Both the position numbers and the translations under genes were made by a program. The notes beneath the pieces were generated by a model. The model had not been told where the DNA came from and made no database searches. It saw nothing but the letters and a program-made list of their open reading frames with translations. From assembly GCA_964539515.1 (NCBI GenBank), contig CAZIJO010000001.1:33172-97171 (forward strand): 64,000 nucleotides of DNA. The letters run 5' to 3'. Of this stretch, positions 1 through 64,000 are shown piece by piece (the stretch's first letter is position 1; each line of letters opens with the position of its first letter). This DNA is from an uncultured Bifidobacterium sp. Lineage in GTDB: Bacteria > Verrucomicrobiota > Verrucomicrobiia > Limisphaerales > JADLHS01.

Positions 1-168
1 TTCGAGTCCGTCGTTGCCGGCGTGGAGTCCTTCCACGAAAACGGCAAGGCGTGCGGTCCGGCGGATTGCACGGCGGGCGGGCTGGACGCGGCGGTGGATG
101 CTCAAGGGCGGATTTATATCCTGGACCTGGTCACCAGCGATGTGCGCGTGATGAAACCCAAGGCATGA
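1..168 (+). CDS. 3' end of a beta-propeller (NHL-like) repeat protein, truncated by the window edge
   Basis: Frame 1 is open from nt 1 to TGA 166-168 (...DAQGRIYILDLVTSDVRVMKPKA*). GRIYILD...RV resembles a terminal NHL-type repeat. The stop overlaps the next ATG (ATGA at 165-168). Confidence 0.45.
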   Translation, partial: FESVVAGVESFHENGKACGPADCTAGGLDAAVDAQGRIYILDLVTSDVRVMKPKA

Positions 169-740
169 GCGAAAAGCAAAAATCCGATTCGCCGACCACG
201 CGCCGCACCTTCCTGCGGAACGGCGCCCGAATCGCGGCGATGACCGGGCTTGGCGCGCTGGCCGGCGTGGTGGCCAGCCGGAGTACGGCCGAGGGTTGGG
301 TCTGGCAGATTGATCCGCAGAAATGCCTCCGCTGCGGCAATTGCGCCACGAAGTGCGTGCTCGAACAGTCCGCGGTGAAGTGTGTCCATGCGTTCGCCAT
401 GTGCGGCTATTGCAATCTCTGCACTGGTTACTTCGAGCCGGAGCCGAACGCGCTCACGACCGCGGCCGAGAACCAACTCTGCCCGACGGGGGCCATCCAA
501 CGTTCGTTCGTGGAGGATCCGTATTACGAATATCGAATTGACGAAAAGCTTTGCATCGGTTGCGCCAAATGCGTCGAGGGTTGCAATCGCTTCGGCAACG
601 GTTCCCTGTTCCTGCAAATCCGTCACGACCGCTGTGTGCATTGCAACGAGTGCGCCATCGCCCGCACCTGTCCCGGCGACGCCTTCCGCCGCGTCCCGGT
701 CAGCCAGCCGTATCTGCTCAAGACCACCCACGCGCACTGA
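165..740 (+). CDS. Tat-exported multi-cluster 4Fe-4S ferredoxin (NapG-like)
   Basis: ATG 165. Twin-arginine signal SPTTRRTFLRNGARIAAMTGLGALAG. Ferredoxin Cys motifs CLRCGNCATKC, CGYCNLC..CPTGA, CIGCAKCVEGC, CVHCNECAIARTCP. The longer GTG-51 form in the ORF track is Gly/Arg-rich and overlaps the upstream CDS. Confidence 0.85.
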   Translation: MSEKQKSDSPTTRRTFLRNGARIAAMTGLGALAGVVASRSTAEGWVWQIDPQKCLRCGNCATKCVLEQSAVKCVHAFAMCGYCNLCTGYFEPEPNALTTAAENQLCPTGAIQRSFVEDPYYEYRIDEKLCIGCAKCVEGCNRFGNGSLFLQIRHDRCVHCNECAIARTCPGDAFRRVPVSQPYLLKTTHAH

Positions 741-742
741 CC

Positions 743-2161
743 ATGCATGATTTACGATTTACGATTTGTGGTTTACGCGCCGCACATCCAACCACGCGTA
801 AATCGTACATCGTAAATCGTAAACTTCTTCGGCTGCTCCTGGGTGTGGTCACGCTAGCCACGTTACCGCTGGTGAACCTGTCCTCCCTCGCGGAATCCCG
901 CTTCCCGCCGCCGGATTTCAGCGAAACGAACCATCAGCTGCCCTTCACCACCACACCGCCGGCCCGGGCAGAATGGTTGCAATACCTTGACGTTGCCGTG
1001 CTGGCCGGCGGCTTGATCGTTGCGGTCTGGTTGATCTACCAACGCCGATCGCGCCGCGGGCTCTTCTGGCTTTCGCTGTTTTCGCTCGCGTATTTCGGTT
1101 TCTGGCGATTGGGTTGCATCTGCGCCATTGGCGCGCCGCAAAACATCATTCTGGGTCTGTTCGATGCCGGCTACACGGTGCCGCTGACGGTTATCGCGTT
1201 TTTTGCCCTGCCGCTGGTCGTCGCCCTGTTCGCCGGCCGCGCGTTCTGCGCCGGCGTCTGTCCGCATGGGGCGTTGCAGGATTTGTTGCTGATCAAACCG
1301 GTCAAAGTCCCCGCCTGGTTGGAACACGCCCTTGGGGTTTTGCCGTTCATCTTTCTCGGTTTCGGTCTCTCCTTTGCCGCCACCGGCACGGGTTTTCCGA
1401 TCTGCCGCTACGATCCGATCGTGCCGGTTTTCCGGCTGAACGGTCCGGGCCTGCTCATCGCTTTGGCGGCATTCACGCTCATCCTGGGAATGTTTGTGGG
1501 GCGACCCTACTGCCGCTTCCTTTGTCCCTATGGCGCCCTGCTCAAACTCGCCGCGCTCGCCTCGAAATGGCGCGTGCGTGTCACCCCCGACCTCTGCACC
1601 CAATGCCAGCTCTGCGCGAACGCCTGTCCGTTTGGGGCGATGCGCGAGCCGTCGTCCGGCACCGTCGAACCCAAACGGCTCGGGCCCGAACGCCGCCGGC
1701 TCGGCGGGCTCGTCCTGCTGGTGCCGGTGCTGATCGCGGGCGGCGCCGGGCTGGGCAGCCAGCTGGCCGTGCCGGTTTCGAAATTGAATCCGACCGTCGA
1801 ACTCGCCGAGCGCCACCTCCGCCAGCAAGAAAAACGCATGGATTACGGCGTGATGACGCCCGAGACGCTCTCCCTTCAGCGTGCCGAAAACGATCCCGGG
1901 GCGTTGCTGAAATCCGCCACCGACCTGCGCCGTCGCTTCGGGTGGGCGTGTATCGCTTTTGGTGGCTGGGTCGGCTTGGTGTTGGGCGTGAAGCTGGTGA
2001 GTCTCTCAGTGCGGACCTTGCGCACGGATTTCGAGCCGGACCGGGGAGCCTGTTTCGCTTGCGCCCGGTGTTTTCGTTCTTGTCCGCAGGAACTGGTGCG
2101 CGCGGGACTGATGCCCGCGAATGAGCTGCCCCCGGCGACAGCGACGGGCGTGACAACATGA
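743..2161 (+). CDS. Membrane polyferredoxin of the NapH/MauN/NosR type
   Basis: Two CX3CP motifs in the hydrophobic region (FCAGVCPHGALQD, YCRFLCPYGALLK), CTQCQLCANACP, and a distal CFACARCFRSCP after two more hydrophobic helices. The start is uncertain: ATG 743 puts the heptad palindrome inside codons 3-27. Confidence 0.8.
   Translation: MHDLRFTICGLRAAHPTTRKSYIVNRKLLRLLLGVVTLATLPLVNLSSLAESRFPPPDFSETNHQLPFTTTPPARAEWLQYLDVAVLAGGLIVAVWLIYQRRSRRGLFWLSLFSLAYFGFWRLGCICAIGAPQNIILGLFDAGYTVPLTVIAFFALPLVVALFAGRAFCAGVCPHGALQDLLLIKPVKVPAWLEHALGVLPFIFLGFGLSFAATGTGFPICRYDPIVPVFRLNGPGLLIALAAFTLILGMFVGRPYCRFLCPYGALLKLAALASKWRVRVTPDLCTQCQLCANACPFGAMREPSSGTVEPKRLGPERRRLGGLVLLVPVLIAGGAGLGSQLAVPVSKLNPTVELAERHLRQQEKRMDYGVMTPETLSLQRAENDPGALLKSATDLRRRFGWACIAFGGWVGLVLGVKLVSLSVRTLRTDFEPDRGACFACARCFRSCPQELVRAGLMPANELPPATATGVTT
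749..823. repeat. Imperfect ~30-bp inverted repeat built from 7-bp units (TTTACGA x4 / TCGTAAA x4) around a 16-nt spacer
   Basis: Left arm is GATTTACGATTTACGATTTGTGGTTTACGCG. Right arm is CGCGTAAATCGTACATCGTAAATCGTAAAC. Aligning left arm against the reverse complement of the right arm by hand gives 25 of 30 matches. Confidence 0.8.
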
Positions 2162-4005
2162 CAAATCCTTCCGCCAAACTGAATCCAGCCGATTTGGACG
2201 GCGGCGGGAAGCCCAGCGCCACGCAGCCTCCAGCAAACCCGGCATCGCCCGAAAAAGTGGTGTCGTTGCTGCGCCCTGCTACCATCGTCCGAAATGTCGG
2301 CGCGCTTGCGCGTGCCGCCTGGATGGCAGCTGCCTTTTGTCTGCTGCTCTGCGCGGCGATGCTTTATCAACACCGGATCGCAGCCGAGCATGATCCGTGG
2401 AAATCGCCTCAGCTGCTGGCGCTGAAGGCGAAACTGCGGGCGGCCCCGGCGGATGAAGCCCTGCGGGATGAAATCCGTCAGCTCGATCTCAAATTTCGCC
2501 AGCGCTATTTCCGCCGTCTGGCGCTCAATGTCACCGGCGGCTGGCTGCTGGTCGCCGGGGTCGGAGTGCTGTTGGTGGCCGCAAGATCAGCCGGGCGCCT
2601 GACCCAACCGCTCCCCCGGCCGCAGCGCCGGACAGACGCCCAATCGCTTGCCTGGCTGGCGGCGTCCCGGGCGCGGTGGGGGGTGACCGGCATCGGCGCG
2701 GTCGTCGTCACGGGTTTGCTGGCACTGGCGTGTACGAGCCAATCCCCGTTGTCGGATCGCGCTGCGGACCCCAACCAGCTGCTCGCCGGCGGTGCAGGCG
2801 CGGCCGCCGATGTTCCGTCCCTGGCCGAGTTCCTGGCCAACTGGCCGAGCTTCCGGGGCGCCGACGGCGGCGGTGCGCGGAAAGCCGATTGGATCCTTAA
2901 TTTCGACGCGGCGTCCGGTGGGTCTGTCGTCTGGAAATCGCCGGTCCCCGCGCCCGGTTTCAATTCGCCGGTCGTTTGGAGTAATCGGATCTTTATTTCC
3001 GGCGGTGACGTGAAGAAGCGCGAAGTGTTTGCCTACGACGCCGGGGACGGAAAACTGCTCTGGCAACGCGCCGTCGCGAATGTGCCCGGCAGTCCGGCCA
3101 CTTTGCCCGAGATTCCCGATGCCACCGGTTACGCTGCCCCAACGATGGCCACGGATGGTCGGCGGGCCTTTGTGCTGTTTGCCAACGGCGATCTTGCGGC
3201 ATTCAAGTTCGACGGAATGCTCGCCTGGGCGAAGCACATCGGCGTGCCGAAGAACATGTATGGCCATGCCAGTTCGCTGGCCATCGCGCCGGGCAAACTC
3301 ATTGTGCAACTCGATCAGGATGAGGGCGCGCCTGGTGGTTCGAAGCTACTGGCTTTCGACTGCGCGACGGGACGCCAGCTTTGGGAACGCCCCAAGCCCA
3401 CACACGGTTCCTGGGCGTCACCCATTATCGTCGAAGCGGCGGGCAAGTCCCAGATCATCACGCTGGCGCTGCCGTTCGTAATGAGTTCGTCCCTCGCCGA
3501 CGGCAATGAGTTGTGGCGGGCGGAACTGATGGAAGGCGAAATCACGCCCTCGCCCGTTTTTGCGGGGGGATGGCTGATCGTGGTCAATCCGGGGAACAAA
3601 CTGTTCGCGCTTCGTCCGGACGGCGCCGGTGACGTCTCCAAATCCCACGTCGGGTGGACAGCCGAGGACAGCATTCCCGATGTAACCAGTCCGGTCAGCA
3701 ACGGGGAATTGGTTTTTACCGTGACGAGTGGCGGGGTGCTAACGTGTTTTGACCTCAAGGACGGAAAACTAATCTGGCAAAAGGAATTGGAGCTGGAGGT
3801 GCAATCGTCCCCGGCCATTATCGGCAGCCAGTTGTTTGTGCTCGGCACCAAGGGTCAGGCCGTCCTGATGAGCGTGGGCCGGGAATTCAAGGAAGTGGGC
3901 CGGGTCAAGTTTGACGACACGTTCCACGCCAGCCCGGCGATGGCGAACAACCACCTGTATCTGCGCGGGGCGACCAACCTGTGGTGTCTGGGGGAAAAGA
4001 AATGA
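2158..4005 (+). CDS. Membrane-anchored PQQ-like/BamB-family beta-propeller repeat protein
   Basis: ATGA overlap with the previous stop. Three hydrophobic helices lie in the first ~230 aa. Repeated propeller blades follow with ...G(K/R/N)xLW(Q/E/R)... motifs (LLWQRAV, RQLWERPK, NELWRAEL, KLIWQKEL). Confidence 0.85.
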   Translation: MTNPSAKLNPADLDGGGKPSATQPPANPASPEKVVSLLRPATIVRNVGALARAAWMAAAFCLLLCAAMLYQHRIAAEHDPWKSPQLLALKAKLRAAPADEALRDEIRQLDLKFRQRYFRRLALNVTGGWLLVAGVGVLLVAARSAGRLTQPLPRPQRRTDAQSLAWLAASRARWGVTGIGAVVVTGLLALACTSQSPLSDRAADPNQLLAGGAGAAADVPSLAEFLANWPSFRGADGGGARKADWILNFDAASGGSVVWKSPVPAPGFNSPVVWSNRIFISGGDVKKREVFAYDAGDGKLLWQRAVANVPGSPATLPEIPDATGYAAPTMATDGRRAFVLFANGDLAAFKFDGMLAWAKHIGVPKNMYGHASSLAIAPGKLIVQLDQDEGAPGGSKLLAFDCATGRQLWERPKPTHGSWASPIIVEAAGKSQIITLALPFVMSSSLADGNELWRAELMEGEITPSPVFAGGWLIVVNPGNKLFALRPDGAGDVSKSHVGWTAEDSIPDVTSPVSNGELVFTVTSGGVLTCFDLKDGKLIWQKELELEVQSSPAIIGSQLFVLGTKGQAVLMSVGREFKEVGRVKFDDTFHASPAMANNHLYLRGATNLWCLGEKK

Positions 4006-4032
4006 GCGATCCGATCCTGGTTGAATCATCAA

Positions 4033-6678
4033 ATGCCCATTGACCTGACCATTGCGGACGAGGCCGTGGCACGCATAGGCCGCAAGCCCGAAGCGTTGAT
4101 CCCGATCTTGCAAGCGTTGCAGGAGCGTTACGGCTATCTGCCGGAGGCGGCGTTGCGTCGCGTCTGCGAGACAACGCAGATCAAGCCCGCAGCGGTCATG
4201 GGCGTGGCATCGTTCTATGACATGTTCCGGATGCAGCCCACCGGCAAACATGTGGTGCGGGTGTGCCGGGGGACGGCCTGTCACGTGGCCGGCGCGGAGC
4301 GCGTGGAGGACGCGCTGCGGCGGCATCTGCAAATTCCCAATGACGCCGATACCGATCGCGACGGGCAGTTCACCATCGAACAGGTCGCGTGCCTGGGCAC
4401 ATGCACCCTCGCACCGGTGGTACGCATTGGCGAATCCACGATGGGTTATGCCACCGCCGAAAAAGTGCCCGAGCTGATGCGGGATTTTCTCGCGAGCCAG
4501 GCCATGGCAACGACCGTGAAGTCCACCGAAGGCAAGGGCGGCAATGGGGGTGCCGGCATCGCCGAAATCCACGTCGGGCTCGGCTCGTGTTGCATGGCGA
4601 AGGGGAGCGACCGTCTGTTTCATGCCCTGCGCGAGAGCGCGGCGACGGGGGGCGTAAACGTGGTGGTGAAGCGGGTGGGGTGCGTGGGGATGTGCCATCG
4701 GACGCCGATGGTTGAGGTCGCGACGCCGGGGGGCAAAGGTGAGTTTTACGCCGGGCTTTCGCCGGAGCAGGCCCGGGCGTTGGTCCAACGGCATTTCAAA
4801 CCGCGCGGTTTGGTCCAGCGCGCGAGTCGGCTTTGGACGCGCGTTTTGGATGGCTTGTTACTCGACGACACGGGCGAGCAACGCAAGGTGCAGCATTTCT
4901 CGATGAGCAAGCGCGACCCGGCGGTGCGGGCGTTTCTGGACCGGCAGGTCCACATCGCCACGGAACATTTCGGACGGCTGGACCCGTTGGATTTGGACGA
5001 GTATTTGGCGAACGATGGATTTGCCGCGTTGGCGAAATGTTTGGGTAGTGATTTGAACAACCGCCCTCACCCCAACCCTCTCCCCCAAGGGAGGGGGAAT
5101 GGTTCGCCAGCGTTTGAAAAGGCGAAAATCGGAGATGACCCAGGGGTGTTGGAGCGATCCGTAGACGGACGACTGCTGTTCCCTCTCCCTGGGGGAGAGG
5201 GTCAGGGTGAGGGCGAGCGTGGCTCGCAAAGTGAAATTGCTCAGAGCATCCTGCCATCGGCAGTTACGCGGGAAGCCATCATCTCAACGATCGAGAAATC
5301 CGGGTTGCGCGGGCGGGGTGGGGCGGGATTTCCCTCCGGACAAAAATGGCGCGTCGTTGCCCAGCAAGCCGGTGATACAAAATATGTGATCTGCAACGGC
5401 GACGAGGGCGATCCCGGGGCCTTCATGGACCGGATGATACTCGAATCATTTCCCTACCGGGTCATTGAAGGGCTGGCGATTGCGGCGGTGGCGGTCGGAG
5501 CGCGTGAAGGGATTTTCTACATCCGTCACGAGTATCCGCTGGCGGTGAAGCGGGTGCGCGCAGCCATTGCCGAATTGGAGCAACGGGGCTGGTTGGGGGA
5601 AAGACTGCTGGGGGTGGGAGCGTTCCTAACCCCATCCTCTTCCCCATCTGATGGAGAGCGGGTGGCGAAGCCGGGTGAGGGGTTGGCGGCTGGCTACCCG
5701 CTCAAGCTCTCGGTTTTCGAGGGCGCCGGCGCGTTTGTTTGCGGCGAAGAGACGGCGTTGATCGCTTCCATCGAAGGCGAGCGTGGCATGCCGAAGTTGC
5801 GCCCGCCGTTTCCAGCGCAGGAAGGACTCTGGGACAAGCCGACGCTCATCAATAATGTCGAGACGCTGGCCATGGTGCCGTGGATCCTGCGGAACGGGGC
5901 GGAGCAGTTTGCCGCCATCGGTACCGCCAAGAGCAAAGGCACGAAGGTTTTTGCCCTGGCGGGCAAGATCCGCCGCGGCGGCCTCATTGAAGTCCCGATG
6001 GGGACAACGATTCGCGAGATCGTGGAGGAAATTGGTGGCGGCGCGGCGGAGGGGCGGCGGTTCAAGGCGGTCCAGATCGGCGGGCCGAGCGGGGGCTGCG
6101 TCCCGGCGCGGCTCGCGGACACCCCGGTGGATTTTGAATCGTTGCGCGAAGTGGGTGCGATCATGGGCAGCGGCGGACTGGTGGTGCTCGACGACACCAG
6201 CTGCATGGTGGACATCGCGCGGTATTTCCTCCAGTTCACGCAGGATCAATCCTGCGGCAAATGCACGTTCTGTCGCATCGGGACCAAACGGATGCTCGAC
6301 ATCCTCGAGCGCCTTTGCACCGGCAAAGCGACCCGCTCCCACCTCGAAGAACTCGAACGGCTCGCGGCCCAGGTCGGGGCCGGCAGCTTGTGCGGGCTGG
6401 GTAAAACCGCCCCCAATCCGGTGCTGACGACGCTCCGTTATTTCCGCGAAGAGTACGAAGCGCACCTGCAAGGCCGTTGTCCCGCGCGTAAATGCACCGC
6501 GCTGATCCATTACACGATCAACGCCGATTGCACCGGTTGCACCCTCTGCGCGCAGCAGTGTCCGGTGGAAGCGATCCCGATGCTGCCGTACGCCCGGCAC
6601 GTGATTGATGACGCCAAGTGTACCCGATGCGACACATGTCGGCTGGTGTGTCCGCATAATGCCGTGGAGTTGAAATGA
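4033..6678 (+). CDS. NuoE-NuoF fusion flavoprotein (HydC/HydB- or HoxE/HoxF-like NAD(P)H dehydrogenase module) with C-terminal 2x[4Fe-4S] ferredoxin
   Basis: NuoE-type 2Fe-2S (CRGTACHVAG...CLGTCTLAPV). A second thioredoxin-like 2Fe-2S (GSCCMAKG...CVGMCHRTP). NuoF motifs GLRGRGGAGFPSGQKW, ICNGDEGDPGAFMDR, CGKCTFCRIG. Terminal CTGCTLCAQQCP / CTRCDTCRLVCP. The ORF track starts at TTG 4021; ATG 4033 is preferred but not proven. Confidence 0.9.
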   Translation: MPIDLTIADEAVARIGRKPEALIPILQALQERYGYLPEAALRRVCETTQIKPAAVMGVASFYDMFRMQPTGKHVVRVCRGTACHVAGAERVEDALRRHLQIPNDADTDRDGQFTIEQVACLGTCTLAPVVRIGESTMGYATAEKVPELMRDFLASQAMATTVKSTEGKGGNGGAGIAEIHVGLGSCCMAKGSDRLFHALRESAATGGVNVVVKRVGCVGMCHRTPMVEVATPGGKGEFYAGLSPEQARALVQRHFKPRGLVQRASRLWTRVLDGLLLDDTGEQRKVQHFSMSKRDPAVRAFLDRQVHIATEHFGRLDPLDLDEYLANDGFAALAKCLGSDLNNRPHPNPLPQGRGNGSPAFEKAKIGDDPGVLERSVDGRLLFPLPGGEGQGEGERGSQSEIAQSILPSAVTREAIISTIEKSGLRGRGGAGFPSGQKWRVVAQQAGDTKYVICNGDEGDPGAFMDRMILESFPYRVIEGLAIAAVAVGAREGIFYIRHEYPLAVKRVRAAIAELEQRGWLGERLLGVGAFLTPSSSPSDGERVAKPGEGLAAGYPLKLSVFEGAGAFVCGEETALIASIEGERGMPKLRPPFPAQEGLWDKPTLINNVETLAMVPWILRNGAEQFAAIGTAKSKGTKVFALAGKIRRGGLIEVPMGTTIREIVEEIGGGAAEGRRFKAVQIGGPSGGCVPARLADTPVDFESLREVGAIMGSGGLVVLDDTSCMVDIARYFLQFTQDQSCGKCTFCRIGTKRMLDILERLCTGKATRSHLEELERLAAQVGAGSLCGLGKTAPNPVLTTLRYFREEYEAHLQGRCPARKCTALIHYTINADCTGCTLCAQQCPVEAIPMLPYARHVIDDAKCTRCDTCRLVCPHNAVELK
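5063..5214. repeat. REP-doublet/MITE-like palindromic element lying in-frame inside the NuoEF gene
   Basis: Arms are GCCCTCACCCCAACCCTCTCCCCCAAGGGAGGGGG (5063-5097) and CCCTCTCCCTGGGGGAGAGGGTCAGGGTGAGGGC (5181-5214). They are reverse complements at ~31/35 positions. The right arm itself folds as CCCTCTCCC-TGG-GGGAGAGGG. Translated, the element gives PHPNPLPQGRGN...PLPGGEGQGEGE. Confidence 0.8.
5625..5685. repeat. Second short GC-rich palindromic repeat unit in-frame inside the NuoEF gene
   Basis: CCTAACCCC...GGGGTTGG termini pair with one bulge. There is an internal CCATCTGATGG palindrome. The element translates to LTPSSSPSDGERVAKPGEGL and interrupts the conserved segment just upstream of GAGAFVCGEETAL. 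Confidence 0.6.
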
Positions 6679-8264
6679 GCGACCCGTTCACCATCAGCAT
6701 CGATCGCCGGCCGGTTCAAGTCCGACCGGGCGAAAGCGTGTTGACCGCGGCGCGCCGGCTGGCCATTGATATTCCGACCCTCTGCTATCTGGAAAAGTGC
6801 GGGCCGCTCAACACCTGCCAGGTCTGCCTGGTGAAGCTTAACGGCAAGCTGGTGCCGTCCTGCGGGACAAAGGTCGCGCCCGGAATGGTGGTGGAGAGTG
6901 AGACGGAGGAAGTGCACGAGGCGCGGCGCACGGCGTTGGAGCTTTTGTTCAGCGATCATGTGGGCGATTGCCTGTCACCCTGTCACCGGTTGTGCCCCCT
7001 GATGCTGAACATTCCGCAAATGTTGCGGCACATTGAAGCGGAACGATTGGACGACGCGATCGCCACGGTACGGCAGGCTTTGCCGCTGGCAGGCGTGCTG
7101 GGGCGGTTGTGTCACCATCCATGTGAACAGGGCTGTCGGCGGGGCAACTGGGATTCGCCCGCCGCGATCCGCGACATGGAACGCTTTGTCACCGATCAGG
7201 ATCTCAAAAATGCCGGGCCCTACGTGCCGGGGACCAAGCCCGCCTCGGGGAAGACGGTGGTCATCATTGGCGCGGGACCGGCAGGGTTGGCGGCCGCCTA
7301 TTATCTCTCGCGCGAGGGACATGGTGTCACCGTGGTGGATCGTCAGCCGCGCGCCGGAGGCACTTTGCGGGAGGTGAGTGAAAGCCAGCTGCCCGGTTCC
7401 GTTTTGGAAGCGGAACTCGCCCTGCTTGCGCGGCAGGTCGTTGATTTCAAGCTGGGAGTGGAACTTGGCCAGCACGTCACGGTGGAGGGGCTGGCGCGCG
7501 GGTTTGGGGCGGTATTAGTGGCGACGGGAGAGCTGGGGCAGGAAGATGGTACCCGGATGGGCTTGCCGATGGCGGGGAAATTTGTCAAAGCGGATCCCAA
7601 CACCTGCCAGACTTTGATCGAGAAGGTCTTCGCTGCCGGCAGTGTGGTGCGGCCGCAGAAACAACTCGTGAAAGCCATGGCCGAAGGACGGGCGGCGGCG
7701 GAGTGCGTGCACCGGTTTTTGAGCGGCCAGCCCGTGCGGCGACCGGAAAAGCCCTTCTCCAGCATCATGGGCAAGGTGGATCCGGGCGAGCTGAAGGCGT
7801 TTCTCCGCGCGACCCACGCGGGCGGGAGCGTGTCGCCCTGCGACCGTTGTGCCGGGCACACGCGGCAGGAAGCGGCCCTGGAGTCGTCGCGTTGTCTGCA
7901 CTGCGACTGCCGTTCCTCCGGCAATTGCGTGTTGCAGCACTACGCGCAGACGTATGGGGCGAACGCGAGCCGTTTCCGCACGGAGCGCCGGGAGTTTGAC
8001 CAGCAGCTGCAACCGGGCGGCATCATTTTCGAACCGGGCAAATGCATCCTGTGCGGCATCTGCGTGAAGCTCACCGAAATGGCGGCCGAGCCGCTGGGCT
8101 TGACCTTCATCGGGCGCGGCTTTGATGTGAAGCTGAGCGCGCCATTTAGTCAGGCCATCGAGGCAGGGCTGCAGCAGGTGGCGGCGGAGTGTGTGCAGCA
8201 TTGCCCGACGGGCGCGCTGGTTTTCAAGAACGGGAAACCGAATTCCGCCGCCGGGGAAAAATGA
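6675..8264 (+). CDS. Iron-sulfur flavoprotein: NuoG-type N-terminal 2Fe-2S + GltD-like 4Fe-4S/FAD domain + C-terminal 4Fe-4S region
   Basis: ATGA overlap with the NuoEF stop. CYLEKCGPLNTCQVCLV (2Fe-2S). HHPCEQGCRRG (GltD-type cluster). A single dinucleotide fold VVIIGAGPAGLAAAYYL, then VFAAGS...AMAEGRAAA. Terminal CLHCDC..C and CILCGICVKL...CP motifs. Confidence 0.8.
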   Translation: MSDPFTISIDRRPVQVRPGESVLTAARRLAIDIPTLCYLEKCGPLNTCQVCLVKLNGKLVPSCGTKVAPGMVVESETEEVHEARRTALELLFSDHVGDCLSPCHRLCPLMLNIPQMLRHIEAERLDDAIATVRQALPLAGVLGRLCHHPCEQGCRRGNWDSPAAIRDMERFVTDQDLKNAGPYVPGTKPASGKTVVIIGAGPAGLAAAYYLSREGHGVTVVDRQPRAGGTLREVSESQLPGSVLEAELALLARQVVDFKLGVELGQHVTVEGLARGFGAVLVATGELGQEDGTRMGLPMAGKFVKADPNTCQTLIEKVFAAGSVVRPQKQLVKAMAEGRAAAECVHRFLSGQPVRRPEKPFSSIMGKVDPGELKAFLRATHAGGSVSPCDRCAGHTRQEAALESSRCLHCDCRSSGNCVLQHYAQTYGANASRFRTERREFDQQLQPGGIIFEPGKCILCGICVKLTEMAAEPLGLTFIGRGFDVKLSAPFSQAIEAGLQQVAAECVQHCPTGALVFKNGKPNSAAGEK

Positions 8265-8352
8265 GGCGGCCGGCCGGCCCGTTACGGATACCGGGGGTTC
8301 AGCCGCCGGAATCTCACTTTCCTTGTGGTGGCGAATCGTGTTAATTGCGCCC

Positions 8353-9237
8353 ATGAAAATGAACTTGAAAAATGCGGCCGTCGGGCTGGTCGCCGTGCTG
8401 CTGACCGCCGGTTGCCGTACGCCCGCCGGGCGAAGCGCGGACGCCGGCCCGCAGGGCAGTTTCACCGGAACGTTGGGCCTGCAACTCTACAGTCTGCGCG
8501 ATCAATTCGCGAAAGATGTGCCGGGGACGGTCAAATTGGTGCACGAGTTCGGCTTTCGCGAGGTGGAACTGGCCGGCACTTACGGGATGGTGCCGGAAGA
8601 ATTGCGGGCTTTGCTGGCAGTCAATCACCTGAACGCAGTTGCGGGGCATTTCAGTTACGAACGTTTTCGGGATGACCCGGCGGGCGTCGCCAAGGAAGCC
8701 CAGGCCCTCGGCTTGGATTACGCCGGAGTTGCGTGGATTCCGCACGACGGCCCCCTCACGGCGGCCAAGGTGCGCGAGACCGCGCAGGTTTTCAACCGCG
8801 CCGGCGAGGTGCTGGCCCGCCACGGCATCAAGTTTTACTACCACAATCACGGTTACGAATTCGTGCCGTATGAGGATGGCACTTTGTTCGACCTGCTGGT
8901 CCGCGAAACCAAGCCGGAGTTTGTCAGTTTTCAGATGGACGTGGTTTGGGTGGTGTTCCCCGGTCAGGATCCGGTGAAGTTGCTGGAAAAACACGGCCAC
9001 CGCTGGTCTTCGATGCACGTCAAAGATTTAAGGAAAGGGGTGGCCACTGGCTCGCTGTCCGGCAGCACGGATCCGAAAAACGACGTGGCGGTGGGCAAAG
9101 GGCAGGCGGACTGGCCGGCGCTGCTCCGCGCCGCCAAACAGGCGGGCGTAAAATACTATTTTATTGAGGACGAATCGCCTTCCGTGTTGCAACAGATTCC
9201 AGAGAGCTTGATGTATCTGGAACAGGTTCAGTTTTGA
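8353..9237 (+). CDS. Sugar phosphate isomerase/epimerase (xylose-isomerase-like TIM barrel) with lipoprotein-type signal
   Basis: ATG 8353 gives [21 protein letters not shown] (lipobox). The body (LQLYSLRD..., [28 protein letters not shown]) resembles the AP-endonuclease-2/xylose-isomerase-like TIM family. The upstream part of the track ORF overlaps the previous gene. Confidence 0.75.
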
Positions 9238-9466
9238 CCGGACCGGCCGCACCTGCACTCATTTCAATTCGTCCGCCCTATTTCATGAGTTTGCCGCCGT
9301 TCGCCCCAGCGAGGTGACTGAAACACAACGCAAAAAGCCCGCGGATCAATTCGCGTGGCGGGCGGCGTGGAAAGCGCCCGGCGCAGGATTGGTCGCGGCC
9401 CGTGCAAGCCGAGGGTCTCATGGAAAAGAGCTTTCGCGCCTCCCGCAACTCGTATTGAATCCCGCA

Positions 9467-9805
9467 ATGAATCAGACGCATCCACTGACAACCACCACGT
9501 TTGAACTGCCTGGCTACCAGGCGACGAAATCGTATGGCGTCGTGCGCGGCATCGTGGTGCGATCCCGCTCCATTATTGGCAACCTCGGCGCGAGCATTCA
9601 GAGCATCTTCGGCGGAAACATCACGCTCTACACCGAATTATGCGAACGGGCGCGCGAAGATGCGTTCAATCAGATGCTCGCACATGCCGGCAAGCTGGGC
9701 GCGAATGCCGTCCTCGGCGTGCGATACGATGCGACCGAAATTGGCAACGGCATAACGGAGGTGATTTGCTACGGCACGGCGGTGTCGGTGGAGTCGCTGC
9801 GGTGA
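9467..9805 (+). CDS. YbjQ/UPF0145 family protein
   Basis: [92 protein letters not shown] is the characteristic YbjQ pattern. Start is ATG 9467. Confidence 0.8.
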
Positions 9806-9963
9806 AGGTGCTTTCCTCCAGCGCGAAATTCCCTGCATGATTCAACTGCTTCCATTCGTGCCCGGCGGTACGGGACGCGACGCTGGCCGAACCCGGGCGG
9901 TTGGCGGCGTCGGGACGGGCAACGGCGAGGTGACGGCCAGGGTGGCCCGCGCCCGGATGTGAG

Positions 9964-12723
9964 ATGAAGACCCTGAGCAAGGAGAGTCTATTTGCACGGC
10001 TGCTGGGCCGGCTGGCGTGGGCGGTCATTCACCGGCGGCAGTGGTTTTTTTGGCCGCAGATCATCCTGTTCGGCCTCAGCGTGCTCTACACGGTCAAGTT
10101 TCTGGAGTTTCGCACCAACCGGAATGACCTCGTCGGGAGCGGCAAGAAATACCACCAGAATTTTTTGCAGTTCAAGCAGGAGTTTCCCACCCAGGACGAT
10201 CTGGTGGTGGTGGTGGAGAGCGAAAACGCCGAGAAGAACCGCCAGTTTGTCGAACGAATCGGGGCGAAACTGGAAGCGGAAACCAACCTCTTCATGCACG
10301 TCTTCTACAAGGGCGACCTGAAGATGCTCGGCTCGAAGGCGCTCCTGTTCGTGCCCGAGGCGGACCTCCTCGAGCTGCGGAAAAAGCTGAACGATTACCT
10401 GCCTTTCATCGGTCCTTTCACGCACACGACCAACCTGGTGTCGTTGTTCGACATGATCAACACCCAGTTCCGCACTGCCAAACGGGAGCGGGATGAACGG
10501 ACCGAGTCGCTCATCCGGGCCATCCCCGCCCTGGAGCGCATCGTAACGCAGGCCACCGCGAGTTTGCGGCGCGGCGGCAGTCCCCCCTCACCCGGCGTTT
10601 TTGCCTTGTTTGCCGCCGGCCCGGAAGCCGAGCGGAGCGTGTATATCACCTTTGCCCAGGGCCAGATTTATCTGGTCACCGCGCAGGCGGTGACGGAGGA
10701 AAAGAATAGTGCCGCCGTGCGGCGGCTGCGGCAGTTGGTGCAGGAAACGCAGGCCGAGGTGCCCGGCATCAACGTGGGCTTGACGGGCGAACCGGTGTTG
10801 GTCCATGACGAAATGAAGCAATCGCAAAGTGACACTTCGGTGGCCAGCGTTGTCTCGCTCATCATCTGCGCATTGATCTTCATCTACGGTTACAACGAGA
10901 CCGGCCGGCCGCTCAAAGCCACGGTTTGCCTCATCGTGGGGATCGGTTACACCATGGCCTTTACCACGGCGGTGGTGGGGCATTTGAACATCCTCACGGT
11001 CACCTTCGTTCCCATCCTGATCGGGCTGGCGATTGATTTCGGCGTGCATTTGGTGACGCGTTACGAGGAGGAATTGCATCATGGCAAGAGCGAGGCCGAG
11101 GCGATGACGAAGGCCCTGGTATTTACGGGGCAGGGAATCTTTACCGGGGCGTTTACCACCGCCGGCGCTTTTCTGGCCATGGGCTTTACGGATTTCAAGG
11201 GTATTCAGGAAATGGGGATCATTTGCGGCGGCGGCCTGCTGGTCTGTCTGGTGCCGATGCTGACCTTGCTGCCGGTGCTGCTCTTGCGGGGACGTCAGAA
11301 CGTGCTGGACCACGCCCTGGTCGGCAAAGTGGATCATCGGGCCCGGATCGAGAACCTGTGGCTGCGTCGCCCGGCCCTCGTGATCATCGTGACGTTGGTA
11401 TTATGCGCGGGGTCCGTGTGGCAGATGCGCAAGGTCATTTTCGATTACAACTTGCTCAACATGCAAAGCAAGGGTTTGCCGGCCGTGGATTTCGCCACCA
11501 AGTTGATCGACGCGACCGCGGAGGCCGGCAAGGACGACGGCACGAACGCCGCCGCCCGTTCGGTTTTGTTCGCGGCGGTCGTGACCGATTCCCTCACCCA
11601 GGCGGTGGAATTGGAAAAGCAAATCAAGCAGCTGCCGTCGGTGGCGGGGGTTGATTCCATCGCCAAGTTTCTGACCGAGAACCAGGCCGAGAAACTTCGG
11701 GTGATTGGCGAAATCAAGAAGGACCTGGCGGCGCTGCGGTTTGACGAGGCGGATCGACGTCCGGTGAATGTTCTGGAGTTAAGCCAGAGTCTTTACTCCT
11801 TGAACGGTTATATCGGGCTGGCCCGGGAGGAGGCGCAGAAAGACGATGCCGCGGTGACGGCCCGGCTGACTTCCCTTTATCGGGCGGTGGAAATTTTCCG
11901 CAAGGAAATGTTGCGGGGCGGGGCGGCGGGTCACGCGGCGGTCGCCGACCAGCTGGGAACGTATCAGCGCGCCCTCTTCGATGATTTGCGTTCCACGTTT
12001 GAAGCCCTGCAGCAGCAGGACAACCGGGAGAAGCTGCGCGTGGAGGACCTGCCGCCGGCCTTGCGGGATCGCTTTGTCGGTGTCCATGGCAAGCATTTGC
12101 TCCAGGTCTATCCCAAGGCCAACGTCTGGCAGCGGGCGCCGCAGGAAGAGTTTGTCCGCGAGTTGCGGACGATCGATCCCGATGTCACGGGCACACCGGT
12201 GCAATTGCTCGAATACACGACGCTGCTCAAGCGCAGTTACGAGGAGGCGGCACGCTATTCGCTCGCCGCGATTGCCATTCTGGTGTTCCTTCACTTCCGC
12301 TCCCTGGGTTCCGTCGTGCTGGCGTTGCTGCCCGTGGCGATTGGGTCGCTCTGGCTCGGCGGAATCATGGGCTGGTTCAGCATTCCGTTGAACCCGGCGA
12401 ATATCATGATGCTCCCGCTCATCATCGGCATCGGGGTGACGAACGGCATTCATATCCTGAATCGTTATGCCGAGGAACAGACGCCGAGCATCCTGGCCAA
12501 AAGCACCGGCAAAGCGGTGCTGGTGTCCGGCCTGACAACGATTGCGGGTTTTGGCAGCCTGGCGCTGGCCAAACATCGCGGCATTGAAAGTCTGGGATAT
12601 GTGATGGCCACCGGTGTGGCCACGTGCATGTTCGCCGGATTGACGTTCCTGCCGGCACTCCTGAACTTGATTATGAAAATTCGAAACGAGAAAAAAAACC
12701 AACCCAGTGCCAACAATGCATGA
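9964..12723 (+). CDS. MMPL/RND-superfamily exporter, HpnN-like architecture
   Basis: 919 aa with two 6-TM bundles (around aa 290-440 and 760-905) separated by large soluble loops. This is the typical MMPL/SSD organisation. The HpnN-like label is inferred from architecture only. Confidence 0.7.
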   Translation: MKTLSKESLFARLLGRLAWAVIHRRQWFFWPQIILFGLSVLYTVKFLEFRTNRNDLVGSGKKYHQNFLQFKQEFPTQDDLVVVVESENAEKNRQFVERIGAKLEAETNLFMHVFYKGDLKMLGSKALLFVPEADLLELRKKLNDYLPFIGPFTHTTNLVSLFDMINTQFRTAKRERDERTESLIRAIPALERIVTQATASLRRGGSPPSPGVFALFAAGPEAERSVYITFAQGQIYLVTAQAVTEEKNSAAVRRLRQLVQETQAEVPGINVGLTGEPVLVHDEMKQSQSDTSVASVVSLIICALIFIYGYNETGRPLKATVCLIVGIGYTMAFTTAVVGHLNILTVTFVPILIGLAIDFGVHLVTRYEEELHHGKSEAEAMTKALVFTGQGIFTGAFTTAGAFLAMGFTDFKGIQEMGIICGGGLLVCLVPMLTLLPVLLLRGRQNVLDHALVGKVDHRARIENLWLRRPALVIIVTLVLCAGSVWQMRKVIFDYNLLNMQSKGLPAVDFATKLIDATAEAGKDDGTNAAARSVLFAAVVTDSLTQAVELEKQIKQLPSVAGVDSIAKFLTENQAEKLRVIGEIKKDLAALRFDEADRRPVNVLELSQSLYSLNGYIGLAREEAQKDDAAVTARLTSLYRAVEIFRKEMLRGGAAGHAAVADQLGTYQRALFDDLRSTFEALQQQDNREKLRVEDLPPALRDRFVGVHGKHLLQVYPKANVWQRAPQEEFVRELRTIDPDVTGTPVQLLEYTTLLKRSYEEAARYSLAAIAILVFLHFRSLGSVVLALLPVAIGSLWLGGIMGWFSIPLNPANIMMLPLIIGIGVTNGIHILNRYAEEQTPSILAKSTGKAVLVSGLTTIAGFGSLALAKHRGIESLGYVMATGVATCMFAGLTFLPALLNLIMKIRNEKKNQPSANNA

Positions 12724-12802
12724 TCGGCCCTGGGTTGGGAGGAACCGAGGTAAAAACCTCACGCCGGGGAAAAATCCTCAAGCGCGAGCTCAATTTTAAA
12801 TA

Positions 12803-14431
12803 ATGCAACCGCAATGTCAATTCCCTTGCTTTAAGGGTGGTGCCGGCGGGCGGCTTCGTCCGAGCAAGCTATTGCCTGCCAATTGGAAACACCACAGCTG
12901 GTTGCTGGCTGCCTGGTTGGTGGGCGGCTGCTCCATTTTTGTTCACGGCAGCCAGGAGGCGGAGGTGGACGCCGGGTTCCTATTTTCCCGTCATCAGCTC
13001 ACCTTGGAGGCGGGCGACCGCACTGAGGCGGCGGGTCCGTTTTATTACGAGCAAGAAAGTGAAGCGGAAGAAGTTCTGGCGTTCCCGCCATTTTTTTCGC
13101 ACTCGGTCCGTCCGGACCTCGACGCCGAGGAGTACGATGTCCTGTATCCGTTGCTGAGTTTTGACCGCTTCGGCCGGGAGTATCGCTGGCACCTTTTCCA
13201 GTTGTTTAACTTTAGCGGCGGCCAGGATCAGTCCGAGGTGATGCGCCGCCAGTTCAACCTGTTCCCGGTTTACATGCAGCAACGTTCGGCCGACACAAAC
13301 CAGAACTACACGGCCATTTTTCCGATTTACGGTCACCTGAAGAAACGGATTTTTCGCAGCGAGATCGATTTCGTGCTCTGGCCGTTTTACGTGAAAACCG
13401 TCCGGCGCCCTTCCGCCAGCCCGGTGCCGCTGGGGCCGCAGGAAAATCTGCGGCGGCAATTTCTCGACGCCCGCCGGGGCGACTTCACCACCTACAACTA
13501 CGTGTACCCCTTCTATCATCTGCGTTACGGGGACGGGATGAAAGGCTGGCAGCTCTGGCCGTTCGTAGGCCACGAGCATAAGGAGATCACGACCAAGACG
13601 AATGTGTGGGGCGACCTGGAGACAACGCCGGGTTACGACAAACGCTTTGTCCTCTGGCCGTTTTATTTCAATCAGCAACGCGAAACCGGCACAACCAACG
13701 CCGAGGACCACGTGGGGGTGGTGCCGTTTTACAGTCGCCTGCGTTCCCCCATGCGCGACTCGACGAGTTACCTGACCCCGATTGGCCTGACGATCACGGA
13801 TGACCGCACGCGCAAGTACCACGAGGTGGGTGCCCCCTGGCCCTTCATCGTCTTCGCCCGGGGCGAGGGCAAAACCGCCGATCGGGTCTGGCCCTTCTTC
13901 AGTCTGGTTCACACGGACACACCGGAAAGCCGCCTGGACAGCAATTTCTATCTTTGGCCGATTTACAAATACAAGGGCATTCACTCGCCCCCGCTTGACT
14001 ATGGCCGCACGCGCATCCTGCTGTTCCTGGCATCGCACACGATCGCGAAGAGTTCCGAGACGGGCAATTTCCGGACCCGGACCGAGGTATGGCCGTTCTT
14101 CACGCACCAGCGCGATTACAACGGCAATGCGCGCCTGCAAATCCTCGCCCCGCTCGAGCCTTTGCTGCCGGCCAGCAAGAGCATCGAGCGCAATTACTCG
14201 CCGCTCTGGTCGGTGTGGCGCGCGGAAAAAAATCCCCGGACCGGCATGGCCAGCGAGTCGCTGCTCTGGAATCTGTACCGGCGCGACACCGCGCCCACGA
14301 GCAAAAAAAGCTCGCTCCTGTTCGGGCTTATCCAGTATGAATCCAGCGCCGAAACCAAACGCTGGCGGTTATTTTACCTCCCGCAGAAGAAATCACAGAG
14401 TTCTCCCGCTCATGTTTCAGAACATCGGTGA
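12803..14431 (+). CDS. Uncharacterised repeat lipoprotein ('WPFY' repeats)
   Basis: Signal-like WLLAAWLVGGC (possible lipobox). At least 13 copies of hydrophobic-(W/Y/F)-P-(F/I/L)-(Y/F): FPPFF, LYPLL, LFPVY, IFPIY, LWPFY, VYPFY, LWPFV, LWPFY, VVPFY, PWPFI, VWPFF, LWPIY, VWPFF. The 3' end overlaps mlaE by 20 nt. Confidence 0.75.
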   Translation: MQPQCQFPCFKGGAGGRLRPSKLLPANWKHHSWLLAAWLVGGCSIFVHGSQEAEVDAGFLFSRHQLTLEAGDRTEAAGPFYYEQESEAEEVLAFPPFFSHSVRPDLDAEEYDVLYPLLSFDRFGREYRWHLFQLFNFSGGQDQSEVMRRQFNLFPVYMQQRSADTNQNYTAIFPIYGHLKKRIFRSEIDFVLWPFYVKTVRRPSASPVPLGPQENLRRQFLDARRGDFTTYNYVYPFYHLRYGDGMKGWQLWPFVGHEHKEITTKTNVWGDLETTPGYDKRFVLWPFYFNQQRETGTTNAEDHVGVVPFYSRLRSPMRDSTSYLTPIGLTITDDRTRKYHEVGAPWPFIVFARGEGKTADRVWPFFSLVHTDTPESRLDSNFYLWPIYKYKGIHSPPLDYGRTRILLFLASHTIAKSSETGNFRTRTEVWPFFTHQRDYNGNARLQILAPLEPLLPASKSIERNYSPLWSVWRAEKNPRTGMASESLLWNLYRRDTAPTSKKSSLLFGLIQYESSAETKRWRLFYLPQKKSQSSPAHVSEHR

Positions 14432-15152
14432 AATGGTGCTCCTTTTTTGGAGGACGTTGTGCGCGCTGCCGCGGATCTGGTCGCAGCGCGCCAAGGTTAT
14501 GGACCAGTTCTACGAGATTGGCAATGCCAGTCTGCTCATGATCTGTGTGCTCTCGTTCTTCTTGGGCGGCGTGATTGCGCTGCAAACGGGTCCGCTCCTG
14601 GTCGAGCGGGGCTTGCACAATGCCGTGGGCGGGCTCGTCGGCATCGCCATGGCCAAGGAACTGGCGCCGATCATGATGGCCATTCTGATCTCCGGCCGCG
14701 TCGGTTCGGCGATGGCCGCCGAAATCGGCTCCATGCGCGTTTATCAGGAAATCGATGCGCTCCGGACCATGAACATTGATCCGGTCAACTACCTCGTCCT
14801 GCCCCGCCTCGCCGCGATCGCGATTGCCCTCCCCATGCTCGTCATCTTTGCCATCCTGGTCGGCTGGCTTGGCGGCGCCGTCGTCTGTACGGTCACCGGC
14901 CAGATCGATATTCCCATCCAGTCGTTCTTCACCACCATGAAGGACGTCGTGGAGGTCAAGCACGTTGCCAACGGCGTGGTCAAGAGCTTCTGCTTCGCGT
15001 GGATCGTGGGCATTGTTTCCTGTCACCAAGGCCTCATCACGCGCGGCGGTCCCCGTGGTATCGGGCGCTCCGTCACCAAAGCCGTGGTCAACTCGATCGT
15101 GTTAATCGTTATCTTCAACTTCGTCCTCACGCGCATCCTGCTCGACTGGTGA
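14412..15152 (+). CDS. mlaE: MlaE-type ABC permease (phospholipid/MCE transport)
   Basis: ATG 14412 (MFQNIGEMVLLFWRTL...). Conserved MlaE-like segments QFYEIGNASLLMICVLSFFLGGVIALQ, MAKELAPIMMAILISGRVGSAMAAEIGSMRVYQEIDALRTM, VKSFCFAWIVGIVSCHQG. Confidence 0.9.
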   Translation: MFQNIGEMVLLFWRTLCALPRIWSQRAKVMDQFYEIGNASLLMICVLSFFLGGVIALQTGPLLVERGLHNAVGGLVGIAMAKELAPIMMAILISGRVGSAMAAEIGSMRVYQEIDALRTMNIDPVNYLVLPRLAAIAIALPMLVIFAILVGWLGGAVVCTVTGQIDIPIQSFFTTMKDVVEVKHVANGVVKSFCFAWIVGIVSCHQGLITRGGPRGIGRSVTKAVVNSIVLIVIFNFVLTRILLDW

Positions 15153-15916
15153 ACGTTCCCCCCAACAATAATCACGGCGTCAGCGTTCAAATCCGCGGAT
15201 TGCGACGCAGTTTCGGCCAGCAGCCGGTGCTCAAGGGGATTGACCTCGCCGTCCGCGCCGGCGAAATCTTCGTGCTGATGGGGCCGAGCGGGAGCGGCAA
15301 GAGCGTATTGCTCCGCCATGTCATCGGCCTCGAAGTGCCCGATGCCGGCGAGATTCTCGTCGGGGGCGAGTCCATCCAGGCGGCCGGCGTCATGGACCGC
15401 TTCCGCATGGCAATGGTTTTTCAGTCCGGCGCCCTGCTCAATTCGCTCACCGTCGGCGAGAATGTGGGTCTTTATCTGAGTGAACATCAGCTCCGCCCGC
15501 CGGAGGAGATCGCCCGGGTCGTTTCCGAAAAACTGGAGGTCGTCGGCTTGAAGGGCACCGAGGAAAAATATCCCAGTGAGCTCTCCGGCGGCATGAAGAA
15601 GCGCGTCGCCATGGCCCGCGCGCTCGTCATCGAGCCGCAGTTGATTCTCTATGATGAACCGACCAGCGAATTGGACCCGATTTCCGCCGTCGTCATCGGG
15701 GAGGAAATTCTCGCGCTGAACCAGCGCATCGGCGTCACCTCGCTCGTCGTCTCGCATGACCGGGACCTCGCCTTCGGCATCGCCCATCGCATCGCCGTGA
15801 TTAACGAAGGGGAAATCCTCGCCGTCGGTTCGCCAGACGAGGTCCGGCGCAGTCATCATCCGATTATCCGTGAATTCCTCCATGCCGACTTTCGACGACC
15901 GGAACCCAACCTATGA
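15149..15916 (+). CDS. mlaF: MlaF-type ABC ATPase
   Basis: GTG 15149 overlaps the mlaE stop (GTGA). Walker A GPSGSGKS, signature LSGGMKKRVAMARAL, Walker B LILYDEPTSELD, H-loop VVSHD. Confidence 0.9.
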   Translation: MNVPPNNNHGVSVQIRGLRRSFGQQPVLKGIDLAVRAGEIFVLMGPSGSGKSVLLRHVIGLEVPDAGEILVGGESIQAAGVMDRFRMAMVFQSGALLNSLTVGENVGLYLSEHQLRPPEEIARVVSEKLEVVGLKGTEEKYPSELSGGMKKRVAMARALVIEPQLILYDEPTSELDPISAVVIGEEILALNQRIGVTSLVVSHDRDLAFGIAHRIAVINEGEILAVGSPDEVRRSHHPIIREFLHADFRRPEPNL

Positions 15917-16884
15917 AAAACACCCTTGAAACCCGCCTCGGCCTGTTCGTGTCCTTCATCGTGCTGGCCGCCTTCATCATCATGTACATTTTGGGCGGCT
16001 TTGAAAAATTCCAGCGCGGCCTCCAGGTCCATGCCTTGTTCAAAACGGCCCAGGAATTGAAACTGGGCGACCGCGTGAAAATGGCCGGCGTCGAGGTCGG
16101 CAAAGTGGATAAGATCGAACTCGCCGACGGCAAAGTGCGCGTCACCATGAGCCTCCGCGCCAACACCCCGGTCAAGACCGACACGACCGCCACGATCAAG
16201 TTCGCCGGTTTAATGGGGCAGAGTTTCGTCGCGCTCGATTTCGGCACCCCCGCCGGCCGGCCCGCCACCCCGGACAGCTTTCTGCAAACGGTCGAGCAAC
16301 CCGACCTGAGCGTGATCATGCAGAAGCTGGACAATGTGGCCACCGGGGTGGAGAACCTCACCCGCAGTTTCACCGGTGACAAAATCGAGAACCTCTTTGG
16401 CCCTCTGACGGATTTTATCAAACAGAATACCGCTCCGCTCACGGCCACCATCGCCAACCTTCGGGCCATGTCCGGCCAGATCGCCGAGGGCAAGGGCACC
16501 TTTGGCAAACTCATTTACGACGATGCGCTCTACAACTCCGCCCTGACCACGGTGACCAGCCTGCAATCCACGACGGAGGAGATCAAACTTGCCCTGGGGG
16601 ATGCCCGCAAGATCATCGATGGCGTCAATGCCGGAGAGGGCTCGCTCGGGAAACTGGTGAAGGATGAGAAGCTCTACGCCGAAACCACGGCCTCGATGAC
16701 GAACCTCAAGGAAATTCTCCAAAAGATGAACAGCGGCCAGGGCACGGTCGGCAAACTCATCAACGACCAGGAATTCTACAAGAACGCCAAGCTCACCTTG
16801 CAGAAAGTGGACAAGGCGACGGAGGGTTTGGAAGACCAGGGCCCGTTGAGTGTCCTGGGCATCCTGGTGAACAACTTGTTCTGA
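15913..16884 (+). CDS. mlaD: MlaD/MCE-domain substrate-binding protein with extended helical C-terminus
   Basis: ATGA overlap with mlaF. N-terminal TM (LGLFVSFIVLAAFIIMYIL). MCE fold region (LKLGDRVKMAGVEVGKVDKIEL...VRVTM). Three C-terminal G-x-G-(T/S)-x-GKL-x-x-D motifs. Confidence 0.9.
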   Translation: MKNTLETRLGLFVSFIVLAAFIIMYILGGFEKFQRGLQVHALFKTAQELKLGDRVKMAGVEVGKVDKIELADGKVRVTMSLRANTPVKTDTTATIKFAGLMGQSFVALDFGTPAGRPATPDSFLQTVEQPDLSVIMQKLDNVATGVENLTRSFTGDKIENLFGPLTDFIKQNTAPLTATIANLRAMSGQIAEGKGTFGKLIYDDALYNSALTTVTSLQSTTEEIKLALGDARKIIDGVNAGEGSLGKLVKDEKLYAETTASMTNLKEILQKMNSGQGTVGKLINDQEFYKNAKLTLQKVDKATEGLEDQGPLSVLGILVNNLF

Positions 16885-16895
16885 CTCGCGACAGC

Positions 16896-16928
16896 AAAAA
16901 CGGAGGGACGACCAGGATCGTCCCTCCG
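16896..16928 (-). terminator. Rho-independent terminator between convergent mlaD and the Spy-like gene
   Basis: Perfect 11-bp stem CGGAGGGACGA / TCGTCCCTCCG (16901-16911 / 16918-16928) with a 6-nt loop. On the minus strand it is followed by TTTTT (complement of AAAAA 16896-16900). Confidence 0.75.
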
Positions 16929-16953
16929 GCATGCCAACCAACCAATTCAGCGG

Positions 16954-17403
16954 CTACTCCTGCGCCGGCTTTTCCGCCCCCGGACCTCCGGGACCGCCAC
17001 GTCGGCCGGGTCGCCCGGGGCCGCCCGGGCCGCCTTCTTTCCTGAGTTTCTCCCACTTCGCATATTGTTCCGGCGTGAGAATCTCTTTCATCTTCTTTTG
17101 CATTTCCTCCCGCCCGGCTTTCATCTTTTCACGGCGTTCTTCCGGGGTGGCATCGCGCAAGCCGCGCATGGCTTCGGCTTGTTCCTTCATCACCGTCGTT
17201 ACCTTCGTCTTCTGTTCGTCGGTGAGCTTGAGTTCCTCGGCCATCTTGGCGATGCGTTCCTTGACCATCTCCCCGCGTTGCCCCTGGGGTGGCCGGCCTT
17301 CGGGCGGACCTGGCTTGTCTTCCGCCCGCCCCATGGGGCTCAACGCGATCAACGCCCCGGCGGCCAAGGCCGTCATTATTCCAACTTTTTGCATTTTCAT
17401 CAT
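16954..17403 (-). CDS. Periplasmic LTXXQ-motif protein (Spy/CpxP-like) with Gly/Pro-rich tail
   Basis: Start at MMKMQKVGIMTALAAGALIALSPMGRA (signal). LKLTDEQKTKV and LTPEQYAKW motifs. C-terminal GGPGGPGRPGRRGGPGGPG. Confidence 0.7.
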   Translation of the reverse strand: MMKMQKVGIMTALAAGALIALSPMGRAEDKPGPPEGRPPQGQRGEMVKERIAKMAEELKLTDEQKTKVTTVMKEQAEAMRGLRDATPEERREKMKAGREEMQKKMKEILTPEQYAKWEKLRKEGGPGGPGRPGRRGGPGGPGAEKPAQE

Positions 17404-17558
17404 CTGCCTCTTTCTTTCTTTTTTTGCCGCTCCTTCATGGCGCGGCGGCTGTAACGTGAGACGCCGCCGGGGCAAATTGGTTACAGGCCATCCGGCCCCA
17501 AAAGTTAAAAATCCACGCGTGACTTTGGCGGGGGAAACTGAAACATTCCGCCCGCATT

Positions 17559-18176
17559 ATGAAACTATCACTGCTGCTTTGCACCTTGGGCCTGGGGCTG
17601 GGACTGGTCGCCGCCTCCGCCGACGAGCCGAAGACCACCAAACCTGAAACCAAACCGGATAACAAAACTGTGAACACCAACGAAGTCGCTGTCCTCAAAA
17701 CCTCCGAAGGCGAAATGGTCCTCGAATTCTGGCCGGACGTCGCCCCGGGCCATGTCGAAAATTTCAAGAAGCTTGCCAAGCAGGGCTTTTACGATGGCAC
17801 CTGCTTTCACCGCGTGATCAAGGGCTTCATGATCCAGGGCGGCGACCCGCTTACCAAGGATGAGGCCAACCAGAGCCGCTGGGGTACGGGGGATCCCGGT
17901 TACAAGATCAAGGCTGAGTTCAATGACAAAGCCCATGTGCGCGGCGTGCTTTCCGCAGCGCGCTCTCAGGACCCGAATTCCGCCGGCTCGCAATTCTTCA
18001 TCTGCCATGGCGATCCGCGTTTTCTGGACCGGCAATACACCGCGTACGGCAAGTTGATCAAAGGCGATGACGTGCTGGAAAAGATCGCCACCACGCCCAC
18101 CGCGCCGGGCGACCGCCCCCTCAAGCGGATGAATCTGGAGAGCGTCAAGATCGTACCGCGCGATTCGGTTAAGTAA
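17559..18176 (+). CDS. Secreted cyclophilin-type peptidyl-prolyl cis-trans isomerase
   Basis: Signal MKLSLLLCTLGLGLGLVAASA. Cyclophilin motifs FHRVIKGFMIQGGDP, SAGSQFFIC, YTAYGKLIKG. Confidence 0.92.
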   Translation: MKLSLLLCTLGLGLGLVAASADEPKTTKPETKPDNKTVNTNEVAVLKTSEGEMVLEFWPDVAPGHVENFKKLAKQGFYDGTCFHRVIKGFMIQGGDPLTKDEANQSRWGTGDPGYKIKAEFNDKAHVRGVLSAARSQDPNSAGSQFFICHGDPRFLDRQYTAYGKLIKGDDVLEKIATTPTAPGDRPLKRMNLESVKIVPRDSVK

Positions 18177-18194
18177 CGGCGTCCGATTTGCCAG

Positions 18195-18235
18195 CCGCGA
18201 ATGAGGCCACGGCTTCATTCGCGGTTGTTTTTTTG
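18195..18235 (+). terminator. Rho-independent terminator after the PPIase gene
   Basis: Perfect 10-bp stem CCGCGAATGA (18195-18204) / TCATTCGCGG (18215-18224), followed by TTGTTTTTTTT. Confidence 0.85.
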
Positions 18236-18239
18236 GTTC

Positions 18240-18434
18240 ATGGATCAAATCGAACTCGCTGCCGGTCTCGTTGCTCTGGGCTGTCCGCCGGACAAGTCGA
18301 TGGCGATGGCGGCGCAATTGGAAAAGCGTGCGCATCAGTTGGCGGCGGAGAAGGGGCGAAGTTACGAGGAAGCCCTGGCTCATTTGCTCGGCCTGATGCG
18401 GCAGGGATGGGCGGCCAAGGAAAAGGGCTTTTAA
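18240..18434 (+). CDS. Small hypothetical helical protein (64 aa)
   Basis: ATG 18240 (MDQIELAAGLVALGCPPDKSMAMAAQLEKRAHQLAAEKGRSYEEALAHLLGLMRQGW...). Composition is protein-like, but no family was recognised. The earlier ATG 18201 lies inside the terminator. Confidence 0.4.
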   Translation: MDQIELAAGLVALGCPPDKSMAMAAQLEKRAHQLAAEKGRSYEEALAHLLGLMRQGWAAKEKGF

Positions 18435-18645
18435 TCGGCTTCGCACCGATTGCGGCGTCGGCATCGCTGCCATCTGGTGTGCTCTTAATCACCGATCGGT
18501 GCCAAGCCGATCGAGGTGCGACCTGGTCGCCACTGGGTTTGTGGCGGCCGCTTCCGCGAATGACCCTTGCGGTTCGCCCGCATCGCAGCCATAAGCACCG
18601 CGCGGCCGTCAGACCGGCAAACGGAGTGGATTTCATTGCTTGCGC

Positions 18646-18708
18646 GCTGCCTGTCCACCCGCTGCCTGTCCACCGTTTGATTGTTAATAACTTTTTTAAT
18701 AACTTTTT
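18646..18708. promoter_or_regulatory. Tandem-repeat, AT-rich putative control region upstream of the beta-helix/RHS gene pair
   Basis: GCTGCCTGTCCACC occurs twice in tandem (18646-18659, 18661-18674). AATAACTTTTT(T) then occurs twice in tandem (18686-18708) in the only strongly AT-rich stretch of a ~550-bp non-coding gap. Confidence 0.4.
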
Positions 18709-18986
18709 ATAGACTTATGCTAATCGTCCCATTCTTATCTTCGGAATAGCATCCAAAACCGCCAGCGCTTTGTTGTTACGGGCTGTATCTCGTTGGGTTT
18801 GTTTTGGGGTGGATCGGGGATTATGGCTTATTGCGACATTCGCGGGACGGGGAATAATGCCGGCGGCCGCCGCTGCTCGTTCACTCATTTATCAAGGCTT
18901 GGTTGTCACCTCGCTGCCTGCCCGGGCCCGTGCCAGGAGGTCGTGTCCCAGACCTCTTCCCCGCATGGGGACCGACCGGTTGACTT

Positions 18987-21900
18987 TTGATCTCCGTGAA
19001 ACTCATCCGGTTCATCACGTTCGGACTCGCCTGGGGCCAGACTCTTGGTTTTGGTGCAGAGTCCTCGAGACCCGCGGCCTCTATCTCCGAACGCGGCGAC
19101 CATTATCGGGTCTGGCAGCGGGTCACGGTGGAGCGGGATGAGGAAGGCAGACCCTATTCGCTGACCAACTCCGCCTACACCGAACTGGAAACGGGGATGC
19201 ACGTAAAACAACCCGATGGCACCTGGGCGGAAGCCAGCGACGAAATTGAGATCATTCATTCAGGTGGAATCGCACGAAAAACCCGGCACCGGGTGCATTT
19301 TGCCCCAAACTGCAACTCACCGGTGGCGATTGATTTGCTGAGCGCTGACGGGAGACGTCTGCGTTCACGAATCTTGGGGCTCGGTTTTTTTGACCGTAGC
19401 TCCCGGAAAAGTGTCTTGATAGCGGAGATCAAGGACTCCGAAGGTCGCCTGCTGATGGAGAACCGGAACGAAGTGGTTTATTACGATGCCTTCACCGATC
19501 TCAAAGCGGATGTGCGCTACAGAAACAGCAAGGCCGGGCTGGAACAAGACATCATCCTTCGCGAGAATCCGCCTTCCCCCGCCGAGTACGAGTTGAATCC
19601 GGCGACGACCGTCCTTGAAGTCCTGACCGAGTTTATCAGTCCGCCGGTGCCGAAGAAGCGGGTGCGGATGGTTTCCGGCGACGCCGATGAATTCTTGGAT
19701 TTCGGTGATCTCAAGATGGGAAACGGGCGGGTATTTCTTTTGGGCAAGACCGGGGGCGAAATTCCGGTAACGAAGCAGTGGGGCAATCTGGACCGACGGA
19801 CTTTCCTGATTGAGCAAATTCCTTACAAATCCATCGAGCCGGAACTGAAGTCCTTGCCGCGGAAGACGGCTGCGCGAAGGATTTCCCCGGATGGCGTGCT
19901 TCACCGGGTTTCGGCCCGGCGACTTTTGCCCGAGGTCCAACCCACAAAGCAAGTCTCGGGGTCCCTGCTGCTGGCTAGCGCACCGTTGAGCGGGCCAGGA
20001 GTCGTGTTGGATTACATCATCGCGAGCAGCGATGAAAATTACACTTTCCGCGGGGACACGACTCATTACGTCAACGGCCCCGTCCATCTCAGTGGGACCA
20101 ACACAACCATTGAGGGCGGGGCCGTAATCAAGTTTGCCCGGTCGGCTTCCGCCAGGATTGACATCACTGGTCGCATCAATTGCCAGACGGGAGCGTATCG
20201 GCCGGCAGTGTTCACCGGCGAGGATGATAACACGGTCGGGGAGACCATTGCCGGCAGCACGGGGAGTCCAACCAACCACTACGGGAATGGCTTGACCGTC
20301 ATCACGCCGGGCAACGCGCTCCACGATCTCCGTTTTCTTTACGCTGGCAGCGCGGTCAATTTGGGGTTCACGGCCGGGCTGATTCAACTGGCCAATGTGC
20401 AGTTCGTAAGATGTCAGCACCCGCTCGATTCCAGCGGACAGGACGCGAACACCATCGCGATTGAGAACAGCCTTTTTTATTCCAGTGTTCATGTGGTTCA
20501 TGGTGGACAATCCTTGACGGTGCGGGGCCTGCAGCTGACGGCCAATCACTGTTCGAGTCTTGTCGATCCGGAGTTTTTCGCCGGGGCCGGGCAGCTCTAT
20601 CTGACTAATTCCCTGATTGTGGCCGCGACCAACGGTTGGGGCCAGTCTGATGAGATGCTCGGTTCCGTGACCACCGATAGCACGGTGTTGATTACAAATT
20701 GTCCCGCGGGGGTCTTTCAAACCGTCGGGGCGGCCAGCCATTACCTAGCGGACCAGACTTACCGCAACGCGGGCACCACGAATATCCCTGCCGCGCTGGT
20801 GGAAGCTTTGAAAAGCCGGACCACGTGTCCGCCCCTCTTGCTCACCACCAATTTCACCGCCAACACGATCCTTGCCCCGCAGGCGCTCCGCGACGCGGAC
20901 CTACCGGATTTGGGGTATCATTACGATCCCCTGGATTACGTGATGAGCGGACGGACGGTGTCCGCGAATCTGACCTTGACCAACGGCGTGGCGGTGGGCA
21001 CGTACGGCCCTTCGTCTTCGTTTGGACTGGGGATGATCTCCGGGAAACTGGTGTCGGAAGGTGGGCCCACCCAATTGAACTGGATCGCCCGCTACAATGT
21101 CGTTCAGGAGCAAAGCACGACCAACTGGTCGGCGGGCAGCGTTGCCCCTTCGGTCAAACTCGGGGCGCTGACCCGGTTTGAATTCACGGCGTGGTCGCTC
21201 TTGGGGAACAATGGCAATCACGTTTACGCTTTGAAACCGGGGAGTGGCTCGTTCGGTTTCCGGAACTGTCAATTTGGCGGGGGCGGATTTTATTTTTATG
21301 GTGACCGCGACGGTGGACTGACCAACTGCCTGTGGGAGCGGGTTCGTTTTAACCTCGGGAATTGGAAGAATCAGCCGAACCACGATCTTTACAACAACTT
21401 GTTCCGGGGTGGTTCAGTGCAGGTCGCCAACTATGATGGCGGGATATCCACGATCCGGGACAATCTGTTCGACGAAACTAGCATCGACCAGGGTGGCACT
21501 CTGGTCCACAGCCACAATGCCTACGTCATGGGCTCGAGTCGTCTGACCCCGCCCAATTCCAGCGACGTGGTGCTATCGGGCGCGCCCACTTACCAGACCA
21601 GTTTTTTGGGCAATCATTATTATCCAACCAACGGAGCGTCGATGAACCTGTTGCTGAACGCTGGCAGCCGTAAGGCCGGCGACGCCGGGCTTTTTCACTA
21701 CACCACCATGTCAAATCAGGCGAAGGAAACCAACTCGACGGTGGACATTGGCTTTCACTACGTGGCAACCGATGGGCTGACCAGTCGGCCGGTTGACACC
21801 GACGGGGACGGGTTGCCCGATTATCTCGAAGATCGGAACGGCAATGGAAGTTACAACTCCGGGGACATTGCCAACTGGAACGCGGCCGATACGGACAGCG

Positions 21901-22010
21901 ATGGGGTAGAGGACGGCACCGAGCTCATCCAGGGCCGCCGCCCAACGGTTGGGGGGCTTTTGGATTCAGGCAATCTGACGAAATTGAAAGTATTCACCCC
22001 GTTAAGATAG
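18987..22010 (+). CDS. Secreted right-handed beta-helix-like protein with C-terminal DxDxDG calcium-type repeats
   Basis: Signal-like (M)KLIRFITFGLAWGQTLGFGA (TTG 18987 or GTG 18996). LGYHYDPLDY and DIGFHYVA segments typical of beta-helix proteins. C-terminal DTDGDGLPDYLEDRNGNG...DTDSDGVEDGTE. The stop TAG abuts the RHS start. Confidence 0.8.
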   Translation: MISVKLIRFITFGLAWGQTLGFGAESSRPAASISERGDHYRVWQRVTVERDEEGRPYSLTNSAYTELETGMHVKQPDGTWAEASDEIEIIHSGGIARKTRHRVHFAPNCNSPVAIDLLSADGRRLRSRILGLGFFDRSSRKSVLIAEIKDSEGRLLMENRNEVVYYDAFTDLKADVRYRNSKAGLEQDIILRENPPSPAEYELNPATTVLEVLTEFISPPVPKKRVRMVSGDADEFLDFGDLKMGNGRVFLLGKTGGEIPVTKQWGNLDRRTFLIEQIPYKSIEPELKSLPRKTAARRISPDGVLHRVSARRLLPEVQPTKQVSGSLLLASAPLSGPGVVLDYIIASSDENYTFRGDTTHYVNGPVHLSGTNTTIEGGAVIKFARSASARIDITGRINCQTGAYRPAVFTGEDDNTVGETIAGSTGSPTNHYGNGLTVITPGNALHDLRFLYAGSAVNLGFTAGLIQLANVQFVRCQHPLDSSGQDANTIAIENSLFYSSVHVVHGGQSLTVRGLQLTANHCSSLVDPEFFAGAGQLYLTNSLIVAATNGWGQSDEMLGSVTTDSTVLITNCPAGVFQTVGAASHYLADQTYRNAGTTNIPAALVEALKSRTTCPPLLLTTNFTANTILAPQALRDADLPDLGYHYDPLDYVMSGRTVSANLTLTNGVAVGTYGPSSSFGLGMISGKLVSEGGPTQLNWIARYNVVQEQSTTNWSAGSVAPSVKLGALTRFEFTAWSLLGNNGNHVYALKPGSGSFGFRNCQFGGGGFYFYGDRDGGLTNCLWERVRFNLGNWKNQPNHDLYNNLFRGGSVQVANYDGGISTIRDNLFDETSIDQGGTLVHSHNAYVMGSSRLTPPNSSDVVLSGAPTYQTSFLGNHYYPTNGASMNLLLNAGSRKAGDAGLFHYTTMSNQAKETNSTVDIGFHYVATDGLTSRPVDTDGDGLPDYLEDRNGNGSYNSGDIANWNAADTDSDGVEDGTELIQGRRPTVGGLLDSGNLTKLKVFTPLR

Positions 22011-25000
22011 TGATTACTCCTTCAATGTTGCCAAGCCGCCGAGTGAAAAATTTCTTCAAGAGACATTGGCCCGGACGGTCTGCCTGGATAGCGGGTGCGG
22101 TGGCGTTCATTCCGGCCAGACAACCGTTTGGGAGCAGGCTGGCGTTTTGGGTCATTGTCTTGGGGTTGAGCGCAGCGAGCGCTAACGGTGAGCCTTCCCC
22201 ATGCATCCAACACTCGTTCGAATACCGGAGTTGTTCCGCCAGCCGGACTTGGTGCGGGTTCGACACGTTCACCACCTCAACGCCCCGCACGAAATATCGG
22301 ACCTTGTCGCAGCAGGATACGGCCGGCGGATATACGTGGTCGGGGACTCTTTGCGGCAATGGCGCTGCCGGCGGGAAGGGCTTGTATCATTCGGCGACCG
22401 GGCAAATCACGTTTTCCGGCACCGGCAACACATGTGGCATTGGAACGAATTGGAATTTCGAATGTCGGTTTGGCATCGATTGGCCGGCTTCCATCAATTA
22501 CGCGAGCCCTGGCGATCAAGTGTTCTATAAAGACCGCGGCACGGTTCCCGCCAGCGTGCAGCAATTTGTTTCTGCCGGAGCCTCGGCCAGCATTGTTTAT
22601 GTGCCCGCGACCATGGGCTCGCAAACCATTTCATGCACTACCAATTGCACCTGGACCACGAACACCACGCCACCTTTCGTGCTGGATTCAGCCTTGGTGC
22701 TCCAAAGTCGGACGGCTACCACGGAAGCGTACGCGAATGCTTCTCTTTGGACGACGGCGACCCGCACTCGCACCCTGAGCCTGGAATACAAACGCGAAGC
22801 CGTTGAGCAGAGTATTATCGCGGAGGACTTGGCGGATTGTCCGGCGGGTGGTTGGAAGCCGGCCGCGGTGGCGGCTACCAGCACTTTGATCGGGAATTCG
22901 GTCACCGTGACGAAGGTGGGTTATCAGATCAAGATTCCCCGGACCGAACGGGGTACGACCTATCTGCTGTCGTGGAAAGTACTGGTCTATGATTCGACGG
23001 GTAATCTGGCCGGAGAGGAAACGGCCGAGGCTGCCTTGCAGGGCACCGGCGATGAAATTACCACCGGGGAAATCATTCTCCTCCCGCCCTTGAATGTCGG
23101 TGGCAGTCGAATGGTGGATAAATCCAGTTTGGTGATCAAAACTGTAAATGGCGGCGGGGATTGCTGTAATGGTGCGGTGGCGGCCGGGCAAGGCGCCGCC
23201 CGTTTGAAGAGCGTGGAGGTGGAATTCGGTCTCGGAAAAGGCCGCTTTGGACTCGGGGGCGGACAACTTTATATCAAACAGGAAGCCTTGGATGATTCCT
23301 CTGCCCGGCCGGCGGCGTTGAAATTTGCCGGTGACCCGGACCAGTTTGAAGTTCTCAACGATGCCGGGGGTATTCGGCAGGTTTTGGGGGCGCAGGCGTT
23401 GGCGGATGTGGTGGCGACCAATGATTACTGCTACGACATCAGGTTTTACGCCGTGACCAATGTGGGCGCCAAAGTCGGCGGGTTTTACCCGGTCAGCAAC
23501 ACCCCGCATACCGTCTGGACGGTGCGCAACCCGGATGGCGCCTCATTCACGAACCGGTTGCAAGTGGTGGAGACGCGGGGCAGCAAAGCGATCACCAACG
23601 AGTACCAGTGGTCCGCCACCAACCACACTTGGACTTTCATCGCCGGCAACGGACTCCGCACGGAAACCAAGACCGTCACTTGGGATGCGGCTCGCAAGCT
23701 TCGCTCGGAAATCCGCCAGACCTACAGCGGTTCGGGCGAACTGGTTTACCAGGAAGTTAAAAAATTCCAGGCTTATGCCTTTGGCGCCGGGAACGAAGCG
23801 ATGGGGATGGCGCTGAGCGAAACCCGGATTGGTTTGCCGGGGGCGGAAGTGACGACGACCAATACGTACGTAAATAGCACCACCGCGCCGCGGCTGGACA
23901 CCGTCACGCGCAGCGATGGTTCATGGGACGCGTACCTCTATGACGCGCAAGGCCGGGTATTAGTCAACTACTCTTCCAGTTTTTCCAATCAAGCGCCAAC
24001 GAAGAGCCAGAGCGTGAGCAGTTTCTCGTACCACGACTATGCAGTGCTGGCCGACAGTGGAGATGACGGATCCGCAACCAATTCCGAAGCCCGCACGGTT
24101 TACCATTCTTTCATGGGATTGCCTGTCTCCCGCCACTTTCTCGTTCGTCGGCCCGGCGAGCGCATCGAAGGGGTCGGCCAGAATGAATCGGTGACTTGGA
24201 ATACTGCCGGCAATCTTCTGACCACCAACCGTTTTTATACCAACGGCGCCTTCGGCGGTTACCCCTTGAGCAGCTACCGACCCGACGGCACCGCTTCGGT
24301 TTACTTCTACGAAACCAACGCCAGCCTTAAAATCACAACGATGTTGAATGGGCAGCCCGACCCGGTCAACCCGACCAATATTCTTGAGGGCACGAAGACC
24401 GTGACGTTCGTCGGGCTGGCGGGGCAGACTTTTTCCAACGTGGTTTGCGCTTTGCCGCAGACCAACGTCATTCTCGCCCGGGAGATTTACAGCGACTTCG
24501 ATGAACTTTTCCGCCCCGGTCGCACCACTTATCTCGACGGCACATTCCAACTATTTAGTTATGATTGCTGCGGACTGGCGTATGAGATCGAACGCGATGG
24601 CAGTCGCACGGATTATACCTACGACGACCTCAAGCGTCTGGTTACTTCAACTCGCAACGGCATCACGACCATTTACGCCTACGATGGCTTTGGTCGGGTG
24701 CTTGCCGTCGCCCGCCAGGGGACGGACGGTTCCACAATTGTAGTTGAGAGTTCCGGGTATGATACCGCGGGTCGATTGCTGGCGCGAACCAACGCCTTGG
24801 GTGCCATCACAACTTTTTCAGAAACCATCGTCAGCAATCAAACGGTGCGGGTCACCACCCGGCCGGATCGCAGCACGGTGACAAATCTTTACGCCCGGGA
24901 CGGTTCGTTGCTCGAAGTTACCGGCAGCGCGGCGCAACCCGTGCGCTACCAGTACGGCATCCTGGATGGCATCGAACGCCGCCGGTTTGTTGTGGAGTTG

Positions 25001-28000
25001 CAGCTTGACGCCAGTGGCGGCACCAACGAATGGGTCAAGACTTACACCGATCCGGTGGGCCGGGTGTTCAAGCGGGAATTTGCCGCTGCCGCCGGAACGC
25101 CCTCCGCCATGTCCTATTTCAACCACCAAGGCCAGCTCACGAATTCCCTGGATCCCGACGGCATCTCGACCATCTTCGCTTACAACGGCAAAGCTGAGCT
25201 GGCTTACAGCGTCCTGAACTCCAATCGGAACGCCACGATTGATTTCAGCGGACCGGACCGCATCACTTACGTGACCAATGATATCATCCACAATGGGGTG
25301 GCGGATGTCCGGCGCACCCGCACGTTCGTCTGGAGCAACAGCGCCAACGCGTCAAACCTGGTTTCTTCCGCTGAAGTTTCCACCGACGGTCTGCGCTCGT
25401 GGCACACGCTGTGGCACGACGGCGCGCCGGTCACGAGCCAGTCGCGCGTGGTCTATGACGCCGCCAACGGCTATCGCTTCACCACCAACATCGCGCCGGA
25501 CAACTCCTACTCCGTCGCCATCATGCGCTACGGCACCAATGTTTCCTTGGCCTCCTACGATTCCACGGGCATGCAACTCGGCAAAACCACTTACGGCTAC
25601 GATGCCCATGGACGCCGGAACACGGTTACGGATGCTCGCACCGGAACCACCACTTACACCTACAATGCCGCCGATCAGGTCACCTCGGTCACCACGCCCG
25701 ATCCCGATGGCGCCGGCCCGGGCCCGGCCCAGACCACCACGGTGGACTACGACAACATGGGGCGCGTCTGGAAAACCACCTTCCCCGACAACACCAGTGT
25801 CACCAACGAATACCACCCCACCGGTCAGCTCAAGAAAACCTACGGCTCGCGCACCTATCCGGTGGAATACACCTACGACCCTCAGGGCCGGTTGAAGACG
25901 ATGAAGACCTGGCAGGATTTTGCCGGCGGCAAAGGCGCGGCCACGACAACCTGGAATTATGACCGCTACCGCGGCTGGCTCACGAACAAGACGTACGAAG
26001 GCGGCGGGGCGGGGCCGGTTTACACTTACACGGCCGCGGGTCGGCTGGCCACGCGGACCTGGGCGCGGGGCACGAATACCACCTACTCCTATAACTGGGC
26101 GGGAGACTTGGTGCGGGTCGATTACTCGGATGGCACGCCCGACCTTGGCTACGGCTACGACCGGCTGGGCCGCCAGGTGGCGGTGACCAACGACACCACG
26201 CTGGCATGCACCTACGCCTACAATGATCTCGGGCAGCTGCTCGCGGAAACCTGGTCCGGCGGGCCGTGGAGCGGGCTGGCGGTTACCAACGGCTATGATT
26301 CGTTGATGCGTCGCTCGGCGGTTGCCCTCGACTCCCAACCGTCAAGTTTGGTTCAGTACGGCTACGACACGGCCTCGCGTCTGGCCGCCGTCACGAATGG
26401 ATCGAGCACCGTGGCCTACGGCTATCTCGCCAACTCGCCACTGCTCCATACCATCACGTTCAAGGAAAGCGGCAGCACCCGGCTGACCACCACCAAGAGT
26501 TACGACCATCTCAACCGCCTGACCTTCCTTTCCTCCGCGCCCTCGGCGGACGCCGCGGTGAGTTTCAATTACCAGCTCAATTCTTCCAACCAGCGCACGG
26601 CCATCACCCATGCCGACAGTTCCCGCTGGGTTTATGCCTACGACCACCTTGGACAGGTCGTTTCCGGCCGGAAGTATTGGAGCGACGGCACGCTGGTGGC
26701 GGGTCAACAGTTTGAATACACCTTCGATGATATTGGCAACCGCCGGAGCACGGCTGCAGGTGGCGATCAAAACGGCGCGAACTTGCGCGGTGCGGTTTAT
26801 ACGAACAATCTGCTGAATCAACTCACCCGGCGGGATGTGCCCGGCTACGTGGACATCCAGGGTTCGGCCACCAACACCGCCACGGTGACGGTCAATAATC
26901 AGCCAAGCTACCGGCACGGTGACTATTTCCGGGTTGAGTTGTCGGTAACGAATGCCGGCGTCCCGGTATTTCTTGCCGTTACCAATCTCGCGGTTCTCAA
27001 AAACGGCGCTACCGCGGATCTTGTGAGCAGTGTGACGGGAAAGGTATTCGTAGCGCAGTCCCCCGAAGCCTCGAGTTACGATAACGATGGCAACCTGACT
27101 AGCGATTGCCGATGGACGGTCACTTGGGACGCCGAGAATCGAGCGACATCTTTTACGCGCGTCAGCAACTCTGCGTCCGGGGCAAATATCCGCATCGATT
27201 GCGAGTATGACGGTGCCTTCCGGCGGGTACAGAAAATCGTGTCCGGTGGGGATGGTTCAGACAACGAGGTGCAACGCACCAACCTGTTCATCTACGATGG
27301 TTGGAACCTGGTGGCCGTCTTGAATCACACCAATGGCTTGCTTTATTCCTTCGCGTGGGGATTGGATGCCAGTCTCACGGAGCAGGGCGCGGGCGGAGTC
27401 GGGGGACTCGTGGCCATGACAGTGCACGTTGGGTTAAACGCTGGCACTTACTTCTATACCTACGACGGAAATGGCAACGTCGCGACGCTGGTGAGCGTGG
27501 CTAGCGGTGCGATTGCCGCGCACTATGAATACGGTCCCTTTGGCGAGTTGTTGCGGGCGACCGGGCCAATGGCATTGGAGAATCCGTTCCTGTTCTCGAC
27601 CAAGTATTACGACTGGGAGACTGGCTTCTGTTACTATGGGTATCGTTATTATGATCCGAGCACCGGGCGCTGGCTCGGACGTGATCCGTTGGAGGAACCC
27701 GGCGGCGCAAATCTTTTTGCATTTGTGGGGAATGATCCACTCAATGCTATTGATGTAAATGGCTTGGCTCTATATGCATTCGATGGAACAAATAATGACC
27801 GTGATCGCGATCGCATGGACAATCCAAAAGCGGCGAATGGGCCATCTAATGTGGGAATTCTCTATGGGATTTATCAGGGACGGTTTAGGTATTACCTAAA
27901 CGGGGTGGGTACGCGTGAAAGCAGCGGGATTAAGAATATGCTCGGTAATGCAGGAGGCTATGGCGGGAAGAGACGCATTGCAGAGATGCTTAAAGGTGTA

Positions 28001-28594
28001 GAGGAGTCTCTAGCTGGTGGTGACGACATTGCCGATGTTATCGGGTTCAGTCGCGGAGCGGCGATGGCGCGTGATTTTGTTAATCAGCTAAATAGGAAGT
28101 ATCCTTGTGTCAAAGTGCGCTGGCTGGGCTTATTCGATACTGTTGGTTCTTTCGGCATCGGAGGCAATGACGCGGATATAGGCTATGAACTCGGTATTCC
28201 AAGTAATGTGGAACGTGCTTTTCACATGGTCGCTGGTGACGAATCACGCTACTTCTTTCCACTTGCCTCCATATGGAGGGGACCTCACGCAAGGCCCAGT
28301 AATCGGAATTACCAAGAAATCACTCTCCGGGGTGCACATTCAGATATAGGCGGCGGTTACCGAGATCATCGCGGGTTAGCCAACGCCGCGCTGCAGAGGA
28401 TGCACAAAGATGGCATGTTTCATAAAGTTCCGTTTGGCCCTGTACCGGAAGCGTATCTAAATACAAAGGACGAAGTGATTCACGATTCTCGGTGGCTAAA
28501 CGACAAGGCTGGGCCTATTATTAACATTCCATTGTGGGGTATGGCACCAAATCCATTTTGGAGTGCCGAACGAACAGTCTATTATCATCCATGA
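22010..28594 (+). CDS. RHS/YD-repeat polymorphic toxin with C-terminal Tle1/DUF2235-like lipase domain
   Basis: Signal-like RLAFWVIVLGLSAASANG. Dozens of YD repeats (YTYDDLKRLV, YAYDGFGRVL, GYDAHGRRN, YTYNAADQV...). RHS core end YGYRYYDPSTGRWLGRDPLEEPGG...GNDPLNAIDVNGL. The tip has FDGTNN, GFSRGA, LFDTVGS, HSDIGGGY. Start is GTG 22010 or ATG 22025. Confidence 0.93.
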   Translation: MITPSMLPSRRVKNFFKRHWPGRSAWIAGAVAFIPARQPFGSRLAFWVIVLGLSAASANGEPSPCIQHSFEYRSCSASRTWCGFDTFTTSTPRTKYRTLSQQDTAGGYTWSGTLCGNGAAGGKGLYHSATGQITFSGTGNTCGIGTNWNFECRFGIDWPASINYASPGDQVFYKDRGTVPASVQQFVSAGASASIVYVPATMGSQTISCTTNCTWTTNTTPPFVLDSALVLQSRTATTEAYANASLWTTATRTRTLSLEYKREAVEQSIIAEDLADCPAGGWKPAAVAATSTLIGNSVTVTKVGYQIKIPRTERGTTYLLSWKVLVYDSTGNLAGEETAEAALQGTGDEITTGEIILLPPLNVGGSRMVDKSSLVIKTVNGGGDCCNGAVAAGQGAARLKSVEVEFGLGKGRFGLGGGQLYIKQEALDDSSARPAALKFAGDPDQFEVLNDAGGIRQVLGAQALADVVATNDYCYDIRFYAVTNVGAKVGGFYPVSNTPHTVWTVRNPDGASFTNRLQVVETRGSKAITNEYQWSATNHTWTFIAGNGLRTETKTVTWDAARKLRSEIRQTYSGSGELVYQEVKKFQAYAFGAGNEAMGMALSETRIGLPGAEVTTTNTYVNSTTAPRLDTVTRSDGSWDAYLYDAQGRVLVNYSSSFSNQAPTKSQSVSSFSYHDYAVLADSGDDGSATNSEARTVYHSFMGLPVSRHFLVRRPGERIEGVGQNESVTWNTAGNLLTTNRFYTNGAFGGYPLSSYRPDGTASVYFYETNASLKITTMLNGQPDPVNPTNILEGTKTVTFVGLAGQTFSNVVCALPQTNVILAREIYSDFDELFRPGRTTYLDGTFQLFSYDCCGLAYEIERDGSRTDYTYDDLKRLVTSTRNGITTIYAYDGFGRVLAVARQGTDGSTIVVESSGYDTAGRLLARTNALGAITTFSETIVSNQTVRVTTRPDRSTVTNLYARDGSLLEVTGSAAQPVRYQYGILDGIERRRFVVELQLDASGGTNEWVKTYTDPVGRVFKREFAAAAGTPSAMSYFNHQGQLTNSLDPDGISTIFAYNGKAELAYSVLNSNRNATIDFSGPDRITYVTNDIIHNGVADVRRTRTFVWSNSANASNLVSSAEVSTDGLRSWHTLWHDGAPVTSQSRVVYDAANGYRFTTNIAPDNSYSVAIMRYGTNVSLASYDSTGMQLGKTTYGYDAHGRRNTVTDARTGTTTYTYNAADQVTSVTTPDPDGAGPGPAQTTTVDYDNMGRVWKTTFPDNTSVTNEYHPTGQLKKTYGSRTYPVEYTYDPQGRLKTMKTWQDFAGGKGAATTTWNYDRYRGWLTNKTYEGGGAGPVYTYTAAGRLATRTWARGTNTTYSYNWAGDLVRVDYSDGTPDLGYGYDRLGRQVAVTNDTTLACTYAYNDLGQLLAETWSGGPWSGLAVTNGYDSLMRRSAVALDSQPSSLVQYGYDTASRLAAVTNGSSTVAYGYLANSPLLHTITFKESGSTRLTTTKSYDHLNRLTFLSSAPSADAAVSFNYQLNSSNQRTAITHADSSRWVYAYDHLGQVVSGRKYWSDGTLVAGQQFEYTFDDIGNRRSTAAGGDQNGANLRGAVYTNNLLNQLTRRDVPGYVDIQGSATNTATVTVNNQPSYRHGDYFRVELSVTNAGVPVFLAVTNLAVLKNGATADLVSSVTGKVFVAQSPEASSYDNDGNLTSDCRWTVTWDAENRATSFTRVSNSASGANIRIDCEYDGAFRRVQKIVSGGDGSDNEVQRTNLFIYDGWNLVAVLNHTNGLLYSFAWGLDASLTEQGAGGVGGLVAMTVHVGLNAGTYFYTYDGNGNVATLVSVASGAIAAHYEYGPFGELLRATGPMALENPFLFSTKYYDWETGFCYYGYRYYDPSTGRWLGRDPLEEPGGANLFAFVGNDPLNAIDVNGLALYAFDGTNNDRDRDRMDNPKAANGPSNVGILYGIYQGRFRYYLNGVGTRESSGIKNMLGNAGGYGGKRRIAEMLKGVEESLAGGDDIADVIGFSRGAAMARDFVNQLNRKYPCVKVRWLGLFDTVGSFGIGGNDADIGYELGIPSNVERAFHMVAGDESRYFFPLASIWRGPHARPSNRNYQEITLRGAHSDIGGGYRDHRGLANAALQRMHKDGMFHKVPFGPVPEAYLNTKDEVIHDSRWLNDKAGPIINIPLWGMAPNPFWSAERTVYYHP
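27767..28591 (+). other. C-terminal toxin module of the RHS protein (alpha/beta-hydrolase, Tle1/DUF2235-like)
   Basis: Begins immediately after DPLNAIDVNGL. Motif order is FDGTNN ... GFSRGA (GxSxG) ... LFDTVGS ... HSDIGGGY. Hand-counted GC is 54/120 (45%) for 27781-27900, against 40/60 (67%) for 26041-26100. Confidence 0.8.
28580..28594. repeat. 15-bp direct repeat, copy 1 (TATTATCATCCATGA) at the RHS stop
   Basis: Exact match to 29047-29061. Contains the last codons YYHP and the stop of the RHS gene. Confidence 0.9.
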
Positions 28595-28595
28595 G

Positions 28596-28835
28596 CGTAC
28601 GAATCTCAGTCTTACGGTTTGGTGCAGCCTCAACGATGCGGACAGCTACCTGCGCTACTGCGAGGAGGGACTGGAATTGGAGAGCGGAATGTTCAACTAC
28701 TTCGTCCGTTACAATGTGTAGCGACCGCATCAGGCTTTGGGCTACAGGACGTTCCGGGAGATGTATCGCCTCCCCGAATCGCACGGTGACAAGCCGGCAA
28801 AGTGGGAGTCGAAATCGGACCGCCTGCTGCGGTAG
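28596..28835 (+). pseudogene. Remnant of the C-terminus of an integrase-core (rve/DDE) transposase, with an internal stop
   Basis: One frame reads ...LNDADSYLRYCEEGLELESGMFNYFVRYNV*RPHQALGYRTFREMYRLPESHG... (TAG at 28719-28721). (Y/F)xxxYN..RPHxALGYxT is the conserved tail of IS3/IS481-type transposases. No upstream catalytic region is present. Confidence 0.6.
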
Positions 28836-29046
28836 GATGACGGCGACTAAGGATGACGGGAAAGAGGCGGCTCGCGAATTGCGTCGCCTTCTCTTTTCAA
28901 ATTGGTTATGTGCGCCCAGCAGACAACTGCTATTAACCAACGCTACAGGCTCAAGGAATCAGGCCTTATTTTCTGCTGTCAGCGTTTTGAATATGGGTCA
29001 ACCTCACAGAAGCACATTTTTGAACCGACACGCTGATCGAAGGAAT

Positions 29047-29061
29047 TATTATCATCCATGA
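29047..29061. repeat. 15-bp direct repeat, copy 2 (TATTATCATCCATGA) at the start of the candidate immunity gene
   Basis: Exact match to 28580-28594. The ATG of the 29058 ORF lies inside it. Confidence 0.9.
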
Positions 29062-29426
29062 ACATTCGACACTTGATTGTCTTAGCCATGTTGTTTGCTG
29101 CAGGTTGTGGCCAGAAAACCGCGTCGGAACAACGCCTTGATGTGGCGGTCAAAAACCACACGGCAATGATGTTGGACAAAGTCAATATTCGCTTTGGAAC
29201 ACACAGCTCGTACGCCGGAATTTTGTCGGTAAACGCAATTGCAGTTCACATGTTCTTCGAGCCAGATATCGGTGATTCGGCCGAGGTGACCTGGGTTGAA
29301 CCCAGTGGCGTGGTAAGAACACAGACCGTAGCCCTGGCCGGTGTTTACGACAAAAAGAAAGCTGGTCGACTCACCTTTGAAATCGGGCCGACCAACGTTG
29401 CTGTGAACTTTCAGGATTTGCATTGA
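29058..29426 (+). CDS. Small lipoprotein, candidate immunity protein for the RHS lipase tip
   Basis: MNIRHLIVLAMLFAAGC is a signal peptide plus lipobox. 122 aa in a lower-GC region, the first intact ORF downstream of the toxin on the same strand. No family recognised. Confidence 0.6.
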   Translation: MNIRHLIVLAMLFAAGCGQKTASEQRLDVAVKNHTAMMLDKVNIRFGTHSSYAGILSVNAIAVHMFFEPDIGDSAEVTWVEPSGVVRTQTVALAGVYDKKKAGRLTFEIGPTNVAVNFQDLH

Positions 29427-29475
29427 TGCTGCAACCGGGACAAAAAAGGGCTGAATCGAAAAGGGAGCGAATGGT

Positions 29476-29503
29476 TCAGTTCTTGGTATTGGCTACTCGC
29501 GGG
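29476..29503. repeat. CAGTTCTTGGTATTGGC-NN-CTCGCGGG motif, copy 1
   Basis: 25/27 identical to 31519-31545. Its first 12 nt are the reverse complement of 29861-29872. Confidence 0.8.
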
Positions 29504-29860
29504 CCTGCGCGCACCCTTGCGAGTCATGGCACGGAAACTAAGTGTGGAATTTCCCGGGGCGATTTCCCCGGGGATGGATCGGGGGACAATCGGCGCGAGC
29601 TGATCTGAAAGTGTGACTAGGCCGGGAAGCGGTTTCTGGATATGCCCGGCGAGGTTTGCATCAAAACTGGGTGACGGTCGTGTGCAGCCGCAATGTATGG
29701 TAGCGGTCGCGGGGGGCGGCTGCGGAACTAGCCGCTGGCGTCTGCCGATGAATGGGATTGCGGTACGGCTGCGGATGGGCACGCTATGGGTCGTGAACAG
29801 TCGGTGGATTGTCCTCGGTGCCGCAGGGGAAGCTAAACTGAAAACCTGTGAGTGATCAAA

Positions 29861-29872
29861 ACCAAGAACTGA
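29861..29872. repeat. Inverted copy (ACCAAGAACTGA) of the CAGTTCTTGGT motif, 20 nt upstream of the SBBP start
   Basis: The reverse complement TCAGTTCTTGGT matches 29476-29487 exactly. Confidence 0.6.
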
Positions 29873-29891
29873 CGCATTTTCGTATTTTGGT

Positions 29892-31496
29892 ATGAAACCA
29901 CAAATTCCATTCGAGGCAGCGTGCCTCGCAAAAAATCGAGCCGCGCATTGGCTGCTTCTCTCATGCTTTTGGTTGTACGCTGGCTGGACGCTCGCGGAAA
30001 CAGGCGTACCGCTCTGGACCAACCGTTACAACGGGCCAGTTAACGCAAATGATCAGGCCTTCGCCGTGGCAGTGGACGGCAGCGGCAACGTGTTCGTCAC
30101 TGGGAGTTCGCGCGGCAGCAGTTCTTACGATTACGCGACCGTCGCGTACTCAGGGGCGGGCATGCCGTTGTGGACCAACCGTTACGATGGACTGGGGAAA
30201 CATGACTACGCCGCCGCCATCGCGGTGGACGGCAACGGCAATGTGTTCGTAACCGGGTCTTCTGAGGATGATTTCAATTTTATATTCGGAGATCCGGGCG
30301 ATTACGTGACGATGGCGTATTCGGGGGCGGGTGTGCCGCTCTGGACCAACCATTACAACGGGCCCGGAAACAGCGCTGATTCCGCCTCCGCCGTGGCAGT
30401 GGACGGCGGCGGCAACGTGTTCGTAACGGGGTATTCGTATGACAGCGGAGGAGTAAGTGCTGCCTACGCGACGATCAAGTATTCGGGCATGGGTGTGCCG
30501 CTCTGGACCAACCGTTACAACGGGCCGGGGTATTACGGGGACCGCGCCAACGCCATCGCGGTGGACGGCAGCGACAACGTGTTCGTGACCGGGTCTTCGT
30601 TTGACAGCTACACTTCCTCCGGTTACGCGACGATCAAGTATTCGGGCGCGGGCGTGGCCTTGTGGACCAATCGTTACGACGCAGGGGACTATGGCAGCGC
30701 CAACGCCGTGGCGGTGGACAAAAGCGGCAACGTGTTCGTGACCGGGTATTCGGCAAACGACTTTGTGACGATCAAATATTCGTCCGCGGGCGAGCCGTTG
30801 TGGACCAACCGTTACGACGGACCAGGAATCAGCGACGACCAAGCCCAAGCGGTTGCCGTGGATGGCAACGGTAATGTCATCGTGGCGGGTTACACCGCTG
30901 ATGAAATCACCACGTCAGACTTTTTGGTCATCAAGTATTCGGGGTCGGGCGTGCCGGTTTGGACCAACCGTTACAACGGGCCGGGGAACTACGAAGATCG
31001 CGCCAAAGCCGTGGCGGTGGACAGCAGCGGCAGCGTGTTCGTGACCGGACAGTCGGCTGGCAGCGCCAGTTCTTACGATTACGCGACGATCAAGTACTCG
31101 AGTGCCGGCGTGCCGCTCTGGACCAATCGTTACAACGGGCCGGCCAATAGAGACGATTTGCCAGGGGGCAAACAATCCCTCGCGCTCGGCCCGGATGGCA
31201 GCGTGTATGTCACCGGCAGTACAGACGGAGATAGTGGCGGCAACACTTACCATGATTTTGCCACGATCAAATACATCTCCGTGCCGGTGCTGACGCTCAA
31301 GCCTGACGGCAGTGGCGGATTTTTCCTCTCTGTCAATGGCGTGTCCAACGTCACCTACCGTTTGCAGCGCGCTCCCACCGTGGCCGGCCCTTGGTCCGAC
31401 CTCGCCACCAACACAGCCCCCGCCGCCGGCCTCATCGAATTCCACGATACCAACCCGCTCCCCAGCCAGGCCTTCTACCGCACCATAGAGCCCTGA
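29892..31496 (+). CDS. SBBP (beta-propeller) repeat protein
   Basis: About nine repeats of (V/E)PLWTNRYNGPG...D.A.AVAVDGSGNVFVTG.S......YATIKYS..G, which is the SBBP repeat signature. N-terminal signal-like WLLLSCFWLYAGWTLA. Confidence 0.88.
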   Translation: MKPQIPFEAACLAKNRAAHWLLLSCFWLYAGWTLAETGVPLWTNRYNGPVNANDQAFAVAVDGSGNVFVTGSSRGSSSYDYATVAYSGAGMPLWTNRYDGLGKHDYAAAIAVDGNGNVFVTGSSEDDFNFIFGDPGDYVTMAYSGAGVPLWTNHYNGPGNSADSASAVAVDGGGNVFVTGYSYDSGGVSAAYATIKYSGMGVPLWTNRYNGPGYYGDRANAIAVDGSDNVFVTGSSFDSYTSSGYATIKYSGAGVALWTNRYDAGDYGSANAVAVDKSGNVFVTGYSANDFVTIKYSSAGEPLWTNRYDGPGISDDQAQAVAVDGNGNVIVAGYTADEITTSDFLVIKYSGSGVPVWTNRYNGPGNYEDRAKAVAVDSSGSVFVTGQSAGSASSYDYATIKYSSAGVPLWTNRYNGPANRDDLPGGKQSLALGPDGSVYVTGSTDGDSGGNTYHDFATIKYISVPVLTLKPDGSGGFFLSVNGVSNVTYRLQRAPTVAGPWSDLATNTAPAAGLIEFHDTNPLPSQAFYRTIEP

Positions 31497-31518
31497 ACTG
31501 AGGCGGAAAGGGGTCACC

Positions 31519-31545
31519 CAGTTCTTGGTATTGGCCCCTCGCGGG
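31519..31545. repeat. CAGTTCTTGGTATTGGC-NN-CTCGCGGG motif, copy 2
   Basis: Lies between the convergent SBBP and methyltransferase stops. 25/27 identical to copy 1. Confidence 0.8.
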
Positions 31546-31557
31546 GACTGCCCGCCG

Positions 31558-32910
31558 TTAGTCTGTGCGCAGGTATATCCCCTTCAAATACTCCGCTTCC
31601 GGGAAGCGTGCCGGATGATCCGGCGCGTGGCGGGTCGTTTGTAATTCGGTAAACTTCCGCCCGGATCTCGGCGCCGCGGATCGCACCGCACCGAAAAATT
31701 CCTCCGCGCTGACTTGCGCCGAGCACGAACAGGCAACCAGGATTCCTCCCGGCAACAAGTGTTGGATACCGGCGGTCGCCAGCTGTCCATACGCCCGAAC
31801 CGCGCCCGCCCGTTCGGTCGCCCGCTTGGCCAGCGAGGGCGGATCCAGGACAATGAGGTCAAACTGGCGATCCGGATTTCCCGCCAGCCATTCGAAGGCA
31901 TCCGTTTGAACGCATTCATGCCGGCAGCGGGCAATGGCCGGCTCGGTTTCGTTGAGCGCAAAATTGCGCTTTGCCGATTCCAATGCGTGCCGGCTGATGT
32001 CCAGATCGGTCACCGAGCTGGCCCCGCCCCGAGCCGCGTAAAGCGAGAACCCGCCGGAAAAACTGAACGCGTTCAAGACCGCCCGCCCGCGTGCCAGCGA
32101 TTCAACCCGTCGCCGGTTTTCCCGCTGGTCGAGAAAGAACCCGGTCTTCTGCCCGCGGAAGACGTCGGCTTCAAACCGCAGCCCTGATTCGCGGAAAACA
32201 ACTGGCGCGATCAGCCGCGCAGCCGACGCTTTCTGATACACCACGTCGCCATCATTCCAACTTCGCGTGGCCGGCGACGCGACGGGGCCGCGACTTTTAT
32301 CCCCGGCTGCCGCCCTTGGATCTGCGCCCTCAACCCGCGTCTTTCCGGCCCCGACGTCATCCGGGGCGTGTCCTTTCGCGGCGCGCTGAATATTCCGGCT
32401 GAGTCGGAGGATGATCCGTTCGGGCGTCAGTCGTTGCTGAATCAGCTCCACCACGGCTTCCAACCGCGGCAGCCACGCCGCAGTGTAAATCTTCAGCACC
32501 AGGGTTGTGTCGTAGCGATCCAGCACCAACCCGGGCCAGCCGTCGCTTTCGCCGTTGATGAGCCGGTAGCCCGTCGTGTGCGCGTCGAACAACCCGTCCC
32601 TTCGGTGAATCGTTGCATCCAATCGCGCCGTCCACCATCCCGGGTCGAGCGTCACGGGTTTGCCGGCGTGCAGCACCCGCACGCGAATCGGCGATTCGGG
32701 ATCGAACAAGCCCACGGCCAGGAATTTGTCCTGACGATCGTAAATCACTGCCAGTTCACCCGCCGTGCCGGCACGATTTTGGTCACGCACACTGTCGGCA
32801 AAAACCCAGGGATGGCCGCCGCGGACAATGGATTCTGCGGTCGCGGAGATACGAAGCCGGAGCCGGGTCGTCTGGGAACTGGCGGACTCGGAGGTTGGTT
32901 TGCGCATCAA
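31558..32910 (-). CDS. rlmI: Class I SAM-dependent rRNA methyltransferase, RlmI-like (PUA + MTase)
   Basis: N-terminal [12 protein letters not shown] (PUA-type). [18 protein letters not shown]-binding [16 protein letters not shown]...[14 protein letters not shown] (catalytic DPPxF-type region). Confidence 0.8.
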
Positions 32911-33004
32911 CGATGATTCTTTCAGCGCGAGTTGCTTTGTTGGCTGCTTTGGTTCGGCGGGCGTCCTTCGGATTGGGGTCTTCGGCCCCGTGCCGCCAGG
33001 TTCG

Positions 33005-33409
33005 TCACGTCGGTTGGGTGGGTGGCGGAGGGTTGGCGGCCGCCGAAAGGTCGCCCCATTTCCGGCGCACCAGGTAATCCAGCCCGAGCGCCAGCCCGTT
33101 GCGATGGGGCAGGGTGTAGATAAACCCGGCCAGCAGCCCGGCGGCGAGCACGCAAAACCAGGCGGAACTCGGGATGTAGAGCCGGAAGTAGATGAGAACG
33201 ATCAACGGAAAAATAAACAGGGCCCGGTCGATCGCCACCAGGTAAGCCCACAGATCGCCCTGGTCCTGCAAATACTGCAAGCCGCACTCGGAGCAGTGGT
33301 CGTGGAGTTTAACCCAGCCCCGGAAGATGCGGCCCTTGCCGCAATGGGGACAACGCCGGCGCAGCCCGCGGCCGAGGACGGTTCGTAATTGTGGGATGGG
33401 CTTGTTCAT
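33005..33409 (-). CDS. DUF983-like zinc-ribbon membrane protein
   Basis: [25 protein letters not shown] (CxxC...CxxC), followed by two hydrophobic helices. Confidence 0.7.
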
Positions 33410-33483
33410 CAGCCGACGGCGGTCAGGTTACGGGTAAGGATTCCGGTCTGTCAAATGGCGCCCGGCGGCCGGCCGCGGCGGGC

Positions 33484-34605
33484 TCACGCAATCTTCTGCC
33501 GGAACCGCAGCGCGCACAGGCTGAACAAACCCAGTCCCATTCCCGCCAGCACGGCAAAACTGGACCAGTATTCCGTCACCGACGCCCCGCGCAACATGAT
33601 GGCCCGCATCAACCCGATGAAATACGTCGCCGGAATCAGCGTGCTGATCCATTGAAAAAACCTTGGCATCGTCTCGATGGGGAAAATGAATCCCGAAAAA
33701 AACACCGCCGGCAACAGCAGCGCCATCGTCATCTGCAACGCCTGCATGTGGTTTTGGGCCCGGGACGAGATGAGGAGGCCGAGGCTGAGCATCGTAAAGA
33801 CGTACAGCAAGGTCGCGAGGAACAAGGCGCTCACGTCGCCGCGAATCGGGATGCCGAACACCCAGCGCGCCACGATGAAAATACAGGTGGCCATCGTCAT
33901 GGAAATCAAGAGATACGGGGTGAGCTTGCCGAGCATGAGCCCCCAGCGCGACAGGGGCGCCACCAGCAGGTTTTCCAGCGTGCCGCGTTCGCGTTCGCGC
34001 ACCAGCGACAGCGCGGTGGCAAACACGGTGGCGATCTGCAGCGCAATGCCCATGACGCCGGGCACAAAGAAGTTCGCGCTCTTCATGGTCGGGTTGTAAA
34101 GGATTTGCGGCCGGACTTCGATGGGCATCTCCGCCCGCCGGGCTTCGCGCATGGTCGTCTCCAGGGATTCGCGCAGCGCGAGGCCCATGGACGTTTGCAG
34201 CGCCTGCAAGGCAATCGTGGAACTCGAGCCGTCAATCAGCACCTGGACCTGCGCCCCCCGGCCCGCGAGCAGGTTGCGGCTGAAGTCCGGCGGGATTTGC
34301 AGTCCGACGTACGCCTTGCCTTCGCGGATGGCGGCGGATAGGGCGTCTGCGCTGGTGACTTCGCCCACGACCCGGAATGTCTGCGTGTTCACGAATTTTT
34401 CCACTAGCCGCCGGCTCTCCGCCGTGCGATCCTGATTCAACACCACGGTGGCCATGTGTTTCACGTCGTTGTCCAGCGCGTAACCGAACGCGATGATCTG
34501 GATCAACGGCGGGAAGAACATGAAGAACAACGTCGTTGGGTCGCGGAAGACGACCGAGAACTCCTTGATCAGGATGGCCGTGAAGCCGCGGAATGGAGTT
34601 CTCAT
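33484..34605 (-). CDS. ABC-2 type transporter permease
   Basis: Start ATG 34605 (MRTPFRGFTAILIKEFSVVFRDPTTLFFMFFPPLIQ...). A large extracytoplasmic loop is followed by 5 C-terminal TMs. The 146 extra N-terminal residues in the track ORF are Arg/Pro-rich and not protein-like. Confidence 0.85.
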   Translation of the reverse strand: MRTPFRGFTAILIKEFSVVFRDPTTLFFMFFPPLIQIIAFGYALDNDVKHMATVVLNQDRTAESRRLVEKFVNTQTFRVVGEVTSADALSAAIREGKAYVGLQIPPDFSRNLLAGRGAQVQVLIDGSSSTIALQALQTSMGLALRESLETTMREARRAEMPIEVRPQILYNPTMKSANFFVPGVMGIALQIATVFATALSLVRERERGTLENLLVAPLSRWGLMLGKLTPYLLISMTMATCIFIVARWVFGIPIRGDVSALFLATLLYVFTMLSLGLLISSRAQNHMQALQMTMALLLPAVFFSGFIFPIETMPRFFQWISTLIPATYFIGLMRAIMLRGASVTEYWSSFAVLAGMGLGLFSLCALRFRQKIA

Positions 34606-35175
34606 TTTTCGTGGGCGGCTGGCCGGCCTTGCCGGCGCCGCGTGGCCCAAGGGTGGGCGAGGGGGCTCTGCAAGACAAGCACCGGCGTCTCCGACCTGCG
34701 CCCGCTCCGCCGCCGGAGAAATGTTGGTCGTGGTTGTTTTCCCCGGCCTGAGGCGAGGTTTTGGACTCGGTCCCGGGCGCATCCAGAGCCCGGATGAAAA
34801 TCGCCGTTGCGAGGACCGCGCCCCGATTACGCTTCTGAGCGGCTTGACGGTGCGGCTGGAACGCTCAATGACCCGAGGCAAATCCCCGGGGATAATCCCC
34901 ATCCTGGTGTCCACTTCCGCAAGGATGTGCCGGTTGACCTCGAGCGTCTCGATCCCCCGCGCCTTCCTGTATCCCGCACGGAGTCGGTTGCAGCTCAGAA
35001 GATTGATGACGGATGCTGGTCGGGCATTCCGGATGGCCGGCAAATTCGTTGGCGGGCTGTCCGCATCTCAGGTTCGTTCCATCATCCAGGTCGAGCGGAG
35101 GTTATGGTCTTTTTTTTGGCCCGAACCGGGGCGGGATTGCCGCGCATACTTATTGCTTCCTGTCGCCCAGCCGAT

Positions 35176-35355
35176 ATGAGTGCCGAAAAGTTTGTGAAGT
35201 TAATCGACGAAATGGTGGATATCAAAGTCCAGCAACAGGCCGAGGTGCATCTCTACGGGAAACCGGAACTGGCCCGGATGCTGGAGGAAAAGCGCCATAC
35301 GAACCGCCACCGCCTCGAAATGATCCGGGAGGAACTCATTCGCCTGCTTTCGTAG
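35176..35355 (+). CDS. Small hypothetical protein (59 aa)
   Basis: MSAEKFVKLIDEMVDIKVQQQAEVHLYGKPELARMLEEKRHTNRHRLEMIREELIRLLS has helical, protein-like composition. No family recognised. Confidence 0.35.
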   Translation: MSAEKFVKLIDEMVDIKVQQQAEVHLYGKPELARMLEEKRHTNRHRLEMIREELIRLLS

Positions 35356-35761
35356 CCGACGGAGCGGATGGGCGCTGGGCTCCCGCCCGTTCCAGAGTCT
35401 GAAGCCGGTCACGCATCAATCGCGAATGCCCTCGTCTCCGCGAACTAACCGGCCAAGCCGGGCCCACCACGCGTCCGTTGCTCACCGCGTTTAATCTGTA
35501 AACTACCCCGGTGCCGCCCGGCCCCGGCCCCAGCTGCCATTCGCCGATGGCTTCAACGAACCTGCTGCGCTGGCGCCGCCGCGGCATTCGCCGCGGCCAG
35601 GCCGCGTTCTGCCACGGATGGACGGGCAGGCACCAGGTCTCGGTGGGGCGAGACTCCCGGCGAGCCGCCGGTGAATTCATCCGCGAATCCCGCCCATCCC
35701 AAGCCGTGGAGCTTAAAACTCTTTTGCAGCGAATCCGGTCGTTCCATGGCACAATGAAATC

Positions 35762-36418
35762 ATGATCACATTCAAATCCCGGACGTGTCGCTTTGGCTTC
35801 TGGCTCGTTGTGGCGATGGCCATTGGGACGGTCGTCACTCTCAGCGTGGGCGGAGCGGCATCGCCCCCCAAACCCGGCCCCGCCAGAATGTGGCCGGAAA
35901 CGCGCGCCAGCCAATTGGTCTTTTTCGCGGTGCTGGAAGGATTATACCGCGACGGCGTCACCAACAGCGATGTGGACCTGATGATTCCGCCCGGTGAGGG
36001 AGGTAAACCCAAATTCGACCAGGAGATCTTTGTTTATGCGTGTCCGCTCTGTCATCCGGCGTTCGAGGCCTTGCGGTTGTATCGGCAGCGGGAGCGGATT
36101 TTCGGACTGAAAGCGCGCGTGGATACCTTCGGGGCGGGCCTCGACGAAGCCGTCCGGAAGCAGTTACGCAGTCAGCAGCCCGAGGAACGCCGCCGGGCGG
36201 TGGAAGGGTTGATCCGTCGCTGGGTGAGCCAGAGATTGGAAATGATGCGCCTGACCAAAACCGAGCGCGAGGTGATCACGCTGGAGATTGAGAGCGGACG
36301 CAAGCAGGGCATGGGCGGATTGAAACAGGCAGTCGCGGCGGGCGAAGCAAGTCAAAGCCGCACCAATTGCGCGATTTGCGACGGGAGCTTCGGCGCGTGC
36401 AAATTGCCAGTCCGTTGA
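35762..36418 (+). CDS. Hypothetical membrane-anchored/secreted Cys-motif protein
   Basis: N-terminal hydrophobic FGFWLVVAMAIGTVVTL. YACPLCHPAF and C-terminal NCAICDGSFGAC motifs. Codon usage is consistent with its neighbours. Confidence 0.6.
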   Translation: MITFKSRTCRFGFWLVVAMAIGTVVTLSVGGAASPPKPGPARMWPETRASQLVFFAVLEGLYRDGVTNSDVDLMIPPGEGGKPKFDQEIFVYACPLCHPAFEALRLYRQRERIFGLKARVDTFGAGLDEAVRKQLRSQQPEERRRAVEGLIRRWVSQRLEMMRLTKTEREVITLEIESGRKQGMGGLKQAVAAGEASQSRTNCAICDGSFGACKLPVR

Positions 36419-36822
36419 CAAATCTACCGAGGCGCGAAGTTTGGGCCGAAGGCGCGAGCCGCACAGGAATTGCGGGTGGGGCATGGCCGAGGCCTCACAC
36501 CATTCCTCGCGTAGAATTCGATGGCCGCCTGGCGGCGATGTTGGGCTGGTCGGGTTCAAATCTTCCGACCGCGTTCGCCATGATGATCCGCAGAATCGAA
36601 CTGAGTGATCGACACAAGGAGCTGCGCGACGCCTTTTCCGCGAGCGTATGGATGCCTGCAAGCCAAGAAAGGGCGTGAATCTGTTGACGCCGGCCCGCCG
36701 GGGACTAAGCTCGCTCCTGATGAAGCGACCGCATTCATCTGCGCTTGCCAGCCGTTTGGATATCATGCCAAACGGCTGGATATCCAATTCTGCATGGTCA
36801 CTTATTAAGATATCACGGTTCT

Positions 36823-37197
36823 ATGCAGTACGACCAGACTAAGCAAGAGACAATCAAAGCCGTGCGCCACGGTACGAAAGACTATCTCTCACATGTCGCT
36901 TCGGATAGTCGCCTGCTTGCCCGTGCTGCTGGTCTGAATCTAGCAGCCCTTAGCGCTCCGCTTGTTGCGGACGGGCTATTCGCTTGGTGGGACGCGTTGG
37001 TGAATCCGGCAGACCCCGGGCTCGCTATGATCTTCTCAGAAGGAGAAATGGCGGCATTGGCTCGATACGATGCGGTTATTCGCGGGTTTCATGATTTCGA
37101 CCCGGACAAGGACATGCCGCTCAACCAGTTTGTGCATACAAGGACGTACCGTGACATTGCCGCTGCTGCGTGCATTTGCTATGAGTCCTTGGCTTAG
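36823..37197 (+). CDS. Hypothetical protein in a low-GC islet (124 aa)
   Basis: ATG 36823 (MQYDQTKQETIKAVRHGTKDYLSHV...). Local GC is ~40% (24/60 hand-counted for 36781-36840). No family recognised. Confidence 0.5.
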   Translation: MQYDQTKQETIKAVRHGTKDYLSHVASDSRLLARAAGLNLAALSAPLVADGLFAWWDALVNPADPGLAMIFSEGEMAALARYDAVIRGFHDFDPDKDMPLNQFVHTRTYRDIAAAACICYESLA

Positions 37198-37597
37198 CCC
37201 TCCAGCTGCAGGGGAGGCCGGAAAAAGGTCGCCCATTAAGGCGGGAGGTCAGTTCTGAAAAGGCTCGGTTCTTGTTGTTGTTTACTCTTGAGTTCTCAGT
37301 TTAGGTTTCCTCTGCGCCGGCTATTCCGCCGCATGTTTATTACATGCCACGCCTGTCGGCCCGTTGGGGCCTTGTGCCTGAATCTTCCCCGGTTCTTACG
37401 CGCCCAGATTTGAACCTGCGTGGGGCCGGGCAAGGCCGGCCTTTGCCACCTTCCGCTGGTGCGATCAGGAAATGGTTGAGGAGCAGCGTTGCGTTGCATT
37501 CCAGGCTTTGACGGTCGCAATTTGGCGCTTGGGATTAGCCGGCGTTCGTTCTAGTTATAGCCCATGGCTCAAAGGTGAGTCCCAACCCTGAACTCCC

Positions 37598-40500
37598 ATG
37601 AAGCGTCATGCCCCCGGCTCCTTGGCGGTCTGCTTGATCGCCGCCTCAGCGATGTTGTCGAGTTTCGCGTCCGCTCACGCCGCAACCAACGACCGCATCC
37701 AGTCGTTCTGCATCGATTTCAACTGGGGGGCCGGCGGCCCGAATGGATTTCCCGCGCCGGGCACTTTTGCCTCGGCCGACCCCGCGGTCCATTATCAGTT
37801 TTACAAGGATCTGGGGGTGAACGTGATTCAGACCTTCTGCGTGAGCTGCAATGGGTACGCGTGGTATCAGGGGAGTGCCATGGCGCCCGTGCAACCGGGT
37901 TTGAAACACGACTTCCTGAAGCAGATCACCGCGCTGGCCCATAAGGATGGGATCAAGGTGATGGGCTACTTCTGCGTCGGCGCGAACACATACTGGGGAC
38001 AAAAGCATCCCGACCAGAGCTATGGCATCCCCAGCGGCATTCACATTCCTTTCACCCGCGACTACCTCGATTACCTGGCGGGCTGCATCGAGGATGCACT
38101 GACCAAAACCGGCATTGACGGTTTCATGATCGATTGGGCCTTCAGCCCGCCGCTGTTGATGGACGAGAAGAACGTTCGGTGGCTGCCTTGCGAGCAAACG
38201 ATGTACGCGGAGTTGTTTGATCGACCCTTTCCGGGAAAGGACAAGGTCGATGCCCGGGAGACATTGGAGTTTCAACGCCGCGCGCTGGAACGTTGCTGGC
38301 GCCGGATTCAGCAGGCGGCCAAATCCACCAAGCCCGACTGCATCATCTGGCTGAGTTGCTTCGACCTGGCGCACCCGCAGGTCGTCGGTACGGCAATGCT
38401 GCGCGAAGTGGATTGGGTGATGAACGAGACGCCCACCCCGGAGAAACTCGACGCCACGCGGCAGATGGTTGGCCCGCACGCTAGGCTGATCCAATGTGTC
38501 TCCGGCGGCAGCACCGAATACGATGCTTCGAAGGTGCTCGACAACCCCAAGTACCAGGAGGTGGGCCTTTACGGCTTTGCACCGTGGCCGGACCCGCAGA
38601 CCACCCTGCCTCCGGATCCGCCCCAGGACGCGACCCAGAAAAATATCCGGGCCAACATCGAGAAACTGCGACGGGTCTTTCGTCCAGCCGCTGCTGCCGC
38701 TGCGCCAGCGGTTAAACTGGCACGGCCGACTCCCCAGCAATATGCCTGGCACGAGCAGGAGCGGATCATGTTTGCCTGCCTGGATCCGGCCACCTGGCAG
38801 GGGCGCGAGTATGACAATCATTCCACGCCGCTCTCCGCGATCAACCCCACCCAACTTGACACCGACCAATGGTGTCGCGCGGCCAAACTTTGGGGCGCGA
38901 AGGAAATCCTGTTTGTCGCCAAGCATACCGGCGGTTTCTGTTGGTGGCAGACGGAGACGACGAAGTACGGCATCAAAGACACCGCGTGGAAGGGCGGCAA
39001 AGGTGACGTGTTGGCGGAGTTGGCGGACGCCTGTCGCCGGCATGGATTAACCCTCGGCATCTATGTTTATCCGGGCGACGACACCTGGGGCGCGCCGATG
39101 GGCAGCGGCGGGCGCACGAAAGATCCGGCGAAGCAGGAGGCCTACAACCAGGTCTTCCGCCAGCAATTGACCGAGGTGCTCACGCGTTACGGAAAGATCA
39201 CGGAGGTGTGGTTCGATGGCAGCTGCGTGATTGATGTCCGCGACATTCTCAAGCAGCACGCCGCCGAGGCCGTGATTTTTCAGGGCCCGAGCGCGACCAT
39301 CCGCTGGCCGGGCACCGAGAGTGGCAAACTGCCGTACCCGGCTTGGAATTCGCTCCCGAGCCAGGATCTGAAGACCGGGGTCGCGACGGCGGCGCAGGGT
39401 GATCCCGATGGCGACGCCTGGGCGCCATTGGAGGCGGACACCACGCTCTACGACCACAACTGGTTCTGGGCGGCGGACAATGAGAAGAAACGCAAGAGCC
39501 TTAACGAGCTGATGGACATCTACTACAAGTCCGCTGGCCACGGCGGCGTGTTGTTGCTCAACTCAACCCCGAACACAAACGGTCTGATCCCCGACGGCGA
39601 CCTGAAGCTCTACGAAGCGTTCGGCAAGGAAATCGAGCGCCGTTTCAGCCAAGCTGTGGCCGAGGTCAACGACCAGCGTGGCCCCAGCGTCGAGTTGGGT
39701 TTGCCCCAACCCACAACGATCAACCACGCGGTCATCATGGAGGACTACCGTGAAGGCGAGCGCATTCGTGAGTACATCGTGGAAGGCTTGAGGGACGGGC
39801 AATGGAAGGAGCTTAGCCGGGGCACATCCGTTGGGCGCAAAAAGATTGATCGCTTCCGCCCGGCGGAAGTCAGCCGGGTGCGGTTGCGGGTCACCCGATT
39901 TGCTGCCGAGCCAATCATCCGCCGCCTGGCGGTATTCCAGGTCGAAGGTCTGTCGGCAGGCTCGCTTATTTCCAGCCTGCCCGCGCACGACTGGCAACGT
40001 TGTGGCGAATGGACGGCGGCGAGTTTTCGCGACGGCAAGGCGACGTTGACGCTGGACCTCAGCCCGTTCATTCCCAAGCCCGGCCAGTACGAAGTGAAGT
40101 TCGAGCAGGCCGGCGGTCAAAATCCATTTCGCATCCTGAACGCCACGCTGTTCTATGAAGGCGAAGCGGCGACTCCCGGTTTGCTCACACGCTTCGCGGC
40201 CGCGCATTCGTTCAATGTCAACCGGACCGCCCAGGTGACGAAGGAAACCAGTTCCGTGCTGAAAGTGGCAATTGCCGCCGACGGCACGGGTGATTGCGCG
40301 GGCACGGTCTGGATTCGCCCGCAAGTCGGCGATGCCCGGGCTGGTGCCGCGGTCCTGAAACCGGAGACCTTTCGGCACTATGTTGATGCCTTCAACCGCA
40401 ACGATCGCGAAACTGTGATCAACCACATTCCCAATGCGAAAGCTTGGGATTGGTTGACGCAGAACGTGCCGTTGTTTGAATGTCCCGACCCGGATCTGGA

Positions 40501-42325
40501 GGAGATTTACTATTTCCGCTGGTGGACGTATCGGAAGCACATCAAGCAGACGCCGGATGGTTTCATCGTGACGGAATTCCTGCCGCCCGTGCCTTGGAGC
40601 GGCAAGCATAATTCAATCAATTGCCCGGCGGGCCATCACTTTTACGAGGGCCGCTGGCTCCATGATCCGCGCTACCTCGATGACTACGCCGTCTTCTGGT
40701 TTCGCAAGGGCGGGGAGCCGCGCAAGTACAGTTTCTGGGCCGCCGATGCCATGGACGCGCGCTTCCAGGTTCAGGGTGACGACCGCCTGCCGAAAGAGCT
40801 GTTGCCGGATTTGATCGCCAATTACGAAGCCTGGGAGAAGGACCACCTCGATGCCTGCGGGCTGTTCTGGCAGAACGACGGCAACGATGGGATGGAGGTG
40901 GCGATCGGCGGCAGCGGCTGCCGCGCGACGATCAACAGCTACCAGTTTGGCGACGCCATGGCGATCTCCCGCATTGCCGAACGCGCCGGTCAGGCTGACC
41001 TCGCCCGGAGATGGCGGGAAAAAGCCGTCTCCCTGAAGCAGCTCATGCAGGACAAACTGTGGGACCGAGAGGCGCAGTTCTACAAAGTCCTGCCGCGCGG
41101 GAGCACCAATCTGGCGAACGTGCGCGAACTGCACGGTTACACTCCGTGGTATTTCAATCTTCCCGATCCGGACCAATCGGCGGCGTGGAAACAACTCCTC
41201 GATCCCCAGGGCTTCTTTGCTCCTTACGGTCCCACCACGGCGGAACAGCGGCATCCGGGATTCAAGGTGGCCTACGCCGGCCACGAATGTCAGTGGAACG
41301 GTCCGAGTTGGCCGCTGGCAACCGCGGTCACGTTGACGGCCATGGCGAACCTGCTGAACCATTACTCCCAAAACGTCGTTGGCAAAGCGGACTATTGGAA
41401 AACGTTTCAATGTTATTTGCGCAGCCACCGTTTCCGGCAGCTTCCCCCGGCAACGCAAGTCCCCCGCCTCACGCGCTCGTACGACAATTCGGTGCCGCGC
41501 CACACCTGGTGGGCCGAGGGGCGGCTTGGTGGTACGGAGTGGGTGCAGTATGACTTCCCAGCGCCCGTCCGGATCGAGGCCAGCGAAGTCTTTTGGTACG
41601 ATGACCCCCACGGTATCGACCCGCCGGCGGCTTGGAGGATCCTGGCCCAGGACGGAAACGAATGGCGGGAAGTGAAAGCAACGAATCCGTACGGGAACGC
41701 CATTGATTGCTACAACCGCGTCGGGTTCGAGCCCGTGACCACAAAGGCGTTGCGTTTGGAAGCCCGGACGGCCGCTGGGAAGAGTGCCGGAATTCTTGAC
41801 TGGCGCGTTTTCCAGGCGGGTACCAATGTGGCCACGGCGGCTACTCCTTCCGCCTCCTACAGCGACATCTACGCTGCGAAACTAAGCGCCTTGAACCATG
41901 TTGGCCAGCCGTTGGAGCGCATTGAATCCCGCCAGCCGTGGATCGATGAGAATCTCAATCCGTACACGGGCGACTGGATCGCCCGGACGCTGCTGAAGCA
42001 ACGCCGCCAGCCGCCCGATGAGCGCGGCAAAGATTACAATCATTCCACCTTCTGTGACCTCGTCATTTCCGGGTTGGTGGGATTGCGTCCACGGGCGGAT
42101 GACGTCGTCGAGGTCAACCCGCTGGTGCCGGACGGCACGTGGGATTATTTCTGCCTCGACCGCGTGCTTTACCACGGGCAGATGATCACGATCCTCTACG
42201 ACAAGACCGGCGAGCGTTACGGCAAGGGAAAGGGGTTGCAGGTGTTTGCGAATGGCCGGCGCGTCGCTGGCAGCGACTCGTTGCAGCGCGTGACCGGCAG
42301 CTTGAAAAGCCAATCCGATCGGTAA
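37598..42325 (+). CDS. 1575-aa multi-module glycoside hydrolase: N-terminal TIM-like module, GH29-like alpha-L-fucosidase module, discoidin-like modules, C-terminal six-hairpin (GH63/MGH1-like) module
   Basis: Signal MKRHAPGSLAVCLIAASAMLSSFASAHA. GH29-like AKLWGAKEILFVAKHTGGFCWWQT...GLTLGIYVYPGD...ITEVWFDGS. Discoidin-like GTEWVQYDFPAPVRIEASEVFWYDD...ALRLEART. Six-hairpin-like CQWNGPSWPLATAVTLTAMANLL. Confidence 0.8.
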   Translation: MKRHAPGSLAVCLIAASAMLSSFASAHAATNDRIQSFCIDFNWGAGGPNGFPAPGTFASADPAVHYQFYKDLGVNVIQTFCVSCNGYAWYQGSAMAPVQPGLKHDFLKQITALAHKDGIKVMGYFCVGANTYWGQKHPDQSYGIPSGIHIPFTRDYLDYLAGCIEDALTKTGIDGFMIDWAFSPPLLMDEKNVRWLPCEQTMYAELFDRPFPGKDKVDARETLEFQRRALERCWRRIQQAAKSTKPDCIIWLSCFDLAHPQVVGTAMLREVDWVMNETPTPEKLDATRQMVGPHARLIQCVSGGSTEYDASKVLDNPKYQEVGLYGFAPWPDPQTTLPPDPPQDATQKNIRANIEKLRRVFRPAAAAAAPAVKLARPTPQQYAWHEQERIMFACLDPATWQGREYDNHSTPLSAINPTQLDTDQWCRAAKLWGAKEILFVAKHTGGFCWWQTETTKYGIKDTAWKGGKGDVLAELADACRRHGLTLGIYVYPGDDTWGAPMGSGGRTKDPAKQEAYNQVFRQQLTEVLTRYGKITEVWFDGSCVIDVRDILKQHAAEAVIFQGPSATIRWPGTESGKLPYPAWNSLPSQDLKTGVATAAQGDPDGDAWAPLEADTTLYDHNWFWAADNEKKRKSLNELMDIYYKSAGHGGVLLLNSTPNTNGLIPDGDLKLYEAFGKEIERRFSQAVAEVNDQRGPSVELGLPQPTTINHAVIMEDYREGERIREYIVEGLRDGQWKELSRGTSVGRKKIDRFRPAEVSRVRLRVTRFAAEPIIRRLAVFQVEGLSAGSLISSLPAHDWQRCGEWTAASFRDGKATLTLDLSPFIPKPGQYEVKFEQAGGQNPFRILNATLFYEGEAATPGLLTRFAAAHSFNVNRTAQVTKETSSVLKVAIAADGTGDCAGTVWIRPQVGDARAGAAVLKPETFRHYVDAFNRNDRETVINHIPNAKAWDWLTQNVPLFECPDPDLEEIYYFRWWTYRKHIKQTPDGFIVTEFLPPVPWSGKHNSINCPAGHHFYEGRWLHDPRYLDDYAVFWFRKGGEPRKYSFWAADAMDARFQVQGDDRLPKELLPDLIANYEAWEKDHLDACGLFWQNDGNDGMEVAIGGSGCRATINSYQFGDAMAISRIAERAGQADLARRWREKAVSLKQLMQDKLWDREAQFYKVLPRGSTNLANVRELHGYTPWYFNLPDPDQSAAWKQLLDPQGFFAPYGPTTAEQRHPGFKVAYAGHECQWNGPSWPLATAVTLTAMANLLNHYSQNVVGKADYWKTFQCYLRSHRFRQLPPATQVPRLTRSYDNSVPRHTWWAEGRLGGTEWVQYDFPAPVRIEASEVFWYDDPHGIDPPAAWRILAQDGNEWREVKATNPYGNAIDCYNRVGFEPVTTKALRLEARTAAGKSAGILDWRVFQAGTNVATAATPSASYSDIYAAKLSALNHVGQPLERIESRQPWIDENLNPYTGDWIARTLLKQRRQPPDERGKDYNHSTFCDLVISGLVGLRPRADDVVEVNPLVPDGTWDYFCLDRVLYHGQMITILYDKTGERYGKGKGLQVFANGRRVAGSDSLQRVTGSLKSQSDR

Positions 42326-42359
42326 ACGGCATCCAAGCCCAACCTCAAAGCCAATTCTC

Positions 42360-43787
42360 ATGTTACGGAAAGGCCTGCCAACGTCGTCGCGGATTTCCCG
42401 CCGGGCTTTCCTTGGGCGCAGCGTGCTGACGGCGGCAGCGACGGTAACGACGCCGCTGGTTTGCATTTTCCCCCGTTCGGCGCCGGCCGCAGGAGCGGCC
42501 GTGGGGCCGATCGATCAACCATCGCTGGCGTTTCTCAAGGAACTGGCGGCCGCGACCATTGAATCCGCGCGCGTCCGGCCGAACCAATCGCGCGGCGGCA
42601 CGGGGCCAAACCGCACCGGGATTACATTGATCACCCCTGGAGGCAACTATCCTGCCCTCTGGACGCGCGACTTCGCCATGTCGCTGGATTGCGGGTTGAT
42701 CCCGGCGGCGGAGATCCAGCCGCAATTACGGTTGATCGCCCGATGCCAGAACGACGCCGAGGAGCGGCGTCTGCCCAGCGGCGCGATTATTCCGCCGTTC
42801 GCCATCGTGGATCATGTCAATCTGGCTGGTGGGGCGGTGTTTTATCCGGGCACGTACTCGGCTGGTGACGACCAGGGCGCGCCGCCCTGGGGACCGTTGC
42901 CGCCGATCGACGATCACTTTTATTTCATCCATATTGCCTATGCACTTTGGCGCGACACCGGCGATGCCAAATTCCTGGAGGAGCGGATTGGCGAATACCG
43001 ACTCCTCGACCGCCTGGCGCGTGCGTTTCATTCGCCGTCATCCGACCCGAAGACCGGCGCGGTGGTCACCAACAAAGAGCGGCGCGCCGTGGGTTTCGGT
43101 TTTCAGGATTCCGTCCAGCTGCTCGGGGCGATGTCATTCGCCACGCTGTCGCGTTATCGGGCGGCGAAGCAATTGGCCGAGTTGTGCCGGGTTCACCGGA
43201 GGGAGCTTGCGGCTGGCGAGTACACCCAAACCGCGCAGAGGATCGCCACTCACATTGTCCCCGTATTCGGCGATCCCGCCAAACGGGACGGCTGGTTGCT
43301 GGCGGCAACGGAGGTCGGCAAACAGCCGGATGTTTGGGCCACCCTCTTCGCCTTGCACTTGGGGGTGCTGCCCGCCGAAGCCGCCGATCGCGCCCGGAAA
43401 ACTGTGGCCGCGGCAGTCCGGGCTCCGGGCAATGTCATCGAGTATCAAGGCGCGGTTCGTCACGTGCCGTCCGATCGTTACTTCCGGCCGAACCAATGTT
43501 GGGAAGCCGGTGGCGGCACCGTGAATACTTATCAAAGCGGCGCGTTCTGGCACACCCCCACCGGGTGGCTGATCGAGGCACTCCAAGCGACCGACCCGGC
43601 ACTGGCCCGGGAGGTCTGTGATCGCTACCTCCGCCACTTGCGTGAGGGCGACTTCCGGAAGGGCGGTGGTCGCGGTGCGCCTTGGGAATGTTTCGGGCTC
43701 GAGATGGCCGCCGCTCAAAATCCCATCTACATGACTTCCGTCACGTTACCTCTGGCGATCCTGCAGGGGATGTCCGCCAAGCTTTGA
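42360..43787 (+). CDS. Tat-signal secreted protein, possibly an (alpha/alpha)6-type glycoside hydrolase (function uncertain)
   Basis: SRRAFLGRSVLTAAATVTT twin-arginine signal. YPALWTRDFAMSLD and FWHTPTGWLIEAL segments are reminiscent of six-hairpin GHs. Confidence 0.6.
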   Translation: MLRKGLPTSSRISRRAFLGRSVLTAAATVTTPLVCIFPRSAPAAGAAVGPIDQPSLAFLKELAAATIESARVRPNQSRGGTGPNRTGITLITPGGNYPALWTRDFAMSLDCGLIPAAEIQPQLRLIARCQNDAEERRLPSGAIIPPFAIVDHVNLAGGAVFYPGTYSAGDDQGAPPWGPLPPIDDHFYFIHIAYALWRDTGDAKFLEERIGEYRLLDRLARAFHSPSSDPKTGAVVTNKERRAVGFGFQDSVQLLGAMSFATLSRYRAAKQLAELCRVHRRELAAGEYTQTAQRIATHIVPVFGDPAKRDGWLLAATEVGKQPDVWATLFALHLGVLPAEAADRARKTVAAAVRAPGNVIEYQGAVRHVPSDRYFRPNQCWEAGGGTVNTYQSGAFWHTPTGWLIEALQATDPALAREVCDRYLRHLREGDFRKGGGRGAPWECFGLEMAAAQNPIYMTSVTLPLAILQGMSAKL

Positions 43788-43790
43788 TCC

Positions 43791-43811
43791 CTTCCGGGCC
43801 AAATCCGGAAG
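43791..43811 (+). terminator. Possible terminator hairpin (no U-tract)
   Basis: CTTCCGG-GCCAAAT-CCGGAAG is a perfect 7-bp stem located 4 nt after the stop at 43787. Confidence 0.3.
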
Positions 43812-44044
43812 CGCACTTCCCGGGGGTTATCATTTGGTTGGCCACCTCTTCGTTTTTGGAGCTTTTGCCCTTGCCAGTGCTATTTCGATAATCAAAATGG
43901 CGTAGCTCCATGGAAAGATCACGCAGCTCAGCCAGGACCGGACTGCGCCCGCACTCTGAGGTGCCGGCCGTGTGGCGACCGGCACTGCGGTCAGGCGGTT
44001 CGCGTCGATCATTGGTTTGCCGGTGCTGGCATCGATTTGTCGAG

Positions 44045-47000
44045 GTGCGCCGCCTGGGCGCGGTTGCTGCGGCCGTCCTGACGTTTTCCCAACTTGCGTG
44101 TGCCGCACCGGACTTCCTGCGCGAGGTTCGTCCGATCCTGGAACGGAGTTGTATCGCTTGTCACGGACCCGAGAAACAGAAGAGCGGTTACCGGCTTGAC
44201 GTCCGGGACATCGCGCTCCAAGGAGGCGAGAGCGGGAAGCCGGCGATTGTGCCGCATAATGCCAAGGCAAGCCCGCTAATCCGCCTGGTAAGTGGCGAGG
44301 ATCCGGACCTGGTCATGCCGCCGGAAAAGAGCAAGTCACCGCGACTGAGTGCCGCCGAGGTTCAAATACTCCGCGACTGGATTGATGCCGGGCCCGCCTG
44401 GCCGGAGGCCCTCGCGGGAGCGCCGGGCGATACGAAACCGCTTTGGTCGCTGACGCCCCTGGCAAAGCCCGCGGTGCCGAAAGGCGCGTCCAATCCGATC
44501 GACGGCTTCATCCGCGCGAAGTTGAAAGAGGCGAACCTCGCCCCATCGCCGGAGGCTGATCGCCGCACGCTCATCCGCCGCCTCAGCTACGACCTCACCG
44601 GATTGCCGCCGACACCCGAGGAGGCCGCGTTATTCAGCGCCGACGAAGACGAGCGCGGTTACGAGCAACTCGTCACGCGCCTGCTCGCTTCACCGCGTTA
44701 CGGCGAGCACTGGGCCCGGCACTGGCTCGATGTCGCCAACTACGCGGACACCCATGGCAACGACCACGACTATGTCCGTTCGAACGCGTGGCACTATCGG
44801 GATTACGTCATCCGCTCACTGAATGACGACAAACCCTACACGCGATTTGTGCAGGAGCAGGTGGCCGGCGACGCACTCTTTCCCGACGACGCCCAGGCCA
44901 CCGTCGCGCTGGGTTTCCTCGCGGCCGGACCATGGGATCACACTTTAATGGTCACGGTGCGGGAGGACACCGTGGATCATCGCTCGGCGCAAAACCTGGA
45001 TCGCGACAGCATGGTGAGCACCGCGGTGGGGACCTTTCAAAGCCTCACGGTTCACTGCGCACGCTGTCACGATCACAAATTCGACCCCATCTCGCAGCGC
45101 GAATACTACGCGCTCCAGGCGGTGTTTGCCGGGGTGGACCGGGCGAACCGGCCGTTCGACGAAGACCCCGGGACGCAGGCGGCACGGCGAAGATTGCTGG
45201 CCGAAAAGCGTGCCCTGGACTACCGCGAGCCAGCGCTGCTGGCTGCGCTTGAGACCCCGGCGGTCATCGCCAGGGTCGCGGCATGGGAGCAGGCGTGGGC
45301 GCGCCGGGAAGAGGCGTGGGCGCCGCTGGAGGTTGTGAGCATTGTTTCCATGGGCGGCGCGTCACTGACGCGGCAGACGGACGGCTCGTGGTTTGCGAGC
45401 GGTACCCGGCCCGAGCGCGATACTTACATGGTCACGGCGCATCGCCGGGCTGGAAAACTGAGCGCGGTGCGGCTGGAAGTGCTGCCCGATGACCGGCTGC
45501 CGAAAAATGGTCCCGGCCGGTGGGACAATGGCAATTTTCATCTCACCGAATTCAAGGCCTTCGCCGCGCCGGCAGGGGGGGCGGAGGGCGCCAAGCCGAT
45601 TGGGTTTGCGCGCGCCATCGCGGACTACGATGAAGGCCCGACCATTTCCGCTGCCCAGGCGATTGACGGAAAGAACGACACCCAGTGGGGGGTGCACCCG
45701 CGCTACGGTGAACCGCACGAGGCGGTCTTCGAGATCAAGGACCCGGTGGAGTTTCCGGAGGGAACGACCTTCACCTTTCTGCTCGAGAATCAAGGCGGCG
45801 CGCCGGGGCACGGTATTGGGCGTTTTCGTCTTTCTGCCAGCGATGCCGCGCCCGGTCCATCCGTTCTTGCGCCATTGCCGGTTGAACTGACGACGATTCT
45901 GCGTTTGCCGGCCGGGAATCGCACATCCGCCCAGCGTCAGGAGCTGGCCTTTGCGGTGCTCAAGCTGGAAAACCAGCGCGCCCTCGCCGCGCTCCCGGCG
46001 CCGCAATTTGTCTATGCCGTGACCCGGGATTTCCCGCCGGATGGCGAGAACTTCAAGCCCTCGCCCCAACCCCGCCCGATCCACCTGCTTGCCCGCGGCG
46101 AACTCAGCCGGCCCGGTGAACTGATTGGCCCCGGCACCCTCCGCTGCGTTCCGGGACTACCAGCCGAACTCGCGATTGCCGATGCCGCCGACGAAGCCGC
46201 CCGTCGGGCTGCGTTCGCGCGATGGCTGACCGACGAGCGCAATGTGCTCACCTGGCGCAGCATCGTGAACCGTGTCTGGGCCTGGCACTTTGGCCGCGGC
46301 CTCTGCGACACACCCAACGACTTCGGAAAAATGGGCGGCCCGCCCAGTCACCCGGAACTGCTCGACTGGCTCGCCGTCTGGTTTCGCGACGAGGCGAAGG
46401 GCTCGTTGAAGGCGCTGCACCGGCTGATCGTAACCAGTGAAACCTGGAAGCAGACAAGCCGTGCCCGCCACGGTGACGCCCGCGACAGCGACAATCGGCT
46501 GTTGTGGCGGCAGAATCGTCCGCGGCTGGCGGGCGAGCAGGTCCGGGACACACTGCTCGTCCTGGGCGGGAAACTTGATCTCACGATGGGCGGCCCTTCC
46601 GCGGTGCAATTTATTTCGCGCGGCGATGCCACCTTCATGTCCGGGGGCAATCCGGCGTTTCTCGACTACGAGCATTTTGACCCCGATGCGCCTGCGGCTC
46701 GCCGCCGGGCCATCTATCGTTTCCTGTTCCGCACCGTGCCGGACCCATTCATGGATGCGCTCGATTGTCCCGATGGCAGCACTTTTACGCCGGTGCGCAG
46801 CGTGTCCACGACGGCCCAACAAGCGTTTGCAATGCTCAACGACCCCTTCCTCATCCGGCAGTGCGAGCACATCGCCGGACGCATCGCCGCCCAAGGGGGT
46901 GCGCCGGCGGCACAGGCGGAGGCGGCTTTCCAACTCATCCTTTTGCGCGGAGCGCGGGATCCGGAACGCGCCAAATTCACTGCCTACATTGAAAACCACG

Positions 47001-47059
47001 GGCTCGCGAACGCCTGCCAATTGCTTGTCAACACCAGCGAATTTCTATATGTGGATTAA
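44045..47059 (+). CDS. PSCyt1 + DUF1549 + DUF1553 (planctomycete cytochrome-c-domain) protein, copy 1
   Basis: CIACHGPEKQKSGYRLDVR (heme-type CxxCH). RRLSYDLTGLPPTPEE...ASPRYGEHWARHWLDV (DUF1549). CARCHDHKFDPISQREYYALQAVFAG (DUF1553). GTG 44045 gives a signal peptide matching the paralog; the track start ATG 43910 would add an Arg-rich leader. Confidence 0.85.
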   Translation: MRRLGAVAAAVLTFSQLACAAPDFLREVRPILERSCIACHGPEKQKSGYRLDVRDIALQGGESGKPAIVPHNAKASPLIRLVSGEDPDLVMPPEKSKSPRLSAAEVQILRDWIDAGPAWPEALAGAPGDTKPLWSLTPLAKPAVPKGASNPIDGFIRAKLKEANLAPSPEADRRTLIRRLSYDLTGLPPTPEEAALFSADEDERGYEQLVTRLLASPRYGEHWARHWLDVANYADTHGNDHDYVRSNAWHYRDYVIRSLNDDKPYTRFVQEQVAGDALFPDDAQATVALGFLAAGPWDHTLMVTVREDTVDHRSAQNLDRDSMVSTAVGTFQSLTVHCARCHDHKFDPISQREYYALQAVFAGVDRANRPFDEDPGTQAARRRLLAEKRALDYREPALLAALETPAVIARVAAWEQAWARREEAWAPLEVVSIVSMGGASLTRQTDGSWFASGTRPERDTYMVTAHRRAGKLSAVRLEVLPDDRLPKNGPGRWDNGNFHLTEFKAFAAPAGGAEGAKPIGFARAIADYDEGPTISAAQAIDGKNDTQWGVHPRYGEPHEAVFEIKDPVEFPEGTTFTFLLENQGGAPGHGIGRFRLSASDAAPGPSVLAPLPVELTTILRLPAGNRTSAQRQELAFAVLKLENQRALAALPAPQFVYAVTRDFPPDGENFKPSPQPRPIHLLARGELSRPGELIGPGTLRCVPGLPAELAIADAADEAARRAAFARWLTDERNVLTWRSIVNRVWAWHFGRGLCDTPNDFGKMGGPPSHPELLDWLAVWFRDEAKGSLKALHRLIVTSETWKQTSRARHGDARDSDNRLLWRQNRPRLAGEQVRDTLLVLGGKLDLTMGGPSAVQFISRGDATFMSGGNPAFLDYEHFDPDAPAARRRAIYRFLFRTVPDPFMDALDCPDGSTFTPVRSVSTTAQQAFAMLNDPFLIRQCEHIAGRIAAQGGAPAAQAEAAFQLILLRGARDPERAKFTAYIENHGLANACQLLVNTSEFLYVD

Positions 47060-47422
47060 GACGGCAGAAACATCTTGCGCAGGAAAATGGAAAGAAAACC
47101 GATGGCGATTGGGCTGCGCCTTCGAATTCTCTCCGCTGCCGTCCGTTTCGTTATTTTTCAGCGCCCGAGGTTTCGGCCAAGCAGCGTTCAAACTCACGAC
47201 TTTTTCCGAGCCGCCGGCTACGTTCGCCGACCATTGCCAAAGGCTGCTGCGCCATCTCCCGCTCAGCGCAATCCAGTGGGTCAACATCGCCAATCAACGG
47301 GTGACTTTCACGACCCTCCAGAAGACGGGAACCGGGGCCAAGAGATTTGGTGCGGAAGAATTCCCGGAAGAACTGCCACCCGATCCGGAACCAGAACCTT
47401 TATCGCCATCCATTTTTCTGCC

Positions 47423-48835
47423 ATGAATATTTCTGCCCTCCAGACTCGTCGCGATTTTCTCGGCACGCTCAGCGCCGGCCTGGGTGGTATTGCCCTGACC
47501 TCGCTCATGCGGGGCGAGGCGTTCGCCGCCCTGCCGCCGCATCACGCGCCGAAGGCCAAGCGCGTCATCCAACTGTTCATGAACGGCGGGGCAAGCCAGT
47601 GCGACCTGTTCGACTACAAACCGCAGCTCATCGCGCGGCACGGTCAGAAGTTCGATCCTGGCGCCGGCCAGCGCGTCGAGGCCACCGTCAGCGTCCCGGG
47701 CGCCTTGATGAAGTGCCCGTTTGAGTGGGCGCAGCACGGGCAGTCCGGCCGCTGGGTGAGCAGCGCGTTGCCGCATCTCGCCCGGCACGTGGACGACATG
47801 GCCTTCCTCATGGCCATGCAATCGAAATCCAACGTTCATGGTCCAGCGGCGTATCTCCAAACCAGCGGTTTCCTGCTGCCGGGCTTTCCCTGTGCGGGGG
47901 CATGGATTTCCTATGCGCTGGGCAGTCTGGCCGACAATGTGCCGGCCTTCGTCGCGTTGCCTGATGCCCGCGGACTGCCTTACAACGGCCGCAGTGCGTT
48001 CACGTCGGGTTTCCTGCCGGCGAACCACCAGGGCACCATCATCAACCCCTCCGCCCCCCAGCCGATGACCCATCTGCAGCCGCCGGCGGGCGCGCCGCAC
48101 ATCACGCCGGCCAGCCGGGACGCCGGTCTCGCGCTGCTGGGCGAACTGAACGCCGCGCACGCCGCGGAGCGCCCGGACGATTCCCGGCTCACGGCGCGCA
48201 TCCAGAGTTACGAACTCGCCGCCCGGCTGCAACTTTCCGCGCCCGAATTGCTGAACCTGGCAAGCGAGACGGAAGCGACAAAAAAGCTTTATGGGATCGA
48301 CCAATCGGAAACCGCCGATTTCGGAAAACGCTGCCTGCTGGCGCGGCGCATGGTGGAGCGCGGGGTGCGTTTTGTGCAGGTGTGGAGCGGTCAGGGCGGG
48401 GGCGCGGACAATTGGGACAACCATGGCGATATCCCGAAGGAACTCACGGCGGCCGCCCGCAAAATGGACCTTCCGGCTGCCGGGTTGCTCGTGGACTTGA
48501 AGACGCGGGGACTGCTCGACGACACCCTGCTCGTGTGGACGACCGAGTTTGGCCGGATGCCGTTCACCCAGGGCAACACGCTCGGCCGCGATCACAACGG
48601 CGGCACGTTTGTCTCCTGGTTCGCCGGGGCCGGCATCAAGCCGGGAGTGGCTTTCGGCGAAAGCGATGAGTGGTCGTGGAAAGCAATTCAGGGCGTGACG
48701 ACCAGCTACGATTTTCACGCCACGATTCTTCACCTGCTCGGTATCGACCACGAGAAGCTCACTTTCCGCCATAGCGGCATCGATCGCCGGCTGACGGATG
48801 TGCGTGGCCACGTGATCAAGGAAATCCTCGCTTGA
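47423..48835 (+). CDS. DUF1501 (sulfatase-fold) protein with Tat signal, copy 1
   Basis: MNISALQTRRDFLGTLSAGLGGIALTSL. FMNGGASQCDLFDYKP. WDNHGDI. RDHNGGTF. Confidence 0.9.
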   Translation: MNISALQTRRDFLGTLSAGLGGIALTSLMRGEAFAALPPHHAPKAKRVIQLFMNGGASQCDLFDYKPQLIARHGQKFDPGAGQRVEATVSVPGALMKCPFEWAQHGQSGRWVSSALPHLARHVDDMAFLMAMQSKSNVHGPAAYLQTSGFLLPGFPCAGAWISYALGSLADNVPAFVALPDARGLPYNGRSAFTSGFLPANHQGTIINPSAPQPMTHLQPPAGAPHITPASRDAGLALLGELNAAHAAERPDDSRLTARIQSYELAARLQLSAPELLNLASETEATKKLYGIDQSETADFGKRCLLARRMVERGVRFVQVWSGQGGGADNWDNHGDIPKELTAAARKMDLPAAGLLVDLKTRGLLDDTLLVWTTEFGRMPFTQGNTLGRDHNGGTFVSWFAGAGIKPGVAFGESDEWSWKAIQGVTTSYDFHATILHLLGIDHEKLTFRHSGIDRRLTDVRGHVIKEILA

Positions 48836-51789
48836 AGCCGATTGGCCTGGCCATTTGGGCAGCGGCCCTTGCCCCCGTCGCGGGGTGGGCGACGCCGGAC
48901 TTCGTCAAGGAGGTCCGCCCAATCCTGGAGCGAAGTTGTTTTGGTTGTCACGGGCCGGAGAAGCAGAAGAACGGCTACCGCCTTGATGTCCGCGACATTG
49001 CCCTCAAAGGCGGGGACAGCGGCAACCCTGCCATCATTCCGCACAATGCGAAGGCGAGTCCGCTGATTCGTTTCGTCAGCGGCGAGGACGAAGAAATGGT
49101 CATGCCACCCAAAACGAGCCCGGCCCCACGATTGAGCGCGGCCGAGGTGCAGATGTTGCGGGAATGGATCGATGCCGGCCCCGCCTGGCCGGATGCCCTG
49201 GCTGGCGCGACGGCGGATGGCGCTCCGCACTGGTCGCTGGCGCCTTTGGTGAAGCCTGCTTTGCCGGCCGCGAAGGGAAACCCGATTGACGCCTTCATCC
49301 GCGCCCGGCTGAAGGAGAAAAACCTTGCACCTTCCGCCGAAGCGGACCGGCGCACGCTCATTCGGCGCGTCAGTTACGACCTCACCGGTTTGCCGCCCAC
49401 GCCCGAGGAGGTGGCGGCGTTTGTGGCGGACCCGGACCGGCAAGCGTACGAGAAACTTGTTGCCCGCCTGCTCGCGTCACCGCGTTATGGCGAGCGCTGG
49501 GCGCGGCACTGGCTCGACACGATTCACTTTGCGGACTCGCACGGTTACGAGCACGACCTCGGCCGGGACAACGCGTGGCGTTTCCGCGATTATGTGATTG
49601 AGGCCTTCAACCAGGACACCCCGTGGCCCCGTTTCATCCGCGAGCAGCTCGCCGCCGATGTTTTCTATCCCGACGCTCCCCGGCTCACGGCGGCGCTCGG
49701 TTATCTCGGGGCCGGCACGTTTGATCTGAGTACCTTCACCACGGGGCCGGTCACCTTCGATTATCTCGATCGCGATGACATGGTCACGCAGACGATGGCG
49801 AGCTTCGTCAGCACCACCGCAAACTGCGCGCGTTGTCATGCGCACAAGTTCGATCCCATCTCGCAGGAGGATTACTACGCATTGCAGGCGGTCTTTGCCG
49901 GCGTGCTGAAGGGGGACGTGGCTTACGATGAAGATCCCGCGGTGGCGAATGAGCGTCGCCGCTGGAAGAGCCTGCTGACCGCCGCGGACAAGAAGGACCC
50001 CGCGGTTCTTCTCGCCGCGGAACACGAGCCGCTGGTGAGTGCCTGGCTGGCGAAGCAGGGCCGGGGCGTGAACTGGCAACCGCTGGCGGTCGAAACGTTT
50101 CTTGCCACCGATGGGTCGACGTTGACCCGCATGACCAATGGCGGCTTCCTTGCGGGCGGCTCGCGGCCGGACAAGGACACCTATACCCTCACCGCCACCA
50201 CGGCGCTTTCGAACCTGACCGCACTGCGATTGGACGTGCTCGCCCACGAATCGTTGCCGATGCGCGGTCCCGGGCGGAACGAAAACGGCAACCTGCATCT
50301 CTCCGAGATCGAGCTGCGCGTTTTTGAGAGTGGGGCCACCAATTCGCAGCCGGTGAAGTTCCGGCGCGCCACGGCGGACTTCAACCAGAAGGACTGGGGG
50401 ATCGAGCGCGCGCTCGACGGTGACATCAAGACGGCCTGGGGCATTCACCCCGCGGTGGGACAATCGCATCATGCGGTTTTCGAACTCGCGGACCCTCTCG
50501 CGCCCAAAGCCGGCGACCGACTCGCCGTCATTCTCAAGCAAGCGCACGGGGGCGGCCATCTGATCGGCGCTTTCAGCCTTGCGGCGACCGCCGACAACGC
50601 TACTAATGCCGCGGCCCGTCCCCTGGAAGTCGACGCCGCCCTTGCGCTGACGCCGGCCGAGCGCACCGAGTCGCATCGGGTCGCGCTGGCGGCGTACGCC
50701 CTGCGCCTCGCCGCGAATGAAGCCCTCGCCAGGCTGCCGCCGCCCGCCGTGGTTTATGCGGCCGCCGCATCGGTTAAGATCGTCGGCGGTGAAACGCGCT
50801 CCGTGTCCGAACCCAAAGTGGTCAACGTTTTGCAGCGCGGTGAATTCGACAAACCGCGTTCCGTGGTCGAGCCCGGGGCGCTCTCGGCGCTGACGCAACT
50901 GCCGGCGCGTTTTGCGCCGAAGAATCCAAAGGACGAGGGCGAGCGGCGCGCGGCGCTGGCCGACTGGCTGGCGCACCCGGACAACGTGCTGACCTGGCGC
51001 AGCATTGTGAATCGTGTCTGGCATTACCATTTTGGCCGCGGCCTCTGCGATACGCCCAGCGACTTTGGCAAAATGGGGGGCACACCGTCGCATCCGGAAC
51101 TCATCGACTGGCTGGCGGTGTGGTTCCGCGATGAGGCGAAGGGTTCGCTCAAGGAGCTGCACCGGCTGATCGTCACCAGCGCCACGTACCGGCAATCCGC
51201 CCAGCAACGGGAAGCCCCCGCGAACGTCGATGGCGAAAACCGACTGCTCTGGCGACAGAACCGCCACCGTCTCGAGGCGGACACTTTCCGGGACTTCACC
51301 CTGGCTGCTTCGGGCGCGCTCGATCTGAAGATGGGGGGGGCGGCAATCAAACACTTCAAAGAAGGGCCGGGGCCGCAGCTCACGCCGGCGCTCGATTATG
51401 CCGTTTACGACTGGTCGCGACCGGAAGCCGCGCGCCGCAGCATTTACCGTTATGTCTGGCGCGGCATTGCCGACCCGTTCATGGAAGCGCTCGATTTTCC
51501 GGATCTCGGTTTGCTCTCGCCGGTGCGGGGATTCTCCGCGTCCTCGCTGCAAGCGCTCGTGCTTTACAACAATGACTTCGTCCTGCACCAGAGTGCGGTT
51601 CTGGCGAAGCGGGTTGAAACGGAAGCCAACACGCTGGAGTCGCAGGTCAACCGCGCCGGGCAACTGGTCTGGCTGCGGGAGTTGACGGCCGCGGAACAGC
51701 ACGAGTTCACCGGTTTTGCCCAAACCCACGGTTTGCCGGCGCTGTGCCGGCTGCTTTTCAACAGCAACGAATTCCTTTTTGTCGAATGA
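48832..51789 (+). CDS. PSCyt1 + DUF1549 + DUF1553 protein, copy 2
   Basis: TTG 48832 overlaps the preceding TGA. Signal MKPIGLAIWAAALAPVAGWA. CFGCHGPEKQKNGYRLDVR, ASPRYGERWARHWLDT, CARCHAHKFDPISQEDYYALQAVFAG. Confidence 0.9.
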   Translation: MKPIGLAIWAAALAPVAGWATPDFVKEVRPILERSCFGCHGPEKQKNGYRLDVRDIALKGGDSGNPAIIPHNAKASPLIRFVSGEDEEMVMPPKTSPAPRLSAAEVQMLREWIDAGPAWPDALAGATADGAPHWSLAPLVKPALPAAKGNPIDAFIRARLKEKNLAPSAEADRRTLIRRVSYDLTGLPPTPEEVAAFVADPDRQAYEKLVARLLASPRYGERWARHWLDTIHFADSHGYEHDLGRDNAWRFRDYVIEAFNQDTPWPRFIREQLAADVFYPDAPRLTAALGYLGAGTFDLSTFTTGPVTFDYLDRDDMVTQTMASFVSTTANCARCHAHKFDPISQEDYYALQAVFAGVLKGDVAYDEDPAVANERRRWKSLLTAADKKDPAVLLAAEHEPLVSAWLAKQGRGVNWQPLAVETFLATDGSTLTRMTNGGFLAGGSRPDKDTYTLTATTALSNLTALRLDVLAHESLPMRGPGRNENGNLHLSEIELRVFESGATNSQPVKFRRATADFNQKDWGIERALDGDIKTAWGIHPAVGQSHHAVFELADPLAPKAGDRLAVILKQAHGGGHLIGAFSLAATADNATNAAARPLEVDAALALTPAERTESHRVALAAYALRLAANEALARLPPPAVVYAAAASVKIVGGETRSVSEPKVVNVLQRGEFDKPRSVVEPGALSALTQLPARFAPKNPKDEGERRAALADWLAHPDNVLTWRSIVNRVWHYHFGRGLCDTPSDFGKMGGTPSHPELIDWLAVWFRDEAKGSLKELHRLIVTSATYRQSAQQREAPANVDGENRLLWRQNRHRLEADTFRDFTLAASGALDLKMGGAAIKHFKEGPGPQLTPALDYAVYDWSRPEAARRSIYRYVWRGIADPFMEALDFPDLGLLSPVRGFSASSLQALVLYNNDFVLHQSAVLAKRVETEANTLESQVNRAGQLVWLRELTAAEQHEFTGFAQTHGLPALCRLLFNSNEFLFVE

Positions 51790-53189
51790 GCAATAACGCC
51801 CCCATCTCGCGCCGTCATTTTCTCCGCACCATCGGCGCCGGCTTCGGCAGCCTGGCGCTGGCGGATTTGTTTGTGCGCGACGCCCTCGCCGCCGGGGTGG
51901 CGCATCATCCCGCCAAGGTCCGCCGGGTGATTCAGTTGTTCATGACCGGCGGCGCCAGCCCGATGGACACGTTCGATTACAAGCCGATGCTGGAAAAGCT
52001 GCATGGCCAGATGCTCGGGCCCAAAGTGAAGCCGGAAGGATTCACCGGCGAGGTGGGGGCGATCATGAAGAGCCCGTTCGAATTTGCGCAACACGGTCAA
52101 AGCGGCCGCTGGGTGAGCAGTGTTTTTCCTGAACAAGCCAAGCTCGTGGACGAAATGGCCTTCCTCATGGCCATGCAGTCGAAAACGAACGTCCACGGTC
52201 CGGGCACTTACATGATGAACAGCGGTTTCCTGCTGCCCGGGTTCCCGTGCATGGGCGCCTGGATTTCCTATGCCCTCGGAAATCTCACCGACAATCTGCC
52301 GACCTTTGTGGTCCTGCCGGATGCGAAAGGCCTGCCCTACAACCAGCGCGGTTGCTTTTCGTCCGGGTTCCTGCCGGCCGTGCATCAGGGCACCGTGATC
52401 AATGCTGCAAGCCCGCGGCCCGTGCCGGATTTGTTCGCGGGCGACAAGTTCGCCTTCGCCAAGCGGGACGGGGATGCCGCGAGCCTGGCGCTGTTGAACA
52501 AGATGAATCGCGCCCACGCCGAACAACACCCCGGCGATTCCCGGCTCGAAGCCCGCATCGCCAGCTACGAACTCGCCGCCAAAATGCAGCTGTCCGCACC
52601 CGAAGCGTTCGATGTGATGCGGGAGCCGGCCTCCCTGCGTGCCAGTTACGGCCTGGATGACAAAGTCACCGAGGACTTCGGACGCCGCTGTCTGCTCGCC
52701 GCCCGATTGGTCGAGCGCGGTGTGCGCTTTGTTCAAGTCTGGAGCGGACCTCAGGGCGCGACGGGCAATTGGGACAACCACGCCAGCATTCCCAAGGAAC
52801 TCCCGCCGATGGCCGCAAGCGTGGACCGGCCGATCGCCGCTTTGCTGCGCGATTTGAAATCTCGCGGTCTCGCCGACGACACGCTTGTGATCTGGACCAC
52901 TGAGTTCGGGCGGACGCCCTTTGCGCAAAGTGGCGTCGGTCGCGACCACAACGGCGGCAGTTTTGTCACCTGGCTTTGGGGCGCGGGCATCAAACCCGGC
53001 ATCGCGTACGGGCAAAGCGACGATTGGGGTTATCAAGCCGTGGAGAACAAGACGTATTGTTACGACCTCCATGCCACCGTTCTCCACCTGCTCGGCATCA
53101 ACCATGAGCGCCTGACGGTGCGGCAGAACGGCATCGACCGCCGCCTGACCGATGTGCATGGCCACGTCATCAAAGAAATATTGGCGTGA
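51786..53189 (+). CDS. DUF1501 protein with Tat signal, copy 2
   Basis: ATGA overlap at 51786-51789. SRRHFLRTIGAGFGSLALADL. FMTGGASPMDTFDYKP. WDNHASI. RDHNGGSF. Confidence 0.9.
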   Translation: MSNNAPISRRHFLRTIGAGFGSLALADLFVRDALAAGVAHHPAKVRRVIQLFMTGGASPMDTFDYKPMLEKLHGQMLGPKVKPEGFTGEVGAIMKSPFEFAQHGQSGRWVSSVFPEQAKLVDEMAFLMAMQSKTNVHGPGTYMMNSGFLLPGFPCMGAWISYALGNLTDNLPTFVVLPDAKGLPYNQRGCFSSGFLPAVHQGTVINAASPRPVPDLFAGDKFAFAKRDGDAASLALLNKMNRAHAEQHPGDSRLEARIASYELAAKMQLSAPEAFDVMREPASLRASYGLDDKVTEDFGRRCLLAARLVERGVRFVQVWSGPQGATGNWDNHASIPKELPPMAASVDRPIAALLRDLKSRGLADDTLVIWTTEFGRTPFAQSGVGRDHNGGSFVTWLWGAGIKPGIAYGQSDDWGYQAVENKTYCYDLHATVLHLLGINHERLTVRQNGIDRRLTDVHGHVIKEILA

Positions 53190-53455
53190 ACCCGAACGCG
53201 CAAGCCAAGCGGCGATACGACCTCCATGATCCACGTTTCAAGACCTCTGGCTACCAGGGCCCAAGAAATCTGTGCGGACTTGCATGCAAACGAGCATCCA
53301 GGACTCGCCGTGCCCATGAAGCCCGTCACATCAGACCCCGATCAACCTTTGATCCGCGAGCGGGGGACGCGCGACCGGAGCGTGGAGAATTGTTTGACAC
53401 CTGCGCCGGCTGGTAAGATAAGGTTCTCCCTGTCCTGCAAACCCAGATCTGGCTC

Positions 53456-53869
53456 ATGAATTTTGACGCCCACCTGTCTGATTCCGTCCGGCGCATCCGA
53501 CGACCGCCGCGATCGGGCGGCGGGTTCACCCATATCGAGTTGCTGGTGGTAATCGCCATGATCGCCCTCCTCGCGGCGATGCTGCTGCCCGCGCTCGCGC
53601 GCGCCAAATACGCGGGCAGGCGGTCCGCCTGCAGCAACAACATTCGCCAGCAATACCTCAGCCAGATCCTGTATGCGGACGACAGTGCCGGGAGGTTCCT
53701 CTTGGATGCCGACCCCAGCCCCGACTACCACCGCCGCCCCGGCACTGGCTCCCAAAGCATAGTGGATTGCCCCAAGGTGAAATACGTGGTGAACACGCGG
53801 ATGGCAGCGTGGTCATCCGTCCCAAGACCCGGTTGTGCCAGCGCGCCGTCGGTGCCGACGATGGCGTGA
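53456..53869 (+). CDS. Prepilin-type N-terminal cleavage/methylation domain protein (short, possibly truncated)
   Basis: [31 protein letters not shown] followed by CSNNIRQ. At 137 aa it is shorter than most members I recall. The C-terminal 40 aa look non-conserved. Confidence 0.65.
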
Positions 53870-53930
53870 CGCTTTACTACTATTGACTCACAGCTCGAAC
53901 GCGCAAACCGGCGGCCAAGACGAATGACTC

Positions 53931-55598
53931 ATGGCAACTGACTTCAAGCAAACCACGCCGGCGCCAAAAGGCATTTCCCGAGCGTTCACGTTCAGGAGCC
54001 CCATCCCACTTGCGTTCCTGCTGGCCCTTTCCCTCCTGCATCCGGCGCCGGCGGTGCCCGCCGCTGAGCCGGCCCGTGGCTCCCGCGTGTTGGAGCTTCA
54101 GCTCCAACGTCGGGATCCCAAGTCGGGTGCCATCACCGTCACCACCGAACGAGTGGCCTCGACAAATGTGGCCATCGTGATGATTGACTTTTGGAACTAT
54201 CACTGGTGCGCGAGTTGGGTGGGCCGTGCCGGCGTGATGATTCCGCGGATGAACCAGGCCCTGATCGAGGCGCGCCGGCTGGGCATGACCGTGGTGCATG
54301 CGCCCACCGATTGTTCGAGCGGTCACGCCGGCACGCCGCAACGCGAGATCATGGCGGGTTTGCCGCCATGTCCGTTACCTACGCCGAGCGATTTCAATCC
54401 GCCGGCGCCGTGGGGACTGGGCTTCGGCGGCGGCTGCATGTGTGGCGGGCCGTACCCGTGCGCCGCGAATTACGGCTGGACGCGCGAGGATCCGCGGTTG
54501 TTGATTGCCGAAACGGACTTTGTATCGAGCGGGCCACGCGAACTCAACAACCTCTGCGTGGCGCGCGGGATCAAGCACATCATCTACTGCGGCGGCGCCG
54601 CCAATATGTGTCTTTTGCAAAAACAGGAAGCCATGCTGGCCATGATCCGGCTCGGCTACCACGGCATCGTGGCCCGCGATATCACGGAGGCGCACAGCGA
54701 GTTCACCGCGCCGGGCTCGGCCGACCGGGCAACGGAGCAGTCGGTGGAATACATCGAAAAACTGATTGGCCCGTCCATCCATCTTGTCCAGGAATTGCGC
54801 CGGGCGGGTTGTTGGGATGAACACGCCCTCGTCGATGCGCCAATCCTCGTGCCTTGGGGATTCAAATTGCGTCCCAAGTTTTTCGACACCACGTTAGCGG
54901 TGAGCCTTTCAATCCCCCGCCTGGCTGGTGTCGAAATTCGTTACACTACCGACGGCACTGAACCGGCCCCGCAGTCGCCCCGCTACGTCAACCCGCTTAC
55001 CTTGAGCGACACCACGACGCTGCGTTGCGCGCCGTTTCGCGACGGACGCAAGGTCGGACTGGAGAGCGAAGGCTATTTTGTCCGCATGCCGCCGAAACCG
55101 CCGTTGCCGGAGGTTTTCCTCTCCGACCTCAAGCCGCTCAAGATGAACATGGCGATCTGGAGCGAGTGGTACGCCGAAGCGTCACGTCCGGACCCCCGCC
55201 CGGATCGCGCCTACGACGACGGCCCGCTGCGCCTGCGGGGCGTGGACTACAAAAGGGGGATGGGACTGCGCGCCCCCTCCCACTTGCTCTACGAAGTGAA
55301 GCCGGAGTTCGATCGCTTCGTGGCCCGGGCGGGCGTGGATGAGGGACTGCTGAAAAATGATCTGGGCCGGGAGCGGGCGATGTATCCCCACGTGGTTTTC
55401 AAAATCGTGATTGACGGACGCGTGGCGGCGGAGAGTCCGGTGATGCGCATTTCCCAAGAACCATGGCGTTTCAATGTGCCGATCCCGACGGGCAGTCGGG
55501 TGATCAGCCTGGCCGCGGCGCACGTCGGTGAATTCAACCCGGGTGAGTTGATCCAGTGGGTGGATGCGGGCTTCACCCTCAAGGCAGATGCGAAGTAG
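53931..55598 (+). CDS. Secreted isochorismatase-like (cysteine hydrolase fold) + chitobiase/hexosaminidase-C-like + NPCBM-like domain protein
   Basis: Signal ...LAFLLALSLLHPAPAVPA. VAIVMIDFWNYHW...VVHAPTD...IIYCGGAANMCLL (isochorismatase-like). IRYTTDGTEPAPQSPRY (Fn3-like/CHB_HEX_C-like). VFLSDLKPL...YKRGMGLRAPSHLLYEV...FVARAGVDE (NPCBM-like). Confidence 0.65.
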   Translation: MATDFKQTTPAPKGISRAFTFRSPIPLAFLLALSLLHPAPAVPAAEPARGSRVLELQLQRRDPKSGAITVTTERVASTNVAIVMIDFWNYHWCASWVGRAGVMIPRMNQALIEARRLGMTVVHAPTDCSSGHAGTPQREIMAGLPPCPLPTPSDFNPPAPWGLGFGGGCMCGGPYPCAANYGWTREDPRLLIAETDFVSSGPRELNNLCVARGIKHIIYCGGAANMCLLQKQEAMLAMIRLGYHGIVARDITEAHSEFTAPGSADRATEQSVEYIEKLIGPSIHLVQELRRAGCWDEHALVDAPILVPWGFKLRPKFFDTTLAVSLSIPRLAGVEIRYTTDGTEPAPQSPRYVNPLTLSDTTTLRCAPFRDGRKVGLESEGYFVRMPPKPPLPEVFLSDLKPLKMNMAIWSEWYAEASRPDPRPDRAYDDGPLRLRGVDYKRGMGLRAPSHLLYEVKPEFDRFVARAGVDEGLLKNDLGRERAMYPHVVFKIVIDGRVAAESPVMRISQEPWRFNVPIPTGSRVISLAAAHVGEFNPGELIQWVDAGFTLKADAK

Positions 55599-55626
55599 AA
55601 AACCCAGCGCGGCAGAGCCGCAACCA

Positions 55627-58560
55627 ATGAAACTCCCGCTCCTCCTGGCGCAGGCAGCGCAGCGCGGCCAAGCAAGACGGCGCGACGGGCGGCCGTCGGG
55701 TGCGCAGCCTTGCCTGGTGCTGGCGATCGTCAGCCTGGCCATCTCCGCGACGATGGGGCTGCCGGTGGCGGCCGGCGCGCGAACCGTGCGGTTGGAAAAT
55801 GCGCACATCGCCGTCGAACTGCACGCAGACACCGGCGCGCTCAGGGCCATTCGAGATCGGGAACCGCAGGTCACATATTCCTTCCAGGGCATCCCGTTCA
55901 CCATCCGTACCGATGCCGGAGCGTGGCGGCCAACGCAGGCGTCAGGCCGGGAGGGATCCGAGTCCTCCCAGGTTTTCACCTTCAATGGCGAAGGCTTTGA
56001 CGCCCGGTTGCATTATCGGCTCGGCCCCGAAGACCGGTTCGTCGAAAAGTGGGTGGAGGTCCGGCATCGCGACGGCACCCCCTATTTTCTCGAGGCGTTG
56101 GTGCTGGAGGATGTTGTTCTCGGCCCCGAATTCCGGGAGTTGCATTTCCATGACGATCAGACCAAGTGGCATTGCCCGATCAATTTGTTTCTGCGCACGG
56201 ATCGCGGCGGTTGCTTTGCCGGGCTTGAATATCCGTATTGGCAAAAAGAACTGCGCGGCGCGCGGGGATTTCGACTCGGCTACGCGCCAAATTTCCCCGT
56301 GGCCGCCAACGAAGTGTTCACCAGTGAACGATTCTTTCTTGGCGTTTATCAATACGAGGGCATCTACCGTTACTCGCACGGGCCCTTTCCCGGCGATCTG
56401 AAACCGGCGCTGCTCACCTTCAACAACACCTCGGTGAGCCACTATCGCGACACCACGGACGTACTGCCCGAAGTGCTCGACTGGGGCGAGGTCTGGGCGA
56501 TGCAAGCGTTCATGCGGGCCGTGCTGCCGCGGCATCCACTGCCCGAGGCGGGCTATTACACCTGGGTGAACTCGTGGTGGGCGTGGGCCTGGAATCAGAA
56601 ATGGAGTTTGAACGAAGGCGTCATTGACCTGCTGGCCAAGCTGGGCATCCACGATGTGATGACCCAATCCATCTGGTTCGGTCACGGCCAGCACCCGATG
56701 CCCGTTCCCTACATCTCGCGCATGGATCCCTCGCAGCCCGTGAGTTTCGCCGCCACGCCCGCGATGGAATCACTCATCGCTTATGGAAAACGGCAAGGCG
56801 TCAACGTCACGAGTTTCTGTTGTCCGGGGATGTATTTTGACAACCGGCCCGATTGGCTTTCCCTGCGGCCCGATGGCCGCCCGGCCCGCTACAATGATTG
56901 GAGCCAGGTGAGTTGTCCCGCCCGCGACGATTACACGGAGTTCATGCTCCAGTTGTATGACGAGCTTTTGACCAAATACGGCTGTCGCTGGTGGGGGTTC
57001 GATGGCCGGTGGCTGAGCTTCCGGGAGTTTCCGCAGGACGATGGTCAGCCGCTGGGCGACGACCCTTGTTGCGCCGGCAATCACGGCCATTTGCCGGGCG
57101 ACAACACCTACCGCGAATGGCGGAACATCAACCGGCTGCTTTCGGAACTTCGGCGCCGCCATCCAGGCATCTGCCTGGAGAGCTATTATGGCTTGAAGCG
57201 GGGCGGTCCGTGGATGCTCCGCCCCTTGAACGCCACCGAAAACTATTACGAGGAAAGCAGCAGCGACCAAATGCGCTTTCAGCTTTGGCACAATCACAAC
57301 GACCGGTTTTTCCCGCCGGATCGCAACATGACCACTCTCTTTGCCCGCGACTCGGCGAGTTTTCAGAACGGTTTGATCAGCATGATTGCCGGCGGGCCGT
57401 ACGGCCAGGTCGGCCCCGGACTGCACCAACTCGTCCACCAGGAGAACCAGGCGTTCTTCGAAAAGTGGCGCGCTTGGGCCAGCCAAAACATCGAGTACTT
57501 GAACGTCCGGCGGGAACTGTTCCCCTGCCCGGGTTACGGCCGCGTGGACGGCAGCGCCCACATCGTTAAAGACCGCGGCTTCCTGTTTCTCTTCCCCACC
57601 GGCCTCCAACCCAATTCCCACTCGCCCGCCAACGATGAAGGCATCCAGGCCGCCGTGCGCCAGTTTCCCAAAGTGGTGCGGGCGGCCATCCGCCTCAATC
57701 ACTGGCTGGGGTTGGAGAAGCAATCGGCGGCCGTCTTCAAAGTTGTGGAACTCTACCCGCGGGAAGGCCGCCTTCTGGGATCGTATCGCTACGACGCAAC
57801 GCTGCTCTACGATATGCCGAAAGATTCGGCGGTCGTGCTGTCGCTCATGCCCGCTCCGCCGCGCGAGCGCAGCGCCGCCAGGGGCTTTGAACCAAAGGCC
57901 GGCGAGGTCCACGAAGTGGAGGCTTTTGCGGCCCGCGCCATGAGCCCTCGCAAGTTTCTGGCGCTCGATGATTCGGCGCGAGCAGCGGCGTTCTTGCAAA
58001 AGGCCGGCTTCGAAGTTGCCAAAGAAAACGTGAACCCGGTGGACGGCGTGGCGGCCAAGGAACTGGATTTTCCTGCGCTCGAACAAGCGGCGGATGCCGC
58101 CTGCGATTTGGGCGACATCCGGTTGCGCGCCCCCGCCACCATCGCCGCCTGGGTCTGGCGCAATGACCTCACTGACGACCGGCGGCTGTTCTCCCAATTG
58201 TCCGGCCCGATCGCGCAAGGCGGCGCCCTGCGCCTGGCAAACCGGCAATTGCAGGTCTGGGATGGCCGCCAGTGGCTGGTGTTGATTTCTGATGGCGTGG
58301 AAGCCGGGACCTGGCTGCACCTCGCCGTGGTTTTTTCCGCCGATGGCCGCGCGACTGGATTTCTGAACGGCCAACCCCAACAAACGGTTGCCTGCAGTTG
58401 CGATTACCGGGGAGTGCGGGCGGGCATCGGGGCGAAGTTCCTCGGCCAACACGGTGGTCAGTTCAGCGGCCAGTTGCGCGATTTCCAAATCCGCCGTGCG
58501 GCAATCACCGTGCAGGAACTCGATCAACTTCGGCGTCGCCCGCCGGCAAATCCACGCTAA
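55627..58560 (+). CDS. Large hypothetical secreted protein (probable carbohydrate-active enzyme) with C-terminal LamG-like domain
   Basis: ATG 55627 (MKLPLLLAQAA...). The C-terminus ATIAAWVWRND...GTWLHLAVVFSADGRATGFLNGQPQ fits the concanavalin/LamG pattern. The central region was not assigned. Confidence 0.65.
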   Translation: MKLPLLLAQAAQRGQARRRDGRPSGAQPCLVLAIVSLAISATMGLPVAAGARTVRLENAHIAVELHADTGALRAIRDREPQVTYSFQGIPFTIRTDAGAWRPTQASGREGSESSQVFTFNGEGFDARLHYRLGPEDRFVEKWVEVRHRDGTPYFLEALVLEDVVLGPEFRELHFHDDQTKWHCPINLFLRTDRGGCFAGLEYPYWQKELRGARGFRLGYAPNFPVAANEVFTSERFFLGVYQYEGIYRYSHGPFPGDLKPALLTFNNTSVSHYRDTTDVLPEVLDWGEVWAMQAFMRAVLPRHPLPEAGYYTWVNSWWAWAWNQKWSLNEGVIDLLAKLGIHDVMTQSIWFGHGQHPMPVPYISRMDPSQPVSFAATPAMESLIAYGKRQGVNVTSFCCPGMYFDNRPDWLSLRPDGRPARYNDWSQVSCPARDDYTEFMLQLYDELLTKYGCRWWGFDGRWLSFREFPQDDGQPLGDDPCCAGNHGHLPGDNTYREWRNINRLLSELRRRHPGICLESYYGLKRGGPWMLRPLNATENYYEESSSDQMRFQLWHNHNDRFFPPDRNMTTLFARDSASFQNGLISMIAGGPYGQVGPGLHQLVHQENQAFFEKWRAWASQNIEYLNVRRELFPCPGYGRVDGSAHIVKDRGFLFLFPTGLQPNSHSPANDEGIQAAVRQFPKVVRAAIRLNHWLGLEKQSAAVFKVVELYPREGRLLGSYRYDATLLYDMPKDSAVVLSLMPAPPRERSAARGFEPKAGEVHEVEAFAARAMSPRKFLALDDSARAAAFLQKAGFEVAKENVNPVDGVAAKELDFPALEQAADAACDLGDIRLRAPATIAAWVWRNDLTDDRRLFSQLSGPIAQGGALRLANRQLQVWDGRQWLVLISDGVEAGTWLHLAVVFSADGRATGFLNGQPQQTVACSCDYRGVRAGIGAKFLGQHGGQFSGQLRDFQIRRAAITVQELDQLRRRPPANPR

Positions 58561-58732
58561 AGGAGACTTCGTCGGTGGAGCGTCGGCGGTTGCCCGCGGC
58601 GCGGCCATGAGCATGTTACGAACCGGTAAATAATGATAATGTGGAGGGCAACATGGACTTGTCCCAGGTCGAACAACAATTCAGGATCAGACAAAAACCT
58701 CCAAGCGAGGACCGTCAGGCCGCCCCACGTAG

Positions 58733-58954
58733 TTCGATGGCAAACCCAATGGCGGACAGTTCACCGCGACGGTCTATCCCGGCCCGCGCGGGCACTTCGT
58801 CTTCAACGCGGCGACGTGCTGGTGGGAGGACGGCTTGAGCGCGCCGCCCGGCTACGTGCGCCCGTCGGCCTCCAGCAAACCTCGAGGCCCGGATGCCCGC
58901 GCCCAGCAAATCACGCGAAACGTGCTGGGGCGGATGATTGGATCGCACGAGTAA
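58733..58954 (+). pseudogene. Start-less 73-codon open frame resembling the C-terminus of a larger enzyme (gene fragment)
   Basis: The frame opens directly after TAG 58730-58732 and reads FDGKPNGGQFTATVYPGPRGHFVFNAATCWWEDGLSAPPGYVRP...ITRNVLGRMIGSHE*. It is protein-like but has no start codon and no upstream continuation in any frame. Confidence 0.35.
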
Positions 58955-58973
58955 CATCATCTGACGAACGATT

Positions 58974-61253
58974 ATGCACGATAAGATTGTCCAAATTTTT
59001 TCTCAATTCACCGCAAGGTCAGTGGGCCGATACTCCCTCATCGCGGTTCGGTCGTCGGCCTGCTCGGTCCTCCTGATGCTGTCCGGTTTGGACGTGATGT
59101 CGGCCGCCGGCGCCGACTCGTCTTGGCGCATCGTCGCCCGGGCTGACAACAATGTCGTCCGTGTGCTGCGCGATGCCGGGGCCAGTATCGAATGCTTCGA
59201 CGATGCCGCGACCGCCGTCGCGCAGTCACCGGCGGGCGCTGGCGTGCTGGTGTTGGCGGATCACTATCCGCAGCAGACCACCCGCCTGGATCCGGAGTTG
59301 TTTGAACAGGCCCGCGACAAGAAACTCCGGCTCTACGTGGAATACCCGTCGTTTGTTCCGGCGCTGAAACTCGGTGCACCGCAGCCTCTGAAGACCGGCC
59401 ATTGGGGCAATATCCTGGAGCGCACCGTGGTGGTCAGCGACGCCTTTGGCGACGCGCTGAAGAAAATGCGCATCCTGATGATCCACGACTGCCACTACCT
59501 GCCGGTTGAGGCCAGCCAGCCGCATCTCGTGGTCGCCCGGGTCGCCGGCTACGACGACGCGCTGTACGGGCTCCCGAAAACCAATGTCCACCCGATTCTT
59601 TTCGAACCTCCCGCTGGCGGAGTGTTGGTGGCGACCACGAAACTCAGCCAGTTTGTGACGGCGCGCTATGCACCGTTGGACGCCTGGGAACCGGTGTGGC
59701 GGATGATCCTGCACTGGGTGCAACCGGACGCCGAGGTTCCGACGTTGCGCTGGACTCCAACCGTGCAGCCTTCGTTCACCCGGGATGCCGAGTTGCCGGT
59801 CGATGTCGAACGCCAGGCCCTCCAGCGCGGGGCCGCGTGGTATCGCAAGTCCGGTCTGCTGGTCCATCCGTCGTGGCAGGCACGTTACGATCGACCCTCC
59901 AATCAGGGGCCGCCCACTGCGGACTGGCCCGATGGACATCGCGCGGGACCGGCGGCGACCCGGGACGCCGCGGCGGGTGATGGCAGTCTCGGTTTGCTGG
60001 AGGGATTTCGTTCGAAGATCTATTACGACGGATCGCAGTCGGTCTTGTGGTGGCGTCGGGCGGACAATGTCGGTGAATCGGCCGGCGCGCTGGCGCTGGC
60101 GGGCTCCGTGTTGCAGCAGCCCGAATTCAGCCGCATCGGATCAAATCTCGCCGACTGGCTGACGGGCCAATCCTTGCTCTACAACGGTCCCTTCGCCGAT
60201 CCGAACCATCCGGCCTTCGGTCTGGCAGGCTGGAATGATGTGCCGCGTTACTTCGGCGGTGCGCATGGGTATCACCAGTTGTGGGGCGATGACAATGCGC
60301 GAGCCTGGCTCGGCCTGCTTCGCACCGCAGCAGCACTGCGCACCGATCGCTTCGACGAACGATTGGCGCAGCAGCTTCTCGCGATGACCCGGCTGACCGG
60401 GCGCAAGGGCTTCGCCCCACCGCACCTGGATTTGCCGTCACTGGCCAGTGGCGGATGGGAACGACACTTTAAAGGATCATCCGAAGACCTGTCGCCGCAC
60501 TACCAGGCCTACGTGCAGGCATGTCTGCTCTGGGGGGCGAAGGTCACTGGATTTCCGCTCCTCCGGGAGCGCGCCACCAAGGGCATCCGGCGAATGATGG
60601 AGGTCTATCCGCAAGGCTGGTCGGCGACCAATGATCAGTTCAACCAGGAGCGGGCTCGCATGCTGCTGGCTTTGGCCTGGCTGGTCCGGCTGGACGATAC
60701 GCCGGAACATCGGACATGGCTGCGGCGCGTGGCGACCGATCTCACGGGCGACCTGGACGCTTCCGGCGCCATTCTCACCAAGATTAAACAGGGACCGGCC
60801 AGCAACGAAGCTTATGGCACGGCGGAGACCACGCTGGTGCAAGCCAATGGCGATCCGAACACGGACCTGCTCTACACCGTGAACTTTGCCCTCGTCGGCC
60901 TGCACGAAGCCGTCGCGGCCACCGGCGAGGCCCTCTATCGCGACGCCGCCGACAAGATTGTGCGGTTTCTTTGCCGGGTGCAGGTGAAGAGCGACGCCCA
61001 ACCTCAGCTCGATGGCGGATGGTTTCGCGGTTTCGATTATCGCCGCTGGGAATACTGGGGCAGCGATGCCGACGTTGGCTGGAGTCTCTACTCCATGGAG
61101 ACGGGTTGGATTTCGGGCGAGATACTCTCCGTGCTCGCGTTGCGACAGATGAAGACCTCGCTCTGGGACCTGACCGTGACCAGCACGATTCCGCGGCACT
61201 TTGAAGTCTGGCGCGAGCGAATGTTGCCGGACGAGGTGCCCGCTGCCAAATAA
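58974..61253 (+). CDS. Hypothetical secreted protein (759 aa)
   Basis: Long ORF with codon usage matching its neighbours. N-terminal hydrophobic SACSVLLMLSGLDVMSAAGA. No family recognised. Confidence 0.65.
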   Translation: MHDKIVQIFSQFTARSVGRYSLIAVRSSACSVLLMLSGLDVMSAAGADSSWRIVARADNNVVRVLRDAGASIECFDDAATAVAQSPAGAGVLVLADHYPQQTTRLDPELFEQARDKKLRLYVEYPSFVPALKLGAPQPLKTGHWGNILERTVVVSDAFGDALKKMRILMIHDCHYLPVEASQPHLVVARVAGYDDALYGLPKTNVHPILFEPPAGGVLVATTKLSQFVTARYAPLDAWEPVWRMILHWVQPDAEVPTLRWTPTVQPSFTRDAELPVDVERQALQRGAAWYRKSGLLVHPSWQARYDRPSNQGPPTADWPDGHRAGPAATRDAAAGDGSLGLLEGFRSKIYYDGSQSVLWWRRADNVGESAGALALAGSVLQQPEFSRIGSNLADWLTGQSLLYNGPFADPNHPAFGLAGWNDVPRYFGGAHGYHQLWGDDNARAWLGLLRTAAALRTDRFDERLAQQLLAMTRLTGRKGFAPPHLDLPSLASGGWERHFKGSSEDLSPHYQAYVQACLLWGAKVTGFPLLRERATKGIRRMMEVYPQGWSATNDQFNQERARMLLALAWLVRLDDTPEHRTWLRRVATDLTGDLDASGAILTKIKQGPASNEAYGTAETTLVQANGDPNTDLLYTVNFALVGLHEAVAATGEALYRDAADKIVRFLCRVQVKSDAQPQLDGGWFRGFDYRRWEYWGSDADVGWSLYSMETGWISGEILSVLALRQMKTSLWDLTVTSTIPRHFEVWRERMLPDEVPAAK

Positions 61254-61510
61254 TCTGCCATTACAGTTTATGCTGCCTTCAGTCCCAGCCTCTGCCCGCG
61301 GTTCGGTTGCGGACCGAATTAAGCAGGGTTCAAGTGCGCCTTGGCGTGGTTAGGCGCGCAACCCCGTTCAGGGTTCCCGCTATTACTGCCGCGACCTGGA
61401 ATTGATTTGTGGTAACTGAAATGGCGCGGCACACTCAGGCTTGACGCGAGCGGATGCTGCGGATGCAGGCTCGATGCAAGCGGCGCGCGGAGCGTCAGCC
61501 CAACCATGGA

Positions 61511-63196
61511 ATGACTATGCGCAACCTCTGGAATAATCCTCCTTTTCTGACCTCGCCGAAACTGGCGGTCGCAGCCGCCTTGGCCATGCTGACTTTGCTT
61601 CCCGCCGCAACTGGCGCGGACCAGCCCAAGCCAGCTGCGGCGCAACCCACCGACGCAAGCCAGGAATCTTTTGTCGGCCTCCAGCCGGGGCTGGGCAGTC
61701 TGCCGTTGCTCGGCCGGGGTCGCACCCGGTCGATCTCCGCTGAGAATCCGACGGGCGAGAAGGGGAAGGGCGGCATGGCGATTCCCAATCCGACCGAGCC
61801 CAAGCCTGCGGCGAGCGCCCGGGCCGCCGACGACCTCGGGCAGGATTGGAAAGTCCGGCCGTTCATTCGGGTGAACGCCCGGGAGACCGCGGTCCTCATG
61901 GATGTGACCGGCTCCGGGATCATCCAGCACATCTGGCTGGTCGAGGGCCTCAATCGCGGCCTGGTCATCCGGTTCTATTGGGACGGTGAGGATACGCCGT
62001 CGGTGGAGGCGCCCGCCCCGGACTTCTTCGCGGTGGGTCACGGCCGGTTCGCGCCGGTGAACTCCCTGCCGGTCGTGGTCAATCCCGCGAACGCCCTGAA
62101 TTGTTTCTGGCCCATGCCGTTTCGGACACGCGCCCGGATCACCCTGTCCAATGAAACCGACAAGGATGTTGAGTTGGTGGCCTACCAGATCACCTACGTG
62201 GAGACCGAGGTGCCCGCCAATGCCGGGACGTTCCACGCCCAGTATCGCCGGTCGCCCACGGCCGATCGGAATCCCTACACCATCCTCGACGGCGTGAAAG
62301 GCCAGGGACGGTACGTCGGGACCTTCCTCGCCTGGACGCAAATGGAGAAAGGCTGGTTCGGCGAAGGCGAGATAAAGTTTTACATGGACGGCGATGAGCG
62401 GTTTCCGACGATCTGTGGCACGGGCACCGAGGATTACTTCCTTGGCAGCTACGGCTTCCCCAAGCCCTTCACGACGGCTTACTCGGGGACCGTGCTGCCC
62501 ACTTCCGACGGCGACGCACCGCCCAACTTCTGGAGCCTTTACCGTTGGCACATTCAGGACCCGATCAATTTTGCGCAGGACTTGCGTGTCACCATTCAGG
62601 CGTTGGGCTGGGGCCCGAACGGCAAATACAAGAAGCTCGCCGACGACATCGCCTCGGTCGCCTATTGGTACCAGGCCGAGCCGCATGCGCCGTTTCCGAA
62701 ACTCCCGTCGCTCGCCGAGCGGCTGCGCGAGGCCAAACGTCCGCCGCTCAAGCTTCCGGGCGCCATCGAATGCGAGTCGCTGGCGATCGTTGATCGGAGT
62801 CCGGGAATCACCGCGGAGGCGCAGGACCTGACCGCCTTCGGTAACGGTTGGAGCGGTGATGCCCAGTTATTCGTCCGGGCGCAGAATGTCGGTGACTTTG
62901 TGGAACTCGCGATCCCGGCGCCGGAGGCGGGCGCGAGGAAAATCGTGCTCCATGCCACGCGGGCTGTGGATTATGGAAACCTCCGGTTCACGGTGAACGG
63001 GAAAAATGCCAGCGTGAAATTCGACGGTTACGCGGCGCAGCCCGTGCCCACGGGACCGATCAACCTCGGGGTCCATGAGGCGAAGGAGGGAAAATTCATC
63101 CTGCGGATCGAGGTGGTGGGGACGAATCCCGCCGCGACCGGCGCGAAATACTTTTTCGGCCTCGACGCGGTAGTCCTGCTTGAAGGCAATTTGTAG
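61511..63196 (+). CDS. DUF2961 / GH172-family protein with C-terminal beta-sandwich
   Basis: ATG 61511 with signal LAVAAALAMLTLLPAATGA. RSISAENPTGEKGKGGMA, GSGIIQHIWL, IRFYWDGEDTPSVEAPAPDFF, GEGEIKFYMDGD, GTGTEDYF are hallmark DUF2961 segments. Confidence 0.85.
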   Translation: MTMRNLWNNPPFLTSPKLAVAAALAMLTLLPAATGADQPKPAAAQPTDASQESFVGLQPGLGSLPLLGRGRTRSISAENPTGEKGKGGMAIPNPTEPKPAASARAADDLGQDWKVRPFIRVNARETAVLMDVTGSGIIQHIWLVEGLNRGLVIRFYWDGEDTPSVEAPAPDFFAVGHGRFAPVNSLPVVVNPANALNCFWPMPFRTRARITLSNETDKDVELVAYQITYVETEVPANAGTFHAQYRRSPTADRNPYTILDGVKGQGRYVGTFLAWTQMEKGWFGEGEIKFYMDGDERFPTICGTGTEDYFLGSYGFPKPFTTAYSGTVLPTSDGDAPPNFWSLYRWHIQDPINFAQDLRVTIQALGWGPNGKYKKLADDIASVAYWYQAEPHAPFPKLPSLAERLREAKRPPLKLPGAIECESLAIVDRSPGITAEAQDLTAFGNGWSGDAQLFVRAQNVGDFVELAIPAPEAGARKIVLHATRAVDYGNLRFTVNGKNASVKFDGYAAQPVPTGPINLGVHEAKEGKFILRIEVVGTNPAATGAKYFFGLDAVVLLEGNL

Positions 63197-63272
63197 CCTC
63201 GGGCCGCTGGACTGACGTAGGGGGGCGTGCTTCTCGCCGCCCGGAATGGTGAACCTAAACTTTGAGAGGCTC

Positions 63273-63357
63273 TTCAAAACTGTAGCAGCGAACGTCAGTT
63301 CGCTCTAATTATCCAGAAGTATGAGCCGACATACGTCGGCTGCTACGGAGTTTTGAA
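63273..63357. repeat. Composite palindromic REP/BIME-like element (two inverted hairpin units)
   Basis: Outer arms TTCAAAACTGTAGCAGC / GCTGCTACGGAGTTTTGAA. Inner perfect hairpins GCGAAC-GTCA-GTTCGC (63289-63304) and GCCGAC-ATAC-GTCGGC (63325-63340). Confidence 0.8.
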
Positions 63358-63542
63358 CCCGAACCCCGAAGTAGTGGCGGGTCTCCCGGCCTGCCTTCCG
63401 TGGCTTCCAGCCCGGCAGGAAAAGCTGCACCGGGCAAAGGTGACGCGGGAATCTGGACCGGCGCATTCACATCGACGCCTCATCCGGGCAGGCAAGGATG
63501 CCCGCCGCTACCTTTCTCTGCTCACCGGTATCTGCTGAATGG

Positions 63543-64000
63543 TCACTGTACCCCGACGCGATAGAAGTAAGGCCCGGCATTGGTCGCGCTTGGGTCGGTG
63601 AAACTCTTTACACCGGCAACTCCCACAATGTTCGTGGCGATGGTTTGAAATGGCGAAGCAAGACCCAGATTGGTTGCGCGCTCCAGCCAGTAGTTGCGCG
63701 TGGAAACACTTTGCCATGTCACTTCAGCCCCTGTCGGACTGTTCGTAGCGTTGACCATTCTCAAACTGGAAAGTGAGTTGGTAGGATTCGTATCGGAACG
63801 CCACTCGCCATAGTTATTCATGCCATCGCCATCGGCATCGGTGAAATCTGCTGAGCCATCCGTTGGCAAGCCGTTCTGTTGCGCCCAGGCATACGAGAGG
63901 ATCGAAGCAGGCGCTTGAAATTCATAAGCGCCGATGTCCACCGTACCACCAGCGATTCGCGGGTTGCCGTCCAGATCAGGTCCGGCGGGCGCGGAGGTGT
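63543..64000 (-). CDS. 3' part of a large beta-helix/choice-of-anchor-type secreted protein, 5' end outside the window
   Basis: The reverse frame is open to the window edge (...[23 protein letters not shown]...). [13 protein letters not shown] calcium-type repeat. C-terminal sorting-domain-like tail ending YFYRVGVQ. Confidence 0.75.

Follow-up and report, generated by a model that had tools for sequence, protein, structure and literature searches.

The stretch of DNA analysed here (the window, 64,000 nucleotides) carries on its forward strand a gene of an unnamed family, called gene X in the following (12803..14431, +), which was delimited from its open reading frame and translation and from homologue searches. 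The reading frame is uninterrupted and encodes an exported beta-hairpin-repeat protein of 542 aa; its GC content at third codon positions, 0.75 in a window of 61% GC, fits a genuine coding sequence. Directly downstream lie mlaE, encoding the permease of an MCE-type ABC transporter (14412..15152, +; Pfam PF02405, E = 1e-71), mlaF, encoding the ABC ATPase (15149..15916, +; Pfam PF00005), and mlaD, encoding a long protein of 323 aa (15913..16884, +; Pfam PF02470). The genes overlap at each junction: gene X and mlaE, whose overlap the original prediction had mentioned, by 20 nt, with the mlaE ATG at 14412; mlaE and mlaF by 4 nt, the GTG start of mlaF overlapping the mlaE stop; and mlaF and mlaD by 4 nt, in an ATGA. 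Upstream of X is a gene for an HpnN-like RND/MMPL transporter (9964..12723, +; Pfam MMPL), whose TIGR03480 (HpnN) score of 565 bits is under the 752-bit cut-off. A conserved element upstream of gene X gave no match in Rfam. Envelope-folding genes (LTXXQ, cyclophilin) are also found near X.

Protein X contains all 13 x-[W/Y/F]-P-[F/I/L]-[Y/F] pentapeptides that had been claimed for it, at residues 94-98, 114-118, 153-157, 172-176, 192-196, 234-238, 251-255, 284-288, 306-310, 345-349, 362-366, 384-388 and 429-433. Gaps between motifs are 17-45 residues long, and the pattern [WYFVP]P[FILV][YFVIL] occurs 13 times against 0.78 +/- 0.86 expected by chance (5000 shuffles, maximum 6). The N-terminal WLLAAWLVGGC (residues 33-43) and the C-terminal stretch LLFGLIQYESSAETKRWRLFYLP (residues 505-527) were likewise found in the translation.

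The leader of X (12803..12949, +), delimited by hydrophobicity and alignment, begins with a conserved stretch of the MxxQxQC type, followed by a variable linker and a hydrophobic signal-peptide core at residues ~33-47, the top 12-residue hydrophobic window beginning at residue 34. Proteins of this family are exported; an N-terminal hydrophobic segment is present in 260 of 291 full-length homologues (89%) and a later TM-like segment in one of the 291. From the AxA-like sites of orthologues in the alignment, cleavage by signal peptidase I is likely to take place after VHG49. The mature proteins of the family are basic, with a median pI of 9.2, and mature X has a GRAVY of -0.63. The lipobox-like N-terminus originally proposed corresponds to LVGGC with Cys43, and the ends of signal peptides were searched for lipoboxes with the model [LVI][ASTVI][GAS]C. 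Cys43 is missing even from orthologues that are 79-88% identical and from most of 49 close homologues, and the leaders of most homologues are ordinary signal peptides of the signal-peptidase-I type, so that a conserved lipoprotein was ruled out. A lipobox does occur in 14 of 116 distant homologues, mostly in a single Desulfobacteria-type clade where it is clear (LILVSGCATSF); this clade would be compatible with X working at a membrane surface. The lipid anchor is missing in most homologues, so that nothing in these proteins themselves would tie them to the outer membrane, a point against the adaptor reading given below.

The X family has at least 2,700 members, distributed in Verrucomicrobiota, Thermodesulfobacteriota/Geobacteraceae and Dadabacteria, and including the cultured strains Horticoccus luteus and Geobacter sp. 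AOG2. The statement that it belongs to no recognised family holds: Pfam returned no family for X at E <= 1, a search of 89 proteins of the family at E <= 0.1 yielded two isolated stray matches and nothing else, NCBIfam gave nothing relevant, PDB sequence and profile searches retrieved no family, and a description of the family was not found in literature searches. Among 411 aligned homologues, proline is conserved in at least 98% at 15 positions and in 91% at a sixteenth, and the consensus turn reads L-[W/F/Y]-P-[L/F/I]-[Y/F]. Conservation throughout the family is limited almost entirely to P, G, W, Y and L, and on this basis we propose that the all-beta protein X is a non-enzymatic scaffold.

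The repeat domain spans residues 57-527 (12971..14383, +) and, from AlphaFold2, mean-field DCA and the conserved turns, consists of ~22 beta-hairpins, that is 44 strands. In AlphaFold2 model 2, built on a diverse alignment (pLDDT 93.3, pTM 0.82), the strands are 4-8 residues long (mean ~6) and form a single continuous antiparallel meander. Covariation, which is independent of AlphaFold2, backs every adjacent strand pair, the z values summing to 12.7 for strands next to each other and to 4.0 for the background; the effective number of sequences (Neff 264) is enough for adjacent pairs and too weak for long-range contacts, and a small number of long-range "parallel" signals probably arise from repeats aligned out of register. 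At this Neff no covariation signal was seen between the first and the last strand. The agreement of two AlphaFold2 models with independent covariation bears out the repetitive beta-hairpin protein that had been predicted, with two corrections. The aromatic-proline motif, which was thought to be followed by a polar, turn-rich segment, in the models forms the tight hairpin turns, and these turns are aligned along one edge of the meander. The count of at least 13 repeats is right for the strict motif, whereas the hairpins themselves number ~22, 13 of which carry it in X. When segments of X were compared with each other by HHalign, they matched only over ~13 columns around the W-P-F turn, so that no longer repeat unit can be defined.

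One face of the sheet is strongly polar and charged and the other mildly hydrophobic over long stretches; mean hydrophobicity is about -0.55 on both, neither face is strongly hydrophobic, and Arg, Glu, Lys and His are abundant in the strands. Foldseek searches with two models, a check suggested earlier, gave no global analogue in the PDB, only local beta-meander or propeller-like matches with TM-scores of at most 0.21. The top-probability local match is the MORN array of junctophilin-2 (9uo9; probability 0.99, TMq 0.21, rmsd 8.9 A), and OspA is also among the best. A YD/RHS repeat shell found no support in Pfam RHS_repeat or in Foldseek (teneurin TMq <=0.18), and the lipid-bridge folds (LptA/OstA jellyroll, AsmA/TamB/YhdP beta-taco) gave neither a Pfam nor a structural match. 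The repeat domain is followed by a tail of low pLDDT, considered disordered (residues 528-542; 14384..14431, +). Its conserved ending HV(P/S)EHR mirrors the MFQNIGE of MlaE in another frame, because the last 20 nt of gene X overlap the mlaE start; HVPEHR was for this reason rejected as a sorting signal. In homologues whose gene does not overlap mlaE, tails vary. Tail length after the last strand is 2-28 residues.

The MlaD encoded in the window has a TM helix, an MCE domain and ~200 residues with GxGTxGKLxxDxxLY repeats, and its C-terminus is hydrophobic (...GPLSVLGILVNNLF-COOH). The MlaD proteins linked to X all belong to the long, barrel-less "helical needle" type, and orthologues carry precomputed PF28544 (Helical_needle) matches, from which the GxGTxGKLxxDxxLY region is predicted to be helical. 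An end strand with an invariant ...LF-COOH is shared by nine aligned MlaD proteins from three phyla. By analogy with characterised MCE proteins, MlaD linked to X would be expected to form a hexamer.

The link with Mla anticipated from the gene overlap extends well beyond the window. X is immediately followed by mlaE in 135 of the 137 loci that are informative. Among Limisphaerales-type loci this holds for 81 of 83 (81/82 informative, as one exception has no downstream DNA), and among distant loci with >2.6 kb of DNA downstream of X for 54 of 55, where the orders are X>E>D (27 loci), X>E>F>D (21) and X>E (6). The adjacency is also found in Horticoccus luteus, in Geobacter sp. AOG2 and in Thermodesulfobacteriota, and is thus kept across at least three phyla although the wider neighbourhood is completely reshuffled. 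The most conserved pairing of X is with mlaE, not with mlaD. In Geobacter sp. AOG2 the X-mlaE pair stands without mlaD or mlaF within 8 kb, in related loci without them within 5 kb, and in locus L092 it is flanked by unrelated genes. Most Limisphaerales-type loci contain the HpnN-like gene; seven others (L012, L013, L016, L027, L032, L037, L040) lack it, as do nearly all distant loci, so that an obligate link of X with this RND transporter was rejected.

Because the family sits directly before mlaE in at least three phyla, X is probably a component of lipid transport. Our main reading, to which we assign a probability of about one half, is that X is a new accessory protein of the periplasm, a fourth subunit in an MlaE(F)D lipid transporter of the bridge type, and probably the adaptor at its outer-membrane end. 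MlaE and MlaF would constitute the permease and the ATPase in the inner membrane, and an MlaD hexamer would provide an MCE ring, a helical needle of ~200 residues and a hydrophobic C-terminal strand, with no barrel of its own. X would be a rigid meander sheet of ~22 tandem hairpins, with the conserved Trp/Phe/Tyr-Pro turns forming a ridge on one edge, one strongly charged face and a basic mature protein, and would be a periplasmic protein acting at that end of the MlaD needle which faces the outer membrane. Lipids would be exchanged between the outer membrane and the tunnel of MlaD, powered by ATP hydrolysis by MlaF, and X would be a functional analogue of PqiC/MpcA, MlaA or TGD4. We infer that X associates physically with the transporter, and its outer-membrane-end location and contact with lipid are parts of the same proposal. 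More tentatively, X may be the component at the outer-membrane end that lets the barrel-less needle-type MlaD transporters of Verrucomicrobiota, Desulfobacterota and relatives bridge the envelope; this extended reading includes an undescribed fold, the ~22-hairpin W-P-F "edge" array without a global PDB analogue, which would serve either as a collar or cap around the tip of MlaD or as a ribbon of ~200 A running along the needle between the membranes.

The same linkage data can be read differently. That mlaE is the most conserved partner of X would be explained at least equally well by a role at the permease of the inner membrane, and X could be a periplasmic partner of MlaE, acting as an assembly factor, as a gate or regulator, or as a substrate-loading platform by the MCE ring. 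The invariance of the X-mlaE pair, the 27 loci with X>E>D without mlaF and the 6 with X>E alone, the isolated pairs of Geobacter sp. AOG2 and its relatives and of L092, and the fact that the tightest translational coupling of X (20 nt overlap) is with mlaE are all in favour of this position; gene order and coupling, however, are poorly informative on the place of a subunit in the envelope. In solved MlaFEDB structures the MlaD ring covers the periplasmic face of MlaE, which leaves little room there for a 55-kDa partner, and the Ala after the Cys in the lipidated clade (CATS) would favour the outer membrane by the Lol rule of E. coli, a rule that may not hold in the phyla of that clade. We consider an inner-membrane position rather unlikely. 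It is also unlikely that X is a soluble lipid carrier or track, either a large shuttle resembling MlaC or an extended ribbon of ~200 A by the MlaD needle, with acyl chains on the mildly hydrophobic face or on the aromatic edge; this corresponds to the "periplasm-spanning lipid conduit" suggested originally. The two-faced sheet is consistent with such a track, as are its length if extended (44 strands x ~4.8 A, roughly 200 A), the extended single-layer hairpin arrays among the best local matches (junctophilin MORN, OspA) and covariation, which has no evidence of the sheet closing on itself. Strands of 4-8 residues would nevertheless be too short for a U-shaped groove like that of the known lipid bridges LptA and AsmA-like proteins, Foldseek gave no match to such bridge folds, the hydrophobic face is weakly hydrophobic, and a tunnel is already supplied by the long MlaD.

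An integral outer-membrane beta-barrel into which the MlaD needle plugs, a bacterial counterpart of TGD4 or LptD, is very improbable. TGD4, a beta-rich protein of roughly 50 kDa and thus of similar size to X, is the outer-envelope partner of chloroplast TGD1/2/3, a lipid importer homologous to MlaE/MlaD/MlaF. X resembles it in being beta-rich (all-beta, with ~44 strands) and in having its gene next to those of an MlaE/F/D set, much as TGD4 cooperates with TGD1/2/3, and porins, VDAC and LptD appear among the weak Foldseek matches. X was compared with TGD4 on the basis of the latter's description as a membrane barrel resembling LptD, and X fails the barrel tests. Crossing the outer membrane takes strands of ~9-10 residues, whereas those of X have 4-8 (mean ~6), are rich in charged residues and His and display no strongly hydrophobic face. 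The GRAVY of -0.63 and the pI of about 9 speak against a barrel, as do the existence of a lipoprotein clade, the last strand (RWRLFYLP), which is followed by a variable Pro-rich tail without a terminal aromatic residue, the lack of covariation between first and last strands, and barrel matches in Foldseek with probability <=0.35 and TM-score <=0.14. The outer-membrane barrel considered at the outset was accordingly discarded, and with it a BAM-dependent one. It is improbable, too, that X merely shares the mla operon and has a function unrelated to lipid transport, such as peptidoglycan or polysaccharide binding, adhesion or envelope stress. Choline-binding repeats, MORN and other hairpin-repeat arrays have diverse ligands, a basic pI suits the binding of anionic polymers, and the LTXXQ and cyclophilin genes lie close by; yet an adjacency kept in at least three phyla with overlapping frames, despite a reshuffled wider neighbourhood, is hard to explain unless X shares the function of the mla genes.

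For the periplasmic adaptor that we favour, the best functional analogy would be offered by PqiC, a small protein of the E. coli PqiABC system, and by MpcA of Brucella: like X, each is an additional exported protein, neither ATPase nor permease, whose gene shares an operon with that of a helical-needle MCE protein. The Brucella MpcEFDA system consists of an MlaE/F pair, a needle MCE protein and an operon-encoded outer-membrane cap, the four of which co-purify, so that its operon resembles that of X also in the presence of the MlaE/MlaF pair (PMC12436622). The differences are nonetheless considerable, since PqiC forms an octameric ring (PMC12436622) and X has ~480 residues of hairpin repeats, PqiC and MpcA are outer-membrane lipoproteins and X usually is not, and the gene for X is the first of its operon, not the last. 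By Pfam there is no sequence relationship (E <= 1 for the query, E <= 0.1 for 89 members), and the models of PqiC/ABC_trans_aux, MlaA and MlaC gave no match to X at E <= 1. MlaA is an alpha-helical lipoprotein and MlaC a small alpha/beta shuttle. MlaA-OmpC/F and MlaC are the outer-membrane and periplasmic parts that complete MlaFED, which is the role proposed for X; X differs from both in being all-beta, in having no Pfam match to either and in its link to a needle-type MlaD. MORN arrays (junctophilin, TbMORN1) share with X a hairpin repeat of ~22-23 residues, a long antiparallel sheet and conserved aromatics, and junctophilins tether two membranes; MORN proteins are, however, eukaryotic and cytosolic, whereas X is bacterial and periplasmic, and X has no Pfam MORN (PF02493) match and an L-W-P-F-Y turn in place of YxGxW...GxG.

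The distribution of MlaA and MlaC is largely restricted to Proteobacteria (PMC10665443). The long MlaD of Veillonella carries a fused C-terminal outer-membrane beta-barrel of ten strands, and the long MlaD of the PVC group has no barrel, for which "as yet unidentified proteins" have been suggested in a phylogenomic study (Grasekamp et al. 2023, PMC10665443); X is not described in that work. The MlaEFD system of Veillonella is comparable with that of X, being putatively minimal, without MlaA and MlaC, with a long helical MlaD proposed as an envelope bridge and with beta structure proposed at the outer-membrane end. The two differ in that the Veillonella barrel is fused to MlaD, whereas here MlaD has one C-terminal strand and the beta protein X is separate, polar and not a barrel.

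The mechanism of phospholipid traffic between the two membranes of diderm bacteria is not yet settled, and outside Proteobacteria the Mla system appears without its outer-membrane (MlaA) and periplasmic (MlaC) parts. The X family adds a confidently predicted repeat architecture without a solved structural analogue and merits definition as a Pfam or InterPro family, and direct experiments are feasible, since X is present in the cultured and sequenced Horticoccus luteus and Geobacter sp. AOG2. Its thousands of sequences come from at least three phyla; it is a concrete and widespread candidate for the partner of the PVC-group MlaD, and X is probably a missing component of an envelope-spanning lipid transport machine.

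The strongest evidence on the hairpin-repeat protein X comes from its gene context. X is encoded by an open reading frame of 542 aa at 12803..14431 (+), whose GC content at the third codon position (0.75) is that of the adjoining genes. It is translationally coupled to the permease gene mlaE: the overlap claimed in the original prediction is real, the mlaE ATG lying at 14412, 20 nt ahead of the X stop codon. The ABC ATPase gene mlaF (GTG at 15149) and the MCE protein gene mlaD (15913-16884, +, starting with ATG) follow, each overlapping the gene before it by 4 nt. The ending HV(P/S)EHR of X is conserved because the same DNA encodes the MFQNIGE start of MlaE.

The proteins of the window were compared by tblastn with 83 loci of close relatives, three from the contigs of two homologues and 80 from species-representative genomes. 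mlaE is found directly 3' of X in 81 of them; of the other two, one has no DNA past X and one (locus L058) genuinely lacks mlaE. Among the 55 loci of distant relatives with enough DNA downstream of X, the order is X-mlaE-mlaD in 27, X-mlaE-mlaF-mlaD in 21 and X-mlaE only in six, while X stands alone in one. At one locus, L097, a DUF7149 and YhcG-nuclease gene pair (6420-7879 of that locus) lies between X and mlaE, as if a mobile element had inserted there; a comparable gap, about 1.3 kb wide, is present at L099. The wider neighbourhood is wholly different from lineage to lineage, and thus the adjacency of X and mlaE is not inherited synteny.

Upstream of X lies an HpnN-like RND/MMPL transporter gene (9964..12723, +; TIGR03480, 565 bits, under the cut-off), usually preceded by a YbjQ-family gene (9464-9805). 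The RND gene is common in Limisphaerales-type X loci; several of these lack it, as do nearly all distant ones. It is a frequent neighbour outside the core. Directly 3' of mlaD are genes for an LTXXQ-family (Spy/CpxP-like) periplasmic protein (16954-17475, -) and a secreted cyclophilin (17559-18176, +), which recur at several related loci.

A strongly conserved non-coding element (12700-12770, +) is located at and just past the RND stop codon (12721-12723). It is composed of a hairpin (ACCCAGUG...CACUGGGU), an invariant 13-mer, GGAGGAACCGAGG (12738-12750, +), and a GAGGU-AAAA-ACCUC mini-hairpin. Of 172 sequences totalling 1.83 Mb, 63 contain the 13-mer, once each and on the + strand only, directly after the HpnN-like RND gene in every case checked, and it is missing wherever that gene is missing; at L062 it stands behind the RND gene with X 6.5 kb away. 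A 7-bp stem predicted by RNAalifold has compensatory changes at three pairs, covariation being weak overall, and there is no Rfam match. The element could be a 3'-UTR, processing or regulatory element.

The original prediction recognised no named family, and X indeed belongs to none: it has no Pfam and no relevant NCBIfam match, no Pfam match is found in any of 89 diverse members (two stray single hits aside), all named members are annotated as 'hypothetical protein', and no literature describing the family was found. Neither single-sequence nor profile searches detect relatives in the PDB. The family is nevertheless large, with at least 2,700 clusters (90% identity) at E <= 1e-3 among the candidates examined, 1,574 matching clusters at 50% identity in an exhaustive HMM search, and presence in 401 species-representative genomes. 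Close homologues are Verrucomicrobiota of the Limisphaerales/Pedosphaera type; others, with 22-39% identity, carry the source names Opitutaceae, Akkermansiaceae, Thermodesulfobacteriota, Desulfobacteria, Geobacteraceae and Candidatus Dadabacteria. Several GTDB representative MAGs with the X operon (L005, L011, L017, L022 and others) have TPA titles reading 'uncultured Bifidobacterium sp.' or 'Bifidobacteriaceae', and one is titled 'Akkermansia muciniphila'; with their Verrucomicrobia-type operon, these records look like mislabelled submissions. Two tandem pairs of PSCyt1/PSCyt2/PSD1 (DUF1549/DUF1553) and DUF1501 genes at 43910-53189 (+) fit the inferred taxonomy, such genes being typical of the Planctomycetes and Verrucomicrobia. 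No Pfam family matches two large ORFs of the window, 18987-22010 (1007 aa) and 58974-61253 (759 aa).

All 13 pentapeptides listed as x-W-P-F-Y-type repeats are present in X, and the degenerate motif occurs 13 times against 0.78 +/- 0.86 expected (5000 shuffles of the same protein; maximum 6). A first AlphaFold2 model was moderate (pLDDT 80.5, pTM 0.66; 49 close homologues); a second, covering residues 53-527 with 89 diverse homologues, was very confident at pLDDT 93.3 and pTM 0.82, with all five models at or above 92.4. The latter contains 44 beta-strands, each 4-8 residues long; the loops between them have 1-6 residues, and there are two longer insertions (residues 202-227 and 448-471). In both models the L-[W/F/Y]-P-[L/F/I]-[Y/F] motif forms a tight hairpin turn, and all these turns lie on one sheet edge, since successive motifs are an even number of strands apart. 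The proline is at least 98% conserved at 15 motif-type turns in 411 homologues, and 91% at a sixteenth. Residues invariant throughout the family are P, G, W, Y and L and almost nothing else, which points to a scaffold and not an enzyme. HHalign between segments of X finds that only the turn motif of about 13 residues recurs.

Independently of these models, mean-field DCA (407 sequences, Neff 264) gave covariation for every pair of adjacent strands (mean summed z 12.7 +/- 4.7, versus 4.0 +/- 1.8 for strands six or more apart). Pairing is unbroken across both long insertions, and a small excursion hairpin is bridged by pairing of strand 255-260 with strand 277-283; no signal joins the first strand to the last, in an analysis of low power for long-range contacts. 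X is thus a continuous antiparallel meander, and a closed barrel is without support. The repetitive beta-hairpin architecture foreseen from the sequence is therefore borne out by models and covariation alike.

The leaders show export: an N-terminal hydrophobic segment is present in 260 of 291 full-length homologues and a later TM-like segment in one. The lipobox noted originally is not supported: LVGGC fits a loose lipobox pattern, but its cysteine is absent from orthologues with 79-88% identity. Most homologues have an AxA-like site at the leader end; the lipobox pattern occurs in 14 of 116 distant homologues, mainly in one clade, where it is a textbook LILVSGC-ATSF. Judging from these signals, the family is exported, usually with processing by signal peptidase I, and lipidated in one lineage. 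The mature proteins have a median pI of 9.2, and that of the window a GRAVY of -0.63. The DNA around the start codon of X is conserved as TAAATGA...AAGTCAAT (12795-12830, +, and equivalent sites in L001-L033). The conserved peptide that it encodes, M-S-x-x-Q-S-Q-C, and a variable linker (10-40 residues) stand ahead of the signal peptide, which makes the pre-signal segment unusually long and conserved.

Every X-linked MlaD is about 320-350 aa long with a precomputed match to PF28544 'Helical_needle'. Nine aligned proteins from three phyla have in common a TM helix and an MCE domain, a helical region with three or four tandem GxGTxGKLxxDxxLY repeats, and an invariant C-terminus, ...D-x-G-P-L-x-x-L-G-...-L-F-COOH. 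This hydrophobic end strand resembles the beta-signal of outer-membrane proteins.

The MCE/Mla ABC lipid transporter is known; the new component is X, which shares no homology with MlaA, MlaC, PqiC/MpcA or the Veillonella MlaD barrel and has neither a family definition nor a global structural analogue in the PDB. The ancestral Mla core is MlaEFD, MlaA and MlaC are mostly proteobacterial, the long type makes up 85% of MlaD proteins, and MlaD of the PVC group has no barrel (Grasekamp et al., PMC10665443). The stable trans-envelope complex of Brucella Mpc is made up of an MlaE/F pair, a needle-type MCE protein and an outer-membrane cap encoded in the operon (PMC12436622). By analogy, X may be the fourth subunit of an MlaE(F)D bridge, an exported rigid hairpin array that would sit at the outer-membrane end of the MlaD needle; we give this statement as a whole a probability of about 0.5. 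The data show the fold class, the export, the conservation and the translationally coupled linkage of X, whereas we infer physical interaction, location and transport direction. Some form of joint function of X with MlaE(F)D is very probable; an unrelated function merely co-resident in the operon is a slim prospect.

The invariant pair is X-mlaE, which would suit a partner of MlaE at the inner-membrane end, an unlikely arrangement in our judgement. The lipid conduit originally imagined, as a soluble carrier or a periplasm-long track, is compatible with an open array that could reach about 200 A; no groove fold was found, and we consider this reading unlikely. An integral outer-membrane barrel like TGD4 or LptD is very improbable because of four independent features: the strands are too short (4-8 residues); Arg, Glu, Lys and His abound in them; of the two sheet faces, propagated through the covariation registers, one is strongly polar and one no more than mildly hydrophobic; and beyond the RWRLFYLP strand the chain runs out in a variable Pro-rich tail that lacks a terminal aromatic residue. 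The barrel alternative of the original prediction is accordingly disfavoured.

Grasekamp et al. (PMC10665443) raised the possibility of unidentified partner proteins. X, as a putative fourth subunit of the bridge, matters because it is a testable candidate for this explicitly open question, and its occurrence in cultured strains, Horticoccus luteus (Opitutaceae) and Geobacter sp. AOG2 (Geobacteraceae), adds to its importance.
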